Source: Candidatus Tenderia sp.
GTDB taxonomy: Bacteria; Pseudomonadota; Gammaproteobacteria; Tenderiales; Tenderiaceae
Length of the DNA: 64,000 nucleotides
Assembly: GCA_031416075.1 (NCBI GenBank)
Contig: JANOSY010000055.1
Location: 9,156-73,155, forward strand
Direction: 5' to 3'
Shown here: positions 1-64,000 of the stretch, one piece after another
How the letters are laid out: each line of letters begins with the position of its first letter
How positions within the stretch are numbered: the first letter of the stretch is position 1
Program-made: the position numbers and the translations under genes
Notes under the pieces: generated by a model
What the model was told of the DNA's origin: nothing
What the model saw: only the letters and a program-made list of their open reading frames with translations
The model's database searches: none

Positions 1-1058
1 CCCTCCTCCATGGCGCGCTGAAACTCTTCCAGCAGCTCTTTCTGTTTGCGCCCCAGGTTGATGGGGGTCTCCACCTCCACCTTGCAGATCAGGTCGCCAA
101 TGCCACCACCGTGCACTGACTTAACACCCTTGCCACGTAAGCGGAACGATTTTCCTGTCTGTGTCTCGGCGGGAATTTTAAGTTTGACACGACCATCCAG
201 GGTCGGCACATCCAGCTCCCCCCCGAGTACCGCATTGGCAAAGCTGATCGGTACAACACAGTTAAGATTGCTCTCCTCACGGGTAAAGATGGCGTGTGGT
301 CGAACCTTGATCTGAACGTAAAGATCGCCCGAGGGACCACCACTTTCACCCGCCTCACCCTCCCCTGACAGGCGAATGCGATCACCATTATCAACACCGG
401 CCGGGATCTTCACTGACAGGGTTTTTTGCTCATTAACACGCCCCTGCCCACGACAATCGGGGCATGGATCTTTAATGATGTGACCACTGCCCTGGCAATG
501 GGGACAGGCTTGTTGTAGCGAGAAGAACCCCTGTTGAATACGGACCTGGCCACGACCACCACACGTAGTGCAGCTGACCGGACTGGTTCCTTTTTTGGCA
601 CCGGAGCCTTCACACGGGTTGCACTTAACCATGGTGGGTATGCGAATCTTGACAGTAGCACCACGCACTGCCTCTTCAAGATCAAGGTCGAGGTTGTAAC
701 GCAGATCAGCGCCACGATAGACACGTTGGCCACCGCCACCGGCACGTGCACCACCAAAAATGTCGCCAAACACATCACCAAAGACGTCGCCGAAATTACC
801 GCCGCCGGCTGCGCCACCACCACCCGCCGACTGATCTACACCGGCATGGCCAAACTGGTCGTAAGCGGCGCGCTTCTGGGCGTTGGAGAGTATCTCGTAG
901 GCCTCTTTGGCCTCTTTGAATTTCTCTTCAGACTCTTTGTTATCGGGGTTGCGGTCGGGGTGGTGTTTCTGCGCGGCACGGCGATAGGCCTTTTTAATAT
1001 CCGCTTCGCTGGCGTTTTTTGCCACACCTAATATTTCGTAAAAATCTCGTTTGGCCAT
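1..1058 (-). CDS. dnaJ: Chaperone DnaJ (3' end runs off window)
   Basis: Reverse strand from ATG at 1058 reads [16 protein letters not shown], with an HPD motif and CxxCxGxG repeats; directly downstream of dnaK. Missing from the ORF track because there is no stop in the window. Confidence 0.96.
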
Positions 1059-1100
1059 GGGTCCAAGCTTTTAGTTGTTAAATTCTTAATTTGCACAAAC

Positions 1101-1135
1101 AACAACAGGCGCACCGTGAGGTTGCGCCTGCTGTT
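1101..1135 (-). terminator. Hairpin between dnaK and dnaJ
   Basis: Inverted repeat aaca(a)caggcgca...tgcgcctg(c)tgtt just after the dnaK stop. Confidence 0.5.
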
Positions 1136-1180
1136 CACCTCACATCAGAGACCAGTATCTAACGGCTGGCCCGGTCATGA

Positions 1181-3112
1181 TCAGCGTTTGTCGTCCTTCA
1201 CTTCCTCAAACTCAGCGTCAACCACATCATCCTTGGAGTTATCACCTTGGGCATCAGCCTGAGAGGAGCCGTCAGGGCCACCCTCTGCAGCAGCTTTTTG
1301 TGCATAGACACGTTCGGCCAGTTTGCCAGAGAGTGTAGCCAGGGCTTCAGTCTTGGCTTCGATCTCACTCTTGTCTTCGCCCTTCATGACCGTTTTCAGC
1401 TCTTCAACAGCCGCTTCGATGGCACGCTTCTCTTCCGCCTCAACCTGATCACCCAGCTCCTTCAAAGAGGAGGTAGTAGAATGAATCATGTTGTCCGCCG
1501 CGTTACGGGCCCCTACCATCTCGTGGAACTTACGATCCTCGTCTTTGTGGGCTTCGGCATCACTCACCATCTTGGCAACCTCTTCATCACTCAGGCCAGA
1601 AGAGGCCTTGATGACAATGGAGGTATGTTTGCCAGTGGCCTTGTCCTTGGCAGAGACATTCAGAATACCGTTGGCATCAATGTCAAAAGTAACTTCGATC
1701 TGCGGCACACCCCGGCGCGCCGGGGTGATGTCACCCAGGTCAAAACGACCGAGTGATTTATTGGCAGCGGCTATTTCGCGCTCACCCTGTAATACATGCA
1801 CCGTCACGGCGCTTTGGTTATCTTCAGCGGTAGAAAAAACCTGGTTGGCCTTGGTTGGGATAGTGGTGTTTTTTTCGATCAGTTTGGTCATCACACCACC
1901 CATGGTCTCGATACCCAGAGACAATGGTGTGACGTCGAGCAGCAGTACATCCTTCACCTCACCACCCAATACGCCACCCTGAATCGCGGCACCTACGGCC
2001 ACGGCCTCATCAGGATTGACATCCTTGCGTGGCTCTTTGCCAAAGATCTCCTGCACCTTGGCCTGCACCATCGGCATGCGGGTCTGACCACCGACCATCA
2101 GCACATCATCCACATCAGATGCGGAGAGACCGGCATCCTTCAGCGCCATGCGGCACGGCTCGACGGTACGACTGACCAGCTCTTCTACCAATGATTCCAG
2201 CTTGGCGCGGGTCACCTTGATATTCAGATGCTTCGGACCTTTGGCATCGGCAGTGATGTAGGGCAGGTTGACGTCAGTCTGCTGTGAGGAGGAGAGTTCG
2301 ATCTTGGCCTTCTCAGCCGCCTCTTTCAGGCGCTGTAGCGCCAGCGGATCGTGATGCAGATCGATACCGCTTTCTTTCTTGAACTCATCGGCAAGATAGT
2401 CGATCAGGCGCAAGTCAAAATCTTCACCACCGAGGAAGGTGTCACCGTTGGTAGAGAGCACTTCAATCTGCTGCTCACCTTCAACCTCAGCGATTTCGAT
2501 GATGGAAATATCAAAAGTACCACCACCCAAGTCATAGACAGCCACCTTGCGGTCGCCACGGCGTTTATCCATGCCGTAGGCCAAGGCAGCAGCTGTGGGT
2601 TCGTTGATAATACGTTTTACTTCCAGACCCGCAATACGACCCGCATCTTTGGTAGCTTGGCGCTGCGAGTCATTGAAGTAGGCCGGCACGGTAATAACCG
2701 CTTCAGTAACAGGCTCGCCCAGATAATCCTCAGCAGTCTTTTTCATCTTCATCAAGACGCGGGCAGAGATTTCTGGCGGTGCCATCTTTTTGCCATTGAC
2801 ATCAATCCAGGCATCGCCATTTTCGGCTTGGGCGATGGTGTAGGGGACCATCTTGATGTCCTTCTGTACTTCGGCATCCTTGAAGCGGCGACCAATCAGG
2901 CGCTTAACCGCAAACAGGGTGTTTTTGGGATTGGTGACCGCCTGACGTTTGGCCGACTGGCCGACCAGCACCTCACCATCATCGGCATAGGCGACGATGG
3001 ATGGGGTTGTACGATCCCCTTCACTGTTCTCAATGACGCGGGGCTTGCCGTCTTCCATCACTGCGACGCAAGAGTTGGTGGTTCCCAAGTCAATACCGAT
3101 AATTCTGCCCAT
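1181..3112 (-). CDS. dnaK: Chaperone DnaK (Hsp70)
   Basis: [27 protein letters not shown]-terminus. Confidence 0.99.
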
Positions 3113-3179
3113 TACTCCAATCTCCGTAGTTAAGTCTTATGTTCATGTTTTGTGCAGCATGGTGGCTGCCGCTTATCCC

Positions 3180-3209
3180 TTTAATGGGGACGACAGCGTA
3201 TTTATCAAG
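3180..3209 (-). promoter_or_regulatory. Sigma32 heat-shock promoter of dnaK
   Basis: Minus strand CTTGAT-N14-CCCCATTA matches the RpoH consensus CTTGAA/CCCCATnT. Confidence 0.75.
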
Positions 3210-3831
3210 CCTGAAAGTCTATCGTGCCGGTCAAATCGCCCTCAGACTTCAGGTTGGCACCCGATTTAGCGCTGGCAACCACCACCATGGCAGGGCGGAC
3301 CAGACGATCATTAAGCTGATACCCTTTCTGATAAACTGCAACCACAGTATTAGGGATCGCATCGGGCAGATCCTGCATCGCCATCGCCTGATGGCGCTCA
3401 GCGTTGAACTTCTCACCCATCGGGTTAAGCTCCACCACACCAAACTTTGCCACGGCGGCGGCCAACATCTTGCCGGTCAGCTCCAGCCCTTCACGCACTT
3501 TTGCCAAATCGGCCCCGTCAGCACTGGCCGCGGCCTCGCCCATTTCCAGGCTGTCTTTAACCGGCAGCAGCTCGTTTACAAACCGCTCCAGTGCATATTT
3601 GTGGGCATTTTCAACATCACGTTCAGCGCGGCGACGGCTGTTATCAGACTCCGCCTGTACCCTTAGCACCTGATTCCAATGCTCTTCAGCTTTGGCCTGT
3701 GCCTCTGTCAACATCTGCTGAAGCTCTTCATAGGTGGGCGCAGGCAGCTCACTCTGAATTTCCGGGCTGGCCTCTACCACCACCTCTCCATCAATGGCTT
3801 CGCTGTTTTCACTTTTTTTATCCGTCATCAC
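3205..3831 (-). CDS. grpE: Nucleotide exchange factor GrpE
   Basis: AESDNSRRR, LLPVKDSLE, QKGYQLNDRLVRPAMVVV; upstream of dnaK. Confidence 0.98.
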   Translation of the reverse strand: MMTDKKSENSEAIDGEVVVEASPEIQSELPAPTYEELQQMLTEAQAKAEEHWNQVLRVQAESDNSRRRAERDVENAHKYALERFVNELLPVKDSLEMGEAAASADGADLAKVREGLELTGKMLAAAVAKFGVVELNPMGEKFNAERHQAMAMQDLPDAIPNTVVAVYQKGYQLNDRLVRPAMVVVASAKSGANLKSEGDLTGTIDFQA

Positions 3832-3871
3832 TCAATCCTGGGTTGTCAATGAGATACACAACAGTAGCCGT

Positions 3872-3899
3872 AGATGGGGATGATCAATACAGATTCAAG
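3872..3899 (-). promoter_or_regulatory. Sigma32 heat-shock promoter of grpE
   Basis: Minus strand CTTGAA-N14-CCCCATCT. Confidence 0.78.
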
Positions 3900-4128
3900 G
3901 CGTGGTCTGATATTTTTGCCGGGCTGGCGGTGGCAGGAAGCACCGGCCAAACGCGTTCACAAGATATTGCAAATATTCACCAAGATCATTGGCCATGATG
4001 GTTTACAACTCCTGTATGATGCAAAAAACTGTCACTACGCTATCATCAGCAACCCAAACGTCGGTCAAAGATAGCCGCCCCCAACATCAAAATGTCAAAA
4101 TAGGGCTTCATCCCAACAGGTTATACAG

Positions 4129-4998
4129 ATGACAACTAAATTCAGCCGTATCGGCATTGTCAGCAAATTCAGTGACACCTCCATCGGCACCACCATCGAA
4201 ATACTCGCCAACTTCTTAAGCGCACGTAATCATCAGGTTGTGCTGGAGGAGAGCGCTGCCAAGACCCTGTGCAATACAACGTTGGAGACAACCTCCATCG
4301 ATCAGATCGGCAAACATTGTGATCTGGTGATCGTTGTTGGTGGTGATGGCACCCTGCTGCACACTGCCCGTTCACTGGCAGACCACAACATCCCACTGGT
4401 TGGCATCAATCTTGGTCGCCTGGGCTTTTTAACCGATATTTCGCCTGACGACATGCTCTCCCGCCTGGATGAGATACTCAGTGGTATCTACCACGAAGAG
4501 AAGCGTTTTTTGCTACAGGCGCTGGTAATCCGCAATGGTGAAACTGTCCAAACAGGCAGCGCGCTCAACGACGTGGTGATTCATAAATGGAATTCAGTGC
4601 GGATGATCGAGTTCGAAACCCACGTCGATGGCCTGCTGGTCAACAGCCAGCGCTCCGACGGTCTGATCGTCTCCACCCCCACCGGCTCCACCGCCTACGC
4701 ACTCTCAGGCGGCGGCCCCATCATGCATCCCGCCCTGGATGCCATCGTACTGGTGCCCATCTGCCCCCACACCCTAAGCAACCGGCCGCTGGTCATCGCC
4801 GCCAGCAGTGTGATCGAGTTGCGGGTGACCCGGACTGATATCGCCCACGTACGTATCACCCTGGATGGCCAGACTATTCTCTCCCTGGCCGAGGGTGATC
4901 ACGTTCGAATCGTTAAAAAAGAGCCCCCTGTGCGGCTCTTCCACCCCAAAGGTCACGACCATTTCCAGATCCTGCGCGCCAAACTGCGTTGGGGTTAG
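4129..4998 (+). CDS. nadK: NAD kinase
   Basis: GGDGT, GINLGRLGFL, NDVVI, STPTGSTAYALS motifs. Confidence 0.98.
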   Translation: MTTKFSRIGIVSKFSDTSIGTTIEILANFLSARNHQVVLEESAAKTLCNTTLETTSIDQIGKHCDLVIVVGGDGTLLHTARSLADHNIPLVGINLGRLGFLTDISPDDMLSRLDEILSGIYHEEKRFLLQALVIRNGETVQTGSALNDVVIHKWNSVRMIEFETHVDGLLVNSQRSDGLIVSTPTGSTAYALSGGGPIMHPALDAIVLVPICPHTLSNRPLVIAASSVIELRVTRTDIAHVRITLDGQTILSLAEGDHVRIVKKEPPVRLFHPKGHDHFQILRAKLRWG

Positions 4999-5013
4999 CG
5001 AGTTCAATACACC

Positions 5014-6693
5014 ATGCTGAATCAGATTAACATCCGTAACTTTGCCATTATTGACGCCTTGGAGCTGGAGTTTCGCCCCGGCATGACCGTGCTCACCGGT
5101 GAGACAGGGGCGGGTAAATCGATCCTGGTAGACGCCCTGGGACTCGTATTGGGTGACCGTGCCGACAGCGACGTGGTGCGCCACGGCGAAACACGCGCCG
5201 AGATCAGCGCCGAGTTCAATATCGACACACTGCCCACCGTACTCAGCTGGCTTCAGCAGAACGACCTGGATGAAGAGCACGACTGCATCCTGCGCCGGGT
5301 TGTCTCCGCCGAAGGACGGTCAAAGTGTTACATCAACGGTCGCCCCGCCTCACTACAACTGATCAAAACGGTCGGCGAGATGCTGGTGGATATCCATGGT
5401 CAGCATCAGCACCAGTCGCTGCTCAAAAGTGAAGTACAACGCCAGCTGCTCGACGACTACGGCACCCATCAACCCCTCGCAGACGAGACCCGCACACTGC
5501 AACAGCGCTGGAAAAGCGGCCTCGACAAGCTCGAACAGCTGCGCCAGAGCGGCCGTGACCGCAATGCCCGTCTCGACCTGCTGCGCTACCACGTGCAAGA
5601 GCTGGAAGGGCTGGCGCTGGAGTCCGGCGAGTTTCAAGCGCTGGAAGAGGAGCAGCGCCGCCTCGCCCACGGCGGTCGTCTGCTGGAGCAGTGCGCCGCC
5701 GCCCTGAACGCCCTCTACGACAGTGACGAGATGAGTGCTCAGGGCATCATCATCCACTCACTGACCGAACTACAGCAACTCAGCGATATTGACCCCCGGC
5801 TAAACAATATCTGCACCCTGATCAACGAGGCCAGCATCCAGGTGCAAGAGGCTGGCAACGAACTGCGCCACTATGTGGAGCGGCTGGAGCTTGACCCGGC
5901 CCGGCTGGAGTGGGTCGATCAGCGACTGGGGGCAATCCACGATCTGGCACGCAAACACCACGTCGACCCCGAGGCGCTGCCGACGCTGCTGCAAAACTTC
6001 AGTGACGAACTCCAGCGCCTGGAAAACGCCGACGTACTGCTCGACCAGCTCCAGACCGAACTTAAACAGCTACTCAGCCAATACCAGGACAGCGCAAAAA
6101 AACTGAGCCAGGCGCGCCAAAAGAGCGCCAAAAAACTCTCCACCGCCGTCACTGAGATTATCCGCCAGCTGGGTATGCCTGCCGGGCAGTTCACCGTCGC
6201 CCTACAGCCACGGGAAGAGCAGACACCCCACCGCCACGGCTTGGAGCAGATCAGTTTTGAAGTTGCCGCCAACCCCGGCCAGCCCGCCAAACCGTTGAGC
6301 AAAGTCGCCTCCGGTGGTGAACTGTCACGTATCTCGCTAGCGATACAGGTACTGCTCGCCAATAACCAGAAGATCCCAACACTGATCTTTGATGAGGTGG
6401 ACACGGGCATTGGGGGCGCAGTTGCTGAAACTGTCGGCCGCCAGCTGCGAACCCTCGGCGTCAGCCATCAGGTGATGTGTGTTACACACCTGCCACAAGT
6501 GGCAGCACTAGGGCACCAACACCTGCAAGTGAGCAAAAAGATCGAAGGGAAAAACACCTGGACCCAGATCCAGCTGCTGGCAAATGAGCAGCGTCAGGAG
6601 GAGATTGCCCGCATGATGAGCGGCATGGAGATCACACCACAGACCCGCGCCCACGCCAGAGAGATGATTGACCGTGCCGAAGCACTGGCATAA
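5014..6693 (+). CDS. recN: DNA repair protein RecN
   Basis: GETGAGKS Walker A, SGGELSR signature, FDEVDTG; follows nadK. Confidence 0.98.
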   Translation: MLNQINIRNFAIIDALELEFRPGMTVLTGETGAGKSILVDALGLVLGDRADSDVVRHGETRAEISAEFNIDTLPTVLSWLQQNDLDEEHDCILRRVVSAEGRSKCYINGRPASLQLIKTVGEMLVDIHGQHQHQSLLKSEVQRQLLDDYGTHQPLADETRTLQQRWKSGLDKLEQLRQSGRDRNARLDLLRYHVQELEGLALESGEFQALEEEQRRLAHGGRLLEQCAAALNALYDSDEMSAQGIIIHSLTELQQLSDIDPRLNNICTLINEASIQVQEAGNELRHYVERLELDPARLEWVDQRLGAIHDLARKHHVDPEALPTLLQNFSDELQRLENADVLLDQLQTELKQLLSQYQDSAKKLSQARQKSAKKLSTAVTEIIRQLGMPAGQFTVALQPREEQTPHRHGLEQISFEVAANPGQPAKPLSKVASGGELSRISLAIQVLLANNQKIPTLIFDEVDTGIGGAVAETVGRQLRTLGVSHQVMCVTHLPQVAALGHQHLQVSKKIEGKNTWTQIQLLANEQRQEEIARMMSGMEITPQTRAHAREMIDRAEALA

Positions 6694-6715
6694 AGAAGCA
6701 CTGGCATAAACAGGA

Positions 6716-7138
6716 CTACTTCTCCCTCGCCTGGCAGGCCGGACAGATACCATATATATAGAGGCTATGGTCAGTGATGCGATACCCGGCATTGGCGGCA
6801 ATCACCCGTTGGCGCTCCTCGATCGTCTCATCAACAAACTCCTCCACACCACCACAAGAGGTGCAGAGCATATGGTCATGATGCACACCATGGTCCAGTT
6901 CAAATACTGAATACCCCCCCTCAAAATGGTGGCGCGCCACCAAACCGGCCGCCTCAAACTGGGTCAATACACGGTAAACCGTTGCCAGACCGATATCTTC
7001 ATTGCTTTCCAGCAACGCCTTATACACATCCTCAGCACGCATGTGCTGATCCCGATTGTTTTCCAGGATCTCTAAAATCTTAAGTCGCGGTACCGTCGCT
7101 TTCAGCCCGGCCTTTTTCAAGTCTTGTGTTTGAGTCAA
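6716..7138 (-). CDS. fur: Ferric uptake regulator (probable TTG start at 7138)
   Basis: GLKATVPRLKIL, GLATVYRVL, HHDH, CxxC motifs; GGAG precedes the TTG. Confidence 0.96.
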   Translation of the reverse strand: MTQTQDLKKAGLKATVPRLKILEILENNRDQHMRAEDVYKALLESNEDIGLATVYRVLTQFEAAGLVARHHFEGGYSVFELDHGVHHDHMLCTSCGGVEEFVDETIEERQRVIAANAGYRITDHSLYIYGICPACQAREK

Positions 7139-7233
7139 GCTATTCGCTCCGTGAATGTCCAAAAATGGCGACTTACCCCAAAACTGGTGTAATATTCCCG
7201 CCCATCTCTGGCCAATAGTTGATCGTACTGCTA

Positions 7234-7554
7234 ATGCAAAAGCTTCTCATCTCCACCCTACTATGTGCAAGCCTTCTTTCCGCGTGCAGCGCCCATAAGC
7301 TTGAAATCCAGCAGGGCAACGTTATCGCCCCGGAGATGGTGGAAAAACTCAAACCGGGCATGACCTCCCGCCAGGTGAAGTTTGTCATGGGTTCACCCCA
7401 GCTCACAGACCCCTTCCACAAGGATCGCTGGGATTACCTCTACATCCTCAGAAGTGACGGTAAAATCGCCGAAAAGAGACATCTGATACTCTTTTTTGAA
7501 GGTGACGTGCTCAGCCACATCGACAACCAGACCGCCACCACGCCACCTCTCTAA
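7234..7554 (+). CDS. bamE: Outer membrane assembly lipoprotein BamE (SmpA/OmlA)
   Basis: Lipobox LSAC, IQQGN, GMTSRQV, RWDY; divergent from fur. Confidence 0.95.
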   Translation: MQKLLISTLLCASLLSACSAHKLEIQQGNVIAPEMVEKLKPGMTSRQVKFVMGSPQLTDPFHKDRWDYLYILRSDGKIAEKRHLILFFEGDVLSHIDNQTATTPPL

Positions 7555-7871
7555 ACGTCACCGCCCCCTTTTTTCATCTTCTTCCCCTCTGCCGCACGCT
7601 GACGTCGTACCTCTTTAGGGTCAGCAATCAGCTTGCGGTAGATCTCAATACGATCCCCCTCACGCAGACCACTGGCAGTCAACTTGGTCAACTTGCCAAA
7701 AATACCCACTTTGCTGTCGGCCAGATCGATCTCCGGAAACTTATCCAGAATCCCAGACGCCTTAACGGCATCCTCCACCGTCCCATCCTTAGCCACATTA
7801 GCCGTCAAAATCAGCTGCGTATCCGGCCGTGCATACGCCACCTCAATCTTAATCATTTCACCGTTTTCCAT
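7551..7871 (-). CDS. ratB: RnfH/RatB ubiquitin-like protein
   Basis: IEVAYA, VGIFGK, GDRIEIYRKLIADPKEVRRQRA. Confidence 0.92.
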   Translation of the reverse strand: MENGEMIKIEVAYARPDTQLILTANVAKDGTVEDAVKASGILDKFPEIDLADSKVGIFGKLTKLTASGLREGDRIEIYRKLIADPKEVRRQRAAEGKKMKKGGGDV

Positions 7872-8295
7872 AGACCTCCACCGCCCGCTGACAAAAAGCA
7901 TCCACCAAAGAGTTGGCAATCTGGCTAAATACCGGCCCCACCGTCAAACCCAGAAACTTGTTCGAAAACTCAAACTCCATCATCAACGACACCTTGCACG
8001 ACACCTCGTCCAACACATCAAAGCGCCAAAACCCCTCCAGATGGTGGAACGGCCCTTCTTCCAGACGCATCTCAATCATCTTATTGATCTGCATACGATT
8101 ACAGGTTGTAAACGTTTTATTAATACCGCCCTTACTCAACTCCAGGCAACCCCGCACCTCATCATCACCCCGACTCAATACCCGACTGCTCTTGCACCAA
8201 GGCAAAAAAGCTTGATACGAATCGATATCATCCACCAGCGCATACATCTCCGCCGCAGAATAAGGCACCAAAGCACTACGATTAATCGCTGTCAT
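7858..8295 (-). CDS. ratA: RatA/PasT START-domain protein
   Basis: RSALVPYSAAEMYALVDDIDSY..FLPWC, GPFHHLEGFWRF; conserved position next to smpB. Confidence 0.93.
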   Translation of the reverse strand: MTAINRSALVPYSAAEMYALVDDIDSYQAFLPWCKSSRVLSRGDDEVRGCLELSKGGINKTFTTCNRMQINKMIEMRLEEGPFHHLEGFWRFDVLDEVSCKVSLMMEFEFSNKFLGLTVGPVFSQIANSLVDAFCQRAVEVYGKR

Positions 8296-8466
8296 ACCAC
8301 TCCAAAATCCCAAATAACACTGCGGGCACAGCCGCCTGCGTTAAAAACCGCTGTAAACGATAGCCGAAGGCAGAGCCCCCCCCGCAACCCATGCCAAAAA
8401 TAACCAGCAACAATTTTACACCGGAAACTCACACATCGATTAGCACTACCATTATAATTGGCACCC

Positions 8467-8949
8467 ATGAGCAAAAACGCACAAACAAAGACAGGCCAGG
8501 GCGGCGGCACCATCACCCTCAACAAAAAAGCCAAACACGAGTTTTTTATTGAGGACAAATTTGAAGCGGGCATCGTACTCGAAGGCTGGGAAGTCAAAAG
8601 CCTGCGCGCCGGAAAGGTGCAGATGCGCGACAGCTACGTCCTGATCAAAAATGGCGAGGCGTTCCTCATTGGCACCCTCATCTCACCGCTGAATACTGCC
8701 TCCACCCATATCCACCCCAGCGCCGAACGGACCCGCAAACTGCTGCTCAACCGCCACGAGCTGAGCAAACTGATCGGTGCCGTCGAGCGCCAAGGCTATA
8801 CCGTCATCCCTATCGCCATGTACTGGAGCAAAAACCGGGTCAAGCTCGAAATTGGCCTTGCCAAGGGCAAACAGGAACACGACAAACGCAATACCGAACG
8901 TGACCGCGAATGGGCACGCGACAAACAGCGCATCATGAAACGTGGCTAA
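8467..8949 (+). CDS. smpB: SsrA-binding protein SmpB
   Basis: NKKAKHEFFI, GWEVKSLR, RTRKLLL, AKGKQEHDKR. Confidence 0.98.
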   Translation: MSKNAQTKTGQGGGTITLNKKAKHEFFIEDKFEAGIVLEGWEVKSLRAGKVQMRDSYVLIKNGEAFLIGTLISPLNTASTHIHPSAERTRKLLLNRHELSKLIGAVERQGYTVIPIAMYWSKNRVKLEIGLAKGKQEHDKRNTERDREWARDKQRIMKRG

Positions 8950-9003
8950 ATCATCGCTGGCCGGGAACCTCCACGTCAGATACAATGCTCCACTTGAACC
9001 AAA

Positions 9004-9363
9004 GGGGGCGATCTGGCTTCGACGTGGATTGCGAAACCCAAGGTGCATGCCGAGGTGTAGGTCCCCTCGTAAAACAATCTACAAACTTATAGTTGCCAAC
9101 GAAGACAACTACGCACTCGCTGCTTAATACCCAGTAGGGTGCCCTCGGCCCAAGTCTGTGCTTGTGCACTTGGTAACCGGGGTCGACTCACACAAGCTCG
9201 CGATGAAGTTAGTCTGGCACCGATTCGTTAAATTCTTACAGACTCGCCGTATGTTTTCCCTGCCAATCGGGTAGCATGCGGTTAAATTAATAGATTGGAT
9301 AAGCATGTAGAGCTGACGGCAGAGGATTTGCGGACGCGGGTTCGATTCCCGCCGCCTCCACCA
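9004..9363 (+). ncRNA. ssrA: tmRNA (one-piece); tag peptide ANEDNYALAA at 9095-9127
   Basis: 5' GGGGGCGATCTGGCTTCGAC; 3' T-arm GGGTTCGATTCCC plus GCCGCCTCCACCA; internal tag ORF ending ALAA-stop; directly after smpB. Confidence 0.97.
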
Positions 9364-9398
9364 TTTAATGATTCAAGTACGTCCAGCACCATCCAAAG

Positions 9399-9425
9399 AA
9401 CCCGCCTAAGTGCGGGTTTTTTATT
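9399..9425 (+). terminator. Rho-independent terminator after ssrA (element-supplied)
   Basis: aacccgc-ctaagt-gcgggtt followed by a T run. Confidence 0.8.
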
Positions 9426-9478
9426 GTTTTATCGTCCATACAGGGGTAACATCGTCCAACAACATCCGGCCTTGAGCG

Positions 9479-9498
9479 GGGGTAACTATGGGGGTTAC
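9479..9498 (+). repeat. Integrase arm-type site (left)
   Basis: 19/20 identical to 14554-14573; further half-sites at 9443-9450 and inverted at 9518-9526. Confidence 0.8.
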
Positions 9499-9528
9499 CC
9501 CCAAGGTCGGTAGGAGAGTTACCCCCAA

Positions 9529-10743
9529 ATGCCCCTAACCGATACCGCAATCCGCAACGCCAAGCCCGGAGAGAAGCCCGCCAAGCTATTTGATGAGCGC
9601 GGGCTATTCCTGCTGGTTACCCCATCCGGGGGTAAGTGGTGGCGCTTCAAGTACCGTTTCGACGGCAAAGAAAAACTCCTCTCCCTTGGCGTCTATCCCG
9701 ACGTGGGCCTAAAAGATGCTCGCGAACGACGCGACGAAGCCCGCAAGCAGGTTGCCGCCGGAATAGACCCCGGCGAAAACCGCAAAGCCCAGAAGTCAGC
9801 GCAAACCGACCGGGCCGCCAACAGCTTTGAAGTGGTGGCGCGGGAATGGTTCGCCAAATATTCATCAAGCTGGGTAGATAGCCATGGCACCCGAATCATC
9901 CGGCGCTTCGAGAGCAACATTTTCCCATGGATCGGTGGCCGCCCCATTGCCGACATAACCGCCCCAGAGTTACTGGCCACGGTACGCCGCATTGAAGAAC
10001 GTGGAGCACTGGAGACCGCGCACCGGGCACTTTCCAACTGTGGGCAAGTGTTCCGCTATGCTGTGGCGACTGGCCGGGCCGTGCGTGATCCCACCGGTGA
10101 CCTTCGCGGCGCACTCCCCCCAGTCAAGGGGGAGCACTTCGCCTCCACCACTGAGCCAAAGCGGGTAGCGGACATCCTACGGGCCATGGATGGCTATGAA
10201 GGCACCCTAACCGTGCGCTGTGCCCTACGCCTTGCCCCTCTGGTCTTTGTGCGCCCCGGTGAACTACGCCACGCCGAATGGACAGACATCGACCTTGAGG
10301 CGGCAGAGTGGCGCTACATCGTCACCAAGACCAACACCCCCCACATCGTCCCCCTCGCCCGCCAAGCCGTGGAGATATTGCGCGAACTGCACCCCCTCAC
10401 CGGGCGCGGGCACTTTGTCTTTCCGGGGGCGCGAAGCATTGCCCGCCCCATGAGTGAAAACGCAATCCTGGCCGCCATGCGGCGTATGGGTATCGCTAAA
10501 GAGGAGATGAGCGGCCACGGCTTCCGCGCCATGGCCCGCACCATCCTTGATGAAGTGCTAGGGGTGCGCCCTGACTTCATCGAGCACCAGTTAGCCCACG
10601 CCGTGCGTGATCCAAACGGACGCGCCTACAACCGCACAGCTCACCTTCCAGAACGGCAAAAGATGATGCAGCAATGGGCGGACTATCTGGACACGCTGAA
10701 GGCCGGTGCTGAAGTGATACCTCTGCACAGCAGAAAGGCTTAA
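9529..10743 (+). CDS. P4-family tyrosine integrase
   Basis: Arm-binding N-terminus MPLTDTAIRNAKP..LSLGVYP; catalytic R (RPGELR), HGFR, LAH, Y (AYNR). Confidence 0.96.
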   Translation: MPLTDTAIRNAKPGEKPAKLFDERGLFLLVTPSGGKWWRFKYRFDGKEKLLSLGVYPDVGLKDARERRDEARKQVAAGIDPGENRKAQKSAQTDRAANSFEVVAREWFAKYSSSWVDSHGTRIIRRFESNIFPWIGGRPIADITAPELLATVRRIEERGALETAHRALSNCGQVFRYAVATGRAVRDPTGDLRGALPPVKGEHFASTTEPKRVADILRAMDGYEGTLTVRCALRLAPLVFVRPGELRHAEWTDIDLEAAEWRYIVTKTNTPHIVPLARQAVEILRELHPLTGRGHFVFPGARSIARPMSENAILAAMRRMGIAKEEMSGHGFRAMARTILDEVLGVRPDFIEHQLAHAVRDPNGRAYNRTAHLPERQKMMQQWADYLDTLKAGAEVIPLHSRKA

Positions 10744-10830
10744 CGAATAAGCTCACATGGCCAATGGTAAGAGTGAAAGCCGCCTCCGAACCAGTTGATT
10801 CGATTAAATCTCAGACAAAGAGACCGATAA

Positions 10831-11514
10831 ATGTCAGATAAAGTATATAGCCGCAGATTAATATCCTTACGAATAAAAGAATTTAAGAATGGCACGCCTC
10901 CACAAAAGCACTCACTGACACAGCTCCTTGAATATATTGGGAATGAGATTGAACTAGCATCACATGAAGAGGAAAAATTAGATAAAGATTGGTCTATCTT
11001 AAGAGATGCCCATCAATCTGCTTGTCGAGAATTAAACAATAGCAACAATGAATCAGCAGGCTGGATTTACTTCAAATTAGGAACACTTTATGAACGTCTG
11101 ACATCAGCTTATTATGAGGATCTAATGGATGATGTAATAGAGGACTACAAAGGCTTGGTCGACGCCGAATATAAACACACCAATCGAGAAGACTCTAGAT
11201 TAAAAGCACTACATACCAGAAATAATGCCAGCAAAGCTAATAAAGAACTAATCCAAATATGGGCAACAGAAATCTGGAAAAATGACATTTCAAAATCAAT
11301 TCGCCTAACTGACATGTGCGATGTGATTCACAAAACAATGGAAACCAGGGTAGAAAACGAAATCAAAGATGTATTTAAAGATGATGCGGATGATTGCAAG
11401 GAATGGATAGAAGCATTAAAAAAAGCCATCCCAAAAAAATCCGAGAGTCTTAAGCCATGGCTAAGAGAGGTAGCCCCTGATTACGCAAAAAAGCCTGGAA
11501 GACCAAAAAAATAA
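10831..11514 (+). CDS. Hypothetical protein with C-terminal PGRPKK (AT-hook-like) tail
   Basis: 227-aa AT-rich ORF with RBS, lying between int and alpA. Confidence 0.8.
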   Translation: MSDKVYSRRLISLRIKEFKNGTPPQKHSLTQLLEYIGNEIELASHEEEKLDKDWSILRDAHQSACRELNNSNNESAGWIYFKLGTLYERLTSAYYEDLMDDVIEDYKGLVDAEYKHTNREDSRLKALHTRNNASKANKELIQIWATEIWKNDISKSIRLTDMCDVIHKTMETRVENEIKDVFKDDADDCKEWIEALKKAIPKKSESLKPWLREVAPDYAKKPGRPKK

Positions 11515-11624
11515 ACGTAGTTAGCGCACGAAAATAATATTTCACGTGCGCCACACAAATATACCGAATGAAAAATATGGTATTAAATCCATAACCATCT
11601 ACAACAGCCCAAAAGGGGACAAAG

Positions 11625-11846
11625 ATGGTTAATAAATCTCAACAAATTAGAAGCCTTCCTGAAGTTGGTTACCTGAGATTAAATCAAGTTCTACAATTCA
11701 TTCCAGTTGGAAAATCGACCTGGTGGAATGGTGTTAAATCTGGCCGATTCCCTAAGCCTGTCAGATCACTAGGCAAACGAATCACAGCTTGGAAAGTAGA
11801 AGACATACGCACCCTGATTGAACAATCAGACAACCGGGGGGCATAA
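11625..11846 (+). CDS. alpA: AlpA-family excisionase/regulator
   Basis: YLRLNQVL..IPVGKSTWWNGVKSGRFPKPV..RITAWKVEDI. Confidence 0.92.
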   Translation: MVNKSQQIRSLPEVGYLRLNQVLQFIPVGKSTWWNGVKSGRFPKPVRSLGKRITAWKVEDIRTLIEQSDNRGA

Positions 11847-11847
11847 C

Positions 11848-12099
11848 ATGAAGAATAAATATTGTAGCAGTGCCACCGCCCAACGTGCCCGACTCCTGAC
11901 TGCATTGAGAAAAGGCCCGGTATCAACTATCAAGGCACGGCATGAACTGGACATCCTCGCACCAGCACCCCGCATTTATGAACTGCGACATTTGGAAGGC
12001 TTAAAGATAACCACCCACTGGCGCACTGAGACCACGCCAGAAGGCTTTACTCATCGCGTGGCTGAATATGTATTGCACAGCCAAGGCGGTGAGTTATGA
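11848..12099 (+). CDS. Small winged-HTH protein (HTH_39-like)
   Basis: QRARLLTALRKGPVSTIKARHELDI..PAPRIYELR; starts 1 nt after the alpA stop. Confidence 0.8.
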   Translation: MKNKYCSSATAQRARLLTALRKGPVSTIKARHELDILAPAPRIYELRHLEGLKITTHWRTETTPEGFTHRVAEYVLHSQGGEL

Positions 12100-12254
12100 G
12101 CGACTTCACAGCATCACGGGATGGCGACTGGATCAAAGAGCTTGAGCTGTTGATCCTTCGCCATGAAGAACAAGGGGCAGGATATGACATGGCCAGCATG
12201 ACCGATGCCGATAGATGGGGGCTGTATCTGCACCTCCAAAAACTGGAAGGCTGA
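12096..12254 (+). CDS. 52-aa hypothetical protein (not in ORF track)
   Basis: ATGA overlap with the upstream stop; MSDFTASRDGDWIKELELLILRHEEQGAGYDMASMTDADRWGLYLHLQKLEG; next ATG is 2 nt after its stop. Confidence 0.7.
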   Translation: MSDFTASRDGDWIKELELLILRHEEQGAGYDMASMTDADRWGLYLHLQKLEG

Positions 12255-12256
12255 AC

Positions 12257-12667
12257 ATGGCCCGCAATCGTCAGAAGATGAAGGGCCGCCGTGATGGCGG
12301 CTCGTTCATCATGCTCATTCATGCGCTGTTTGAGTGCCCTCACTACTCCAGTCTATCCCCCAGGGCCGTAAAACTGTTTTTTGGCCTCTGCGGGCAGTAC
12401 AGGGGCGGCAATAATGGCGATTTCACCATGGCGTGGTCAGTCATGCAGGCCAAGGGCTGGACATCCAAGGATCAATTGAACAAGGCGCGGTTAGAACTTC
12501 TTGAAAAAGGTTTCATTGTGCAAACCCGCCAAGGATGGAACAACCATTGTTCACTGTATGGAGTGACCCTCTGGCAAATTGATGAGTGTGGCGGAAAGCT
12601 GGACATACCCCCAACACGCACGCCACTAGGCTGGTGGAAAGATGGCAAACCGGGTGAGCAAAATTAA
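12257..12667 (+). CDS. Winged-HTH protein, putative replication initiator
   Basis: LSPRAVKLF..YRGGNNGDF..KARLELLEKGFIVQTRQG resembles small phage/satellite wHTH Rep-like proteins; iteron-like repeats follow immediately. Confidence 0.6.
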   Translation: MARNRQKMKGRRDGGSFIMLIHALFECPHYSSLSPRAVKLFFGLCGQYRGGNNGDFTMAWSVMQAKGWTSKDQLNKARLELLEKGFIVQTRQGWNNHCSLYGVTLWQIDECGGKLDIPPTRTPLGWWKDGKPGEQN

Positions 12668-12674
12668 AAACCGC

Positions 12675-12826
12675 GCCCCGTATTTAGTACCGATGTGCCC
12701 CGTGTGGCGGGGCAAAGAATAATAAGCAAGCGGTTAGGCCGACATCATTGCCCCGTGGGGCGGGTCAATCAGGGCGCTTTTTCAGAAGTCTTTGCCCCGT
12801 ATTTAGTACCCCTTTATATATGTACC
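12675..12826 (+). repeat. Iteron-like cluster (putative origin)
   Basis: GCCCCGT at 12675, 12697, 12750 and 12794. The outer pair is an exact 17-mer GCCCCGTATTTAGTACC and the inner pair are hairpins; AT-rich TTTATATATGTA follows. Confidence 0.7.
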
Positions 12827-13014
12827 ATGGGGTAAGGAATTAATCAGGTAGGGGAGAGGGTTAAAAATTCATGATTTAAGCATTACAGGCCGTTGGGGTA
12901 GACATTCTTTTACACGCTCAGTTGAGGATTTCAGAGAACCATAACCAAGCCAATTGACGCAAGGATAAACAATGCAAAACTCTCTAATGATTTCGGCAAA
13001 ATATGGAGGCCAGA

Positions 13015-13626
13015 ATGGGCGGAATAGGTAGCGGGCAGTACAGTCGTTACGGCGCAAGTCACACCACTGACGATTACCGGCTAATTGATGTACGACGCTG
13101 GCAACGTGACGGGCTACTGACACCAAATAAATATTTCAGTTGGCGATGGTCACGCCATGGCAAGGAAGTGGCCGCCATTAGAGTAAGCACGGAAATAAAT
13201 CGGGTGACTCTCATCTATCGCCACAGAAACGACGGCGGTGACTGGAAAGATGAGAGCTATCCCGTGTGGCTGGACTGGACACCCTGCAACTATGGCGGCC
13301 AAAGGGCATGGTTCCGCTGCCCTGCTAGTGGCTGTGGGCGGCGTGTGGCGATTCTCTACAGCGGCGGAATATTCGCCTGTCGTCACTGCTACCAACTGGC
13401 CTACCCCAGCCAGAGGGAAACCGCCGATAATCGAGCCACAAGGAGAGCGGACAAGATACGTGAGCGGCTAGGCTGGGAACCGGGGATATTGAATGGCTAT
13501 GGCTGTAAGCCTAAAGGGATGCACTGGCGCACCTTTGAGAAACTATCCGCCGAACATGATGCTTTTGTCGATGTATCAATGGCTATGATGGCTGAACAGC
13601 TGGGACTATTAAAGATGCTGCTGTAG
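13015..13626 (+). CDS. Conserved-looking island protein with zinc finger
   Basis: MGGIGSG start; WFRCPASGCGRR...FACRHCYQLAYPSQ; KPKGMHWRTF. Confidence 0.8.
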   Translation: MGGIGSGQYSRYGASHTTDDYRLIDVRRWQRDGLLTPNKYFSWRWSRHGKEVAAIRVSTEINRVTLIYRHRNDGGDWKDESYPVWLDWTPCNYGGQRAWFRCPASGCGRRVAILYSGGIFACRHCYQLAYPSQRETADNRATRRADKIRERLGWEPGILNGYGCKPKGMHWRTFEKLSAEHDAFVDVSMAMMAEQLGLLKMLL

Positions 13627-13696
13627 CGTTGTGGAAACCGGTGGGCCGGAGCGGTGAGTTACTAGAAACCACCAGCTACCCATATTAGGCTTGTGA

Positions 13697-14047
13697 CTAT
13701 TTTGAGCAAGGGAACGAATCAACCAGCCCATAGAACAATATAAGCTCCACGGGTACTTCAGGCGTTTTAGACTCCTTATACTCCGCAATCTTCGCGTCAA
13801 GAATAGCCATGTAATTATCAGCATTTAATGTCATTTTTCTGGGAGGACAGTATAAAGGAGGGCTTCCCCTGTTTTCTAAAATCACATTACTCCACGCATA
13901 GCCATCACCAACACCATTTATATGGAACAACATAGAAGCTCTGGATTTGGTTTTTAGTTCTTCATATCCTTGAACGTCAAGAGCGATTGCAGGTCTGGCA
14001 AAAAATAATGCTAAGAGTAATATCAGAACTACATTTTTATTTTCCAT
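13697..14047 (-). CDS. Secreted Rap1a/Tai-like immunity protein
   Basis: Signal peptide ending PAIA; YCPP..., C-terminal FPC two-cysteine pattern typical of the Rap1a family. Confidence 0.6.
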   Translation of the reverse strand: MENKNVVLILLLALFFARPAIALDVQGYEELKTKSRASMLFHINGVGDGYAWSNVILENRGSPPLYCPPRKMTLNADNYMAILDAKIAEYKESKTPEVPVELILFYGLVDSFPCSK

Positions 14048-14224
14048 AGCTTCTTTTCCATAGAGCCTAACAGGCAATAGACGGGCATCCATAACGCCAC
14101 AGTGTATTTAGCATTCAGACAACCGTATATTAATACCAATAGTACTGAAGTACTGACGGTAATAGCATGCCAAGCATGAAGCCCTCCCACTCTAACCTAA
14201 CCGTTAGATTATCTGCCATAGTTT

Positions 14225-14476
14225 TCTGTAGCTTTTATGGCACAAAGGTTGTGACCGTTGAATGCCTCAATAAGGATCGTACCCTAGGCAAGTCGGTCAA
14301 TACGTGAACCTAGAGCAGCTGAAGACCGGTCTGGCCTAGCACTACAAGCAATATGAAAGGGAGCAGCCGCCAACGGACCAGCGGGAATATGCTGAAGCAG
14401 AAGATAATGCCCACTCAATACACCTTGGCTTGTGGCGTGATACCTCACCCTTAGCCCCTTGGGAGTTTAGACATAG
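14225..14476 (+). pseudogene. Thermonuclease (SNase-like) C-terminal remnant
   Basis: Reads VNLEQLKTGLA*HYKQYEREQ / EYAEAEDNAHSIHLGLWRDTSPLAPWEFRH with an in-frame stop and a frameshift. Confidence 0.75.
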
Positions 14477-14553
14477 AGCCAAATAACGCGGCAACCACTC
14501 CCAGAACCAATAAATATTAAAAAGGCAAAACCATGGGACACACCCAGCACACA

Positions 14554-14573
14554 GGGGTAACTATGGGGGTAAC
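14554..14573 (+). repeat. Integrase arm-type site (right)
   Basis: GGGGTAACTATGGGGGTAAC, ~60 bp before the degenerate att core. Confidence 0.8.
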
Positions 14574-14822
14574 AGTGAAAACACAAGACATAGAAAATCT
14601 TATATAACAAATAGTTAAGACGATGTTTCGGTAGTCGCCGCCCCAACAAAAGGCTTCACAAGAGCCGAAGACGACCCGATAGGCCACATACAAAACGGCT
14701 TATCGGGTTTTTTATTACCCGTAACATTCCAAACGATCCTACTGTAGCAAAGGATTGGATTAATTTGGCCGCCTGATTACGAATGATCAACATCATCCAC
14801 AAGCTAACAGTCACCACAATCT

Positions 14823-15926
14823 TCATTGTGGAATAGAAATCGTACCCCGGCATTTTGGAAAGTTAGTGCACCCCCAAAACTCCTTACGATCATCACCGCC
14901 TTTTTTTGCGGCCCGCTTTACCATGGATGAACCACATTTAGGACAGACAGGGGCTGAATCAACACCTGGCTCCACACCAGCGGTAACCTCAACCTTCTCT
15001 GTTGTAGCAGGCTGATCGCCAGCAACAATCGCAACCACACCCCGACACTTAGGAAACCCGGAGCAGCCATAAAACTCCTCACCAGGGTTTTTACCTTTTT
15101 TAGAAGAGCGCCTGACCATCTCTTTGCCACACTTCGGGCATTTGGGAGAATCACCGGCCTGCTCACTTATCGGCTCTGCAACAACCATCGCGTCAAGCTC
15201 ATCCAGCGCAAACTTTGCCTTGTAGTTAATTGCTACTGGCTTGTGTAATAACGCCAGCTTATTGGCAAATGTAGTTAAGCTCTGTGTTGAAATAACCTTA
15301 GCCAGACTCATCACGAAAGAGAATGATTCATCATCAAAGTCTTTGTTAAACCGTTCCTTAAACTTGTCTGATTTCATCACCCCACTACAGTCATACAGCC
15401 CTTTGGTCGGTTTGGTGAGCCTCGATTGTGGCGATATCAGTACAATGTTGCGGTAATTCGGTTTGATTTTGATGCCTAGTCTGGTGGGCAGCAGATCATT
15501 GTCATTTAAAAGACAATCCAGAAGTCTGATATGCCTCTCATTTTGTGCGATAGGCGATGGGATAGAGTATGGTCTGTTTTTATAAAAATAGCTGAAGTCA
15601 CCCTCTTCAGAAATGACCACCCCACTATTGAAGTTCTTGGTCTCAATCACATAAACATCAAGCATTCGGCCAATTAACAGATGGTCAATCTGGGCGACAT
15701 CACCATCATGCTCAAGCCGCAGGTCATGAATCAGTACCCAGTTTTTAGTATTTCTGAAATCAAAGTCGAGATAATAAGAGGAGGAGTTTTCCCCCTTATT
15801 ACCGGAATAAAGTGACTTCAACTCACGATCAATCAGACTCTTTTTATCAGCCGGAAGATCACGCTCAAGAAGGTCAGACAAATAATCAATCTGCGCCTGA
15901 CAATCATCTTTATTTTTAATGATCAT
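14823..15926 (-). CDS. NERD nuclease-related domain protein with two topoisomerase-type C4 zinc ribbons
   Basis: GNKGE, LIHDL, QIDHLLI, VIETKN, PIAQNERH; two CPKCG..FYGC/FWGC..FPKCRG repeats. Confidence 0.9.
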   Translation of the reverse strand: MIIKNKDDCQAQIDYLSDLLERDLPADKKSLIDRELKSLYSGNKGENSSSYYLDFDFRNTKNWVLIHDLRLEHDGDVAQIDHLLIGRMLDVYVIETKNFNSGVVISEEGDFSYFYKNRPYSIPSPIAQNERHIRLLDCLLNDNDLLPTRLGIKIKPNYRNIVLISPQSRLTKPTKGLYDCSGVMKSDKFKERFNKDFDDESFSFVMSLAKVISTQSLTTFANKLALLHKPVAINYKAKFALDELDAMVVAEPISEQAGDSPKCPKCGKEMVRRSSKKGKNPGEEFYGCSGFPKCRGVVAIVAGDQPATTEKVEVTAGVEPGVDSAPVCPKCGSSMVKRAAKKGGDDRKEFWGCTNFPKCRGTISIPQ

Positions 15927-16076
15927 TTAAATACCACTTAAAAATATTAAACAACAAGGCAAGACACCGCTCAAGCAACCCATCACAACCAACTAGCAGA
16001 CAACACCTAAAACTGCGTGCGAGATAGCATATGCTGACGAAGGAGGCGCATCAGTCGATACACACAAATGATGCAC

Positions 16077-19000
16077 TTAGCCCCTCTGGTCCAGCACTCC
16101 CCCTCCCCCTCCCCTCCCTACAATCTCCATCAGCTTGCCAAAGCTGTTTACCACATCGTACTTCACCTGCTCTGACTTGATCTTGCGGTTTATCTCATCA
16201 AAAAACTTACGGGCGCATTCGATTTTTTTATCTTCAATGGCACGTAGCTGCATTGTAGACATGCTTCCCTTAGTCTCTGCCACAAAGTAAACATGCTTCA
16301 CCGTCCCCTCTTTGAAAGAGATAGCCCAATCTGGGTGGTAATCACCAACAGGGGTTGGGATAAAAAATCCACGCGGGAGCTTGGCGTAAACCACCACCTC
16401 AGTACTGCTATCCAGCTCGCTGGCAAACGTCCGTTCAACTGTCGATTCCGTTACCACATAATCATAGATATGGTGCTTTAACTTCTCGGTGGCATTACTG
16501 AAGTCCTGCCTGCTCTGCCCGGCGGTGAAGATGTCGATATTGTGGGTCTCGGCAAGCTCATCGTAGGTAAGCTGTTCGATAATCACCGTTGCCTTCTGCT
16601 CTTTAATCAGGCGGCTGGCTTCGCTGATAAAGTGCTCGGGGTTTTGTTTGAACTGGGCAAACACAATGGGTTGTATAGCGGCCAATATCCCGGCGATGGT
16701 TCGGCGGGTGAGTTGTGTATTCTCTGCCAGTTTACCCAGCAGGTCATACTTCACCATGGAGTGAATGGATGTGCCATGGGTTTCGGTTTTGGTGTTCTGC
16801 AACTTAAATCCGGCACCGTTTTTCGACTCATCATCCGTCACCTCATCCCCTTGAACACCGACTTGAATGGTGTATTGCAGCGGACTGACACGCAGCTCTT
16901 TATCCAGCACCCGCACACTGTTTTGTATCAGTTCACTGGAATCAAACTCCACGCGATAAACCGCCTTGTGATTGATACGTGCCCACAGCTCTTTGAACTC
17001 CTTCCTGTCAAAATTGGCATTAAGTGAATTGGTCTTAGAGGCGCGGTCATTCTCAGTCTGATTCAATTGCGTCTCACTGAATACGCTATCGATCAACCTA
17101 AATATCTGTTCTGCATAAGGTGCCAGCTCTGGCGGTAACTCCGCCAGCTCGCCCCTAGCTTTAGCGGTGTGATAAACCTCAGCAATTTGATCTGTCGCAT
17201 CGTCGGTGTAGTCATTCTTCAACAGATATTTGTAGATCTGCTTGGCCATCACTGGGCTGATTTCCAGCGTGCCAGTGTCGGTTTTGATAATCTTGCCGCT
17301 GAAATAAGCCTCGTCCGCCTTTCTTGGTCGCGCCGAAAGCGAGTCGCTGATTTCACGTTGCAGGTTGGCGACAAAATCCTTGTAGCTTTCGCTCGCCACC
17401 ACCGTCAGCACGTTGATCTCATGCACCGTGGCAGGATGATCCATGCGATCCCCCTGCTGATTCACTGACAGGCGCAGACCACGCCCGACTTCCTGACGGC
17501 GTGAGATGGTGTTGTCGCTGTGTTTGAGCATACACATCACAAATACATTGGGATTATCCCACCCCTCACGCAGCGCTGAGTGGGAGAAGATAAACCGCAC
17601 CGGCTCTTCAAACGAAAGCAGCCGCTCCTTCTTTTTCAAAATCAGATCATAAGCATCCACATCGTCAGACAACCCCGCGCCTTCACCACGGGCTTTAAAA
17701 CTCGGGTCAACCAAACGCTTGGATTTTTTATCAATCGAAAAATAACCCTCGTGTACCTTGGCAGCCTTATCCCGTGCCAGATAGGTTCGATACGCCTCGT
17801 TATCCAGCGGCAACTCACTCAGATACTCACTCTTGAGTTGTTCGTACTCCTCTTCAAACACGCGGGCGTAGGCACCATTTTCATCGGGCTGGCTGTAGTC
17901 GCGGTATTTCACCACCTCATCGATAAAAAAGAGCGACAACACCTTAATGCCCTGGCGGTGGAGCTGCTGCTCTTTTTCCAGATGGGACTTAATGGTTTCG
18001 CGGATTTGAATGCGGCGAATGGTCTCTTCTGTCACATCCCCCGTGGCATCACCCGCACTCAGCACCTCGCCATTGCTAAATTCCACGGTATCGTGGTGGG
18101 CATCAATCTGGGCAATCACAAAACCCGCGTATTGATCCAGCCCGTTAGAGGCATCAAACAGATTGCGCCCCTTCTCCAGCCGTAGCAGCTTGCGCTGAAT
18201 CGTGCCGGATTTTAGTTTCACCTCCAGCTCCATACGCGCCACCGGAGCCTGTTTAGAAATCTCGATGGACTCCAGATAGAGATAGGCACTGGTCCCAGCC
18301 AACCCTCTGACGGTAATGCCACGCACCGCGATCTTCTTCACCAGCTTCTGGTTATAGGCATCCAACGCATCAAGGCGATGAATCTTGTTGTGCTGGGTTT
18401 TGTGGGTGGCGGAGTAACGCATGATCATCAGCGGTTTAAACTTGGCCAGCGCCTCCAGCGTCTTTTTGCCCTCCATCTTCTGCGGTTCATCCAAAATCAG
18501 AATCGGGCGATTAGCACTGATTACATCGATAGGACGGCGCGACTGAAAATCATCCAGCTCGTCATAGATGCGGCGATTATCCTTGCCCACCGCATTAAAT
18601 GCCTGAATGTTAATCACCATCACATTGATACCGGCATCGGAAGAAAAACTCTCCAGATGGTGCAGCTGTTTGGAGTTGTAGATAAAAAAGCGCGCCTTTT
18701 TCCCGTAGCGCTCGGTAAAATGTTCCGCCGTTATCTCCAGCGACTTACACACCCCTTCACGAATCGCGATGCTCGGCACCACCACAATAAACTTGCCCCA
18801 GCCGTAACGTTTGTTCATCTCAAAGATGGTTTTGATATAGCAGTAGGTTTTACCGGTGCCGGTCTCCATCTCCACATCCAGATTAACCTTGCACCCGGCA
18901 CTGCTCACCAACGTATCGGAGATGGGCAGATTTTGCAGCCGCTGCACGGTGTGGATATTTTCCAACAGCTGTTGTTCACTCAGCTGAAACTCTGCATTTT

Positions 19001-19169
19001 TAAAACCGTACTCACTCGCCACGGTACTGCCAACGATCTTGCCCTTCGCCACATGGCCCGGATCAATACGGTATTGCAGCCCCGCTGTGTTCACATGGCC
19101 GGCAAAACAGTCCACCACCGACTCCACCGCATTGGTCTGGTAGCCTTGTACTTTGAATTTAAGCTTCAT
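16077..19169 (-). CDS. res: Type III restriction enzyme Res subunit
   Basis: [35 protein letters not shown]-terminal PD..ETK endonuclease motif. Confidence 0.95.
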
Positions 19170-19851
19170 CACTCACTCCTGCTAATTGTTCGAGTGACGT
19201 TAGCCAACCGTTAAATAACGGGCATTTTTCACGCATTGTCGCTATGCCGATTTCTCTGGCGATAGCAATGCCGGTGGTGGTTTTTTTAAATTTACCGCCG
19301 GGTGACCATGCATCCAACCGTTTGCCGGGGGCAGTGTTAGGGCTGTTGTTGATTGCCTCAGGCGCACCACATTGAGCGATAACACCGTCTACTACCTCCT
19401 TATCGATGCCCACCCTTGCGGCCAGCACCTCACTATTGCTAAACAACAGCGCTGCAAACTCATGAACCGCGAGGTAGGGGATAAAGCGGGTTTCAGCTCG
19501 CACGTTTGGATACTCTTGCATCACCGCTGACAGCGTTGCACCGTTTACAACCTCAGCAATCTTTGCAGGTACCGCCCCCCTTGGCACTTGGTCTATACCC
19601 GGCCACTCTTTAATTCCGTAATAATCGACAATCGTCGTAATGTAGGTATCTGAGCGCTGCTTGAGGTGATTTCTCAAATCCTTTATCGTACGGCTAAACT
19701 TCACATCCCCACCTTTTTGCCCAGGCTTTGAAACCAGGGTTGCCGTCATATAGACATTTCGTTCGGCAAGATATGGCTTGAGGATGGAATCTACAAAAAC
19801 CTGTTCAGTTTTGCCCTCTACAATGGCGATCACCTCAACGTAATCACTCAT
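19159..19851 (-). CDS. DUF4276-like TOPRIM-fold protein
   Basis: [15 protein letters not shown], HEFx[28 protein letters not shown]. Confidence 0.8.
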
Positions 19852-20956
19852 AGCTTGGGCCTCCGGCAATCACGTTTTTAGTCCACAATTCACCGACAGA
19901 ATAATCCTCCAACCAAACAGAAAAATCCTTTTCCTCTAAACGCTTGAAGCTTGAGGCACCATTTTCTCGGTTCACCACCACAATATCCTCAATGGCAAAC
20001 TGATCAATCAAGGCGGGTGATTGAGTCGCAACAATCACCTGGGTACGGGTGGCGGCAGACTGAATAAGCTCCGCCAGAATCACAATGGCCGCCGGATGCA
20101 AACCCAACTCCGGCTCATCGATAATAATGGTGGACGGTGGCTTAGGTTGCAGTAGAGCCACAGCCAAACAGATAAAACGAATCGAACCATCAGACAAGTG
20201 ATAAGGCTGCATAGGGTAGTCCGAGCCTTTTTGTCTCCAGCTGATATTGACCTCTTCTTTATCACCACTCTTGCGCGGAGTGAGAATAAAATCATCAAAA
20301 AAAGGTGTGACCAAGCGGATTGCATCGATGATTTGTTGGTAGACCGCACTATTTTCCTGTTTGAGTTTTAAAAGAAACGGGCCAATATTCGCCGCGTCAG
20401 CTCGCAACACAGCACTGTCCTGCACAATTGCATAATTGCGCATACCCGCTGTTGAGCTGGTATCGTGGAAGTGATAAATCTGCCAGGAGGCAATGGCCTC
20501 ATAAACAGGCCTGGAGTATTTAGCGTCCGACTTGTTTTGCTTAACCTCCTCGGCCATTTTTGACTTGCCATCCTCACTATCCCCCAACTCCCACCATCCC
20601 GTTGAGCCACCACGGTAATAACGCGCTTCATCCTCAAGCGCACAACCATCACTTGGGGTGGAAACTAGCTTGAAGCGAAAGCCATGGGAGCCAAAACGGG
20701 TCTCGAACTCCATTTTATCTGTCACTTTACGGCCATTAAAAAGTAGATCCCCCGCCCCGCCACTATCCCGCACATAACGATTCAGTTCACCATCGATCAA
20801 TGACCTTAATAATTTAAAGAATGAGATGAGATTGCTCTTACCCGAACCGTTGGCTCCCACCACCACATTTAGGTTGGTCAACTCAAAATCCACTAGGTCA
20901 CGAATTGATTTAAAACCTTTAATGGTAATTTTATCTAACGCGTTACTCATACCCAT
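19844..20956 (-). CDS. ABC-type ATPase (AAA_21/AAA_15-like)
   Basis: GANGSGKSN, YHFHDT, LSDGS signature, IIIDEPELGLHP, ATQSP. Confidence 0.9.
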   Translation of the reverse strand: MGMSNALDKITIKGFKSIRDLVDFELTNLNVVVGANGSGKSNLISFFKLLRSLIDGELNRYVRDSGGAGDLLFNGRKVTDKMEFETRFGSHGFRFKLVSTPSDGCALEDEARYYRGGSTGWWELGDSEDGKSKMAEEVKQNKSDAKYSRPVYEAIASWQIYHFHDTSSTAGMRNYAIVQDSAVLRADAANIGPFLLKLKQENSAVYQQIIDAIRLVTPFFDDFILTPRKSGDKEEVNISWRQKGSDYPMQPYHLSDGSIRFICLAVALLQPKPPSTIIIDEPELGLHPAAIVILAELIQSAATRTQVIVATQSPALIDQFAIEDIVVVNRENGASSFKRLEEKDFSVWLEDYSVGELWTKNVIAGGPSYE

Positions 20957-20960
20957 CTCC

Positions 20961-22841
20961 TTAAATTGACTTCACGTCGGTAGCAGGTGAGAGCTGCTTA
21001 AAGATCTGCTCAACGTTGATCTTGACCGCGTCGGAGGCAAAGCCGTTGTCGCGGAACACCACGCGCAGTGGTTGATGCTGGGCCAGCGCTTTCACCAGCG
21101 CCTCGTTCACACCCGTATCAAAACAGGCGACCAGTGCGTTTTCATCGACAAAAAAGAGCGTCTTGCCTTGAAGGGTTTGTTTGTGAATTGGCAGCGCCAA
21201 ATCCACACCCCAATCCAACAGCACCTGAAACAGCAGGTCTTCGGCGCTGCGGTCGGGTTTAAGGTTGTCGATCTGGGCAAACAGATCGCCGTGCTGAACT
21301 TGGTCAGGGGTGTAATAGACATCAGCCATATTGGAGGAGTCGATTTTGAGGACACGGAAGCCGACATCCTTGTTCCAGCCTTCGTGGCATTCGCCTTCAA
21401 GGATTTCTTTACCGGCGCGGCGGATACGTTCTTTGCTGATTTCGGCGATGGTTTTGTAGCCTGCTTTGAATGCCTCTGATTTTTCGTCACAAATTTCAGG
21501 GAGCTGAACCATTATGAATTTACGATTACCACCATCTTCAGCGTTGAGTTGTATAACTGAATGAGCAGTCGATGACACACCTGCAAAAAAGTCCAAAGCA
21601 ATGTCGTTTGGATTTGTAGAAATTAGTGCAACTCTCTTTAGTAGCTCAATAGGCTTAGGTGTTTCAAAGACTGACACGCCATCAAAAAGAGTGTTCAATG
21701 CGCGTTTAGCTGAGTCAGTTGTCCCCACTTCTTCCGCCCCCCACAAAGTATGGGGAGTTAGACCTGCATTCTGCTCTGAGAGAAATACCTTTTGTCTGGG
21801 TACGTTACTGCCACCAGCCCCGAACCAAATACGGTTGTCTTCTATAAGCTGTTTAAGCTTGATCTCAGTAAAACGCCAGCAGTTACCTGACGGTAAATCA
21901 ACTACTCGGCCATTAGGTGTTTTAATTGAATAAAATTGACTTTTCGTACCATGACCTGCTTGAGCAGTTATCGCAACGGATTGCCAATCCCCCCTTAGAT
22001 CATTATCAGGATTCGAATATCGTGCTCGTGCTTCATTTGTAAGAGGAAGCAAATTTCTGACTTTCTCAAATAAAGTTTTTTCACGAGAAAAACAGACTAT
22101 ATAGTCATGATTTGTTGAAACCACTTTTCGATTTTCACGTGTTTTACGTTTTTGCCATATAAAAACAGAAACAAAGCTATCATCTCCAAATAGCTCTCTA
22201 CAAAGTGCTATTAAATTTGCCAGTTCCTTGTCATCTATGGAAATCCAGATAGAACCTTCTTCGCTAAGAAGATTTTTTGCCAACTTCAATCTTGAATACA
22301 TCATCGTCAACCAATCCGAATGAAACCGCCCATTGGCTTCGGTGTTGGCCACCAAACGATTGCCCTCTTCGTCTTTTTGGTTGGAGCGTTTTAGGAACTC
22401 ATCACTGTTTTCCGCAAAGTCATCCTCATAGATAAAATCTTTCCCAGTGTTATACGGTGGGTCGATGTAAATCATCTTCACCTTACCCAGATAGGTCTCC
22501 TGCAACAGTTTGAGGGCGTCGAGGTTGTCGCCTTCGATAAAGAGGTTTTTTGTGGTGTCAAAATCGACACTCTCTTCCCGGCAGGGGCGCAGGGTTTTGG
22601 CGATGGGGGCGTTGGCGGTGAGCAGCGCTTCGCGTTTGCCGGGCCAGTTGAGGTGGTAGCGCTCTTGCGGGCCTTCAACAATGGAATCGCTTAGCTCCTG
22701 GCGCAGTTGGTCAAAATCCACCGCCAGTTTCAGCTGACCATCGTTACCCTTGGCCTCGGTGATGCAGTTGGGGAACAGCTCGCGCAGGCGGGCAATGTTT
22801 TCATCGGTGAGGTTGGGCGAGTGCATTTTTAGTTTGTTCAT
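20961..22841 (-). CDS. mod: Type III R-M DNA methyltransferase Mod subunit
   Basis: IEGDNL, IYIDPPYNTG, PKP, LDFFAG motifs (beta-class amino-MTase); upstream of res. Confidence 0.95.
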   Translation of the reverse strand: MNKLKMHSPNLTDENIARLRELFPNCITEAKGNDGQLKLAVDFDQLRQELSDSIVEGPQERYHLNWPGKREALLTANAPIAKTLRPCREESVDFDTTKNLFIEGDNLDALKLLQETYLGKVKMIYIDPPYNTGKDFIYEDDFAENSDEFLKRSNQKDEEGNRLVANTEANGRFHSDWLTMMYSRLKLAKNLLSEEGSIWISIDDKELANLIALCRELFGDDSFVSVFIWQKRKTRENRKVVSTNHDYIVCFSREKTLFEKVRNLLPLTNEARARYSNPDNDLRGDWQSVAITAQAGHGTKSQFYSIKTPNGRVVDLPSGNCWRFTEIKLKQLIEDNRIWFGAGGSNVPRQKVFLSEQNAGLTPHTLWGAEEVGTTDSAKRALNTLFDGVSVFETPKPIELLKRVALISTNPNDIALDFFAGVSSTAHSVIQLNAEDGGNRKFIMVQLPEICDEKSEAFKAGYKTIAEISKERIRRAGKEILEGECHEGWNKDVGFRVLKIDSSNMADVYYTPDQVQHGDLFAQIDNLKPDRSAEDLLFQVLLDWGVDLALPIHKQTLQGKTLFFVDENALVACFDTGVNEALVKALAQHQPLRVVFRDNGFASDAVKINVEQIFKQLSPATDVKSI

Positions 22842-22866
22842 GGCGATCTCTTTTTTCAGCGCGGGT

Positions 22867-24126
22867 TTACAGCCCGGCGGCGTTAACACTGGCGGTTATT
22901 GTTTGGCGGCGTGTCTGCATCAGTTGCTGGATGGCGGTGATGCAGGCGCGGGCTTGGTCTGTTTGTTGAAATTCCTGGGCGATAATCGGTGCCTGTTGTT
23001 GCAGTGCGGTGGCGGTTTTATCCAGGGTTTGTTTCACCAGTTTAAAACCGATGCCGCACTGCTGCGCCAGCTGTTGCCAGCTGCGGGCGATGATCCAGTC
23101 GGGCCGATCTTCGCCGCCGATTTTCATCGCGGGGCGGTCACTCAGGCCGGGGTAGATGGTGGTGCTCATCAGGTCGTAAAACGGTGCGAGTTTGGGGCCT
23201 TGGCGGGTGAGCAGTAGTGATACGTTTTTACCGTGGGCGTCGGCATTGCCGATGAGGTAGTTGAAGGCGACCCAGTTGAGCAGTTGGCGCAGGTCAATCA
23301 CCGGCTGGATGCTCTGTTTGCGTATCAGTTCAAAACAGGCGGCCAGTGTGGGGCCGCCCTCTTTTTCATATTTAATTTCGGGCAGTATGGCCAACGCCTG
23401 GCAGAAGTCTTCCTGATGCAGGCGTTGGATCGGCTCGGCTGGCGAGCTGCGCTGGCGATCATAACGGCTGACCAGGTAGAGCCATTGGCCGCGATTTTCC
23501 AGTAGGCTCACCTGCGGGACATTTAATCCAACGGCTGCAGCCAGACGCATGCAGTAGGCTTCGTTAAAAATGCTATCCGGGTAGTGGCTGATAGCCGGTT
23601 TGAGGATGTGGCTGCTGGCGGCATTGCCTTGCGGCAGGCTGATCTGCTGGCCATCAAAATAGACCGGTAGTTTATTTTGCACCCCGGCCAAGGAGAGTCG
23701 TAGCTCCCCTTCCCCGGCCAGCATGGGCTGTTGTGGCAGTTGTTGAATCAGCTGCTGTAGTTGTTCCTCATCCAGCGGTTGATAACGACCGGGTTCGGTG
23801 GGTGGCTGTTGATCTTCGGGGTAGAGGCTGACGGCGCCGGCGCATTCACCACCAATGGCCTCTAGCAGGGCGTAGTCGTTTTTGTCGGAGAGGCCCAGTT
23901 TGCGGGCGATGGCGCTACGCAGCTCGGCCTCGGGCAGCAAGTTGGCAAAAAATGGCCGGGCGCTGTCGTCACTGTAGGGGGCTGCACGCAGCGGCAGCGA
24001 GAGTGAGAGTGGTACGGCCTGTTCATCGGCCAGCCAGGTGGCATGGTATTGAAAAACAAAACGGCGTTGGCCATCGAGGGCCAGTTGGCCGACGTGCTGC
24101 TGGTTGAGGTAGACGGCCAGGGCCAT
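22867..24126 (-). CDS. hipA: HipA-family kinase toxin
   Basis: Couple_HipA N-terminus (PLSLSLPL), SLAGVQNK, RLHQEDFCQAL, GNADAHGKN, LAPFYDL; TAATG overlap with upstream antitoxin. Confidence 0.93.
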   Translation of the reverse strand: MALAVYLNQQHVGQLALDGQRRFVFQYHATWLADEQAVPLSLSLPLRAAPYSDDSARPFFANLLPEAELRSAIARKLGLSDKNDYALLEAIGGECAGAVSLYPEDQQPPTEPGRYQPLDEEQLQQLIQQLPQQPMLAGEGELRLSLAGVQNKLPVYFDGQQISLPQGNAASSHILKPAISHYPDSIFNEAYCMRLAAAVGLNVPQVSLLENRGQWLYLVSRYDRQRSSPAEPIQRLHQEDFCQALAILPEIKYEKEGGPTLAACFELIRKQSIQPVIDLRQLLNWVAFNYLIGNADAHGKNVSLLLTRQGPKLAPFYDLMSTTIYPGLSDRPAMKIGGEDRPDWIIARSWQQLAQQCGIGFKLVKQTLDKTATALQQQAPIIAQEFQQTDQARACITAIQQLMQTRRQTITASVNAAGL

Positions 24127-24395
24127 TAGTCGGCCTCGCCATTGCGATTGTTTTGCCAGCCGCGTGGCTGAAGGTGCAGTTCCAGCCCAAGGCACTGGAT
24201 GACGGCCAGCACCTTGCCCAGTTCGGCGGTGGCTTTGCCGTTTTCCAGGTCGGAGATAAAGCGGGTGCCGACACCACAGAGGGCGGCAAATTCCGCCTGG
24301 GTGGCCCCCTGCTGTTTGCGGGTGGCGCGGACGATGTCACCGATATCCTGCGGCAGTGAAATTTTCCCGTACGGTATTTCTTTGTTCGACGGCAT
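24126..24395 (-). CDS. hipB: HipB-like XRE antitoxin
   Basis: IVRATRKQQGATQAEFAALCGVGTRFISDLENGK HTH. Confidence 0.9.
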   Translation of the reverse strand: MPSNKEIPYGKISLPQDIGDIVRATRKQQGATQAEFAALCGVGTRFISDLENGKATAELGKVLAVIQCLGLELHLQPRGWQNNRNGEAD

Positions 24396-24476
24396 GATGC
24401 TCTGCTTAGATTGTTCCCGTTCGGTAACTATAGTGTTGGTTGCGGCTTTAAACAAGCTGTTTATTCCCGATCAGTA
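24364..24476. promoter_or_regulatory. Three putative HipB operators
   Basis: TTCCCGTACGGTA (24364), TTCCCGTTCGGTA (24414), TTCCCGATCAGTA (24464); pseudo-palindromic, exactly 50 bp apart. Confidence 0.7.
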
Positions 24477-24511
24477 TTTTTTAAGGCACTAGATATCCCT
24501 CTTCGCACCGC

Positions 24512-24580
24512 GTAGGTTCGAATTTATTCGAACAATACTCTGTCGGTAAACGCATGAGTGCGAATAAATTCGCACCTACC
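24512..24580. repeat. GTAG-type REP doublet (REPIN)
   Basis: GTAGGTTCGAATTTATTCGAAC ... GTGCGAATAAATTCGCACCTAC in inverted orientation. Confidence 0.8.
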
Positions 24581-24609
24581 TGCCAGCTGATCAGTGCGTT
24601 CATCACCAA

Positions 24610-24650
24610 CCCTTCGACGGGTTCGGGACAGGCTCAGGGCGAACGGGGTT
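24610..24650 (+). repeat. CCTTCGACAGGCTCAGG..GAACGG-class palindromic repeat
   Basis: Related copies at 29287-29315 and (inverted variant) 29221-29245. Confidence 0.65.
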
Positions 24651-24652
24651 GT

Positions 24653-25327
24653 TCATTCTGTTTGCAGTTGCGCCAATGCCTCTTTGTGCTGGCGCAACTG
24701 GCTGTTGAGTTCGACCTTGCGGTTGAACTGTGGCTCTTTGTGCAGCCGGGTTTCAAGTTGCTCGCAGAGGCGCTGCTGGACGCGAATCTGCTGGATACGG
24801 GCAACTTGCTGTGGCAGCCCCTCCCCCACTTTGGCGGGTTCCGGCAGGTAGGCGCGCAGGAGCTGTTCATAGAGGCTGGCCAGATCCAGCGCTACGGGTA
24901 GTTCGCTGGTGGCGCTGTTGGCGGGTTGCCAGTCGCTGCTGAAATAGGCCTCGACCAACCACTGTTTGCTATCAGCTTCGTTGGGACGTTTGTAGGCGAT
25001 GGTGGTTTTGAGCTGTTCGCCATAACGCAGCTGGTAGAGGATGGGGATACGCACCTGTTGGTCGAGGGTGCGCAGTACCTCTTCATGTAGATCCGGAGTT
25101 TTGAGTTGCAGTTCAATGACGGCGATTTCGGCTATGCCATGTTTGGCGGGCAGGTTGATGGTTTCTGGCGCGAGGACGTAGAGCCAAGTGATTTTGTCGA
25201 GCTGGTTGATAAATAGGTCACGCAGCTTTTTGCCTACTTTGCCCTGCTGGTAGATTTTGCTTTTGGCGATCACCTTATGAAAGGCAGCTTGGGCGGGAAA
25301 ACAAAAGATAGGGCCTAGCTTATTCAT
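24653..25327 (-). CDS. DUF4391-like protein
   Basis: ITWLYVLAPETINLP, IAYKRPNE, KEPQFNRKVELN; coupled to the helicase by an ATGA overlap. Confidence 0.8.
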   Translation of the reverse strand: MNKLGPIFCFPAQAAFHKVIAKSKIYQQGKVGKKLRDLFINQLDKITWLYVLAPETINLPAKHGIAEIAVIELQLKTPDLHEEVLRTLDQQVRIPILYQLRYGEQLKTTIAYKRPNEADSKQWLVEAYFSSDWQPANSATSELPVALDLASLYEQLLRAYLPEPAKVGEGLPQQVARIQQIRVQQRLCEQLETRLHKEPQFNRKVELNSQLRQHKEALAQLQTE

Positions 25328-28300
25328 GGTGTGGCCGTCGCCTGCACAACCAGGAAACAGATCAGCTCAAAGTCATCCAGGCCGCTGATGGTGTGACGCA
25401 TGGCGGTAGTGGAGCTGCTGCCGGAGAAGAGGCTGTCGATGTCGCTTGCTTCTTTGAGGTCGATGATGGAGCCGATGGCTTGATCGAGCAGTGCCGAATA
25501 GAGCGCCATGTTGCGCCCATCCTGGGTGGCTTGATTAAAAATGGCACAGGCGGCCTGCACAGGTTCGCTGCGACCTTTGCTGGCGGCGCGGACTTTATCC
25601 AACAACAGTTTGACGTCGGTGTGGTTGACCACCACTTCTCCATCGAGCCCGATGTAGATCAGGTAGTAAGGGTGCAGGCGGTTTTGCTGGTTGATGTTAA
25701 CGCCGGAGTTGCGGTTGCGCAGCACAAAGACGACGCCGGGTGGCAGACCGCGTGCTGGGTCGGCGGGTAGTACGGTGTGCATGCCACTGGGCATGTTGGC
25801 CAGGTCGCCGTTTTGTTTGATGTAGTTGAGCAGGTCCATGCGAAAGTCATTGAGGCCGAGATCGGTGATGGAGACGCCGGTTTTCAGCTCTTCCATCTCG
25901 ATCACCTCTTCCTGCAGGCGGCGCAGCTGCTCCTTGCGGTAGGAGACGTCATTGGATTGGGTGTTGAGTACGTTGTCGTCAGCAGTAGCCGCAAGATCGG
26001 TAATGATCATGCGGTTTTCGACCCGCTCTTTGAGGTTGATGTACTCATCAAGGGTGATGTCGGGCCAGTAGTTGACCAGTTGAATGTACTTGTTTTTGGA
26101 ACCAATACGATCGATGCGACCAAAGCGCTGGATGATGCGCACGGGGTTCCAGTGGATGTCGTAGTTGATCAGGTAGTCACCATCTTGCAGGTTTTGCCCT
26201 TCGGAGATGCAGTCGGTGCCGATGAGGATGTCGATCTCTTCCGGCTCATTGGGCAGGACGATGGCCTTCTCTTTGGAGATGGGCGAAAACAGGGTGAGCA
26301 GTGATTGAAAGTCGTAGCCCTTTTTAAGCGTGGACTTGGGGCCATCACTACCCGTGACTTTGCCGGTGTGCAGGCCACGGGTTTTGTGGATGTGCTGGGC
26401 GAGGTTGTCGTAAAGGTAGTTGGCGGTGTCGGCAAAGGCGGTGAAGATGATGATTTTTTTGTTGCCGGGGTTGATCGGTGAGGCCAGTTTGCTTTCGATC
26501 TGGGTTTTAAGGTGCTGGAGTTTGGCGTCGTCACTCGGGGTGACTTTTTGCATCTCTGCCAGCAGGGCTTCTATCAGCACCAGATCGGCGGCCAGGTCGT
26601 TTTGCCAAGAGAGCAGATCCATATCGTACAGGCTGATTTTTATCTTGTTGCCGATGGTGGCGTCATTCAAGTCTGGTAGATCATCTTCATCAAACTCGGC
26701 ATCGGCAAAAGCGGTGGCGATATCCTCAAAAACAGCTTCACCGCCGGTGCGTTTGAACTCTGCAATTTTTTCCAATGTATTTAGGTGGCTGCGTTGCAGG
26801 TTCTGCAAGGTCATACGGAAGGCGTAGACCGAGCTTTCCAGGCGCTTGAGCAGATTGGTGATCATAAGCGCTTGCAGGCTCTTTTCCCGGTCGGCCTGTC
26901 TCAGCTTGCCTCTGCCACCCCCTACTTCGGTATCGTAAAGCGCTTCGTATTTGGCCAATCGGCTAGGCAGTATATAACTGACAGGGGCATAGACAGAGAG
27001 GTTTAATGATGAGAGCTGGGCAAAGATTTCGTTAAAGCCGATCACATCTTCACGCTGTGTGAGTGGGCTGTGTACCGAGATGGGTTTAAGGCGCTCGGGG
27101 AATTTGCCAATGTCGGCAGTATCGTAAAAGGTTTCGATATGTTTGCGCGAACGGGCGATGGTGACGCTATCCAACAGTTCAAAGAAGTCAAAGTCCAGGG
27201 CGTTGAGTATGGCGGCGGCGGTGCGCTCTTCTGGTGGCAGTGTTGACCAGTGATTAAAGGCCGCTTGTGCCTTGCGGAAGACCTCATCTATGCTTTTTTC
27301 GGTGCGCAATTTTTTGGTGAGGTTTTCCGAGTCCCCTTCGTAAGCCAGCGCCAGCTGGTTTTTAAGATCTGCAAAACGGTTGTTCACTGGCGTAGCTGAG
27401 AGCATCAGCACCTTGGTTTTTACACCGGCTTTTATGACGGCGTTCATCAGACGCTGATAGCGGGTTTCACGATCCTTATAGACATCGTTATTACGGAAAT
27501 TGTGTGATTCATCGATCACCACTAGATCATAGTTGCCCCAGTTGATGCGGTTGAGCGGCATGCCGAAGGATTCACCCGTGGTACGTTGCAGGTCGGTGTG
27601 GCAGAGCACGTCGTAGTTGAAACGGTCTTTGGCAAAGATATTGGTGGTGAGATTGCTGTTGTAATTTAGCCAGTTGTCCGCCAGTTTTTTGGGGCATAAC
27701 ACCAAGACTGATTTATTGCGGAGTTCGTAGTATTTAACCACGGCCAGCGCGGTGAAGGTTTTGCCCAAACCGACGCTGTCGGCCAGGATACAGCCGCTGT
27801 AGGTTTCCAGTTTGTTGATGATGCCGGTGGCGGCATCACGCTGGAAGTTAAAAAGTTTGTTCCAGATCAAACTCTCCTGATAACCGGTGCGATCATTGGG
27901 CAGTACGTCTTCGGAGATATCCTCCAGAAACTCATTAAAGATGTTGTAGAGCATCAGGAAGTAGATGCGTTCAGGTGAATTTTCGCGGTAGACAGAAGCG
28001 ATGTGGTCGCAGAGTCGCTCAGTGACATCTTCAAGTTTTTCGCTGTCACGCCAAACTTGATCAAACAGGCTGACGTAGCGCCCGGTCATAAGTGGATCAT
28101 CTATTTTGTTGACGAAGTTGGAAACGGCATCGCCTTGTTGGTAACCCAAATCAACGGCGGTAAAACCATGTAGTGGCATGTATGCCGATTCACTCTGCTG
28201 ATCCTTTACACAGATGAACTGCTGCATAGGGGCTTTGCTACGATTGGAACGAAAGGCGGCTTTGCGGCGCATCCAGTCGGCACACTCTTTGGCTATCGCC

Positions 28301-28605
28301 CGTTGGGTGAGTCTGTTTTTGAGTTGTATCTCAAATTCAGTGCCGTAGATGCTGCGCTCGCGCTCTGCTTTGGGAATCAGGAATTCGCGACGCTCTTTTT
28401 TGAGTTTATCTGTGACCTCTTCTGGCACGAAGGTGGGGGATGTAAATATGAACTCTAGCGATTCAATGCCCTCAAGCTCTTTTTTCAGGGCTTCATAGGC
28501 ATAGATAGAAAAACATGAGGCTGCGATTTTAAGGCGCGCCCCCGGCTTGATGGTCTGTTTCAGGTTGTCGCCCAGGAGCTGATTGATGTTATCTATAAAG
28601 TCCAT
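25324..28605 (-). CDS. SNF2-like SF2 helicase associated with type III R-M
   Basis: DSVGLGKT, DESH, SATP, SEGQNLQ, WNPVRIIQRFGRIDRIG. Confidence 0.92.
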   Translation of the reverse strand: MDFIDNINQLLGDNLKQTIKPGARLKIAASCFSIYAYEALKKELEGIESLEFIFTSPTFVPEEVTDKLKKERREFLIPKAERERSIYGTEFEIQLKNRLTQRAIAKECADWMRRKAAFRSNRSKAPMQQFICVKDQQSESAYMPLHGFTAVDLGYQQGDAVSNFVNKIDDPLMTGRYVSLFDQVWRDSEKLEDVTERLCDHIASVYRENSPERIYFLMLYNIFNEFLEDISEDVLPNDRTGYQESLIWNKLFNFQRDAATGIINKLETYSGCILADSVGLGKTFTALAVVKYYELRNKSVLVLCPKKLADNWLNYNSNLTTNIFAKDRFNYDVLCHTDLQRTTGESFGMPLNRINWGNYDLVVIDESHNFRNNDVYKDRETRYQRLMNAVIKAGVKTKVLMLSATPVNNRFADLKNQLALAYEGDSENLTKKLRTEKSIDEVFRKAQAAFNHWSTLPPEERTAAAILNALDFDFFELLDSVTIARSRKHIETFYDTADIGKFPERLKPISVHSPLTQREDVIGFNEIFAQLSSLNLSVYAPVSYILPSRLAKYEALYDTEVGGGRGKLRQADREKSLQALMITNLLKRLESSVYAFRMTLQNLQRSHLNTLEKIAEFKRTGGEAVFEDIATAFADAEFDEDDLPDLNDATIGNKIKISLYDMDLLSWQNDLAADLVLIEALLAEMQKVTPSDDAKLQHLKTQIESKLASPINPGNKKIIIFTAFADTANYLYDNLAQHIHKTRGLHTGKVTGSDGPKSTLKKGYDFQSLLTLFSPISKEKAIVLPNEPEEIDILIGTDCISEGQNLQDGDYLINYDIHWNPVRIIQRFGRIDRIGSKNKYIQLVNYWPDITLDEYINLKERVENRMIITDLAATADDNVLNTQSNDVSYRKEQLRRLQEEVIEMEELKTGVSITDLGLNDFRMDLLNYIKQNGDLANMPSGMHTVLPADPARGLPPGVVFVLRNRNSGVNINQQNRLHPYYLIYIGLDGEVVVNHTDVKLLLDKVRAASKGRSEPVQAACAIFNQATQDGRNMALYSALLDQAIGSIIDLKEASDIDSLFSGSSSTTAMRHTISGLDDFELICFLVVQATATP

Positions 28606-28737
28606 GATTCATTCCTTAAAACATCCTGCCCTGACGCCAATATCAACTTCTCCACACCATACTACGTGGCCCTGTGTCTGAGCCACAACTGAAACTCGGT
28701 CCCTTGCAGCCTGTAACAGCCTCGCTACAGAGTGCCC

Positions 28738-29150
28738 TCACCCAACAAACATTTTCCAATAAATATTCACTATCTGTTCTTCATTCCACACATACGAAAG
28801 ATGCGCTCCCTGTTTGGGGATGCTGACGATGGGTGGTCCTAGTGCGGCGATGCACTCTCCGCCCGTGCCCCTTGCCGAACGATAAACAATGCCCCAGCTG
28901 TTGCCACGTATGTCGTGCAGTGGTTTGACCACCTCGCCTATGTAGACACGCATAGCAATCCAGCCTGCATCCTTCTGGGTGTAGGTGTAGGCAAGAAAGC
29001 AGGCGCAGCTCTGTTTGCTCTCTCCGTAGCCGATCATTGGTGAGGGATTCTATATAGTAGAGCCCCATCAGGTCTACCTCCACCAGCCGTTCAAAAAGGT
29101 TAATGGGCGGGTACTGGCTTGGCCAGTCGAGTTTAGAATTCCACAACCTG
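28738..29150 (-). pseudogene. RES-domain toxin remnant (frameshifted, internally deleted)
   Basis: SQYPPINLFERL..IESLTNDRLR in one frame; RVY..LHDIRG..WGIVYRSAR..GECIA..QGAHLSYVWN in another. Confidence 0.75.
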
Positions 29151-29220
29151 ACCCCTGCTTTTGGATTTAGGAAACCTCTGAATAACTCTTCCTCACCCAA
29201 AATACTTCGTGGGGCAGACT

Positions 29221-29315
29221 CTTCGTGGTGAGCTTGTCGAACCATTAATGGAGGGATCTTAATAGTCAATATGTTACGTCACCAGTCCTTCGACAGGCTC
29301 AGGACGAACGGGGTT
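29221..29315. repeat. Inverted pair of CCTTCGACARGCTCA-class repeats
   Basis: TTCGTGGTGAGCTTGTCGAACCA ... CCTTCGACAGGCTCAGGACGAACGG. Confidence 0.65.
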
Positions 29316-29336
29316 GCTCAGAGGCTCTTTAGCCGA

Positions 29337-30578
29337 TTAATCAGGCTTGCTGACCTGTGTCTGTAACTCCAGCAGTTCCTCCTCCACCCCCGCAGCGGCG
29401 GTGAGTTTGGCGACGTTGTCTTTGGTAAAAAATCCATCAAAGTCACCAAAACGCTGTACGTATTCGATGATGAGTGAGGAGTGGTCGGAGGCGCTGGAGA
29501 AGATCTGTTTTAAACCATCCTCTTTGGAGCCGATGACGTCGAGCAGGAACGCTCGCCCCTGGGCCTGAATTTGATTAACGACGTAGTTGATGTTTTCAAC
29601 GCCGTTGCTTTCGCCGTCACGCACGGCCAGTGCTACGTGGTGTAGCCGTGGGCCGTAGTTTCTGACGAAGGTTTCAGTGGGGGATGGTAGCCGCTCCAGA
29701 TGGTTTACAAAGTATGGGGTGTTGTTGGCGGTGAAGACTTTGGCAGGGCTGCGCATCTCTTCGAGGCGGTGGCTGTTTTTGGTGACGTTGGTGGAGGAGT
29801 TTTGATCTTTGATGTCGTAGGAGCCCCAGTAGTAGTAGCTGGAGAGTGAGAGCCATTCGAGGATCGCCACTTCGCGGTTCTGGCTGTATACACGGGTGGC
29901 GAGGTGGTCTATCGGGCCGATGAGTTTATCGATGCCCAGCTCTGCCTGCAATGTTTTGGCGGCCAGGTAGACATCCTGCACGTCGGCACGAATGGTGCTG
30001 ATGCCCAGCGCGTAGGTGCGGATCTGTTCAGGGGTGCGCTCTACGTAAGCGACGATGTTGTGGGTGTAAGGAGAGGGTTTGTTGACGGCGAGATTGCCGG
30101 GCAGCTCCATTTTCCGCAAGACATCCTGGGAGAAGAAGCGAAACTCCCGCGATTTTTGTAGCTCGACCACGCCGTGCAGGTCGTTGACCCGCAGGATCTC
30201 ACCCATGTAACGGCTGTTAGGTTTGCGTGAGCCGATGGGGTAGACCTCGTTGAGGCTGCGAAAGATGCCCCGGATGTTTTCATCTTTGACTTCACGTACC
30301 AGCAGGTCTGGCGACTGCATGTCGATGCGGAGGATGTGGGTCCAGTGGGTTTCGCTCTCCAGCGTCACCAAATAGTTGTAGGGGGTCATCAGCGCCAGTT
30401 CACCGATGTATTCGATGGAGTGGCCGGGATCAACGGTGAGCATGAGTGCGTCGATCTCGTGGATCATGTCGCTTAACCCGATCCGGTCACGTTCGGTCAA
30501 CAGCCGTTGCAGATATTCTTCAAAGAAGGGTGAGTTCTCTTTGTCACCATGGCGGGCAAACTCCAGCGATTTAGTCAT
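29337..30578 (-). CDS. Uncharacterised VOC/HPPD-like metalloenzyme
   Basis: IDHLAT, TETFVRNYGPRLHHVAL, LKQIFS, IIEYVQR..FDGFF..NV parallel the HPPD C-domain His/His/Glu motifs. Confidence 0.7.
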   Translation of the reverse strand: MTKSLEFARHGDKENSPFFEEYLQRLLTERDRIGLSDMIHEIDALMLTVDPGHSIEYIGELALMTPYNYLVTLESETHWTHILRIDMQSPDLLVREVKDENIRGIFRSLNEVYPIGSRKPNSRYMGEILRVNDLHGVVELQKSREFRFFSQDVLRKMELPGNLAVNKPSPYTHNIVAYVERTPEQIRTYALGISTIRADVQDVYLAAKTLQAELGIDKLIGPIDHLATRVYSQNREVAILEWLSLSSYYYWGSYDIKDQNSSTNVTKNSHRLEEMRSPAKVFTANNTPYFVNHLERLPSPTETFVRNYGPRLHHVALAVRDGESNGVENINYVVNQIQAQGRAFLLDVIGSKEDGLKQIFSSASDHSSLIIEYVQRFGDFDGFFTKDNVAKLTAAAGVEEELLELQTQVSKPD

Positions 30579-30660
30579 ATATAACTCCCCAGCTACGTCT
30601 CTTTTTCTCTTATACCCTACTCTGGCGCTACGTGGTGCAGGCCAGATGTGAATGGTGCTG

Positions 30661-32370
30661 TTATCCTTTTTTAATGATGTAAATCAGTATCAGGTTGATG
30701 ACAAACAAGATGATGCTCAGGCCGCGCCAGAAGGCGATGGGGTTGCGCTCCAGCAGCGGCTGCCCCGCTTTGATGAGTGTGGGGTTGGGGGTGGAGAGGT
30801 CGGTGATAAATTCAGACATCACGTCGTAACGGTGGGCGGGGTTGATCTGCACCGCCTTTTCCAGCGCGCCGTCAATCCAGACGGGGATGTCGGGGTTGAT
30901 GTGGGACGATGAGAGATAGCTCACTTTTTGCAGTGAACGTGCACTCAGGGGGCCGCCATAGGGGTGCTGGCCGGTTAGCATTTCATAGGCGATGACACCG
31001 ATCGAGTAGAGGTCGCTCTGTACGGTGCCAGGATAACCCTGAAAATATTCGGGGGCGGCGTAGCCCTGTGTGCCCAGCAGCTCACCCCGAATGATGGGGG
31101 CGTTGATCTCTTGAATGCCGGCGATTTTGGTGGAGCCAAAGTCGATAATTTTCACAACGCCGTGGCTATCGATCATGATGTTGCCAGGTTTCAGGTCCTG
31201 ATGAATCATCTCCTGTCGATGAAAGGCACGCACCCCCGCCACCATCTGTTCAACCAGTAGCCGTACGCTGTTGATGTCGGCCTGGGGGTTGTCGTTGATC
31301 CACTGCTCCAGGGTCTGCCCGTCGATATATTCACAGACGTAATATAAAAAACGACGGCGGCGCTGCGGCTCGATAATTTTGAGTACATAGGGGCTGTTAA
31401 TGCGTTTACCGGCCCACTCTTCGTGCAGAAAACCGTCGATGTAGTGGGCATCATCTTCGTAATTAACCGACGGTGTTTTTAAGACTACTTTTTGGTTACT
31501 CTCGGTATCCAGTGCTAGATAGAGCTGTGAATGGCTGCTGGCCTTTAACTCGCGCAGTACTTTGTAACCATCCAGGATCTGGCCACTCTCAAGTGACGGT
31601 GGGAACGGCAGTTCGGTGAGGTGTTGGTAGAACTCCGCCTCATCCTGGTTAGGCAGTGCGGTAACAACAAACAGCTGGCAGGTGACGTTGTCATGGCTGC
31701 CATTTTCCAGCGCACGGGTCACAATGGCCCGTGTACCACGCTCCGGCTCGGTCCGGTGGCTTTCGCACAGTTCGCGCAATATTTTGTCATTTACATATTC
31801 ATGTACACCATCGGTGGTGAGCAGAAAAAGATCGTCTACCTCAACGGGCAGACTGCGGTAGTCGATCTCCACCGAGACGTCTGCCCCCATGGCCCGGTTC
31901 AGAAAACGTTTCTCCTCGCCGCCCCAGGTTTGGTGGTCACGGGTGAGACACTGAAACTCACCATCACGCAGCCGCCAGATACGGCTGTCACCCACATGCA
32001 GCAGATGGGCGGTGGTGGATTTGATGATGATGGCGCTGAAGGTGGTCAACATGCCCTGCGCCGAACCCAGCCGACTCTGCCCCTGGCCGTAGAGCCAACG
32101 GTTCAGCGCCCCCAGTACTTTTTGGCCCGATGTTTTAACCGTCCACGATTCGGCGGTGCTGTAGTAGTCGCTGAGGAACCCTTTGATACACGCCTCTGAT
32201 GCCTCACGCCCCGCTTCTGAACTGCTGACACCGTCGGCAATCGCTACCGCCACCCCTTTAGTAGTCAACAGTGGTTCGTCGGGCATACGGATGCCACACG
32301 CATCTTCGTTGGAGGGTTTAACCCCTTTTTCACTGTACTGGGCGGCGTTAATGGTCAGGGGTGATTGCAT
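30661..32370 (-). CDS. Bifunctional PP2C phosphatase / Ser-Thr kinase with C-terminal TM helix
   Basis: NEDA, IADGV, HVGDSR, TDG, HDNVT; VLK, HQDLKPGN, IDFG, YAAPE; hydrophobic C-terminus. Confidence 0.92.
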   Translation of the reverse strand: MQSPLTINAAQYSEKGVKPSNEDACGIRMPDEPLLTTKGVAVAIADGVSSSEAGREASEACIKGFLSDYYSTAESWTVKTSGQKVLGALNRWLYGQGQSRLGSAQGMLTTFSAIIIKSTTAHLLHVGDSRIWRLRDGEFQCLTRDHQTWGGEEKRFLNRAMGADVSVEIDYRSLPVEVDDLFLLTTDGVHEYVNDKILRELCESHRTEPERGTRAIVTRALENGSHDNVTCQLFVVTALPNQDEAEFYQHLTELPFPPSLESGQILDGYKVLRELKASSHSQLYLALDTESNQKVVLKTPSVNYEDDAHYIDGFLHEEWAGKRINSPYVLKIIEPQRRRRFLYYVCEYIDGQTLEQWINDNPQADINSVRLLVEQMVAGVRAFHRQEMIHQDLKPGNIMIDSHGVVKIIDFGSTKIAGIQEINAPIIRGELLGTQGYAAPEYFQGYPGTVQSDLYSIGVIAYEMLTGQHPYGGPLSARSLQKVSYLSSSHINPDIPVWIDGALEKAVQINPAHRYDVMSEFITDLSTPNPTLIKAGQPLLERNPIAFWRGLSIILFVINLILIYIIKKG

Positions 32371-32471
32371 CTGTTGTTTTATCTTTTACGTCAGGTGGGC
32401 ACCATCTCTCGGCCCAGGAGAACAATAGGGACGGCGGGCATATATATAGTATGCCCGCCGGACAGCGCTAT

Positions 32472-33944
32472 CTACTTCACATCGATCATCTGCACTGTAC
32501 CATCTGCCAACGTCTCCACCATCTGCCCTTTTGGCTCTTCGAGGTAAAGCATGATCAGTGCAAAGACCAACGCGGCCGAAATCCCGATCACCAGGAAGAA
32601 CTGGTTGTAAGGGACCAGAGAGTTCACGGTCAGGAAGACCACACCGCCCACATTTCCAAACGCGCCCACCATGCCGGCAATCTGGCCGGTCATGCGCCGC
32701 TGTACCAGTGGCACCATGGCATAGACCGCGCCCGACCCCATCTTGGAGAAGATGCCGCCCACAATCGTCAGCCCCACCACCATCCATACCGGCCACTCTT
32801 TGCTCATCAAACCCAACAGCAGAAAGCTGGCGGCAATCCCGGCAAAGACGATGATAAGGGTGCGGCGACGGCCAATACGGTCACTGACCCAACCGCCACC
32901 AGGACGTGCCATCAAATTCAGGAACGGGTAGATACCCGCCAGCAGCGCCGCCGTTACTTTGGGGATATCAAACCAGGAGACGTAGAGCATGGCCAACATT
33001 GAGACCACGGCCAGCTCGGTACCAAACGTTACAAAGTAGGCCCAGTCCAGCACTGCTACCTGTTTAAATTTGTAACGCTGCATTTCAGGCACTGGTTTTT
33101 TCAGTACATGGCCATTGACGTTCCAGATCTTCCACACTTGCAACAGATAGATGGCCGTTAATACCAGATAGATCACCATCGCCGCCGTGCCACTAATCAG
33201 CCCCAGCTGTGTCGGTGCCAGCTTCCAGGTCAGCAGCGCCAGCGCCAGGAACAGCGGTACATTCATCAATATGTAGATTGCCAGATCAGTGCCGCTGGTG
33301 ATCTCCATCGCACCCATCTTTTTAGGTTTGAAGTAGGTAGATCCCTTGGGGGTATTGCTCACACGGGTGTAGTAGAAGACACCGTAGGCAATCGCCAGCA
33401 GACTGGCCACGGTAAGGGAGATGCGCCAGCCGTTGGCATCGCCGATGTTGGCCGCCAGCACCGGCAGTGTTACCGCCGCAGCCGAGGAGCCAAAGTTACC
33501 CCAGCCACCGTAAATGCCCTGCGCCAGACCGGTCTGTTTAGCCGGAAACCACTCGCCAATCATACGAATGCCCACCACAAACCCGGCACCGATAAAACCG
33601 GACAGGAAGCGCATCAGCGCCAGCTGTTCATAACTCTGCGCCCAGGAGAAGGCGATGCTGATCACCCCCCCCAGGATCAATACCCCGGCATACATGATGC
33701 GCGGCCCAAACTTATCCACCAACATGCCCACCACAATACGGGCAGGGATGGTCATCGCTACGTTCAGGATCAGCAGCACCTTCGCCTGCTGATCGGTCAG
33801 ACCCAACGCCTCTTTAATAAAAGGCATCATCGGCCCCAGGCCGAGCCACACCACAAAGGTCATAAAAAACGCAAACCAGGTGTAGTGCAGGATGCGGATA
33901 TTGGCTTGATCTAACGCAAAGATGTTGAGTTTACTGCTGGACAT
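32472..33944 (-). CDS. NarK/Nrt2-family nitrate/nitrite MFS transporter
   Basis: Nitrate-signature GGWGNFGSS and GAFGNVGG; conserved Arg residues in IPARI and MARPGGG. Confidence 0.93.
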   Translation of the reverse strand: MSSSKLNIFALDQANIRILHYTWFAFFMTFVVWLGLGPMMPFIKEALGLTDQQAKVLLILNVAMTIPARIVVGMLVDKFGPRIMYAGVLILGGVISIAFSWAQSYEQLALMRFLSGFIGAGFVVGIRMIGEWFPAKQTGLAQGIYGGWGNFGSSAAAVTLPVLAANIGDANGWRISLTVASLLAIAYGVFYYTRVSNTPKGSTYFKPKKMGAMEITSGTDLAIYILMNVPLFLALALLTWKLAPTQLGLISGTAAMVIYLVLTAIYLLQVWKIWNVNGHVLKKPVPEMQRYKFKQVAVLDWAYFVTFGTELAVVSMLAMLYVSWFDIPKVTAALLAGIYPFLNLMARPGGGWVSDRIGRRRTLIIVFAGIAASFLLLGLMSKEWPVWMVVGLTIVGGIFSKMGSGAVYAMVPLVQRRMTGQIAGMVGAFGNVGGVVFLTVNSLVPYNQFFLVIGISAALVFALIMLYLEEPKGQMVETLADGTVQMIDVK

Positions 33945-33988
33945 GATAGTTACCTTGATTAACCCCGTTGTTAATTAACGGTGGTTTT

Positions 33989-34022
33989 GCAGCAACCGTG
34001 CCAACTATTCAACACTTTGATT
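33989..34022 (-). promoter_or_regulatory. Sigma54 promoter of transporter operon with IHF site
   Basis: Minus strand TGGCACGGTTGCTGC (GG-N10-GC); AATCAAAGTGTTG matches the IHF consensus. Confidence 0.8.
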
Positions 34023-34179
34023 AACAAAGAATAAACAACTTATCGCGCAACAATGATGCATAAAAAAGAGCACTCTTGGTGCGCTGCACCAGACAAGCGT
34101 TCTAGAGTGGGGCGCAACCACTACGCCGTGAGACAAACAGGGGCAGTGGCCGCCACATCAAACAGTGATGGCTGAATAT

Positions 34180-34557
34180 TCAGGCCATGTCTGTCTCAAG
34201 ATCCTGATAATCATCCACCCTAAACCGTGGGGTACAGATGGCCAAAAACAGCAGGTCATCCTCGCCTATATTGGTAATGCGCTGGCGGCAACGCGCCGGG
34301 ATCACCACCACATCGCCCGCCCCTACCTGCTGTGCGGCCAGCGTGCCGATCTCTACCATTCCCGTACCACTGATGATGCAATAGCGCTCTTCACTCTGAT
34401 TAAGTAGATGCCAGCATGTGGTCACCCCTGGGGCCACCCTGGCCCGCGCTATGGAGAGCTGCGGGTCGTCCGCCGAGTTTGAAAGTTCGGTAATGTAACA
34501 GCGCTCCGGGGTATAAAACTCCTGCGCCAGACTGCCCTGTTTAATCGTTGCTGCCAT
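34180..34557 (-). CDS. Cupin-domain protein
   Basis: ARARVAPG..WHLL..EERYCIISGTG..GDVVVIPA..QRITN. Confidence 0.85.
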   Translation of the reverse strand: MAATIKQGSLAQEFYTPERCYITELSNSADDPQLSIARARVAPGVTTCWHLLNQSEERYCIISGTGMVEIGTLAAQQVGAGDVVVIPARCRQRITNIGEDDLLFLAICTPRFRVDDYQDLETDMA

Positions 34558-34616
34558 TCACTGATCTCCCCAATACCATTAAATTTACCCGCCCCACTCT
34601 ACCCTTTTATTACATC

Positions 34617-34665
34617 AATACCGTGATGGTGCAGATTCATTTCCCCATCGCACCCATCTGGTGCG
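34617..34665. promoter_or_regulatory. Tandem NtrC-type enhancer sites
   Basis: AATACCGTGATGGTGCA (34617) and CGCACCCATCTGGTGCG (34649), 32 bp apart; consensus TGCACC-N5-GGTGCA. Confidence 0.7.
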
Positions 34666-34742
34666 CCCACGCTTCAAATGTGTGCCGTACTACCATAAAC
34701 AAACCTACCTTCCCCGTAGAACCTATCTACCCACCTCAATAA

Positions 34743-34787
34743 AATCAATCAATTAGACTGATTTTTATTATTGGCGCACAAATTGCT
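34743..34787 (+). promoter_or_regulatory. IHF site and sigma54 promoter of nirB
   Basis: AATCAATCAATTA, then TGGCGCACAAATTGC (GG-N10-GC). Confidence 0.8.
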
Positions 34788-34831
34788 AACATATCGACCA
34801 ATATAGTCTGGTTTTACATTGGGAGCTTGAG

Positions 34832-37261
34832 ATGAAAGAAAAACTGGTATTAATCGGTAACGGCATGGCCGGCATGCGAGCACTGGAAGAGTTGCTGAAA
34901 ATCACCCCCGATATGTACGACATCACCGTTTTTGGTGCCGAGCCCTACGGCAACTACAACCGCATCTTACTCTCCCCGGTACTGGCGGGTGAAAAGAGCA
35001 TTGATGACATCATGCTCAATACCGTTGAGTGGTACAAAGAGAACAACATCACCCTGCACGCAGGTAAAAAAGTGGCCAATGTCAACCGTAAAAAGCGCGT
35101 TGTCATCGCCGAGGATGGTACTGAGGAACCTTACGACCGACTGCTGCTGGCCACCGGCTCTAACCCATTTATCATCCCCGTGCCGGGCCATAACCTCACC
35201 GGCGTGATCGGTTTCCGCGATATCAAAGATGTAGACACCATGCTGGAAACCTCCAAATCCAGAAAACATGCCGTGGTCATTGGTGGGGGTCTACTAGGTC
35301 TCGAAGCCGCCAACGGTTTGCAGATCCAAGGTATGGATGTAACCGTTGTGCATCTGTGCGACACCCTGATGGAACGGCAGATGGACGGTGTCTCCGGCAA
35401 AATGTTACAAAAAGCGCTGGAAGAGCGCGGGCTTCAGTTCCTGATGGCGACCCAGACGGAAGCTATTCTGGGTGACGACCACGTTAAGGGGGTGCGTTTC
35501 AAAGGTGGCCTGGAGATATCAGCGGATATCGTGGTGATGGCAGCGGGGATTCGCCCCAACATCGAGCTGGCCAAAAAGATCGGCCTGCATTGCGAACGGG
35601 GCGTTGTTGTAAATGACACCATGCAGACCTACGACCCCAAAATCTACGCCGTGGGTGAGTGTGTGCAGCACCGTGGTGATACCTACGGTCTGGTCGCCCC
35701 GCTGTTTGAACAGGCCAAGGTCTGTGCCAACCATCTGGCCAAACTGGGCATTGGTGCCTATCAAGGCTCTGTCACCTCCACCAAACTTAAGGTAACGGGC
35801 ATTGACCTCTTCTCCGCCGGTGATTTTATCGGTGACGAGAGCACGGAAGAGATTGTGATGAAAGATGCCTCCCGTGGCGTCTATAAGAAGATCGTCATCA
35901 AAGATAACCGGATCAAAGGGGCCGTCATGTACGGTGATACGGTCGACGGCTCCTGGTACTTCCAGCTGCTGCGTGATGGCACTGATGTCAGTGAGTTCCG
36001 CGACTCTCTGATCTTTGGTCAGGCCCAGATTGGCGAGGCCGGCCACGGCGGCCAGAACGCCGCCTCCGCCATGAGCGCCGAGATGGAAGTGTGCGGCTGT
36101 AACGGCGTCTGCAAGGGGGATATCGTCAAGGCCATCACCACCAAAGGGCTGTTTACCCTGGAAGAGGTGCGCGCCCATACCAAGGCCTCCGCCTCCTGTG
36201 GCTCCTGCACCGGACTGGTGGAGCAGATCCTCTCCTCCACCGTGGGCGACTACTCCGCCACCCCCAAGAAAAAGCCGATGTGTGGCTGTACCGACCATAC
36301 CCATGACGAAGTTCGGGCCGCCATCGCCCAGAATAAGTTGACCACCATCGCCGCTGTACGTGAATTCATGGAGTGGCGCAACGTCGACGGCTGCGCCTCC
36401 TGCCGCCCGGCACTCAACTTCTACGTGCTGGCCGCCTGGCCACATGAGGCCAAGGATGATCCACAGTCACGCTTCATCAACGAACGTGCCCATGCCAATA
36501 TTCAGAAAGATGGCACCTACTCCGTCGTGCCACGTATGTGGGGCGGTGTCACTAACTCCACCGAACTACGCGCCCTTGCCGATGCCGCTGATAAGTACAA
36601 GGCCAAGATGGTCAAGGTCACTGGCGGCCAGCGTATCGATCTGTTTGGTATCAAAAAAGAGGATCTGCCCAGCATCTGGGGCGACCTGAATGCTGCGGGC
36701 ATGGTCTCCGGCCACGCCTACGGCAAATCACTGCGTACCGTTAAAACCTGCGTTGGCTCCGAGTGGTGCCGCTTTGGTACCCAAGACTCCACCGGTCTGG
36801 GAATCAAGATCGAGAAGATGACCTGGGGTACCCAGACCCCCCATAAGTTCAAAATCGCCGTCTCCGGCTGCCCACGCAACTGTGCCGAAGCCACCATCAA
36901 GGATTTTGGTGTGGTCTGTGTTGACTCCGGTTACGAACTGCACGTCGGCGGTAACGGCGGTATCCACGTCCGTGCTACCGATCTGCTGGCCAGGGTTAAA
37001 ACCGAAGAGGAGGCAATGGAGTACTGTGGTGCCTTTATGCAGGTCTACCGTGAAGAGGCCCACTACTTGGACCGTACCGCACCGTGGATTGAACGTGTCG
37101 GTTTGAGCTACGTAAAACAGCGTGTTGTCGAAGATGAAGCGGGCCGCAAGGCGCTGTACAAACGATTCCTGGAGTCACAAGAGGTGTTCCGTTTTGACCC
37201 TTGGGCCAGACAGATCGCCGAACATCGCGACAACTACATCCCCATCAAAAAGATTGGGTGA
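34832..37261 (+). CDS. nirB: NAD(P)H nitrite reductase large subunit
   Basis: IGNGMAG, GGGLLGLE, two BFD-like clusters, KTCVG..C, SGCPRNC siroheme motifs. Confidence 0.97.
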   Translation: MKEKLVLIGNGMAGMRALEELLKITPDMYDITVFGAEPYGNYNRILLSPVLAGEKSIDDIMLNTVEWYKENNITLHAGKKVANVNRKKRVVIAEDGTEEPYDRLLLATGSNPFIIPVPGHNLTGVIGFRDIKDVDTMLETSKSRKHAVVIGGGLLGLEAANGLQIQGMDVTVVHLCDTLMERQMDGVSGKMLQKALEERGLQFLMATQTEAILGDDHVKGVRFKGGLEISADIVVMAAGIRPNIELAKKIGLHCERGVVVNDTMQTYDPKIYAVGECVQHRGDTYGLVAPLFEQAKVCANHLAKLGIGAYQGSVTSTKLKVTGIDLFSAGDFIGDESTEEIVMKDASRGVYKKIVIKDNRIKGAVMYGDTVDGSWYFQLLRDGTDVSEFRDSLIFGQAQIGEAGHGGQNAASAMSAEMEVCGCNGVCKGDIVKAITTKGLFTLEEVRAHTKASASCGSCTGLVEQILSSTVGDYSATPKKKPMCGCTDHTHDEVRAAIAQNKLTTIAAVREFMEWRNVDGCASCRPALNFYVLAAWPHEAKDDPQSRFINERAHANIQKDGTYSVVPRMWGGVTNSTELRALADAADKYKAKMVKVTGGQRIDLFGIKKEDLPSIWGDLNAAGMVSGHAYGKSLRTVKTCVGSEWCRFGTQDSTGLGIKIEKMTWGTQTPHKFKIAVSGCPRNCAEATIKDFGVVCVDSGYELHVGGNGGIHVRATDLLARVKTEEEAMEYCGAFMQVYREEAHYLDRTAPWIERVGLSYVKQRVVEDEAGRKALYKRFLESQEVFRFDPWARQIAEHRDNYIPIKKIG

Positions 37262-37273
37262 GTTTTATAAATG

Positions 37274-37386
37274 ATAGGGTGGGCACGTTTTTGTGCCCAC
37301 CAAGCGTTGCGAAGCAACACAAATATTTTTTAAATGAGTCGCCGCTGGCGATGAATTGGTGGGCACAAAAAGCGTGCCCGCCCTAC
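37274..37386. repeat. GTAG-type REP doublet between nirB and nirD
   Basis: aTAGGGTGGGCACGTTTTTGTGCCCACC ... GGTGGGCACAAAAAGCGTGCCCGCCCTAC. Confidence 0.85.
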
Positions 37387-37414
37387 ATTGATTTTGATTG
37401 AGGCATTGAGAGAA

Positions 37415-37723
37415 ATGAGCAACTGGATTGAAGTAGGCAAGGTCACCGACATACCCAAACTGGGCGCACGGGTAGTGGAGACCAGCCGTGGCGACATCGG
37501 TATCTTCCGCACTGCCGACGATGAGATCTTTGCCCTGCGTGACAAATGTCCACATAAAAACGGCCCGCTGTCACAGGGCATCGTCCATGGCAAACGTGTT
37601 ACCTGCCCGCTGCACAGCTGGAAAATCGAACTCGAATCAGGCGAAGCCGTGGCCCCGGATGTAGGCTGCGCGGCCAGATATGAGACCAAGATTGAGGATG
37701 GCATAATCTTTTTGACACTGTAA
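37415..37723 (+). CDS. nirD: Nitrite reductase small (Rieske) subunit
   Basis: CPHKNGPLSQG..CPLHSW. Confidence 0.95.
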   Translation: MSNWIEVGKVTDIPKLGARVVETSRGDIGIFRTADDEIFALRDKCPHKNGPLSQGIVHGKRVTCPLHSWKIELESGEAVAPDVGCAARYETKIEDGIIFLTL

Positions 37724-37866
37724 TCAACCTCACCACTCCAGGTTAATGCCAGACTCAACATGGCGTGGTGCAGCGACAATAAGGAGCTAATCACGATCTT
37801 GGCCAGGGGGTAGAGTAAGATCGTGAACACGCTCTCAAAAATGGATGTCAATCGGCGGGATCAATC

Positions 37867-40518
37867 ATGACCAATACAACAGCAACCACCTGTCCCTACT
37901 GCGGCGTTGGCTGCGGTGTGCTTGCCACAGTCACGGATAGCGGTGTTGCCATCAAGGGTGATACAACTCACCCGGCCAACTTTGGCCGTCTCTGCTCCAA
38001 GGGTTCTGCCCTGGGCGAAACCGTGGGGCTGGATGAGCGCCTGCTCTCCCCCATGATCGACGGCGTAGACAGCAGCTGGGACGATGCCCTCAATCGTGTC
38101 GCCGCTGGCTTTAACGCCGTGATCAAAGAGCACGGCCCGGATGCCGTCGCCATGTACGTCTCCGGCCAGCTGCTCACCGAGGACTACTACGTCGCCAACA
38201 AATTGATGAAGGGGTATGTCGGCAGCGCCAACATCGATACCAACTCACGCCTCTGCATGTCATCGTCGGTGGCGGGCCACAAACGCGCCTTTGGTTCCGA
38301 CACCGTACCGTGCAGCTATGAAGACTTGGAGCGCGCCAAACTCATCGTGCTGGTCGGTTCCAACGCTGCCTGGTGCCACCCAGTTTTGTATCAGCGCATC
38401 GTCAAGGCCAAAAAAGAGAATCGCGATCTTCAGGTCATTGTTATCGATCCCCGCAAGACCGCCACCTGCGACATCGCCGATCTGCACCTGCCACTTAAAC
38501 CCGGCAGTGATGCACTGCTCTTTAACGGCCTGCTCACCTACCTGAATCAGGATGGCGAGTTTAACGATCTCTACGTCAACCACTACACCGAAGGGCATCA
38601 AGCGGCCCTGGATATGGCCCAGACAACCGCCCCTACGGTGGAGGCCGTGGCAGAAAAATGTGGCCTGCCCGCTGCCGACGTTGCCGAATTTTATCGTCTT
38701 TTTGCCCGTACAGAACGGGTCATCACCGTCTACTCACAAGGGATCAACCAATCCAGCAGCGGCACCGACAAGGTCAACGCCATCATCAACTGCCATCTGC
38801 TCACGGGCCGTATCGGTCGTGCCGGCATGGGGCCGTTCTCTTTCACCGGCCAACCCAATGCCATGGGTGGACGCGAGGTAGGTGGCATGGCCAACATGCT
38901 CGCTGCCCACATGGAGATCAACAATCCAGACCATCGTCAACTGGTGCAAGGGTTCTGGCAGTCACCCCTCATCGCCGACCATCAGGGTTTAAAAGCGGTG
39001 GATATGTTTAACGCCATCGATGCCGGGCGCATCAAGGCCGTCTGGATCATCGCCACCAACCCGGTAGTCAGCATGCCCGACGCCGACCACGTCCGTAGTG
39101 CGCTACAAAAGTGCGACCTTGTGGTTGTCTCAGACATCATGCGCCACACCGATACCACCGCCCTTGGCCATGTACTGCTGCCGGCACTCGGCTGGGGCGA
39201 AAAAGAGGGCACCGTCACCAACAGCGAACGCCGCATCTCACGCCAACGCCCCTTCCTCGCCGCACCCGGCCAGGCCAAACCTGACTGGTGGGCCATTGCT
39301 GAAGTGGCCCAACGGATGGGGTTCAGCAACGGCTTTGGTTTCACCAGCGCTGCCGACATCTTTCGTGAACACGCCGCCCTCTCCGGCCACCAAAACGGTG
39401 GTAAACGCGACTTTGATATTGGCGAACTGAGCAACATCAACGACGCCCAATATGATCTGCTGGAACCCATTCAATGGCCAGTAAAAGAGGGGCGTGGCAC
39501 TGCCCGCATGTTTACCACCGGCAAGTTTTTCACCCCTTCGGGCAAGGCGCAATTCATCGCCATTGAGCCGCGTCCACCACAGAACGGCACCAGTGAAGAT
39601 TTCCCTTTCACGCTCAATACCGGTCGTGTGCGTGACCACTGGCACACCATGACCCGTACCGGCAAAGCGCCACGCCTGAGTGAACACACCGCCGAACCCT
39701 ATGTAGAGATTCATCCGCTCGACGGCAAGGAGTCAAGGGTAAAAGATGGCGCGCTGGCCAAGGTCTTCAGCCGCTGGGGCGAGGTGATTGTGCGAGTCCG
39801 ATACGACGACGCGCAGCAGCGCGGCAGTGTTTTTATTCCGATGCACTGGAACGATCAGTTCGCCAGTCAGGCGCGAGTTGATACGCTGGTCAATCCCGTG
39901 GTTGATCCGGTATCCGGCCAGCCAGAGTTAAAACAGACACCCGTACGGGTGCAGCCCTACCAAGCCGCCTGGCATGGCTTTTTGTTGTCACGGCGCAAGC
40001 TCGACATCAAAGGGGCCAGTTACTGGGTGCGTGCCACCGGTGATGGCTTTTATCGTTACGAGATTGCCGGGGACCAGGCAACCGAGAACTGGCCCAGCTG
40101 GGCGCGCAGCATGCTCTGCGCCAGCGATAACGACGTCCACTGGGTCGAATACCACGACGCCCGTCGCCACCACTATCGCGGTGTGCGTATGGTCAGCAAT
40201 CGTGTTGAGAGTTGTATCTTCATCGCCCCCAGCCATGAACTACCCTCACGCAGCTGGCTCGCCGGACTCTTTGCCAAAGAGACACTGGCCGATGACGAAC
40301 GCAAAGGCATCCTGCTCGGCAAACCCCCCGTCGGCCAGGCCGATGTCGGCCACATCGTCTGCGCCTGTTTCTCTGTGGGCATCAACACCATCACCGCCGC
40401 CATCAAGGCACAAAACCTCACCAGCGCCGAAGCCATCGGTAAGGCACTCAAGGCCGGCACCAACTGTGGCTCTTGTGTGCCGGAGTTGAAACAGATATTG
40501 GCCGAGCGGGATGAGTAG
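37867..40518 (+). CDS. nasA: Assimilatory nitrate reductase catalytic subunit
   Basis: TTCPYCGVGCG, LCSKG, NSRLCMSS, GQPNAMGGRE, LNTGR..WHTMTRT, C-terminal BFD CAC..CGSC. Confidence 0.96.
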   Translation: MTNTTATTCPYCGVGCGVLATVTDSGVAIKGDTTHPANFGRLCSKGSALGETVGLDERLLSPMIDGVDSSWDDALNRVAAGFNAVIKEHGPDAVAMYVSGQLLTEDYYVANKLMKGYVGSANIDTNSRLCMSSSVAGHKRAFGSDTVPCSYEDLERAKLIVLVGSNAAWCHPVLYQRIVKAKKENRDLQVIVIDPRKTATCDIADLHLPLKPGSDALLFNGLLTYLNQDGEFNDLYVNHYTEGHQAALDMAQTTAPTVEAVAEKCGLPAADVAEFYRLFARTERVITVYSQGINQSSSGTDKVNAIINCHLLTGRIGRAGMGPFSFTGQPNAMGGREVGGMANMLAAHMEINNPDHRQLVQGFWQSPLIADHQGLKAVDMFNAIDAGRIKAVWIIATNPVVSMPDADHVRSALQKCDLVVVSDIMRHTDTTALGHVLLPALGWGEKEGTVTNSERRISRQRPFLAAPGQAKPDWWAIAEVAQRMGFSNGFGFTSAADIFREHAALSGHQNGGKRDFDIGELSNINDAQYDLLEPIQWPVKEGRGTARMFTTGKFFTPSGKAQFIAIEPRPPQNGTSEDFPFTLNTGRVRDHWHTMTRTGKAPRLSEHTAEPYVEIHPLDGKESRVKDGALAKVFSRWGEVIVRVRYDDAQQRGSVFIPMHWNDQFASQARVDTLVNPVVDPVSGQPELKQTPVRVQPYQAAWHGFLLSRRKLDIKGASYWVRATGDGFYRYEIAGDQATENWPSWARSMLCASDNDVHWVEYHDARRHHYRGVRMVSNRVESCIFIAPSHELPSRSWLAGLFAKETLADDERKGILLGKPPVGQADVGHIVCACFSVGINTITAAIKAQNLTSAEAIGKALKAGTNCGSCVPELKQILAERDE

Positions 40519-40621
40519 ATCGGAGTTGAGTAGTTTTACCTCAGGTTTTGTCATACAAACAAAGTCGAATTGGTTCGGGATTTGTATGTTTCAAAGCAGC
40601 CAGGAGCAGCCGTTGGATTTT

Positions 40622-40906
40622 GTAGCCTGGATGGAACGGAGTGGAATCCGGGACGGAGGATAACCCCGGATTACGCTATCGCTGCATCCAGGCTACTCGC
40701 TGCATCCCAAATCGACGTTAGTGAAGACAGAGTGGGGACATGGCTACTTAAGTCTGTCCGCAGCAACGGCAGATAGCCCGGATCGTCCCTCCACCCCGGC
40801 ACCTTTCGGGTGCGAGGTGAATCATACAAGCCTGGATGGAACGGAGTGGAATCCGGGACGGAAGATAACCCCGGATTACGCTATCGCTGCATCCGAGCTA
40901 CTCGCT
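40622..40906. repeat. Two direct copies of a GTAG-type REP doublet
   Basis: AGCCTGGATGGAACGGAGTGGAATCCGGG..CCCGGATTACGCTATCGCTGCATCC..GCTACTCGCT at 40624-40701 and 40829-40906. Confidence 0.9.
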
Positions 40907-41725
40907 CTTCCCATCAAAATCTTTCTGCATACTCTGAATGAATATGACTGGAGAAATACCAAAATCCGGCTCGAGAATCGATCGAAGGTACTGTGATGGC
41001 TCTGGCAGTAATGTCATTAATACCTCATGCGAAATCTGTCTCACAAGAGCTCGCAACAGTCTCAACCCCGAGCCTTTCTTTGAAACTGGGGTAACACGCT
41101 CTGGTGAGATTGGCTCATTCGGATTGGTGACTGCGTCACCTTCAATGATCTGGCATTCATAGGTATAATTTGCGTTCCTCGTTAACTCAAAGTACGCCTT
41201 TTCAATTCCTGGTGAAACGTGCCCTCCCCTATCCTGATTAGCCATCTGCCTAATAAGTCGTCGGCGAGGAAACACATCCCCGGAAGTGGTACGCAGAATC
41301 GAGGCCTCCCACCAAGCGTGAAACGAAGTACAAAGTGGCTCATTAGATGTTAGTGCGAACAGATGAGGCTCCCAGTCGGCAAACAGTAACCCGTCCCGCG
41401 GTATCGTCGTCTGAAATGCCAGACCAGCAACGGGGGCAGTTGATATATTGGGATTCCCTTTGTTCATTGTTTTCGCAGTATCAATGAATTCCATCGACTC
41501 CCAACCTAATTGATGAAGAAGTGATCGACTTGTCGTCTTGGGGTTGTCAAGTAACAAAACCCTTAGGTTTAAAGCAATCTCTGCCGCGAAATATTTTTTG
41601 CCTTGGTCAAAATTACTGCAATGCGACTGGAGCACCTCTAGGTGTTCCATTAGTAATTCCTGCAATTCAGCAGTAGGCCTCTCCACGTGCTGCTGTTTCT
41701 CCTTAGGCAAACGATGTTTACTCAT
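40898..41725 (-). CDS. Hypothetical protein (REP-flanked cargo)
   Basis: 275-aa ORF with lower GC than its neighbours; IALNLRVLL and MANQDRGGHV motifs; TAG stop lies in the REP GTAG. Confidence 0.75.
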   Translation of the reverse strand: MSKHRLPKEKQQHVERPTAELQELLMEHLEVLQSHCSNFDQGKKYFAAEIALNLRVLLLDNPKTTSRSLLHQLGWESMEFIDTAKTMNKGNPNISTAPVAGLAFQTTIPRDGLLFADWEPHLFALTSNEPLCTSFHAWWEASILRTTSGDVFPRRRLIRQMANQDRGGHVSPGIEKAYFELTRNANYTYECQIIEGDAVTNPNEPISPERVTPVSKKGSGLRLLRALVRQISHEVLMTLLPEPSQYLRSILEPDFGISPVIFIQSMQKDFDGKSE

Positions 41726-41762
41726 GGCTTACATGACTCCGGTGACTAACGAGGCTGTTTTT

Positions 41763-41850
41763 TCTCGTTCCCACGCTCCAGCGTGGGAACGCATACGGTG
41801 ATTAATGAATGGTATCAGGTATGGATCCCATGGAGGACAGTGGGAACCAG
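41763..41850. repeat. CTCGTTCCCACGCTC-class REP doublet
   Basis: CGTTCCCACGCT-CC-AGCGTGGGAACG hairpin plus degenerate partner at 41822-41850. Confidence 0.75.
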
Positions 41851-41854
41851 CCAC

Positions 41855-42650
41855 GTAGGGTGGGCACCGCCCACCAACTCAAACATCTTCAACACACTCA
41901 TCCAATATTTCATTACCTGAATCACCACCACACCCCCATTCAATCCCATATATACCTTCGCGCACATATCGATGAAATGTTGAATATGGCCATTCGTTTA
42001 CATTACTCACCAGGCCATGTTTAACCGGGTTGAAATGAATATAATCCATGTGCGCCTGATAATCGGTTTCATCTCTTATTTGATGCTCCCAAAATCGTCG
42101 CTGCCATATTGTGGCTTCACGATGGCGCGTCTTTGAATCGTTCATCCATTCATCGCGTTGAAACAGCTGTTTCGTTTTTTTGGTGAAACCGGCTTTAATC
42201 AGCCCCCATCTTTTCGAATAGTCGTTGTCGCCTGCGGGCAGTCGCCATATGCAGTGAAGATGGTCTGGCAGCAATACCCACGCTTCTATCGTAAAGGGAT
42301 ACTGGCTACGCACCTCTTCAATGGCGCTTCTTAGTGCGATCCGGCTCTCTGGCAAGGTCAATAACGGTCGTCTGCGGTAGGTGACAACCGTGAAGAAGTA
42401 GGCTCCGCCTTCTGCTCGTGTTCTACGATAATTCGACATGACTGTTGGGTTTTTGCGTGGGCGATGCCCACCCTACTTTTTGTTTTAAATCGGAAGCTGT
42501 CTGGAGTCCCACTCTACCTATCAATCCTCACTACAACCAGCGCATCTTAAAAAGAACAGCTTACGCCCATTCGTGTGGTGGGCCAGCAACCATTCATGGT
42601 CTGGCTATTTGTTATAGGGGTTAGGCTGCGGTGGGCGATGCCCACCCTAC
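41855..42650. mobile_element. RAYT locus flanked by its cognate REPs
   Basis: GTAGGGTGGGCACCGCCCACC (41855), with inverted GTGGGCGATGCCCACCCTAC copies at 42456 and 42631, around a Y1 transposase. Confidence 0.85.
41879..42439 (-). CDS. REP-associated tyrosine transposase (RAYT)
   Basis: YFFTVVT, LPDHLH (HUH), WQRRFWEH, YIHFNPVKHG, WPYSTF. Confidence 0.93.
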   Translation of the reverse strand: MSNYRRTRAEGGAYFFTVVTYRRRPLLTLPESRIALRSAIEEVRSQYPFTIEAWVLLPDHLHCIWRLPAGDNDYSKRWGLIKAGFTKKTKQLFQRDEWMNDSKTRHREATIWQRRFWEHQIRDETDYQAHMDYIHFNPVKHGLVSNVNEWPYSTFHRYVREGIYGIEWGCGGDSGNEILDECVEDV

Positions 42651-42720
42651 TTTTTGCTTCGAATCGGAAGTTGTCTGTGACCCTATCTTACCGATCAATC
42701 CTCATTAAAACCATCACACC

Positions 42721-44214
42721 TTAGGAAGAGCAGCTGACACTAATCGACTGCGCCCATTCGGGGGGCAGATCGGCATACCGCTCATGTTCTGGCTGTTCGT
42801 CATAGGGGTGGCGCAACAGTACCAGCAGCCGCTCTAGTTCACTATAGTCAGCCTCATCCTCAGCCTTGCGAATGGCTGTTTCGGCCAGATGGTTACGCAG
42901 AATGTATTTGGGATTGACCTGCCGCATCCGCAGGCTACGCGCGGCGTCATCGCTCTGCTCCTGTGCCAAACGTTGCCCGTAGCGCTCTGCCCATGCATCA
43001 AAGACTTCACGATTGGGGAACATGTCGCGCAGTTTGTTGGATCCTGCTTTGCTCGGCTCAAAATCACACAGACCACGGAAGAAAATGGTGTAGTCGACCT
43101 GCCCTTCCAGCTGCGCCAGCAGTGCTTTCCACAACTCAAGATCGCCCTCGTCTGCCGTGATCAAACCGAGCTTGACGCGGACCATCTGTAACTCTTCCTG
43201 ACGGTAGATATCCCAGTAGCGGTTGAGCTGCGCTTTGGCGATCTCCACCCCGGCCTGCGGCTCGTCTGACAGCAGTGGCAACAGTGCTTGCGCCAGGCAG
43301 CTCATATTAAAGAGTCCTATATAAGGTTGCTGGTCAAAGGCGTAGCGCCCCTGGTGGTCGGAGTGGTTGCAGATAAAACCGGCTTGATAGGTATCCAGAA
43401 AACCAAACGGGCCGTAGTCGAGTGTTAGCCCAAGGATCGACATGTTGTCGCTGTTCATCACGCCATGGGCAAAACCGACCCGCTGCCACTGGGCGATGAG
43501 CCGTGCGGTACGCGCCATCACCTCCTCCAGCAAGCCCAGGTAGCGGTCCGTGCGTTCGCTGATGTCAGGGAAAAATTCGTCTATCACATAATCCGCCAGC
43601 TGCTTGAGGTGGTCATGCTGGCCGGTGTAGTAAAAATATTCAAAACTGCCAAAACGGACATGGCTCTGCGCCATGCGTACCACCATCGCCCCTGGCTCGG
43701 GCTGTTCGCGATAGACCGCTTCGTTGCTGCCGATGAGGCACAAGGCACGCGTGGTGGGAATCCCCAGGCTGTGCATCGCCTCACTACAGAGATATTCACG
43801 GATGCTGGAGCGCAGCACGGCCCGGCCATCGGCATTGCGTGAGTAGCGGGTCGGGCCGCTGCCCTTCACCTGTAGATCCCACAGCTCGCCTTGTGAGTTA
43901 CGCACTTGTCCCAACAGGATTGCCCGGCCATCCCCCAGACGCGGCACATTGACGCCAAACTGGTGGCCGGAGTAACACATGGCCAGTGGCTCTGCCCCTG
44001 CCAGCGGGGTGGCACCATTAAAGTGGTCGATGAAGTCGGGGCGCTGAGCCTGTTGTGGGTCCAGGTCGATCAGTTCAGCGGCAGCGGCATTAAAATTGAT
44101 GAGATGGCTGCCGTGCAGTGGCTGAGGAGACACCGAGTGGTAGAACTCTGGCGGCAGTTGCCGGTAGCCGTTATCAAATTGCAGCTGTTCAAGGGTGAGT
44201 AGTGAGCGCTTCAT
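42721..44214 (-). CDS. selO: SelO/YdiU protein adenylyltransferase
   Basis: YSGHQFG..LGDGRA, KGSGPTRYSR..DGRAVLRSSIRE, HGVMNSDN, NPKYILRN, C-terminal VSCSS. Confidence 0.95.
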   Translation of the reverse strand: MKRSLLTLEQLQFDNGYRQLPPEFYHSVSPQPLHGSHLINFNAAAAELIDLDPQQAQRPDFIDHFNGATPLAGAEPLAMCYSGHQFGVNVPRLGDGRAILLGQVRNSQGELWDLQVKGSGPTRYSRNADGRAVLRSSIREYLCSEAMHSLGIPTTRALCLIGSNEAVYREQPEPGAMVVRMAQSHVRFGSFEYFYYTGQHDHLKQLADYVIDEFFPDISERTDRYLGLLEEVMARTARLIAQWQRVGFAHGVMNSDNMSILGLTLDYGPFGFLDTYQAGFICNHSDHQGRYAFDQQPYIGLFNMSCLAQALLPLLSDEPQAGVEIAKAQLNRYWDIYRQEELQMVRVKLGLITADEGDLELWKALLAQLEGQVDYTIFFRGLCDFEPSKAGSNKLRDMFPNREVFDAWAERYGQRLAQEQSDDAARSLRMRQVNPKYILRNHLAETAIRKAEDEADYSELERLLVLLRHPYDEQPEHERYADLPPEWAQSISVSCSS

Positions 44215-44340
44215 GCAAATACCAGATTAATTTAGTCAGGATATTAAAACGCCAATAGACGGGGGAAAGCAACTACCCTCTCCGGGATAACCGCTTGATT
44301 TGACGAAACGCTAGGTAAAAACCCTGAAAATCAGCCAATA

Positions 44341-44572
44341 AAGTTGCGTGTCAATACTTGACACGCAACTTTATACACAGCAAAAACTTTTTTTCCACAA
44401 GGGTGACAATAAATATTCATCAATCGGGCAAAAAAATCTAACTCATTGATTTTCTTACAACAGGAACAACTGACCAAGATTACACCATTGTATAAACAGT
44501 GCTGTAACAACAAGGATTTAGCGTCACTCCCCCCAATTCGTCCACATAGTTATCTACAGCTTTTGTGGGTAA
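44341..44572. promoter_or_regulatory. DnaA-box cluster with IHF site and 14-bp palindrome (DARS/datA-like)
   Basis: TTATACACA 44371, TTTTCCACA 44391, TCGTCCACA 44538, TTATCTACA 44550, TGTGGGTAA 44564; IHF AATCAATGAGTTA on the minus strand at 44440-44452. Confidence 0.6.
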
Positions 44573-44579
44573 CCCAAAT

Positions 44580-45383
44580 TTACAGTCTTGGCATTTTACA
44601 GGATGGCCGTTTGACGGTTCTTTGATAGAGCGCCAGGGCTGGCGGCATGGCATTACTGAGTCTGTCTATCCGGGTATCGTGGGCTGGGTGGGTCGACATA
44701 AACTCCGGTGGCTGCTGGCCACTGTTCTTGCCCATGTTCTGCCACAGCTTGATGCTTTCACGCGGATCAAAACCCGCCTGGGCCATCAACTCCAGTCCAA
44801 TCTGGTCGGACTCACTCTCTTGCAGACGACTAAACGGGAGCAGCACCCCAACCTGGGTCCCCAGCCCAAGGGCCGACATCACTGTTTGACGATTGGCGTT
44901 GTTGCTCGCCGCCATCCAGCCATCCAGCAGAGTCAATCCTTGGCTAACGGCAAAGTTTTGCGATACCCGTTCATTACCGTGGCGTGCCAGCACATGGCCA
45001 ACTTCATGGCCCAGCACCGCCGCCAGCTGATCTGGCGTTTCAGCCACACTCAATAACCCTTTGTAGACACCGATCTTGCCGCCAGGCAGGGCAAAGGCAT
45101 TCACGGCGGGGGCATCAAAGACCACCACCTCCCAGTCGTTGCTGTTTTTTTGCACTGCTGGCAGGCGGGTAAGTGCGCTGGCGACACACTGTACGTAGCT
45201 GTTGATGGCGGCATCTTTCACCGGCGGTGTCTGATCACGCATCTGGCTGAATGACTGCACCCCCATTACCACCATCTGCCCTTCTGGCATAAAAACAAAC
45301 TGTTTGCGCCCGGTGGGCGAGACTGCACAGGCGGTCAGCACAACAAACAGGGTTGCCAGGGTCAGTTTTTTATACATAATCAT
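44580..45383 (-). CDS. M48-family zinc metallopeptidase lipoprotein
   Basis: Lipobox LTAC, NAFALPGG, HEVGH, FSRLQESESD, STHP. Confidence 0.93.
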   Translation of the reverse strand: MIMYKKLTLATLFVVLTACAVSPTGRKQFVFMPEGQMVVMGVQSFSQMRDQTPPVKDAAINSYVQCVASALTRLPAVQKNSNDWEVVVFDAPAVNAFALPGGKIGVYKGLLSVAETPDQLAAVLGHEVGHVLARHGNERVSQNFAVSQGLTLLDGWMAASNNANRQTVMSALGLGTQVGVLLPFSRLQESESDQIGLELMAQAGFDPRESIKLWQNMGKNSGQQPPEFMSTHPAHDTRIDRLSNAMPPALALYQRTVKRPSCKMPRL

Positions 45384-45843
45384 TCATCCTCGGGGCTATT
45401 TAGTTGCCGTTAACTATACCTTCACACCAGCACTTATGCATCCATTGCTGAACATCGCGGTGGGGCAGCAACGCTGCCAAAATACAAACAGACCCACCAT
45501 GTTCTGAAAACAGAAAGTAACAAAGGCAGATCCATCGGCCTTTGTGACTGTTTTTAAAACCAACTACTATTCAAAGTTTTTTAGACATTGCGCTCAAGAC
45601 CCTTGGCAACAGCCTTCAAGATTTTGGTTAAATCGCCACGGCTATACTTGGCCGTGTAAACATAGATACGTGACTTGCTGCCCAACAAACAATCAAAACC
45701 CGGACCAGTCAGTTTGCCACCACAGACCCTCTCGTGGTCACCCTTATTCCAGATAGTTTGATGATCAAAGCCGCGCGCCTTTCTTAGCGCTTTGCTGGTG
45801 CGGTTTAGGGAGTATGGTATTGAGAATTTGTTACACAACTATT

Positions 45844-46269
45844 TTACAAAAGTGCCTGGTGTGAAACAGGCAGGGAAACAGCACTAAAAGAGAGTTTATC
45901 TTCTATGATTCCATTTTGGTTTGTCGTTATCAGCGGCCTTATCGATTTTTTAACGATATCACCGCTTTTCCCCCACTGATCCAGTGCCTGCCTATCACCA
46001 CAACTGGCGCAGGTGAAACACATATAACCTGTAAGGTAGGACTTACCACCACACTTAATACATTTAGCAGCTAAACGCGGCGCAACATAGCTACGAAAGA
46101 GTATTGGTGACAGAAGAAAAGAGCCAAAAAACAGAAAGCCGAAAACAGATGCCGACATGTCCATAACGCCACGAAAATATATCTCTACTCCAAGGACTGT
46201 TCCGGCAGACAGAAGCCCGACAAATATCGTAATAATCTGGATGAAATACAGGTGTATTCGTGGCTTCAT
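45844..46269 (-). CDS. Hypothetical membrane protein with zinc ribbon
   Basis: Two hydrophobic helices then CIKCG..CASCG; GAGG RBS; lower GC. Confidence 0.55.
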   Translation of the reverse strand: MKPRIHLYFIQIITIFVGLLSAGTVLGVEIYFRGVMDMSASVFGFLFFGSFLLSPILFRSYVAPRLAAKCIKCGGKSYLTGYMCFTCASCGDRQALDQWGKSGDIVKKSIRPLITTNQNGIIEDKLSFSAVSLPVSHQALL

Positions 46270-46351
46270 AAATTTACACCTCTGCTGAAATCACGGAGGG
46301 GAAACAAAACAGCTTCAACAGTACAGACAGTCGCCGCACCCTTATCCCCGT

Positions 46352-47431
46352 TTAATTAATCACCTCAACCGCTACCCGTCCGGCCACAGCACAGAGCAAT
46401 TCATAAGGAATAGTGCCCGCGCATTCAGCGACCTCCTCCACCGGCAACCCTTTGCCCCAAAGGGTAACATCGTCACCAATATTCACCCCGGCGACACCAC
46501 GCAGATCGATGCAGAGTGTATCCATAGAGACCCGCCCCACCAGCGACAGGCGCCGACCATGAATCAGTACCGGCGTGCCTGGCACGGCGTGACGTGGATA
46601 ACCGTCTCCATAACCACAGGCCACCACACCAACGGCCATATCCTCGGGGCAGCACCAGCTGGCACCATAGCCGATAGGATCGCCACGTTTAAAGTGGTTA
46701 ACAGCAATCAGGTGAGAACTAAAGGTCATCACCGGTTGCAACCCTTCATCCTCGCCACGCCCATTGATAAATGGCGAAGCGCCGTAGAGCATCAGACCAG
46801 GACGCACCCAATCGCCATGACTCTGCTGCCATCCCAGAATACCTGCCGAGTTGGCAATGCTGACCTCTGCTGCCATCCCCTGAGTGGTATCAGCAAACAG
46901 CGTCAGCTGTTGCTGCGTCTGTTCGCTCCGGGGATCATCGGCAGAGGCCAGATGGGTCATCACCCGCAACGACCTCACCGAACGGCACGCCGTCAGGCGT
47001 TGCCACAACTCAGCCACACACTGCGGTGGCACACCGAGGCGATGCATGCCACTATCGATCTTAAACCAGACGCTGACAGGCTCCCCCTGATGCTGCTCCA
47101 GTATCGCCACATGGTTGGCATGGTGAACAACCACCTGCACATCATGACGCGCCAGCTCATGCAGCTCTGTGCTGTTTAAAAAACCTTCCAGGCAGATAAT
47201 TGGTTGTTGAATGCCTGCCTCACGCAGCTGTAACGCCTCATTTAACCGCGCCACCGCAAAGGCATCACTGCCCGCCTGCTGCAATACTTTGGCAACACGG
47301 GTCAGCCCATGGCCGTAGGCGTTAGCCTTGATGACCGCAATCACCTTGGTACCGGGGGCCGATTCACGTACCCGCGCTAAATTATGTCGCAGTGCCGAGC
47401 AGTCAATCTCAACAGTGGCAACAGAGGTCAT
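46352..47431 (-). CDS. alr: Alanine racemase
   Basis: AVIKANAYGHG PLP lysine, DSGMHRLG, GYGDGYPR. Confidence 0.97.
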   Translation of the reverse strand: MTSVATVEIDCSALRHNLARVRESAPGTKVIAVIKANAYGHGLTRVAKVLQQAGSDAFAVARLNEALQLREAGIQQPIICLEGFLNSTELHELARHDVQVVVHHANHVAILEQHQGEPVSVWFKIDSGMHRLGVPPQCVAELWQRLTACRSVRSLRVMTHLASADDPRSEQTQQQLTLFADTTQGMAAEVSIANSAGILGWQQSHGDWVRPGLMLYGASPFINGRGEDEGLQPVMTFSSHLIAVNHFKRGDPIGYGASWCCPEDMAVGVVACGYGDGYPRHAVPGTPVLIHGRRLSLVGRVSMDTLCIDLRGVAGVNIGDDVTLWGKGLPVEEVAECAGTIPYELLCAVAGRVAVEVIN

Positions 47432-48828
47432 GCATAACCCTCATCGCCATAAGCGTTGGAGATGTGATTTTCAAAGCGGGTGTACTTGCCCACAAAGGTG
47501 AGCCGCACCGTACCGATAGGACCATTACGCTGTTTACCGATGATGATTTCAGCCGTCCCTTTATCCTCACTCTCCGAGTTATAGACCTCGTCACGATAGA
47601 TGAAGACAATGACATCCGCATCCTGCTCAATCGCCCCCGATTCACGCAGATCCGACATGATGGGACGTTTGTTCGGGCGCTGTTCCAGACTGCGGTTAAG
47701 CTGCGACAGCGCAATCACCGGCGCATTAAGCTCTTTGGCCAGCCCTTTGAGTGAGCGCGAAATCTCTGAGATTTCAGCGGTACGGTTCTCATTGGAACCG
47801 GGCACCTGCATCAGCTGCAGGTAATCGATCACCACCAGGCCAATCTGGCCATGTTCACGGGTCAAACGACGACAACGGGCGCGCAACTCATTGGGCGACA
47901 GACCGCCCTGGTCATCAATAAACAGGGGCCGTTCCGCCAGCAGCCCCACTGCCGACGCCAGACGGGGCCAATCCTCATCCTCCAGTTTACCGCTACGCAC
48001 CTTATTCTGATCAATACGTCCCAGGGACGAGAGCATACGCATCGCCAGCTGTCCCGACGGCATCTCCATGCTGAACACGGCCACCGGGTTGTCACTCTTT
48101 ACCGCCACGTACTCGGCAATATTCATGGCAAACGTGGTTTTACCCATGGAGGGGCGTCCCGCCACAATCACCAGATCGCCGCCTTGCAGACCCGATGTCA
48201 TGCCATCAAAATCATCAAAGCCGGTAGCAACACCGGTGATCGGATTATCCTGCTGGTAGAGCAGATCGATACGATCTACCACGCCAGTAAGTACATCCTT
48301 AATGGCGGCAAAACCGCCCTGCCCTTTGCCCCCCTGTTCAGCAATTTCAAAAACCATGCGCTCGGCATTATCGAGCAGCTCGTGGCTGTCTCGACCGTCA
48401 GGATTAAAGGCGCTGCTACTGATCTCACCACCGACACGGATCAGGCTACGCAATACCGAACGTTCCCGGATGATATTGGCATAGGCCTTAATGTTGGCAG
48501 CACTGGGGGTATTGTTGGCCAACATGCCCAGATAGGAGAGCCCGCCAACATTAATCAATTCATTATTGTTATCCAGCCACTCAGAGAGCGTCACCACATC
48601 AAAGGGGACTCCCTTCTCCGACAGAGAACGGATAGCACGGAAGATAAGTCGATGGTTTTGTCGGTAAAAATCCTCCTCCGCCACAATATCCACCACCTGA
48701 TCCCATGTGCTGTTATCCAGCATCAAACCGCCCAGCATTGACTGCTCGGCCTCAACGGAATGGGGGGGAACCTTCAGGCTCTCCAGCATCTCGTCCTGAA
48801 TGGTATTGGTATGAAATGAGTCAGACAT
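47428..48828 (-). CDS. dnaB: Replicative helicase DnaB
   Basis: PPHSVEAEQ, GRPSMGKT, IDYLQLM, DLRESGAIEQDAD, KQRNGP. Confidence 0.99.
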   Translation of the reverse strand: MSDSFHTNTIQDEMLESLKVPPHSVEAEQSMLGGLMLDNSTWDQVVDIVAEEDFYRQNHRLIFRAIRSLSEKGVPFDVVTLSEWLDNNNELINVGGLSYLGMLANNTPSAANIKAYANIIRERSVLRSLIRVGGEISSSAFNPDGRDSHELLDNAERMVFEIAEQGGKGQGGFAAIKDVLTGVVDRIDLLYQQDNPITGVATGFDDFDGMTSGLQGGDLVIVAGRPSMGKTTFAMNIAEYVAVKSDNPVAVFSMEMPSGQLAMRMLSSLGRIDQNKVRSGKLEDEDWPRLASAVGLLAERPLFIDDQGGLSPNELRARCRRLTREHGQIGLVVIDYLQLMQVPGSNENRTAEISEISRSLKGLAKELNAPVIALSQLNRSLEQRPNKRPIMSDLRESGAIEQDADVIVFIYRDEVYNSESEDKGTAEIIIGKQRNGPIGTVRLTFVGKYTRFENHISNAYGDEGYA

Positions 48829-48884
48829 GAATTTACCCTAATGCCATGTGTGGGCCACAGCAACACGAGGTATATAGAAAAGGA

Positions 48885-48920
48885 ATAAAACCCCCAGCCG
48901 AGCCCACGGCTCGGCTGGGG
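48885..48920 (-). terminator. Terminator after rplI
   Basis: 13-bp stem CCCCAGCCGAGCC-cac-GGCTCGGCTGGGG with a T run on the minus strand. Confidence 0.8.
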
Positions 48921-48928
48921 TGTAACAA

Positions 48929-49381
48929 CTACTCAGAAACAATGCTCACCTTAACGGAAGCAACAACATCCGCGTGCAGCTGCAAATCATACTCAAATTC
49001 GCCTACCAAACGAATTACACCATCAGGCATACGAACTTCGTTCTTATTCACATCAATACCTGACGCCGCGCTCACTGCCGCTGCAATATCACTGGTACCA
49101 ATAGAACCAAACAGACGACCACCGTCACCCGCCTTGCAGGCAATCTGCACTGCCAAGCCATTCAGCTTCTCAGCGCGACCCTGTGCTTCAGCCACAGCTT
49201 CCGCTGCCGCTTTTTCCAACTCCTGACGACGGGCCTCAAACTTGGCCTTGTTGTCCGGCGTAGCCATTACAGCCTTACCGTTAGGAATCAGGAAGTTCCG
49301 GCCATAGCCTGGACGAACCTTAACCTGATCACCCAAACCACCCAGATTTGCTACCTTTTCCAACAAGATTAAATCCATCAC
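48929..49381 (-). CDS. rplI: 50S ribosomal protein L9
   Basis: [28 protein letters not shown]. Confidence 0.98.
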
Positions 49382-49417
49382 ATACCTCTGCTTAATTACG
49401 TTAAGCCAATTATAAAA

Positions 49418-50365
49418 CTACTCATCATCACGCTTGTCAGCAATGCCCGGAGGGGCACTGCCTTTAAAACGTCTCCTGAAGTCCATCCAGCTGTCGGCAA
49501 ACCCTACACCGGCAAGTGCTGTCATTGCATGAAAAGGCACTACAAACGCCACCACATACAACGCAATCAACCAACCACGATGTTTACCCAGCACAGCCAC
49601 TAACGCATGGACCAACGCCAGACCCGCCACACTATAGACCACCACAGCAATCACCATGAGATCCGCAGCCAGCCGGCTTACCACTCCAAACTTAAACAAA
49701 CTCAACAGCAACAGCACCAGTACCACCATCGTGGCAACACGGCTCTGGCGTAAACCATAAATCTCCTGGCGAAAACCACCCGGATTAAACAGTAACGACT
49801 GCCACCAGCGTGCCAACATAATACTGGCAATCAACCCCAGCACAAAGGCACCAGCCAACATGCCAGTCATCCACTCGGCAGCCTTTGGCAACTGCTCACG
49901 CAGCAAACCCAGCTCCATCCCGCCACTCTGAGTCGCCATCGCATCAAACAACTGATCCAGCACCAACAGCCACCACTGTGCAGGATCACCCGTTGCAATA
50001 TAGAACACCAGCACAACCAGAACGCCCAGCACCACAGCAGCATCGAGTGTAATAGACCAAGAGACAGTGCGCCGCAACAACAGGGACAAGCCCCACAACG
50101 GCAGCCAGAGGAACAGCAGGAAAACCACTCCCGGCAATACCGTGCCCATGGCAACGTATAAAAAGAGGTTAAGGATCAGGCTGGCACCTGCCATAATCTG
50201 CAGCCCCTGCCTTGCACCATGTCGCAGCGTGGCCAGCGCCAGCGCCGCGCCACTCAGAACGCTCAAAATCCCCAGAATGGGGATCAAGGACGTTAGCGCA
50301 AAGGCTGCTGTCACTAACAGCGCCTGTATTGGACCTCGCATGATGTAACTAGCCAACGGATACAT
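49418..50365 (-). CDS. DUF2232-like membrane protein
   Basis: Multi-TM; YIMRGP, LARWWQSLLFNPGGF, DSWMDFR; typical position between rpsR and rplI. Confidence 0.8.
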   Translation of the reverse strand: MYPLASYIMRGPIQALLVTAAFALTSLIPILGILSVLSGAALALATLRHGARQGLQIMAGASLILNLFLYVAMGTVLPGVVFLLFLWLPLWGLSLLLRRTVSWSITLDAAVVLGVLVVLVFYIATGDPAQWWLLVLDQLFDAMATQSGGMELGLLREQLPKAAEWMTGMLAGAFVLGLIASIMLARWWQSLLFNPGGFRQEIYGLRQSRVATMVVLVLLLLSLFKFGVVSRLAADLMVIAVVVYSVAGLALVHALVAVLGKHRGWLIALYVVAFVVPFHAMTALAGVGFADSWMDFRRRFKGSAPPGIADKRDDE

Positions 50366-50446
50366 CAGCCGCCACCCTCACTTGCAAAATCCATTTTAAT
50401 ATCCATAAAAACACTCCGTTCCCACAGTGGAACGGAGATTTTTCAC

Positions 50447-50674
50447 TTACCGGTGTGCATCGCTATATGGCAGCAGTGACAGATACCGGGCACGTTTGAT
50501 AGCAGTAGACAGCTGACGCTGATACTTGGCTTTGGTGCCTGTAATGCGGCTAGGAACAATCTTGCCGGTTTCAGTCACATACGCCTTCAGAGTGTTCAGA
50601 TCCTTATAGTCGATCTGCTTAACATTCTCAGCAGTGAAACGGCAAAACTTACGACGACGAAAAAAACGAGCCAT
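50447..50674 (-). CDS. rpsR: 30S ribosomal protein S18
   Basis: [23 protein letters not shown]. Confidence 0.99.
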
Positions 50675-50706
50675 GTTGACCTCTCTTAAAAATTCCTATC
50701 ACTAAA

Positions 50707-51012
50707 TTAGGTTTCAGTCTGAATCTGCTGTGCATGGAGAACCAATCGACTCTCCCCTTGCCGGTTATTGGCGCGGGAGATAAACCCCGTCACCACCACA
50801 ACCTGCTCCACACTCACGGACTCAATCTGATCTTTCAGCTCAAACCCTGCTGCCATTACCACTATCCGACACTTTGCTGTACGCGCCATTCCCGCTTCTG
50901 TTTGAAGTGAGAGGTGCTCCAGTGTAAAACTGGTGAGCGGAATACCAGCAGGGGAATATCGTGTTTCAGGTGCCTTGCAAAACGTACCGCTCAACACCAG
51001 ACGATTTTCCAA
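50707..51012 (-). CDS. priB: Primosomal replication protein PriB
   Basis: NRLVLSG, RYSPAGIP, LEH, VLHAQQI; between rpsF and rpsR. Confidence 0.92.
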   Translation of the reverse strand: MENRLVLSGTFCKAPETRYSPAGIPLTSFTLEHLSLQTEAGMARTAKCRIVVMAAGFELKDQIESVSVEQVVVVTGFISRANNRQGESRLVLHAQQIQTET

Positions 51013-51020
51013 AAGCGTGA

Positions 51021-51431
51021 TTAAGCCTCTGCCACTACATCAGACGCAGGACTACTACTATCATCATCATTCTCATCAAAGACACGTGCTGGGCGCTCTT
51101 CACGCTCATCTTCACGGCTCTTGGCAAGGAAAGACTGATCAGTCACTGCCTCATCCATACGGATGATCATATTACGAACCACGGCATCATTAAAACGGAA
51201 GGCACTGCCCAGCTCATCAATACTGGTTTGACTGCATTCAACATTCATCAATACGTAGTGTGCTTTATGCGCTTTGGCAATAGGATAGGCCAACTGGCGA
51301 CGGCCCCAATCTTCCAGACGGTGAATACTGCCACCATCGGCTTCAACGATTGAACGGTAACGTTCAATCATCGCTGGAACCTGTTCGCTCTGGTCAGGGT
51401 GAACTAAAAATACAACTTCGTAATGTCTCAT
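51021..51431 (-). CDS. rpsF: 30S ribosomal protein S6
   Basis: [30 protein letters not shown]. Confidence 0.99.
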
Positions 51432-51594
51432 TAACAGCACTCCTCTCGGCTATTAGAGCCTCCCACACAATGTGGTAAGGCAAGGAGAATCACCCATCAA
51501 GCCAAGCCGGACGGATGAAGGGCGCGATTTTACTGGACTGGGCCGCCAGATGCAATTGAGTTTATTGGCAATAACGCAACAACAACGTCAATCA

Positions 51595-52332
51595 CTATAC
51601 ACGCCGCTGCCGTAACGCCTCAAACATGCAGATGCCGGCAGCAACGGAGACATTCAGGCTCTCAACGGTACCCAGCATGGGGATTTTGATCAAATTGTCA
51701 CAATGTTCCCGTGTCAGACGCCGCAATCCACCCTCTTCCGCCCCCAATACCAAACCCAGCGCACCTTTAAGATCAACGTCATACACATCAGAGCCAACCT
51801 CACCCGCCGCACCGACCAACCAGACCCCGGCCTGCTGCAACTCACGCATCGTACGGGCAAGATTGGTGACCTGGTAAAACGGAACGGACTCGGCGGCACC
51901 ACACGCCACCTTGCGTACTACAGGAGTCAGCCCCGTCGCCTTATCTTTAGGTACAACCACCGCGTCAACACCCGCGGCATCAGCAGAACGCAGGCAGGCA
52001 CCCAGGTTGTGAGGGTCTTGAACCCCATCCAGGATCAGTAAAAAGGGTGGGTGATCAAGCGACTCAATCAGGGCCATCAAATCCAGGGCCTCTGCCCGCA
52101 AATGCGGAATCAGGCGGGCCACAACCCCTTGGTGACGAGCGCCTTCAGAGAGTCTGTCCAGCTCAGCACGCGGCAGATAACTGAGCCTCACCTGAGCGCT
52201 GGCCGCCTCAGTTAATAACTCAGCGAGCCTGGCGTTGGGGCGATTGCCACCCTCAACGCAGATTTCAGCCACACTTTGCGGATTTTTAAGCACTGCCGCC
52301 ACGGCATGTATGCCATACACCAGATCACTCAT
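51595..52332 (-). CDS. rlmB: 23S rRNA G2251 methyltransferase
   Basis: HQGVVA, LDGVQDPHNLGAC, SLNVSVA. Confidence 0.97.
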   Translation of the reverse strand: MSDLVYGIHAVAAVLKNPQSVAEICVEGGNRPNARLAELLTEAASAQVRLSYLPRAELDRLSEGARHQGVVARLIPHLRAEALDLMALIESLDHPPFLLILDGVQDPHNLGACLRSADAAGVDAVVVPKDKATGLTPVVRKVACGAAESVPFYQVTNLARTMRELQQAGVWLVGAAGEVGSDVYDVDLKGALGLVLGAEEGGLRRLTREHCDNLIKIPMLGTVESLNVSVAAGICMFEALRQRRV

Positions 52333-54653
52333 TCAACCACAACCTTCTTTTTACTTCTTTTTTTACGGGGCCGCTTTTTCTTGGGGGCGTCAGACTTAAC
52401 ATCCCCCTCTTTTTTAGTGGATCTCTTTTTTGGTTTTGCCTGATCAGTACCTTCAACCGTATCTGCAGGTTTACCACCCTCCACGCCCGCCATATCAAAG
52501 TCGATACGTTTACGGTCAAGATCAACCCGCGCCACCTTTATCCTGACCTTATCGGCAAGACGGTAGACAACACGGCTGCGCTCACCCACCAAACGGTGTT
52601 TCTGTGCATCAAACTCATAATAATCAGAGGCTAACGAGGTGATGTGCACCAGCCCCTCAACATAGATATCACTCAGCTCCACAAACAGGCCAAAACCGGT
52701 GACGCTGGTGATAATGCCATCAAACTCCTCACCCACACGCTCAAGCATAAACTCACATTTGAGCCAATCGGTGGCATCACGGGTGGCGTCATCGGCACGT
52801 CGCTCTGTCATCGAACAGTGCTCACCCATCACTGCCATCTCGCCCGGACCATAGGCAAACCCTTTTTTCGAATTGTAATGCAGGCAGTGACGAATAGCGC
52901 GATGTACCAACAGATCCGGATAACGGCGAATCGGCGAGGTAAAGTGGGCATACCCATCAAAAGCCAAGCCAAAATGGCCATTATTTTCCGGCGTGTAGAC
53001 CGCCTGACTCAAACTCCGCAACATCACCGTCTGAATCAGATGAGCATCCGGGCGATCACCCAGCCCTTGCAGCAGTTTGGCATAGTGTTTTGGCAGAGGC
53101 TCATCCCCACCGCCCAGCGACAACCCCAGCTCTGCAAGAAATTGGCGCAAATTGGCGAGTTTATCCTCAGAGGGACCTTTGTGAACACGGAAAAGGGCCG
53201 GGATCTCATAATCGAGCAAAAAGTCTGCCGCGCACACATTGGCCGCGATCATAAACTCCTCAATCAGCTTATGTGCATCATTACGCTCAACGGGGACAAT
53301 ACGCTCTATCTTGCGGTCACGGCCAAAGACAATTTTTGTCTCGGTGGTCTCAAAGTCGATAGCGCCACGTTTATCACGCTTGGCCCTGAACACCTTATAC
53401 AGTTTGTGCAGCTCTTCCAGATGGGGCAGCAACGGCTCATGCTGGCTACGCAGCTCTGCGTTACGTTCCACCACCATTTCAGCCACTTCGGTATAGGTCA
53501 GACGTGCTGCAGAGCGCATCAACCCTTCAAAAAAGTCATAACCGGTCACATCACCTTTGCTGGAGATGAACATCTCACACACCATGCAGAGACGGTCGAC
53601 TTGCGGATTCAAGGAACAGAGTCCATTGGAGAGGATCTCAGGCAACATCGGGATCACACGCCCCGGGAAGTAAACCGAGTTGCCACGGGTGGTCGCCTCA
53701 CGGTCCAGCGCCGTGCCCAGCTGCACATAATGAGATACATCAGCAATGGCAACCAGCAGCTTCCAGCCATCACCATGGGGTTCACAGTAGACCGCATCAT
53801 CAAAATCGCGGGCATCTTCACCATCAATGGTCACCAGCGGCAGATCACGCAGATCTTCACGATCAAGCTTATCCGCCTCCGCCACCTCCGGCACAAACCC
53901 AACAATCTCCTGCTTCACCTCTACCGGCCATTCACGCGGCAGGCAGTGGGCGCGGATCGCAATATCGATCTCCATGCCGGGATCCATATGATCACCCAAC
54001 ACCTCAACAATCTTGCCAATGGGCTGAGAACGACTGCTGGGCTGCTCAATAATCTGCGCCACCACAATCTGGCCATCGGAAGCACCGCCACGCCATTCGG
54101 CAGCGATCAGAATATCCTGTGTCACCCGCTTATTGTCAGGGACGACAATGCCAATCCCATGTTCAAGCTGAAAACGACCGACAATCTCATTGTTGGCGCG
54201 TTCCAGCACCTCCACCACGGACCCCTCACGACGGCCACGGCGATCAACCCCGGAGACCCGCACAATAGCGCGGTCACCATGCAGCAGCGAACGCATCTGT
54301 TTGGCCGACAGAAACAGGTCATCCCCGCCACCATCAGGCACCAGAAAGCCAAAACCGTCAGCGTGGCCAATTACCCGGCCGGTGATCAGCTGCATTTTGC
54401 TCGCCAGACCGTAGCCGTCACGGCGATTACGGACCAACTGGCCATCCCGCTCCATCGCCCGCAGGCGGCGCGTCAAGGCCTCAACATCCTGTTCGCTCTC
54501 CAACCCCAGCATCTCTGCCAGCGGCTGAAACTGCAACGGCTCCCCTTTCTCTGCCAGCAACTCCATGATCAACTCACGGCTGGGAATCGGGTTCTCATAT
54601 TTTTGAGCCTCACGCTCAGCCAGGGGATCGTTCAATTTTGGGCGTTTAACCAT
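52329..54653 (-). CDS. rnr: Ribonuclease R
   Basis: TIDGEDARDFDDA, HFTSPIRRYPDL, S1 domain, basic tail. Confidence 0.98.
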   Translation of the reverse strand: MVKRPKLNDPLAEREAQKYENPIPSRELIMELLAEKGEPLQFQPLAEMLGLESEQDVEALTRRLRAMERDGQLVRNRRDGYGLASKMQLITGRVIGHADGFGFLVPDGGGDDLFLSAKQMRSLLHGDRAIVRVSGVDRRGRREGSVVEVLERANNEIVGRFQLEHGIGIVVPDNKRVTQDILIAAEWRGGASDGQIVVAQIIEQPSSRSQPIGKIVEVLGDHMDPGMEIDIAIRAHCLPREWPVEVKQEIVGFVPEVAEADKLDREDLRDLPLVTIDGEDARDFDDAVYCEPHGDGWKLLVAIADVSHYVQLGTALDREATTRGNSVYFPGRVIPMLPEILSNGLCSLNPQVDRLCMVCEMFISSKGDVTGYDFFEGLMRSAARLTYTEVAEMVVERNAELRSQHEPLLPHLEELHKLYKVFRAKRDKRGAIDFETTETKIVFGRDRKIERIVPVERNDAHKLIEEFMIAANVCAADFLLDYEIPALFRVHKGPSEDKLANLRQFLAELGLSLGGGDEPLPKHYAKLLQGLGDRPDAHLIQTVMLRSLSQAVYTPENNGHFGLAFDGYAHFTSPIRRYPDLLVHRAIRHCLHYNSKKGFAYGPGEMAVMGEHCSMTERRADDATRDATDWLKCEFMLERVGEEFDGIITSVTGFGLFVELSDIYVEGLVHITSLASDYYEFDAQKHRLVGERSRVVYRLADKVRIKVARVDLDRKRIDFDMAGVEGGKPADTVEGTDQAKPKKRSTKKEGDVKSDAPKKKRPRKKRSKKKVVVE

Positions 54654-54714
54654 AAGTTATATTCTTTCTTATCCTTGATTCATTTTTAAGTTGGCAATTA
54701 TTATCGCACACTAA

Positions 54715-54751
54715 TTGACAGTCAGCTCACCCCACCGTAAAATGCGCCGCC
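54715..54751 (+). promoter_or_regulatory. Sigma70 stable-RNA promoter of tRNA-Leu
   Basis: TTGACA-N17-TAAAAT followed by GC-rich discriminator GCGCCGCC. Confidence 0.8.
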
Positions 54752-54798
54752 ACTAGGGAGATGAAAATCTTCTAGTGACATATAATACAATGCCCCCT

Positions 54799-54885
54799 GC
54801 CGAGGTGGCGAAATTGGTAGACGCACTAGCTTCAGGTGCTAGCGGGGGTAACCCCATGGAGGTTCAAGTCCTCTCCTCGGCACCA
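54799..54885 (+). tRNA. tRNA-Leu(CAG)
   Basis: GCCGAGG acceptor stem, anticodon arm CTAGC-TTCAGGT-GCTAG, long variable arm, TTCAAGT loop, CCA end. Confidence 0.96.
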
Positions 54886-55879
54886 TACAAACTGCAACAC
54901 AGCGTCACCCAACAGCTCACATAGAGTAAGCCCCCTGCCCTTAAAACAATAAAAACAGTAACCGAAGGTATATAACTACATTTCCACCTTCAATACCACA
55001 AATCCGTAATTTATCGGCTTACACAAAATATCGATAAGGCGACATAATTGAACACACTGTCCAAAATAATAGCCCCGTTGAACACCACTAATCATCAATG
55101 GTTCTCCCCATTACGCTGGCAGTAGCAATTAGGCTAAAGAGGCATGTAGTCGCCATCCTTATCAAAGTGTCACATCCCAAGTACGGCAAATAACATCAAC
55201 ACCCTACCTTGGCCATACTGCCATAGCTATCACTCACATACACCGTAAGCCCGCCGCAAATTTAGCCTCGAGACTGTCAATAGCAGCGTGACTATGCCAT
55301 TCAGCGCTATATTGGCTGCCAACAGTGGCACGCTGGCCAGCAGCAGAAAAAGCGAAACCAAGACTCGTTTCATCACGATCTTCCCTCAGTATTTATTATT
55401 AGTGTGCCGCTGGTTACAAACCGGTTCGGCAGATTTTTTTCAACATAAAACACACAACGCCACCGCGCGCTGTTGCATAAGCGTAGATTCGCTTGTTCTG
55501 TCTGTTTGGTCAGTGCTGTGTTCATGTTCGTTTTGTTATCGTCTGCTCGGGGTTTGAGTTTTGTTCAATCTGTTGTCAGTTATTTGTTGGGCTTTCGCTA
55601 ACCGCCATGGAGAGCGAAGCGATGGCGGTTACTCCCCGATAGGCGACCCCGTCCGCAGACTCGTAGTTGGGAGCGTTAGCGAGCGACGAAGAGGATGCGG
55701 CAGCGGGTATAGTCGCCGTAGAGTCATTGTGGCAGGCGTGTCGTAGTGTGGCGAGTCCATTTATGGACAATGCCATACGGAGACGCGGCGGACGCAGGAC
55801 GGTCGGGGCAAAAGGAATCAGTTGTCGCGTAAGTGAGTCTATTTTGGGCATGGACGCCCAAAATAGGTAACGAAGTAGC

Positions 55880-55960
55880 GACACAATCTTCTCCCGGTTT
55901 CATCACTTCTACTGTTCTGAGAGATAGAGGTTTGGTATTCTGTGCTGTTGTCATGGGCAT
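55880..55960 (-). pseudogene. Integrase N-terminal (arm-binding) fragment
   Basis: AAGAGG RBS, then MPMTTAQNTKPLSLRTVEVMKPGE, resembling the KPLT...MKPG starts of tyrosine integrases; truncated. Confidence 0.5.
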
Positions 55961-56001
55961 CCTCTTGAATTGGTTTCAGTTTGTTCAACTCAACTGAGAA
56001 A

Positions 56002-56077
56002 AAGTGTAACTTTTTGATCTCAACAAAACCTACCCCAACACAAGTTACACTTCAAGCTACACTTTAGAGTTACACTT
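56002..56077. repeat. Arm-type repeats AGTTACACTT
   Basis: Inverted copy at 56002, direct copies at 56043, 56055 (1 mismatch) and 56068. Confidence 0.75.
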
Positions 56078-56180
56078 TTTTGTGAGATCGGATGATATCC
56101 CATAATATTTACTGAGATTATAAGAGACAGCAATAAAACTGAAACACAATACTTTTCAATAGTTTAATCGGCGCAACAGT

Positions 56181-58769
56181 ATGAGTTCTAAAGAAAATAC
56201 AAACCCACACACCCCCATGATGCAGCAATATCTGGGCATCAAGGCCGAGCACCCCAACATGCTGCTCTTTTACCGCATGGGCGATTTTTACGAACTCTTT
56301 TTTGACGACGCCCGCAAGGCCGCACGACTGCTCGATATAACACTAACCTCCCGCGGCCAATCAGCAGGCGAGCCTATTCCAATGGCGGGCATCCCCTACC
56401 ACGCGGCAGAAGGGTATCTGGCACGGCTGGTCAAGCAGGGTGAGTCTGTTGCACTCTGTGAACAGGTAGGGGACCCCGCCACCTCCAAAGGACCGGTAGA
56501 GCGCAAGGTGATGCGGGTCATCACCCCTGGCACCGTCACCGACGAGGCGCTGCTTAACGAACGCCAGGATAACGTGCTCGCCGCCGTACACCGTCATGAC
56601 AACAACTTTGGTATTGCCACCCTGGACCTCACCTCTGGTCGCCTCGTTGTGATGGAGGTGGCGGGCAAAGAGGCTCTCAACGACGAGCTGGAACGTATCC
56701 GTCCCGCCGAACTGCTGGTCAGCGAAGCGCTAAACCGCATGTTAACGCTGGAGGCCCACTACCCGGTGCGGCAGCAGCAGCCGTGGCATTTTGAGTTCGA
56801 GACCGCAGTGCGCCTGCTCACCACCCAGATGGGCACCCGTGATCTGCACGGTTTTGGTTGCGACACCATGAACAGCGCCCTCTGTGCCGCCGGTTGTCTG
56901 ATGCAGTACGCCCAGGAGACCCAACGCGCCGCCCTGCCCCACATTCAGGGGATCAGCGTCGAACGGCGTGAAGATAGTGTTGTGATGGATGCCACCAGCC
57001 GCCGCAATCTGGAGCTTGAGGTCAATCTGTTTGGTGGCCGCGACAATACCCTGCTCGATGTGATGGACCGCAGCGCCACCGCCATGGGTAGCCGCCTGCT
57101 GCGGCGCTGGCTCAACCGACCGTTACGTGACCACCAGATTCTGAATCAGCGCCTGCATGCCATCGACACCCTGCTGGAAAACCACAATTTTGAACTCCCA
57201 CAGGAGCAGTTGCGGACCATCGCCGACATCGAACGCATTCTCGCCCGTATCGGCCTGAAGTCGGCCCGCCCCCGCGACCTCGCCCAGCTGCGCGACACCC
57301 TGGCACAGCTACCGGCATTGCACCGACAGATCCAGCCTCTCTCGTCACCCCTGATTGAGAATATCACCGCACGGATGGGGCAATATCCGGAGCTACACAC
57401 CTACCTGCTACGGGCCGTGATCGACAACCCACCTGTGATCATCCGTGATGGCGGGGTTATCGCCCCCGGTTACGATGTAGAACTGGATGAGTTACGTGGT
57501 ATCAGTAGCAATGCTGGGCAATATCTACTCGATCTCGAACAGCGAGAGAAGATCCGCAGCGGCATTCCAACCCTCAAAGTCGCCTACAACCGTGTGCATG
57601 GCTACTATATAGAGGTGAGCAAGGCGCAAGCCGACAAGGTGCCCGCCGACTACATCCGCCGCCAGACACTCAAAGGGTACGAACGCTACATCACACCGGA
57701 GCTAAAGGGGTTTGAGGATAAGGCGCTCAGCGCCAAGGAGCGAGCGCTGGCGCGGGAAAAGGCGCTGTACGAAGCCCTGCTGGAGTCACTGATCCCACAC
57801 CTTGCCGACCTGCAGACCAGCGCCGCCGCCATTGCCGAGCTGGATGTGCTGGCCAATCTGGCTGAACGTGCTGACACCCTGAATCTGAGTCGACCCACAC
57901 TGACGTCCGAACCTCAGATAGAGATCATCGCCGGACGCCATCCAGTGGTGGAGCAGAATCTCGACGGCCCGTTTGTACCCAACGATACCCGGCTCAACAG
58001 CGAGCAACGTATCCAGATCATCACCGGCCCCAACATGGGGGGTAAATCAACCTACATGCGTCAGACGGCGCTCATCACCCTGCTGGCCCACATCGGCAGT
58101 TTTGTACCGGCAGCCTCAGTGACCCTGGGGCCCATCGACCGCATCTTCACCCGCATCGGGGCCTCTGACGACCTGGCCGGTGGCCGCTCCACCTTCATGG
58201 TGGAGATGACCGAAACCGCCAACATCCTCCACAACGCCAGTGAAAACAGCCTGGTCCTTATGGATGAGATTGGCCGTGGAACCAGCACCTTTGACGGTCT
58301 GTCACTGGCGTGGGCCTGCGCGGAACACTTGGCAAAAAAGGTCTCTGCCTATACCCTGTTCGCCACCCACTACTTTGAGTTGACCGCCCTGCCAGAGCAG
58401 CACAGCAATGTGATCAACGTACACCTTGATGCAGTGGAGCATGGCGACAGCATCGTCTTTCTACATGCCGTCAAACCTGGCCCCGCCAACCAGAGCTACG
58501 GCCTGCAGGTGGCGGCGCTGGCCGGTATACCTAAAGCGGTCATCCAGGCCGCCAAGGTCAAACTGCGACAGCTGGAGAGTGGCGTGCCCCAACACAGCGG
58601 AACAAAAAACGCACCGCAGCTGGGGCTGTTTGATTCGCCACCACCGTTAGCGCAACCACTGCTCACACTGCTGGCAGCGCTGGATGAATTGTCCCCTGAT
58701 GAGTTCACACCGCGTCAGGCACTCGATAAACTGTACGAATTGAAAAAACTGGCAGACCTCAATACATAA
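56181..58769 (+). CDS. mutS: DNA mismatch repair protein MutS
   Basis: [39 protein letters not shown]. Confidence 0.99.
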
Positions 58770-58820
58770 GTAGATGACGGTTTACGCTTTTACCTTAAAA
58801 TTGGCCCATAGGAGTTCATC

Positions 58821-59144
58821 ATGACGTTTGTAGTAACGGACAACTGCATCAAATGTAAATATACCGACTGCGTTGAAGTCTGCCCCGTGGACTGTTTTTA
58901 TATGGGGCCAAACTTTCTCGTCATCGACCCAGACGAGTGTATCGACTGCGCACTATGCGAGCCAGAGTGCCCGGCCAAGGCGATTTTTGCCGAGGATGAC
59001 GTGCCCGACGATCAGCAGCATTTCATCGCTCTCAACGCCGAGCTGACAAAAATCTGGCCGGTGGTAACCGAAAAGCAGGATGCACCCGCTGATGCTGCCG
59101 AGTGGGACGGTGTGCCTGACAAACTCCAGTTTCTGGAGCGCTAA
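58821..59144 (+). CDS. fdxA: 7Fe ferredoxin
   Basis: [14 protein letters not shown] and [12 protein letters not shown]. Confidence 0.95.
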
Positions 59145-59181
59145 ACTACAGCACATCAAATAGGGGCTACCACGGTGACCC

Positions 59182-59619
59182 CTATTTGATCTTCACCGCC
59201 AAGACATCACACACCGCAGAGTTGAGGATGCTTTTGGCCGTCGCCCCCAGCAGCCGTTCCAGACCATGGCGACTGTGGCTGCCGATGACAATCAACGTCA
59301 CCTGCTCACGCTCGGCAAACGACAATATCCCCGATTTGGTGGCACCCACCTCCACATGACAACACTCCGGATCAATGCCCAAGCGCTGCGCCAGGGCCGC
59401 CATCTTTTCACGCGCCACCTCTACCAGCTGTATTTCAATAGGTTCCACCGCTGGCATCGCCAACTCACTGCCAAAATAGACAGGTACCTGCTCGACCACA
59501 TGGATCACACTCAGTCGACTGCCATAACGTTGCGCCAGCTCTGCCGCCCGTGCCACCACCCCCTCACTATCGTCTAAAAGATCAGTCGCCAGCAGGATAT
59601 GGGAATATTGCTCTACCAT
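59182..59619 (-). CDS. Universal stress protein
   Basis: YSHILLATD, LIVIGSHSRHGL..LLGATA, CDVLAV. Confidence 0.92.
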   Translation of the reverse strand: MVEQYSHILLATDLLDDSEGVVARAAELAQRYGSRLSVIHVVEQVPVYFGSELAMPAVEPIEIQLVEVAREKMAALAQRLGIDPECCHVEVGATKSGILSFAEREQVTLIVIGSHSRHGLERLLGATAKSILNSAVCDVLAVKIK

Positions 59620-59694
59620 CGCTTCACCCTCTCTATCAGTTCGCACCAAAGTCGGTCCCAATGGCCACTCCATCCGGCCAGAGGGATAGCCCCT

Positions 59695-60651
59695 CTAACC
59701 GTACATCGTCTGAAACGCATTCACAAAGGTAGTGTATTGACTCTCCGGCAACTCATTAATACCCGCTGCCGCCTTACGCCCGCCCCCGGTGGCAAAGGCG
59801 CGGCACAACTCATCAGCACCCTGTTTGTTGTTTAAGGGGGCACGCACACTGGCCACAAACCCCCCTTGCGGTAGCGCTGTCAACAACGCATGGGCACGAT
59901 TAGGGTGCGCCGTTGCCAGCTCATTACTGAAGACACCCGATACCCGCCGCGCCCACGGTTCTGCCGGGAAGAGAAAAACCGCCACATTGTCCGACGCCAC
60001 TGCCGGGGCCACCGCCCTGGCCCTGGCGGTATCTTGCTCGGCCCCGTTTTGCAGCGTGGCAAACAGTTCCGGCTCCGCCGCCATAAAATCAAACGGCGAG
60101 AGATGAGGACGCATCCGTTCAGCAAGCTGCTGCGGTGTAAAAAAGAGGTCGTCAAGCGCCGCGCCGTAGCCGTTGTAGTTCAAACAGATCCCCAACTCAC
60201 GCAGGGTAACAAGCTGCGCCTCTGACAGCTTCAGGTCCACCGCCGCCTGACGAGCACTGGTATCCAGGTTATCACCAAAGGCCCCCACCACTGCCCATGC
60301 GCAAAAACGCCCTTTCAGATAACGGTCAACAATCAGGCTGGTACAGGTCTCGGCCGCCACATTGATGTATGACTCCATATTCAGATGCTCTGGAATCTCT
60401 CCGGCAAAGTGGTGGTCAAAATAGCGAACCTTCACCCCCTGTTCCAGCAGTCGCTGCAGCGCCTCTCTATTTTTATCCAGGGAGATATCAAATACCGCCA
60501 CCTCATCACCGGCGCTGGCCTGAACACGCTTCAGCAGGGAGATGTCTCGCTTTACGCCTGTCACCAGCGTGGCTGAGGCGGGTGTGGCCAATCGAAACTG
60601 CTGCAATGCACACAGGCCATCCGCATCACCGTTAAAAACATCAAACAACAT
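59695..60651 (-). CDS. DHH-family phosphoesterase
   Basis: NGDADG, FDIS, FDHH, GGGRKAAAG (DHHA1-like). Confidence 0.85.
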   Translation of the reverse strand: MLFDVFNGDADGLCALQQFRLATPASATLVTGVKRDISLLKRVQASAGDEVAVFDISLDKNREALQRLLEQGVKVRYFDHHFAGEIPEHLNMESYINVAAETCTSLIVDRYLKGRFCAWAVVGAFGDNLDTSARQAAVDLKLSEAQLVTLRELGICLNYNGYGAALDDLFFTPQQLAERMRPHLSPFDFMAAEPELFATLQNGAEQDTARARAVAPAVASDNVAVFLFPAEPWARRVSGVFSNELATAHPNRAHALLTALPQGGFVASVRAPLNNKQGADELCRAFATGGGRKAAAGINELPESQYTTFVNAFQTMYG

Positions 60652-60830
60652 ATCCCCACTCCCTAGATTGAAAATTCGTGCCGCCAACCGCGACCAACAG
60701 GGCAAGTTTAATCCATTTCACCGGGCAAACCCTCCCACTGAATAACATTGGTCAGAAGTGGCACGTTCAGCCAACGCACTACTTCTGGTATCATTTGGCG
60801 TTTTTCCAGCACCGGATTGATTACCCAGCC

Positions 60831-61700
60831 ATGACAGCCCCCATGAGAGCCAAGATCATAGATGGTAAAGCCATCGCCGCCGAAATCCGCAACAACGTCA
60901 AGCAACGCGTTGATCACCGCCTCAGCCTGGGCCAGCGCCGCCCCGGTCTGGCCGTGGTGCTGGTGGGTCTGGACGCCGCCTCCCAGGTCTACGTCAGCAA
61001 CAAACGTAAGTCGTGCGCCGAGGTCGGCTTCATCTCCAAATCCTACGACCTGACCGCCGCCACCACCCAGGAGGAGCTGCTGGCCGTGATCGAGCGGCTC
61101 AATAACGATGCCGAGATCGATGGCATTCTGGTACAGCTGCCCCTGCCCAAACACATCGTCACTGAAAAGGTGATCGAAAGCATCCATCCCGACAAGGATG
61201 TGGATGGCTTCCACCCCTACAACGTAGGCCTGCTGGCCCAGCGCATCCCCAAGCTGCGCCCCTGCACCCCGTGGGGAATCATGACGCTGCTGGAACATAC
61301 TGGCGAAGAGCTGAAAGGAAAAGAGGCGGTAATTATCGGTGCCTCCAACATCGTAGGCCGCCCCATGGGGCTGGAGCTACTGCTGGCAGGCTGCACCGTC
61401 ACCACCTGTCACCGTTTCACCAAAGATCTAAAAGCCCATGTCGGCCGCGCCGAGATCCTGGTAGTGGCCGTCGGCAGACCCGACTTCATCCCCGGCAACT
61501 GGATCAGGCAAGGGGCGATTGTGATCGATGTCGGCATCAACCGTCTGGCGAGCGGCAAGCTGGTGGGCGATGTGGATTATGAAGGGGCATCACAGCGTGC
61601 TGGCTGGATCACCCCAGTGCCCGGCGGCGTCGGCCCCATGACCATCGCCACCCTGCTGCAAAATACGCTTTATGTTGCCGAGAGCCTAAGCGACCACTAA
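60831..61700 (+). CDS. folD: Methylene-THF dehydrogenase/cyclohydrolase (start 60831 or 60843)
   Basis: [37 protein letters not shown]. Confidence 0.98.
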
Positions 61701-61720
61701 AACCCATTATCACCGCCAAT

Positions 61721-61758
61721 AAAAACGCCGCCCCGGCTGAGCCGGGGCGGCGTTTCTG
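61721..61758. terminator. Bidirectional terminator after folD
   Basis: AAACGCCGCCCCGGCT-g-AGCCGGGGCGGCGTTT perfect stem. Confidence 0.85.
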
Positions 61759-61772
61759 TTTCTGGACTCAAC

Positions 61773-61931
61773 TCAGTCAGCGCCAAAGTAGTAAAGCACC
61801 ACCGGCACCAACAACCACAGTAACCCCTTGATGAAAAAAAACATAAAGCCATAAAACCCGACCCGCTTCAGCCACGGGCAGCTCAAGGACAATCGGCTAA
61901 CGATCTTTTCAACCTTATTAACAACAACCAT
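61773..61931 (-). CDS. 52-aa small membrane protein (not in ORF track)
   Basis: MVVVNKVEKIVSRLSLSCPWLKRVGFYGFMFFFIKGLLWLLVPVVLYYFGAD; AGGT RBS; ends at the shared terminator. Confidence 0.65.
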   Translation of the reverse strand: MVVVNKVEKIVSRLSLSCPWLKRVGFYGFMFFFIKGLLWLLVPVVLYYFGAD

Positions 61932-62082
61932 AACGACCTGCGGCTATATTCCACTTTATATATGTAGCTATAGCGTCAACCGCGACGATCTATTGAGAAA
62001 ATAGGGCCCGCCCCGCAACTGCCGGTACTCCCACGCTTCGGGTATAATTGCCCGCTTTCAATTCAAGGCAGTAGAGGATCTC

Positions 62083-62592
62083 ATGCAGGAAAAAGCACAC
62101 ACCAAGCCTCAGGTAGCCATTGTCATGGGCAGCAACAGCGACTGGCCGGTGATGCGCCTGGCGGCCGAGATGCTGGCCCAGTTTGGCATCCCCTACGAGG
62201 CCCAGGTGGTCTCCGCCCACCGCACCCCGGAGCTGATGTTTGAATTTGCCGAGCAGGCCGCCGGTCGCGGCATCCAGGTAATCATCGCCGGTGCCGGTGG
62301 CGCCGCCCACCTGCCCGGCATGATCGCCGCCAAGACCATCCTACCGGTACTGGGCGTGCCGGTGCCGTCAAAACATCTGCAGGGTCAGGACTCGCTGCTC
62401 TCCATCGTGCAGATGCCCAAAGGCATCCCCGTCGCCACCTTCGCCATCGGTGAGGCAGGCGCGGCCAACGCCGGACTCTTCGCCATCGCTATGCTCGCCA
62501 ACAACGACCCACTACTTGCCACCAAACTGAACGAGTTCCGCGAAAAGCAGCGCCAGGCCGTCTACGCCATGGAGCTGGACAACAAGCCATGA
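62083..62592 (+). CDS. purE: N5-CAIR mutase
   Basis: [35 protein letters not shown]. Confidence 0.98.
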
Positions 62593-63767
62593 CTGCCAAG
62601 GTGATCACAGGGATGATCCCAGAGATAATCAAAGCCCCAGCCACACTAGCCATGCTCGGGGGCGGCCAGCTCGGCCGCTTTTTTGTCACCGCCGCCCACG
62701 AGCTGGGTTACAAGGTGATTGTGCTCGACCCCGACCCTGACGCCCCCGCCGGGCTGATCGCCGACGACCACATTATCGCTGCCTATGATGACCCCGCCGC
62801 CCTGGAACAGCTCGCCAACCGCTGCGCCGCCGCCACCACCGAATTCGAAAACGTACCCGCCGCCGCGCTAGAAAAACTGGCCGAAAAGATCCCGGTTCAC
62901 CCCTCCGCCGATGCCGTTGCCATCGCCCAGAACCGCGTCGCCGAAAAGCGCTTTCTCGGTAACAACGGCTTTGCCACCGCGCCGTTTCTGGTCATTGAGA
63001 AAGCTGACGATCTGGCCGAAGCGGGCGATGAAATGTTCCCCGCCATCCTCAAGATCGCCCGTTTCGGTTACGACGGCAAGGGTCAGGCGCGCGTCAAAAA
63101 CATCAGCGAGGCACAACAGGCCTTTGCCGAGTTCAACGCCCCCTGTGTCCTGGAGAAGATGCTCAACCTGGAACTAGAAGTCTCCGTGGTGATGGCGCGC
63201 AATAGCAGCGGCCAATGCCAAAGCTTCACACTGACTGAAAACCAGCACAGCCACGGCATCCTCGACATCTCCATCGCCCCGGCGCGCACCTCCGCCACAC
63301 TGCTGGCCAAGGCCGAAGAGATGGCCAAACAGGTCGCCGAACACCTCAACTACGTCGGTGTACTGGCAGTAGAGTTCTTCATCGTCAACGGCGAACTGCT
63401 AATCAACGAAATCGCACCGCGCCCCCACAACAGCGGCCACTACACCCTCGACGGCTGCGTCACCCACCAGTTCGAACAACAGGTGCGCGCCCTCTGCAAC
63501 CTACCACTCGGCACACCACGGCTGCACAGCGCCGCAGTGATGGTGAATCTGCTCGGTGATCTCTGGTTCCAGAACAACAGCGAAGCGAGCCGCGAACCCG
63601 ACTGGGCCAAACTCAACAAAATCCCCAACCTCAAACTGCACCTCTACGGCAAACAGTCCGCCCGCCCTGGCCGCAAGATGGGCCACTTCACAGTGATCGA
63701 CAGCGATATCAATAAAGCGGTGGCTACAGCGCTAGCAGCGCGTAAAACAGTGGGGACAAGGCAATAG
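62589..63767 (+). CDS. purK: N5-CAIR synthase
   Basis: [40 protein letters not shown]. Confidence 0.98.
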
Positions 63768-64000
63768 ACTCTTGTCGCAAGATTTTCCCATGGACGAACC
63801 AAGACACAGAGCAATACCATCTTATGCTGCCGAGAAATAGAGCTGCTCCGCGAAAGTGAGACTAGTGTACTGTAACAAATAATATACTCATACCAAGGCA
63901 GCCTTAGCACGCCCGATTTTCTCTAAAATCGCTTCAGTTGTTTTTGTCCACACAAAGGGTTTTGGATCGGTATTGTGGACCTCAATGAATTCCATAATCT

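Follow-up and report, generated by a model that had tools for sequence, protein, structure and literature searches.

We analysed a window of 64,000 nucleotides (the whole stretch of DNA presented above, from a Candidatus Tenderia sp. contig). Between positions 14823 and 28605, its minus strand carries nine co-oriented genes: those of an SNF2 helicase, a DUF4391 protein, HipB, HipA, a type III Mod, an ABC ATPase, a DUF4276 protein, a type III Res and a NERD/zinc-ribbon protein, in this order. A sequence-only reading had proposed these genes at these coordinates, and the positions of the open reading frames together with domain and PADLOC profile searches confirmed them. Judged by profile scores, the domain matches of the nine genes are far beyond chance. 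The operon and its context contain the following features.

25324..28605, minus strand: SNF2-family helicase, 1093 aa, first gene of the cassette
24653..25327, minus strand: DUF4391 protein, 224 aa
24396..24652, minus strand: spacer between the DUF4391 gene and hipB, carrying a 22-nt inverted repeat; candidate hipBA promoter with HipB operators
24126..24395, minus strand: antitoxin gene hipB, encoding an HTH-domain protein of 89 aa when read from the ATG
22867..24126, minus strand: hipA Ser/Thr kinase toxin, 419 aa
20961..22841, minus strand: type III methyltransferase Mod, 626 aa
19844..20950, minus strand: ABC ATPase (HEC-01A), 368 aa
19159..19851, minus strand: DUF4276 TOPRIM-like protein (HEC-01B), 230 aa
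16077..19169, minus strand: type III restriction subunit Res, 1030 aa
14823..15926, minus strand: protein resembling NERD nucleases, 367 aa, with a pair of C4 zinc ribbons of the topoisomerase type
9004-9363 and 9529-10743, plus strand: tmRNA gene, then tyrosine integrase gene (context of the operon)

The helicase and DUF4391 genes overlap by 4 nt (ATGA, read from the sequence), hipB and hipA by 1 nt (TAATG, at 24126), the ATPase and DUF4276 genes by 8 nt, and the DUF4276 gene and res by 11 nt, with the res ATG at 19169. The spacing is 25 nt between hipA and mod and 10 nt, with a GGAG, between mod and the ATPase gene. Thus, the earlier description of genes that largely overlap or lie within a few bases of each other holds for most junctions, but it left out a gap of 257 nt between the DUF4391 gene and the hipB ATG at 24395. 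The open frame of hipB extends to a TTG at 24455, which shortens this gap to 197 nt. The G+C content is 59–60% in hipBA, 47% in mod and the ATPase gene, 51–52% in res and the helicase gene, and 44.5% in the NERD gene. With modules of such differing G+C, the operon is a mosaic. The NERD gene had been taken for the last gene of the operon; its position and the 150-nt gap after res are as described, but with this gap and its low G+C it is better termed a neighbour. A simple promoter scan of the minus strand found no promoter-like site in the gaps upstream of hipB or of the NERD gene.

The tmRNA gene and the adjoining tyrosine integrase gene place the locus within an island inserted at ssrA. No duplicate of the tmRNA 3' end was found within the window. 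Just upstream of the operon lies a frameshifted RES-domain gene.

Mod matches the MTase_III profile PDLC03634 (6e-244) almost from end to end (residues 17-642 of the long open frame against 2-621 of 621 profile positions) and is a beta-class N6/N4 methyltransferase with an N6_N4_Mtase domain and a DPPY motif. Its start at the ATG at 22841 is confirmed by the N-terminus M-x-KLK-x-H, which is conserved in relatives. Res matches REase_III PDLC03647 with E=0 over profile positions 1-986 of 989, and consists of an SF2 ATPase (ResIII) and a C-terminal endonuclease (RE_endonuc, 1e-32). Its score against NCBIfam NF012027 is 376 bits, which is below the equivalog cut-off of 564, and therefore it is not that equivalog. 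The helicase contains SNF2-rel_dom (9e-12) and Helicase_C (1.5e-12) and matches PADLOC C3a139 'HKD+Snf2' (3e-132); no Pfam family matched its N-terminal 250 aa or its C-terminal 240 aa. The DUF4391 protein matches PF14335 (1e-50). Its AlphaFold2 model has a pLDDT of 90, and a comparison with PDB folds gave no match at E<=1e-3.

The helicase, DUF4391, mod and res genes form a cassette that had been described as a recurring type III restriction–modification (R-M) neighbourhood. It turned out to recur in 80 genomic loci across many phyla, in one E. coli chromosome and in 3/3 inspected plasmids, although the plasmid DUF4391 proteins are only 33-36% identical to that of the window. From at least 553 confirmed DUF4391 matches, the best 80 were taken as loci, so the frequencies given here describe close relatives of the window DUF4391 and not the whole family. 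Among these loci and the E. coli chromosome (81 in total), the helicase was present in 79, DUF4391 in 74, mod in 73 and res in 64, and the shortfalls fall mostly at contig ends. The ATGA overlap of the helicase and DUF4391 genes was found in 47/61 related junctions. The helicase, which shares 70-79% identity with its counterparts in 65 related loci, is the most conserved part of the cassette; the median identity among relatives is 74% for the helicase and 66% for Res. In 38 loci, the pairwise identities of the helicase, DUF4391 and Res were mutually correlated with a Spearman coefficient of 0.68-0.70, and those of Mod with any of the three at 0.26-0.36. In the sampled loci and plasmids, wherever the contig extended far enough, mod and res accompanied the helicase–DUF4391 pair. 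By these sequence comparisons, this Mod/Res lineage is constantly accompanied by the helicase and DUF4391, both of which belong with Res.

The junctions before mod (slot 1) and between mod and res (slot 2) had been proposed as cargo hotspots. This was borne out: counting a slot longer than 250 nt as filled, the DUF4391/mod slot was filled in 25/76 and the mod/res slot in 33/63 of the sampled loci, which represent the best 80 of at least 553 matches. In the 63 loci with both slots visible, both were filled in 13 and neither in 24, only slot 1 was filled in 6, and only slot 2 in 20. Unfilled, the DUF4391/mod junction mostly spans 1-51 nt, and 27/29 unfilled mod/res junctions span 0-17 nt. There are two further variable positions, the helicase/DUF4391 junction (filled in 13/79) and the region downstream of res.

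Tabulating the cargo, as the sequence-only reading had suggested, revealed varied defence families. Open reading frames were called crudely, so some small cargo genes may be spurious; of the 68 cargo proteins scanned, 25 belong to a named PADLOC family at E<=1e-20. The families are SoFic, HEC-04, PtuA/PtuB (Septu), Old, SIR2, HerA, IetA/IetS and PDC-S02/S04/S05/S13. Further cargo includes PIN, PLD-like, PD-(D/E)xK and DUF559 proteins, and an SLFN_AlbA_2 protein is present in 17 loci. PIN toxins occur in slot 1, in slot 2 and at the helicase/DUF4391 junction of relatives; HicB, MazF and ParE were found upstream of related loci. One locus (L031) holds a cargo remnant, an 89-aa SLFN-like relic. 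Thus, the cassette junctions are hotspots for small defence-like modules. A tree of 63 helicases shows 17 changes of slot-1 label over 59 rows (18-19 in shuffles) and 19 changes of slot-2 label over 52 rows (21-25 in shuffles). Cargo is spread nearly at random over the helicase tree, and its turnover is fast. Besides the window, none of the sampled loci carries hipBA or the ATPase/DUF4276 pair in a cassette slot, and the exact gene combination of the window, which had not been recognised as a characterised system, has no equal in the 84 other loci examined.

In the window, slot 1 holds a HipBA pair. HipB has an HTH_3 domain (9e-09) and scores 82.8 bits against TIGR03070 (couple_hipB), above the cut-off of 71.65. 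HipA matches HipA_C (8e-54) and the coupling domain Couple_hipA (6e-31), aligns with the HipA of Shewanella (1e-49) and E. coli (7e-48), and retains the motifs SLAGVQNK, GNADAHGKN and PFYDL; the loop and Asp motifs are conserved in the alignment with solved HipA. Upstream of hipB is an inverted repeat with 22-nt arms (24512-24533 and 24558-24579), each containing the palindrome CGAAT-N2-ATTCG. By likeness to the autoregulation of E. coli hipBA described in PMC13092281, we infer that this region is a putative hipBA promoter with HipB operators. The pair thus resembles the type II toxin–antitoxin pairs of E. coli and Shewanella: the kinase has the same two domains, the antitoxin is an HTH protein, the genes overlap, and palindromes lie upstream. 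In contrast to them, the window copy sits inside a restriction operon. Canonical HipBA is not known to defend against phage. The validated HipA-family system, HipAD/DS-6, has another partner protein (PMC13092281).

The PADLOC search identified the pair in slot 2 as HEC-01, along with the type III Mod and Res. The ABC ATPase matches AAA_21 (3e-43) and HEC-01A (1e-142, residues 3-367 against 1-362 of 363 profile positions), with Walker A GANGSGKS, signature LSDGS and Walker B IIIDEPE. The adjacent DUF4276 protein matches PF14103 (2e-50) and HEC-01B (9e-67) and carries the TOPRIM N-terminal Glu (VEGKTE); DUF4276 is placed in the TOPRIM superfamily in PMC12065111. The NERD protein has a NERD domain (6e-19) with an IDH...VIETK motif, which includes an ETK of the (D/E)xK kind, and two Zn_ribbon_Top1 ribbons (CPKC...C..C). 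It matched no PADLOC family, HEC-02B included, and has no adjacent ATPase partner of its own. Judged by their motifs, the HipA, ATPase and NERD modules look intact.

The preprint of Payne et al. (2024; doi 10.1101/2024.01.29.577857) reports defence systems embedded in other defence operons ('guilt by embedding'). The hosts there are Hma, BREX, DISARM and type I R-M, and co-orientation reaches 96.7%. The shared feature is co-oriented, varied small modules between the genes of a methylase-containing defence operon. The share of occupied loci is also similar, about 62% here (39/63, main slots) versus 62.7% for Hma in that preprint. The ATPase/DUF4276 pair of the window corresponds to the HEC-01 of Payne et al. 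(2024), whose representative gave no protection against any phage in their E. coli screen, the only published test of HEC-01. The embedding principle is already in print and is therefore less new than the sequence-only reading assumed. The embedding host here is a different one, a helicase–DUF4391–type III cassette, which the Results and Discussion of Payne et al. (2024) do not mention.

With EcoP15I-like type III R-M the operon shares full-length Mod and Res matches, DPPY, the SF2 helicase part and the C-terminal endonuclease; it differs in two extra conserved genes in front and in the non-adjacent mod and res of the window. In each of the 84 other loci examined, the helicase and DUF4391 genes likewise precede the mod–res pair. 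PrrC/EcoprrI and PARIS (AriAB) likewise have an ABC ATPase and a nuclease partner inside or beside R-M, and both fire on anti-restriction proteins (PMC12707154, PMC11464382). In contrast, the partner here is DUF4276 and not DUF4435 or an anticodon nuclease, and the host is type III and not type I. PARIS was rejected because no AriB model matched and AriA was found only as a generic AAA_21 (1.8e-34). Mad3-Mad4 of MADS also combine an ABC ATPase with a DUF4276-type TOPRIM (PMC12065111, PMC11464382), but NCBIfam MAD3 gave 101 bits against a cut-off of 420, and mad1/2/5/7/8 were absent from the operon. Hma and DISARM both join an SNF2-type helicase and a methylase in a single operon, into which cargo can be embedded. 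Hma consists of HmaA (DUF3883 helicase), HmaB (DUF1156 methylase) and HmaC (DUF499 ATPase) according to PMC11232893; it was rejected, with a partial HmaA match (8e-25) and no HmaB or HmaC. DISARM was rejected with DrmD at 143 bits against a cut-off of 610 and no DrmA/B/C in the operon.

We consider it likely that the locus is a mosaic operon in the tmRNA-gene island, in which a conserved four-gene core takes up small self-contained modules at its junctions. The core would comprise the SNF2 helicase and DUF4391, which are probably translationally coupled and co-vary with Res, together with Mod and Res. Mod would methylate its site, and Mod-Res would cut unmethylated incoming DNA after ATP-driven sliding, in type III fashion. 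Canonical hipBA with its own operator-like region occupies the first slot and the HEC-01 ABC-ATPase/TOPRIM pair the second. The variable position downstream of res is taken by the gene of the putative NERD/zinc-ribbon nuclease, which has an upstream region of its own. The nested modules may be co-transcribed with R-M and serve as independent second lines: HipA may halt translation by phosphorylating a tRNA synthetase after the loss of labile HipB, and the ABC ATPase may respond to a cue from a phage by setting the TOPRIM nuclease free. Cargo is swapped frequently, probably in and out through recombination in the conserved flanks. Counting against this reading are the negative E. coli screen of HEC-01, the different partner protein of the validated HipAD/DS-6 and the absence of a PADLOC match for the NERD protein.

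It is also conceivable, in line with the sequence-only reading, that Mod-Res or a helicase–DUF4391 complex restrains HipBA and/or the ATPase/TOPRIM pair until an anti-restriction protein frees them, as with PrrC/EcoprrI or PARIS/Ocr. PrrC and PARIS are named 'RM guardians' (PMC12707154), PARIS is an anti-restriction sensor among the ABC-ATPase/TOPRIM systems (PMC11464382), and Payne et al. (2024), in their Discussion, put forward the same logic for embedded ABC ATPases. The translational coupling within the R-M operon (8-nt ATPase/DUF4276 and 11-nt DUF4276/res overlaps) points the same way. However, the same slots carry unrelated systems that work alone elsewhere (SoFic, Septu, SIR2-HerA, IetAS, PIN), and cargo placed nearly at random on the scaffold tree speaks against a physical partnership tailored to the host. 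A single further HEC-01 pair occurs among the sampled loci, in L019, where it is encoded on the opposite strand and not within the cassette. The operator-like region of hipBA also speaks against restraint, and with the differing G+C it fits an autonomous module as well as a guard. HEC-01 was inactive in the published screen, though this R-M partner was missing there (Payne et al., 2024). We regard such restraint as improbable.

Another unlikely explanation is that the helicase and DUF4391 are an independent two-gene defence module that happens to adjoin a normal type III R-M system. Mod and Res are sufficient for type III enzymes such as EcoP15I, and the helicase resembles defence helicases that stand alone or belong to other systems (DrmD 1e-41, PLD-helicase 3e-35, DpdE, BrxH, ZorD; all under curated cut-offs). 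Against this, the sampled contigs that allowed a view showed no such pair lacking mod and res, the helicase and DUF4391 co-vary with Res, and the helicase is more conserved than Res. Less unlikely, though still doubtful, is that the modules are selfish addiction or mobile cassettes, tolerated in an often-transferred operon, which stabilise the island and add little or no phage defence. Toxin–antitoxin parts are common at every junction and flank of relatives (PIN, HicB, MazF, ParE), cargo remnants such as the SLFN-like relic occur, the RES-domain gene upstream of the operon is frameshifted, and G+C differs between modules. The negative HEC-01 screen and the 'genomic sink' idea discussed by Payne et al. 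(2024) agree with this. However, 25/68 scanned cargo proteins fall in families with named defence roles, and the cargo is co-oriented and tightly packed and is therefore probably expressed with the R-M genes. Selfish maintenance and a role in defence are compatible and not mutually exclusive.

The operon lies at positions 14823–28605 of the window and consists of nine open frames, all read in one direction on the minus strand. Since all nine were identified with Pfam, PADLOC and NCBIfam models, the observation of nine co-oriented genes made from the sequence alone is confirmed. In coding order they are:

25324–28605, minus strand: SNF2-family helicase, 1093 aa; best PADLOC model C3a139 'HKD+Snf2' (3e-132, residues 180–1088)
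24653–25327, minus strand: DUF4391 protein (1e-50)
minus strand: HTH antitoxin, couple_hipB family (82.8 bits; cut-off 71.65)
minus strand: full-length HipA kinase (HipA_C 8e-54, Couple_hipA 6e-31)
minus strand: type III Mod (MTase_III 6e-244, full length)
minus strand: ABC ATPase (AAA_21 3e-43, HEC-01A 1e-142)
minus strand: DUF4276 protein (2e-50; HEC-01B 9e-67)
minus strand: type III Res (REase_III E=0, RE_endonuc 1e-32)
minus strand: NERD protein carrying two topoisomerase-type zinc ribbons

When aligned with the solved structures of HipA from Shewanella (1e-49) and E. coli (7e-48), the HipA of the window is seen to retain the loop SLAGVQNK, the catalytic stretch GNADAHGKN and the motif PFYDL. 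The ATPase has both Walker motifs (A and B) as well as the ABC signature, and DPPY is present in Mod. The N-terminal Glu of TOPRIM is seen in the translation of the DUF4276 protein, and in the NERD protein the two four-cysteine ribbons and the D...ExK pattern are kept. G+C varies between modules, which makes the operon a mosaic: 59–60% in hipBA, 55% in DUF4391, 52% in the helicase, 51% in res, 49% in DUF4276, 47% in mod and the ATPase, and 44.5% in NERD.

A profile of 25 DUF4391 proteins was scanned against one genome per species and gave at least 599 pattern matches. Confirmation was obtained for 553 of the matches listed, and of these 553 loci the best 80 were kept. They belong to Gamma- and Betaproteobacteria, Verrucomicrobiota, Planctomycetota, Acidobacteriota, Desulfobacterales and others. 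Gene content was determined with our own ORF caller and phmmer, using the window proteins. When one E. coli chromosome was added to the best 80 of 553, the helicase was found in 79/81 loci, DUF4391 in 74/81, mod in 73/81 and res in 64/81; the missing genes are mostly accounted for by contig ends. Three plasmids picked from 39 tblastn hits (E. coli, Acinetobacter indicus and Mycolicibacterium vanbaalenii) have DUF4391 proteins that are merely 33–36% identical, and all three carry the helicase, DUF4391, a methyltransferase and a DEAD-box Res with no genes in between. Thus, the helicase-DUF4391-mod-res neighbourhood, which the sequence-only reading had called recurrent, does recur in the best 80 of 553 loci, on the E. 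coli chromosome and on 3/3 plasmids. The DUF4391 profile also matched 2608 cluster representatives at E<=1e-3 among 1.84 billion. In the E. coli chromosomal locus (L001) the order is WYL regulator, helicase, DUF4391, a 900-aa UvrD-like ATPase, mod, res and a TrlF ATPase. Four loci have a WYL-domain regulator immediately upstream of the helicase: L001 (the chromosome of E. coli PCP06171), L032, L044 and L076. The window is without one, and at other loci the gene in this position is part of a toxin-antitoxin pair (HicB, MazF, ParE) or an HTH_17 protein.

Junction gaps in the best 80 of 553 loci were taken from tblastn coordinates, and a junction wider than 250 nt was counted as filled. These coordinates replaced an ORF-based count (28/73, 33/63), which had taken in shadow ORFs at loci with a displaced DUF4391 gene. 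It turned out that the helicase/DUF4391 junction is filled in 13/79 cases, DUF4391/mod (slot 1, hipBA in the window) in 25/76 and mod/res (slot 2, the ATPase and DUF4276 in the window) in 33/63, so the proposal of cargo slots before mod and between mod and res is supported for these loci. Both slots are visible in 63 of the best 80 of 553: both are filled in 13, neither in 24, slot 1 alone in 6 and slot 2 alone in 20. In related loci with empty slots, the helicase and DUF4391 genes overlap (-4 nt) in 47/61 junctions, the DUF4391/mod gap is mostly 1–51 nt, and the mod/res gap is 0–17 nt in 27/29.

We scanned 68/87 slot ORFs and left out 19 short or opposite-strand shadow frames. A named PADLOC family was assigned at E<=1e-20 to 25/68 scanned proteins from the best 80 of 553 loci. 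These families were SoFic (5 proteins), HEC-04, PtuA with PtuB, Old (2 proteins), SIR2 with HerA (3 loci), IetA with IetS, PDC-S02, PDC-S04, PDC-S05 and PDC-S13. Pfam added PIN toxins, PLD-like, PDDEXK_3, DUF559, DUF2779 and DUF2130 proteins, and 23S-rRNA-IVP proteins at the helicase/DUF4391 junction. That junction is expanded in L003, L011, L013, L030, L033, L039, L054, L057, L060, L063, L067, L068 and L073; the seven small extra genes scanned there encode 23S-rRNA-IVP (3), PIN, DUF5615, a weak HTH match or a product with no assignment. The commonest slot-2 cargo in the best 80 of 553 is a protein of about 555 aa with SLFN_AlbA_2 and HATPase_c_4 domains (7/7 scanned positive). Its homologues are found in 17 of these loci: in the mod/res slot of L010, L012, L014, L019, L021, L022, L027, L029, L032, L045, L056, L060, L064 and L074, in slot 1 of L068, as a split copy in L035 and as an 89-aa relic in L031. 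PADLOC models match it weakly and partially and give no family; we regard it as a candidate defence gene. The position after res is variable (GmrSD, KAP NTPase, AAA_13, SMC-like ATPases, SIR2_2, DUF2130), and NERD is absent from it in all of the best 80 of 553 loci.

To follow cargo turnover, a FastTree phylogeny of 63 full-length helicases was built, and changes of cargo label were compared with those under shuffled labels. Slot 1 shows 17 changes in 59 rows against 18–19 in the shuffles, and slot 2 shows 19 in 52 rows against 21–25. Over the helicase tree, cargo changes are therefore nearly as frequent as under shuffling. It differs even between near-identical scaffolds (L004 and L012, L019 and L016, L062 and L068, L065 and L080).

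The scaffold genes differ in conservation. Compared with their relatives, the window proteins have median identities of 74% (helicase), 66% (res), 54% (mod) and 48% (DUF4391). Pairwise helicase identity among the window and L002–L081, which span several phyla, is 66–99% with a median of 75%, the highest of the cassette; the other medians are 70% (Res), 54% (Mod) and 54% (DUF4391). Where all four genes are complete (38 loci), Spearman coefficients of pairwise identities among helicase, DUF4391 and res are 0.68–0.70, and those of Mod with any of the three are 0.26–0.36. The helicase and res share the same nearest neighbour in 23/38 loci, the helicase and mod in 7/38. These correlations and neighbour counts suggest that the helicase and DUF4391 are functionally tied to Res. 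The low correlation of Mod suggests that it is exchanged independently, probably by way of its recognition domain. With a variable centre between conserved flanks, cassette exchange by homologous recombination would also be easier.

The sequence-only reading did not recognise the window combination as a characterised system, and it is indeed unique within our sample. Among the best 80 of 553 loci there is one HipA homologue (L036, 27% identical, upstream of the helicase) and one ATPase/DUF4276 pair (L019, 47% and 36% identical, upstream and on the other strand); hipBA or ATPase/DUF4276 occupies a slot in 0 of these 80. HEC-01 DNA had no match in 5426 E. coli genomes (distant mode). Each part of the combination is of a known kind. 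Hma, DISARM, BREX-related systems, PARIS and MADS were considered for the window locus and rejected on membership tests; Hma is DUF3883/DUF1156/DUF499 (PMC11232893), and BREX-related systems are centred on DUF499 (PMC12839542). Literature on type III R-M, SNF2, embedding and hotspots yielded no helicase-DUF4391-Mod-Res cassette, nor did passages of PMC12839542, PMC12707154 and PMC2292703. No function paper on DUF4391 was found (one use of the name apparently stands for DUF7941), and no paper on PF14335.

Defence genes inside other defence systems have been described. According to the main text of Payne et al. 2024 (bioRxiv 10.1101/2024.01.29.577857), 62.7% of Hma systems are occupied, and embedding likewise occurs in BREX, DISARM and type I R-M; its Results and Discussion do not mention type III hosts or DUF4391. 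The same text names HEC-01 as an ABC ATPase with a TOPRIM, reports no protection by it in E. coli, and discusses both a 'genomic sink' and backup upon inhibition. In other papers, DUF4276 is a TOPRIM and a Mad4 homologue (PMC12065111; PMC11464382), PrrC and PARIS are called R-M guardians (PMC12707154), and a HipA-family kinase with a partner other than HipB is validated in defence (PMC13092281). The nested modules could fire when restriction is inhibited and cause abortive infection, as the sequence-only reading proposed, act as independent layers, or be selfish hitch-hikers. The little evidence there is leans against a tailored guard. It seems to us unlikely that helicase-DUF4391-Mod-Res is, instead of an ordinary type III enzyme with neighbours, a distinct four-component restriction machine, in which the strongly conserved SNF2 motor and DUF4391 act with Res, the junctions are standing docking sites for interchangeable second-line modules, and the state of the machine controls release of the nested toxins (HipA, TOPRIM nuclease). 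If the account of a conserved cassette with cargo junctions holds, type III restriction systems would also come under the embedding rule, and the cassette, compact and widespread, would be a place to find new defence genes. Specific candidates are the SLFN_AlbA_2 protein (in 17 of the loci sampled), DUF2130 partners and PLD-like proteins. The account would also highlight the SNF2 helicase and DUF4391 as an uncharacterised pair. The conservation of the helicase across phyla, beyond that of its own restriction enzyme, calls for explanation. The window is a natural test case of whether classical HipBA and HEC-01, the latter inactive by itself in the published screen, gain a role in phage defence inside a restriction operon; the more interesting object is the conserved cassette itself.

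In the confident DUF4391 model (pLDDT 90), long C-terminal helices come after an alpha/beta domain. Foldseek against the PDB returned nothing at E<=1e-3 (best E 0.05, TM about 0.2), and ESM Atlas returned solely DUF4391 clusters. The helicase model from a 27-row alignment is unreliable (mean pLDDT 49), and the N-terminal, middle and C-terminal pieces of the helicase match no credible Pfam family at E<=5. Complex prediction for DUF4391 with the three pieces scored 0.31 against a mark of 0.32, which speaks neither for nor against binding. In one 729-aa protein (P0151), helicase residues 1–533 run straight into DUF4391; it looks more like an assembly artefact or the product of a deletion than a natural fusion. 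Another (P0163) carries DUF4391 and 500 further residues without a family. Both fusions say little about the role of DUF4391.

In the window, the helicase and DUF4391 genes overlap by 4 nt (ATGA). For hipB the ATG at 24395 is the most likely start, which leaves a 257-nt gap after DUF4391, and the hipB stop overlaps the hipA start (TAATG at 24126). The mod ATG is at 22841, 25 nt past hipA, and the Mod N-terminus, MNKLKMHSPN, agrees with the conserved start of 18 related Mods. The ATPase gene, preceded by GGAG, starts 10 nt past mod and is overlapped by the DUF4276 gene by 8 nt; res (ATG at 19169) overlaps the latter by 11 nt, and the NERD gene lies 150 nt beyond res. The gap before hipB contains a 22-nt inverted repeat (arms 24512–24533 and 24558–24579, 91% complementary) with the palindrome CGAAT-N2-ATTCG in both arms. 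By analogy with hipBA autoregulation, it is a putative HipB operator pair. A simple promoter scan found no minus-strand promoter site in this gap or before NERD. No simple-sequence tract suggestive of phase variation was found in mod. At 16097–16118, in the extreme 3' part of res, CTCCCC is repeated 3.8 times (GGGGAG when read on the coding strand), which is not long enough to be called a phase-variation tract.

Since smpB, the tmRNA gene (9004–9363) and a tyrosine integrase (9529–10743) lie to the left of the operon, we place it within an island at ssrA. An attR, searched for as a second copy of the tmRNA 3' end (exact 14-mers, or 25 nt with at most 3 mismatches), was not found in the window, and Rfam returned tmRNA only. 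Further frames of the region are:

10831–11514, plus strand: low-G+C frame (37%) between the integrase and NERD genes
13697–14092, minus strand: low-G+C frame (40%), likewise between these genes
28738–29269, minus strand: two overlapping frames directly upstream of the helicase
29337–30578, minus strand: 413-aa protein, without a family in Pfam, NCBIfam and PADLOC, adjoining the next gene
30661–32370, minus strand: PP2C-phosphatase/Ser-Thr-kinase fusion upstream of the helicase (PD-T4-6 defence kinase 2e-49, mad6 1.5e-41)

The two low-G+C frames gave no family in Pfam, NCBIfam or PADLOC. Of the RES toxin domain, the downstream frame of 28738–29269 matches only the C-terminal end (2e-05), and the pair looks like a frameshifted RES-domain toxin gene. 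The PP2C/kinase fusion and its 413-aa neighbour may be another defence module of the same island.
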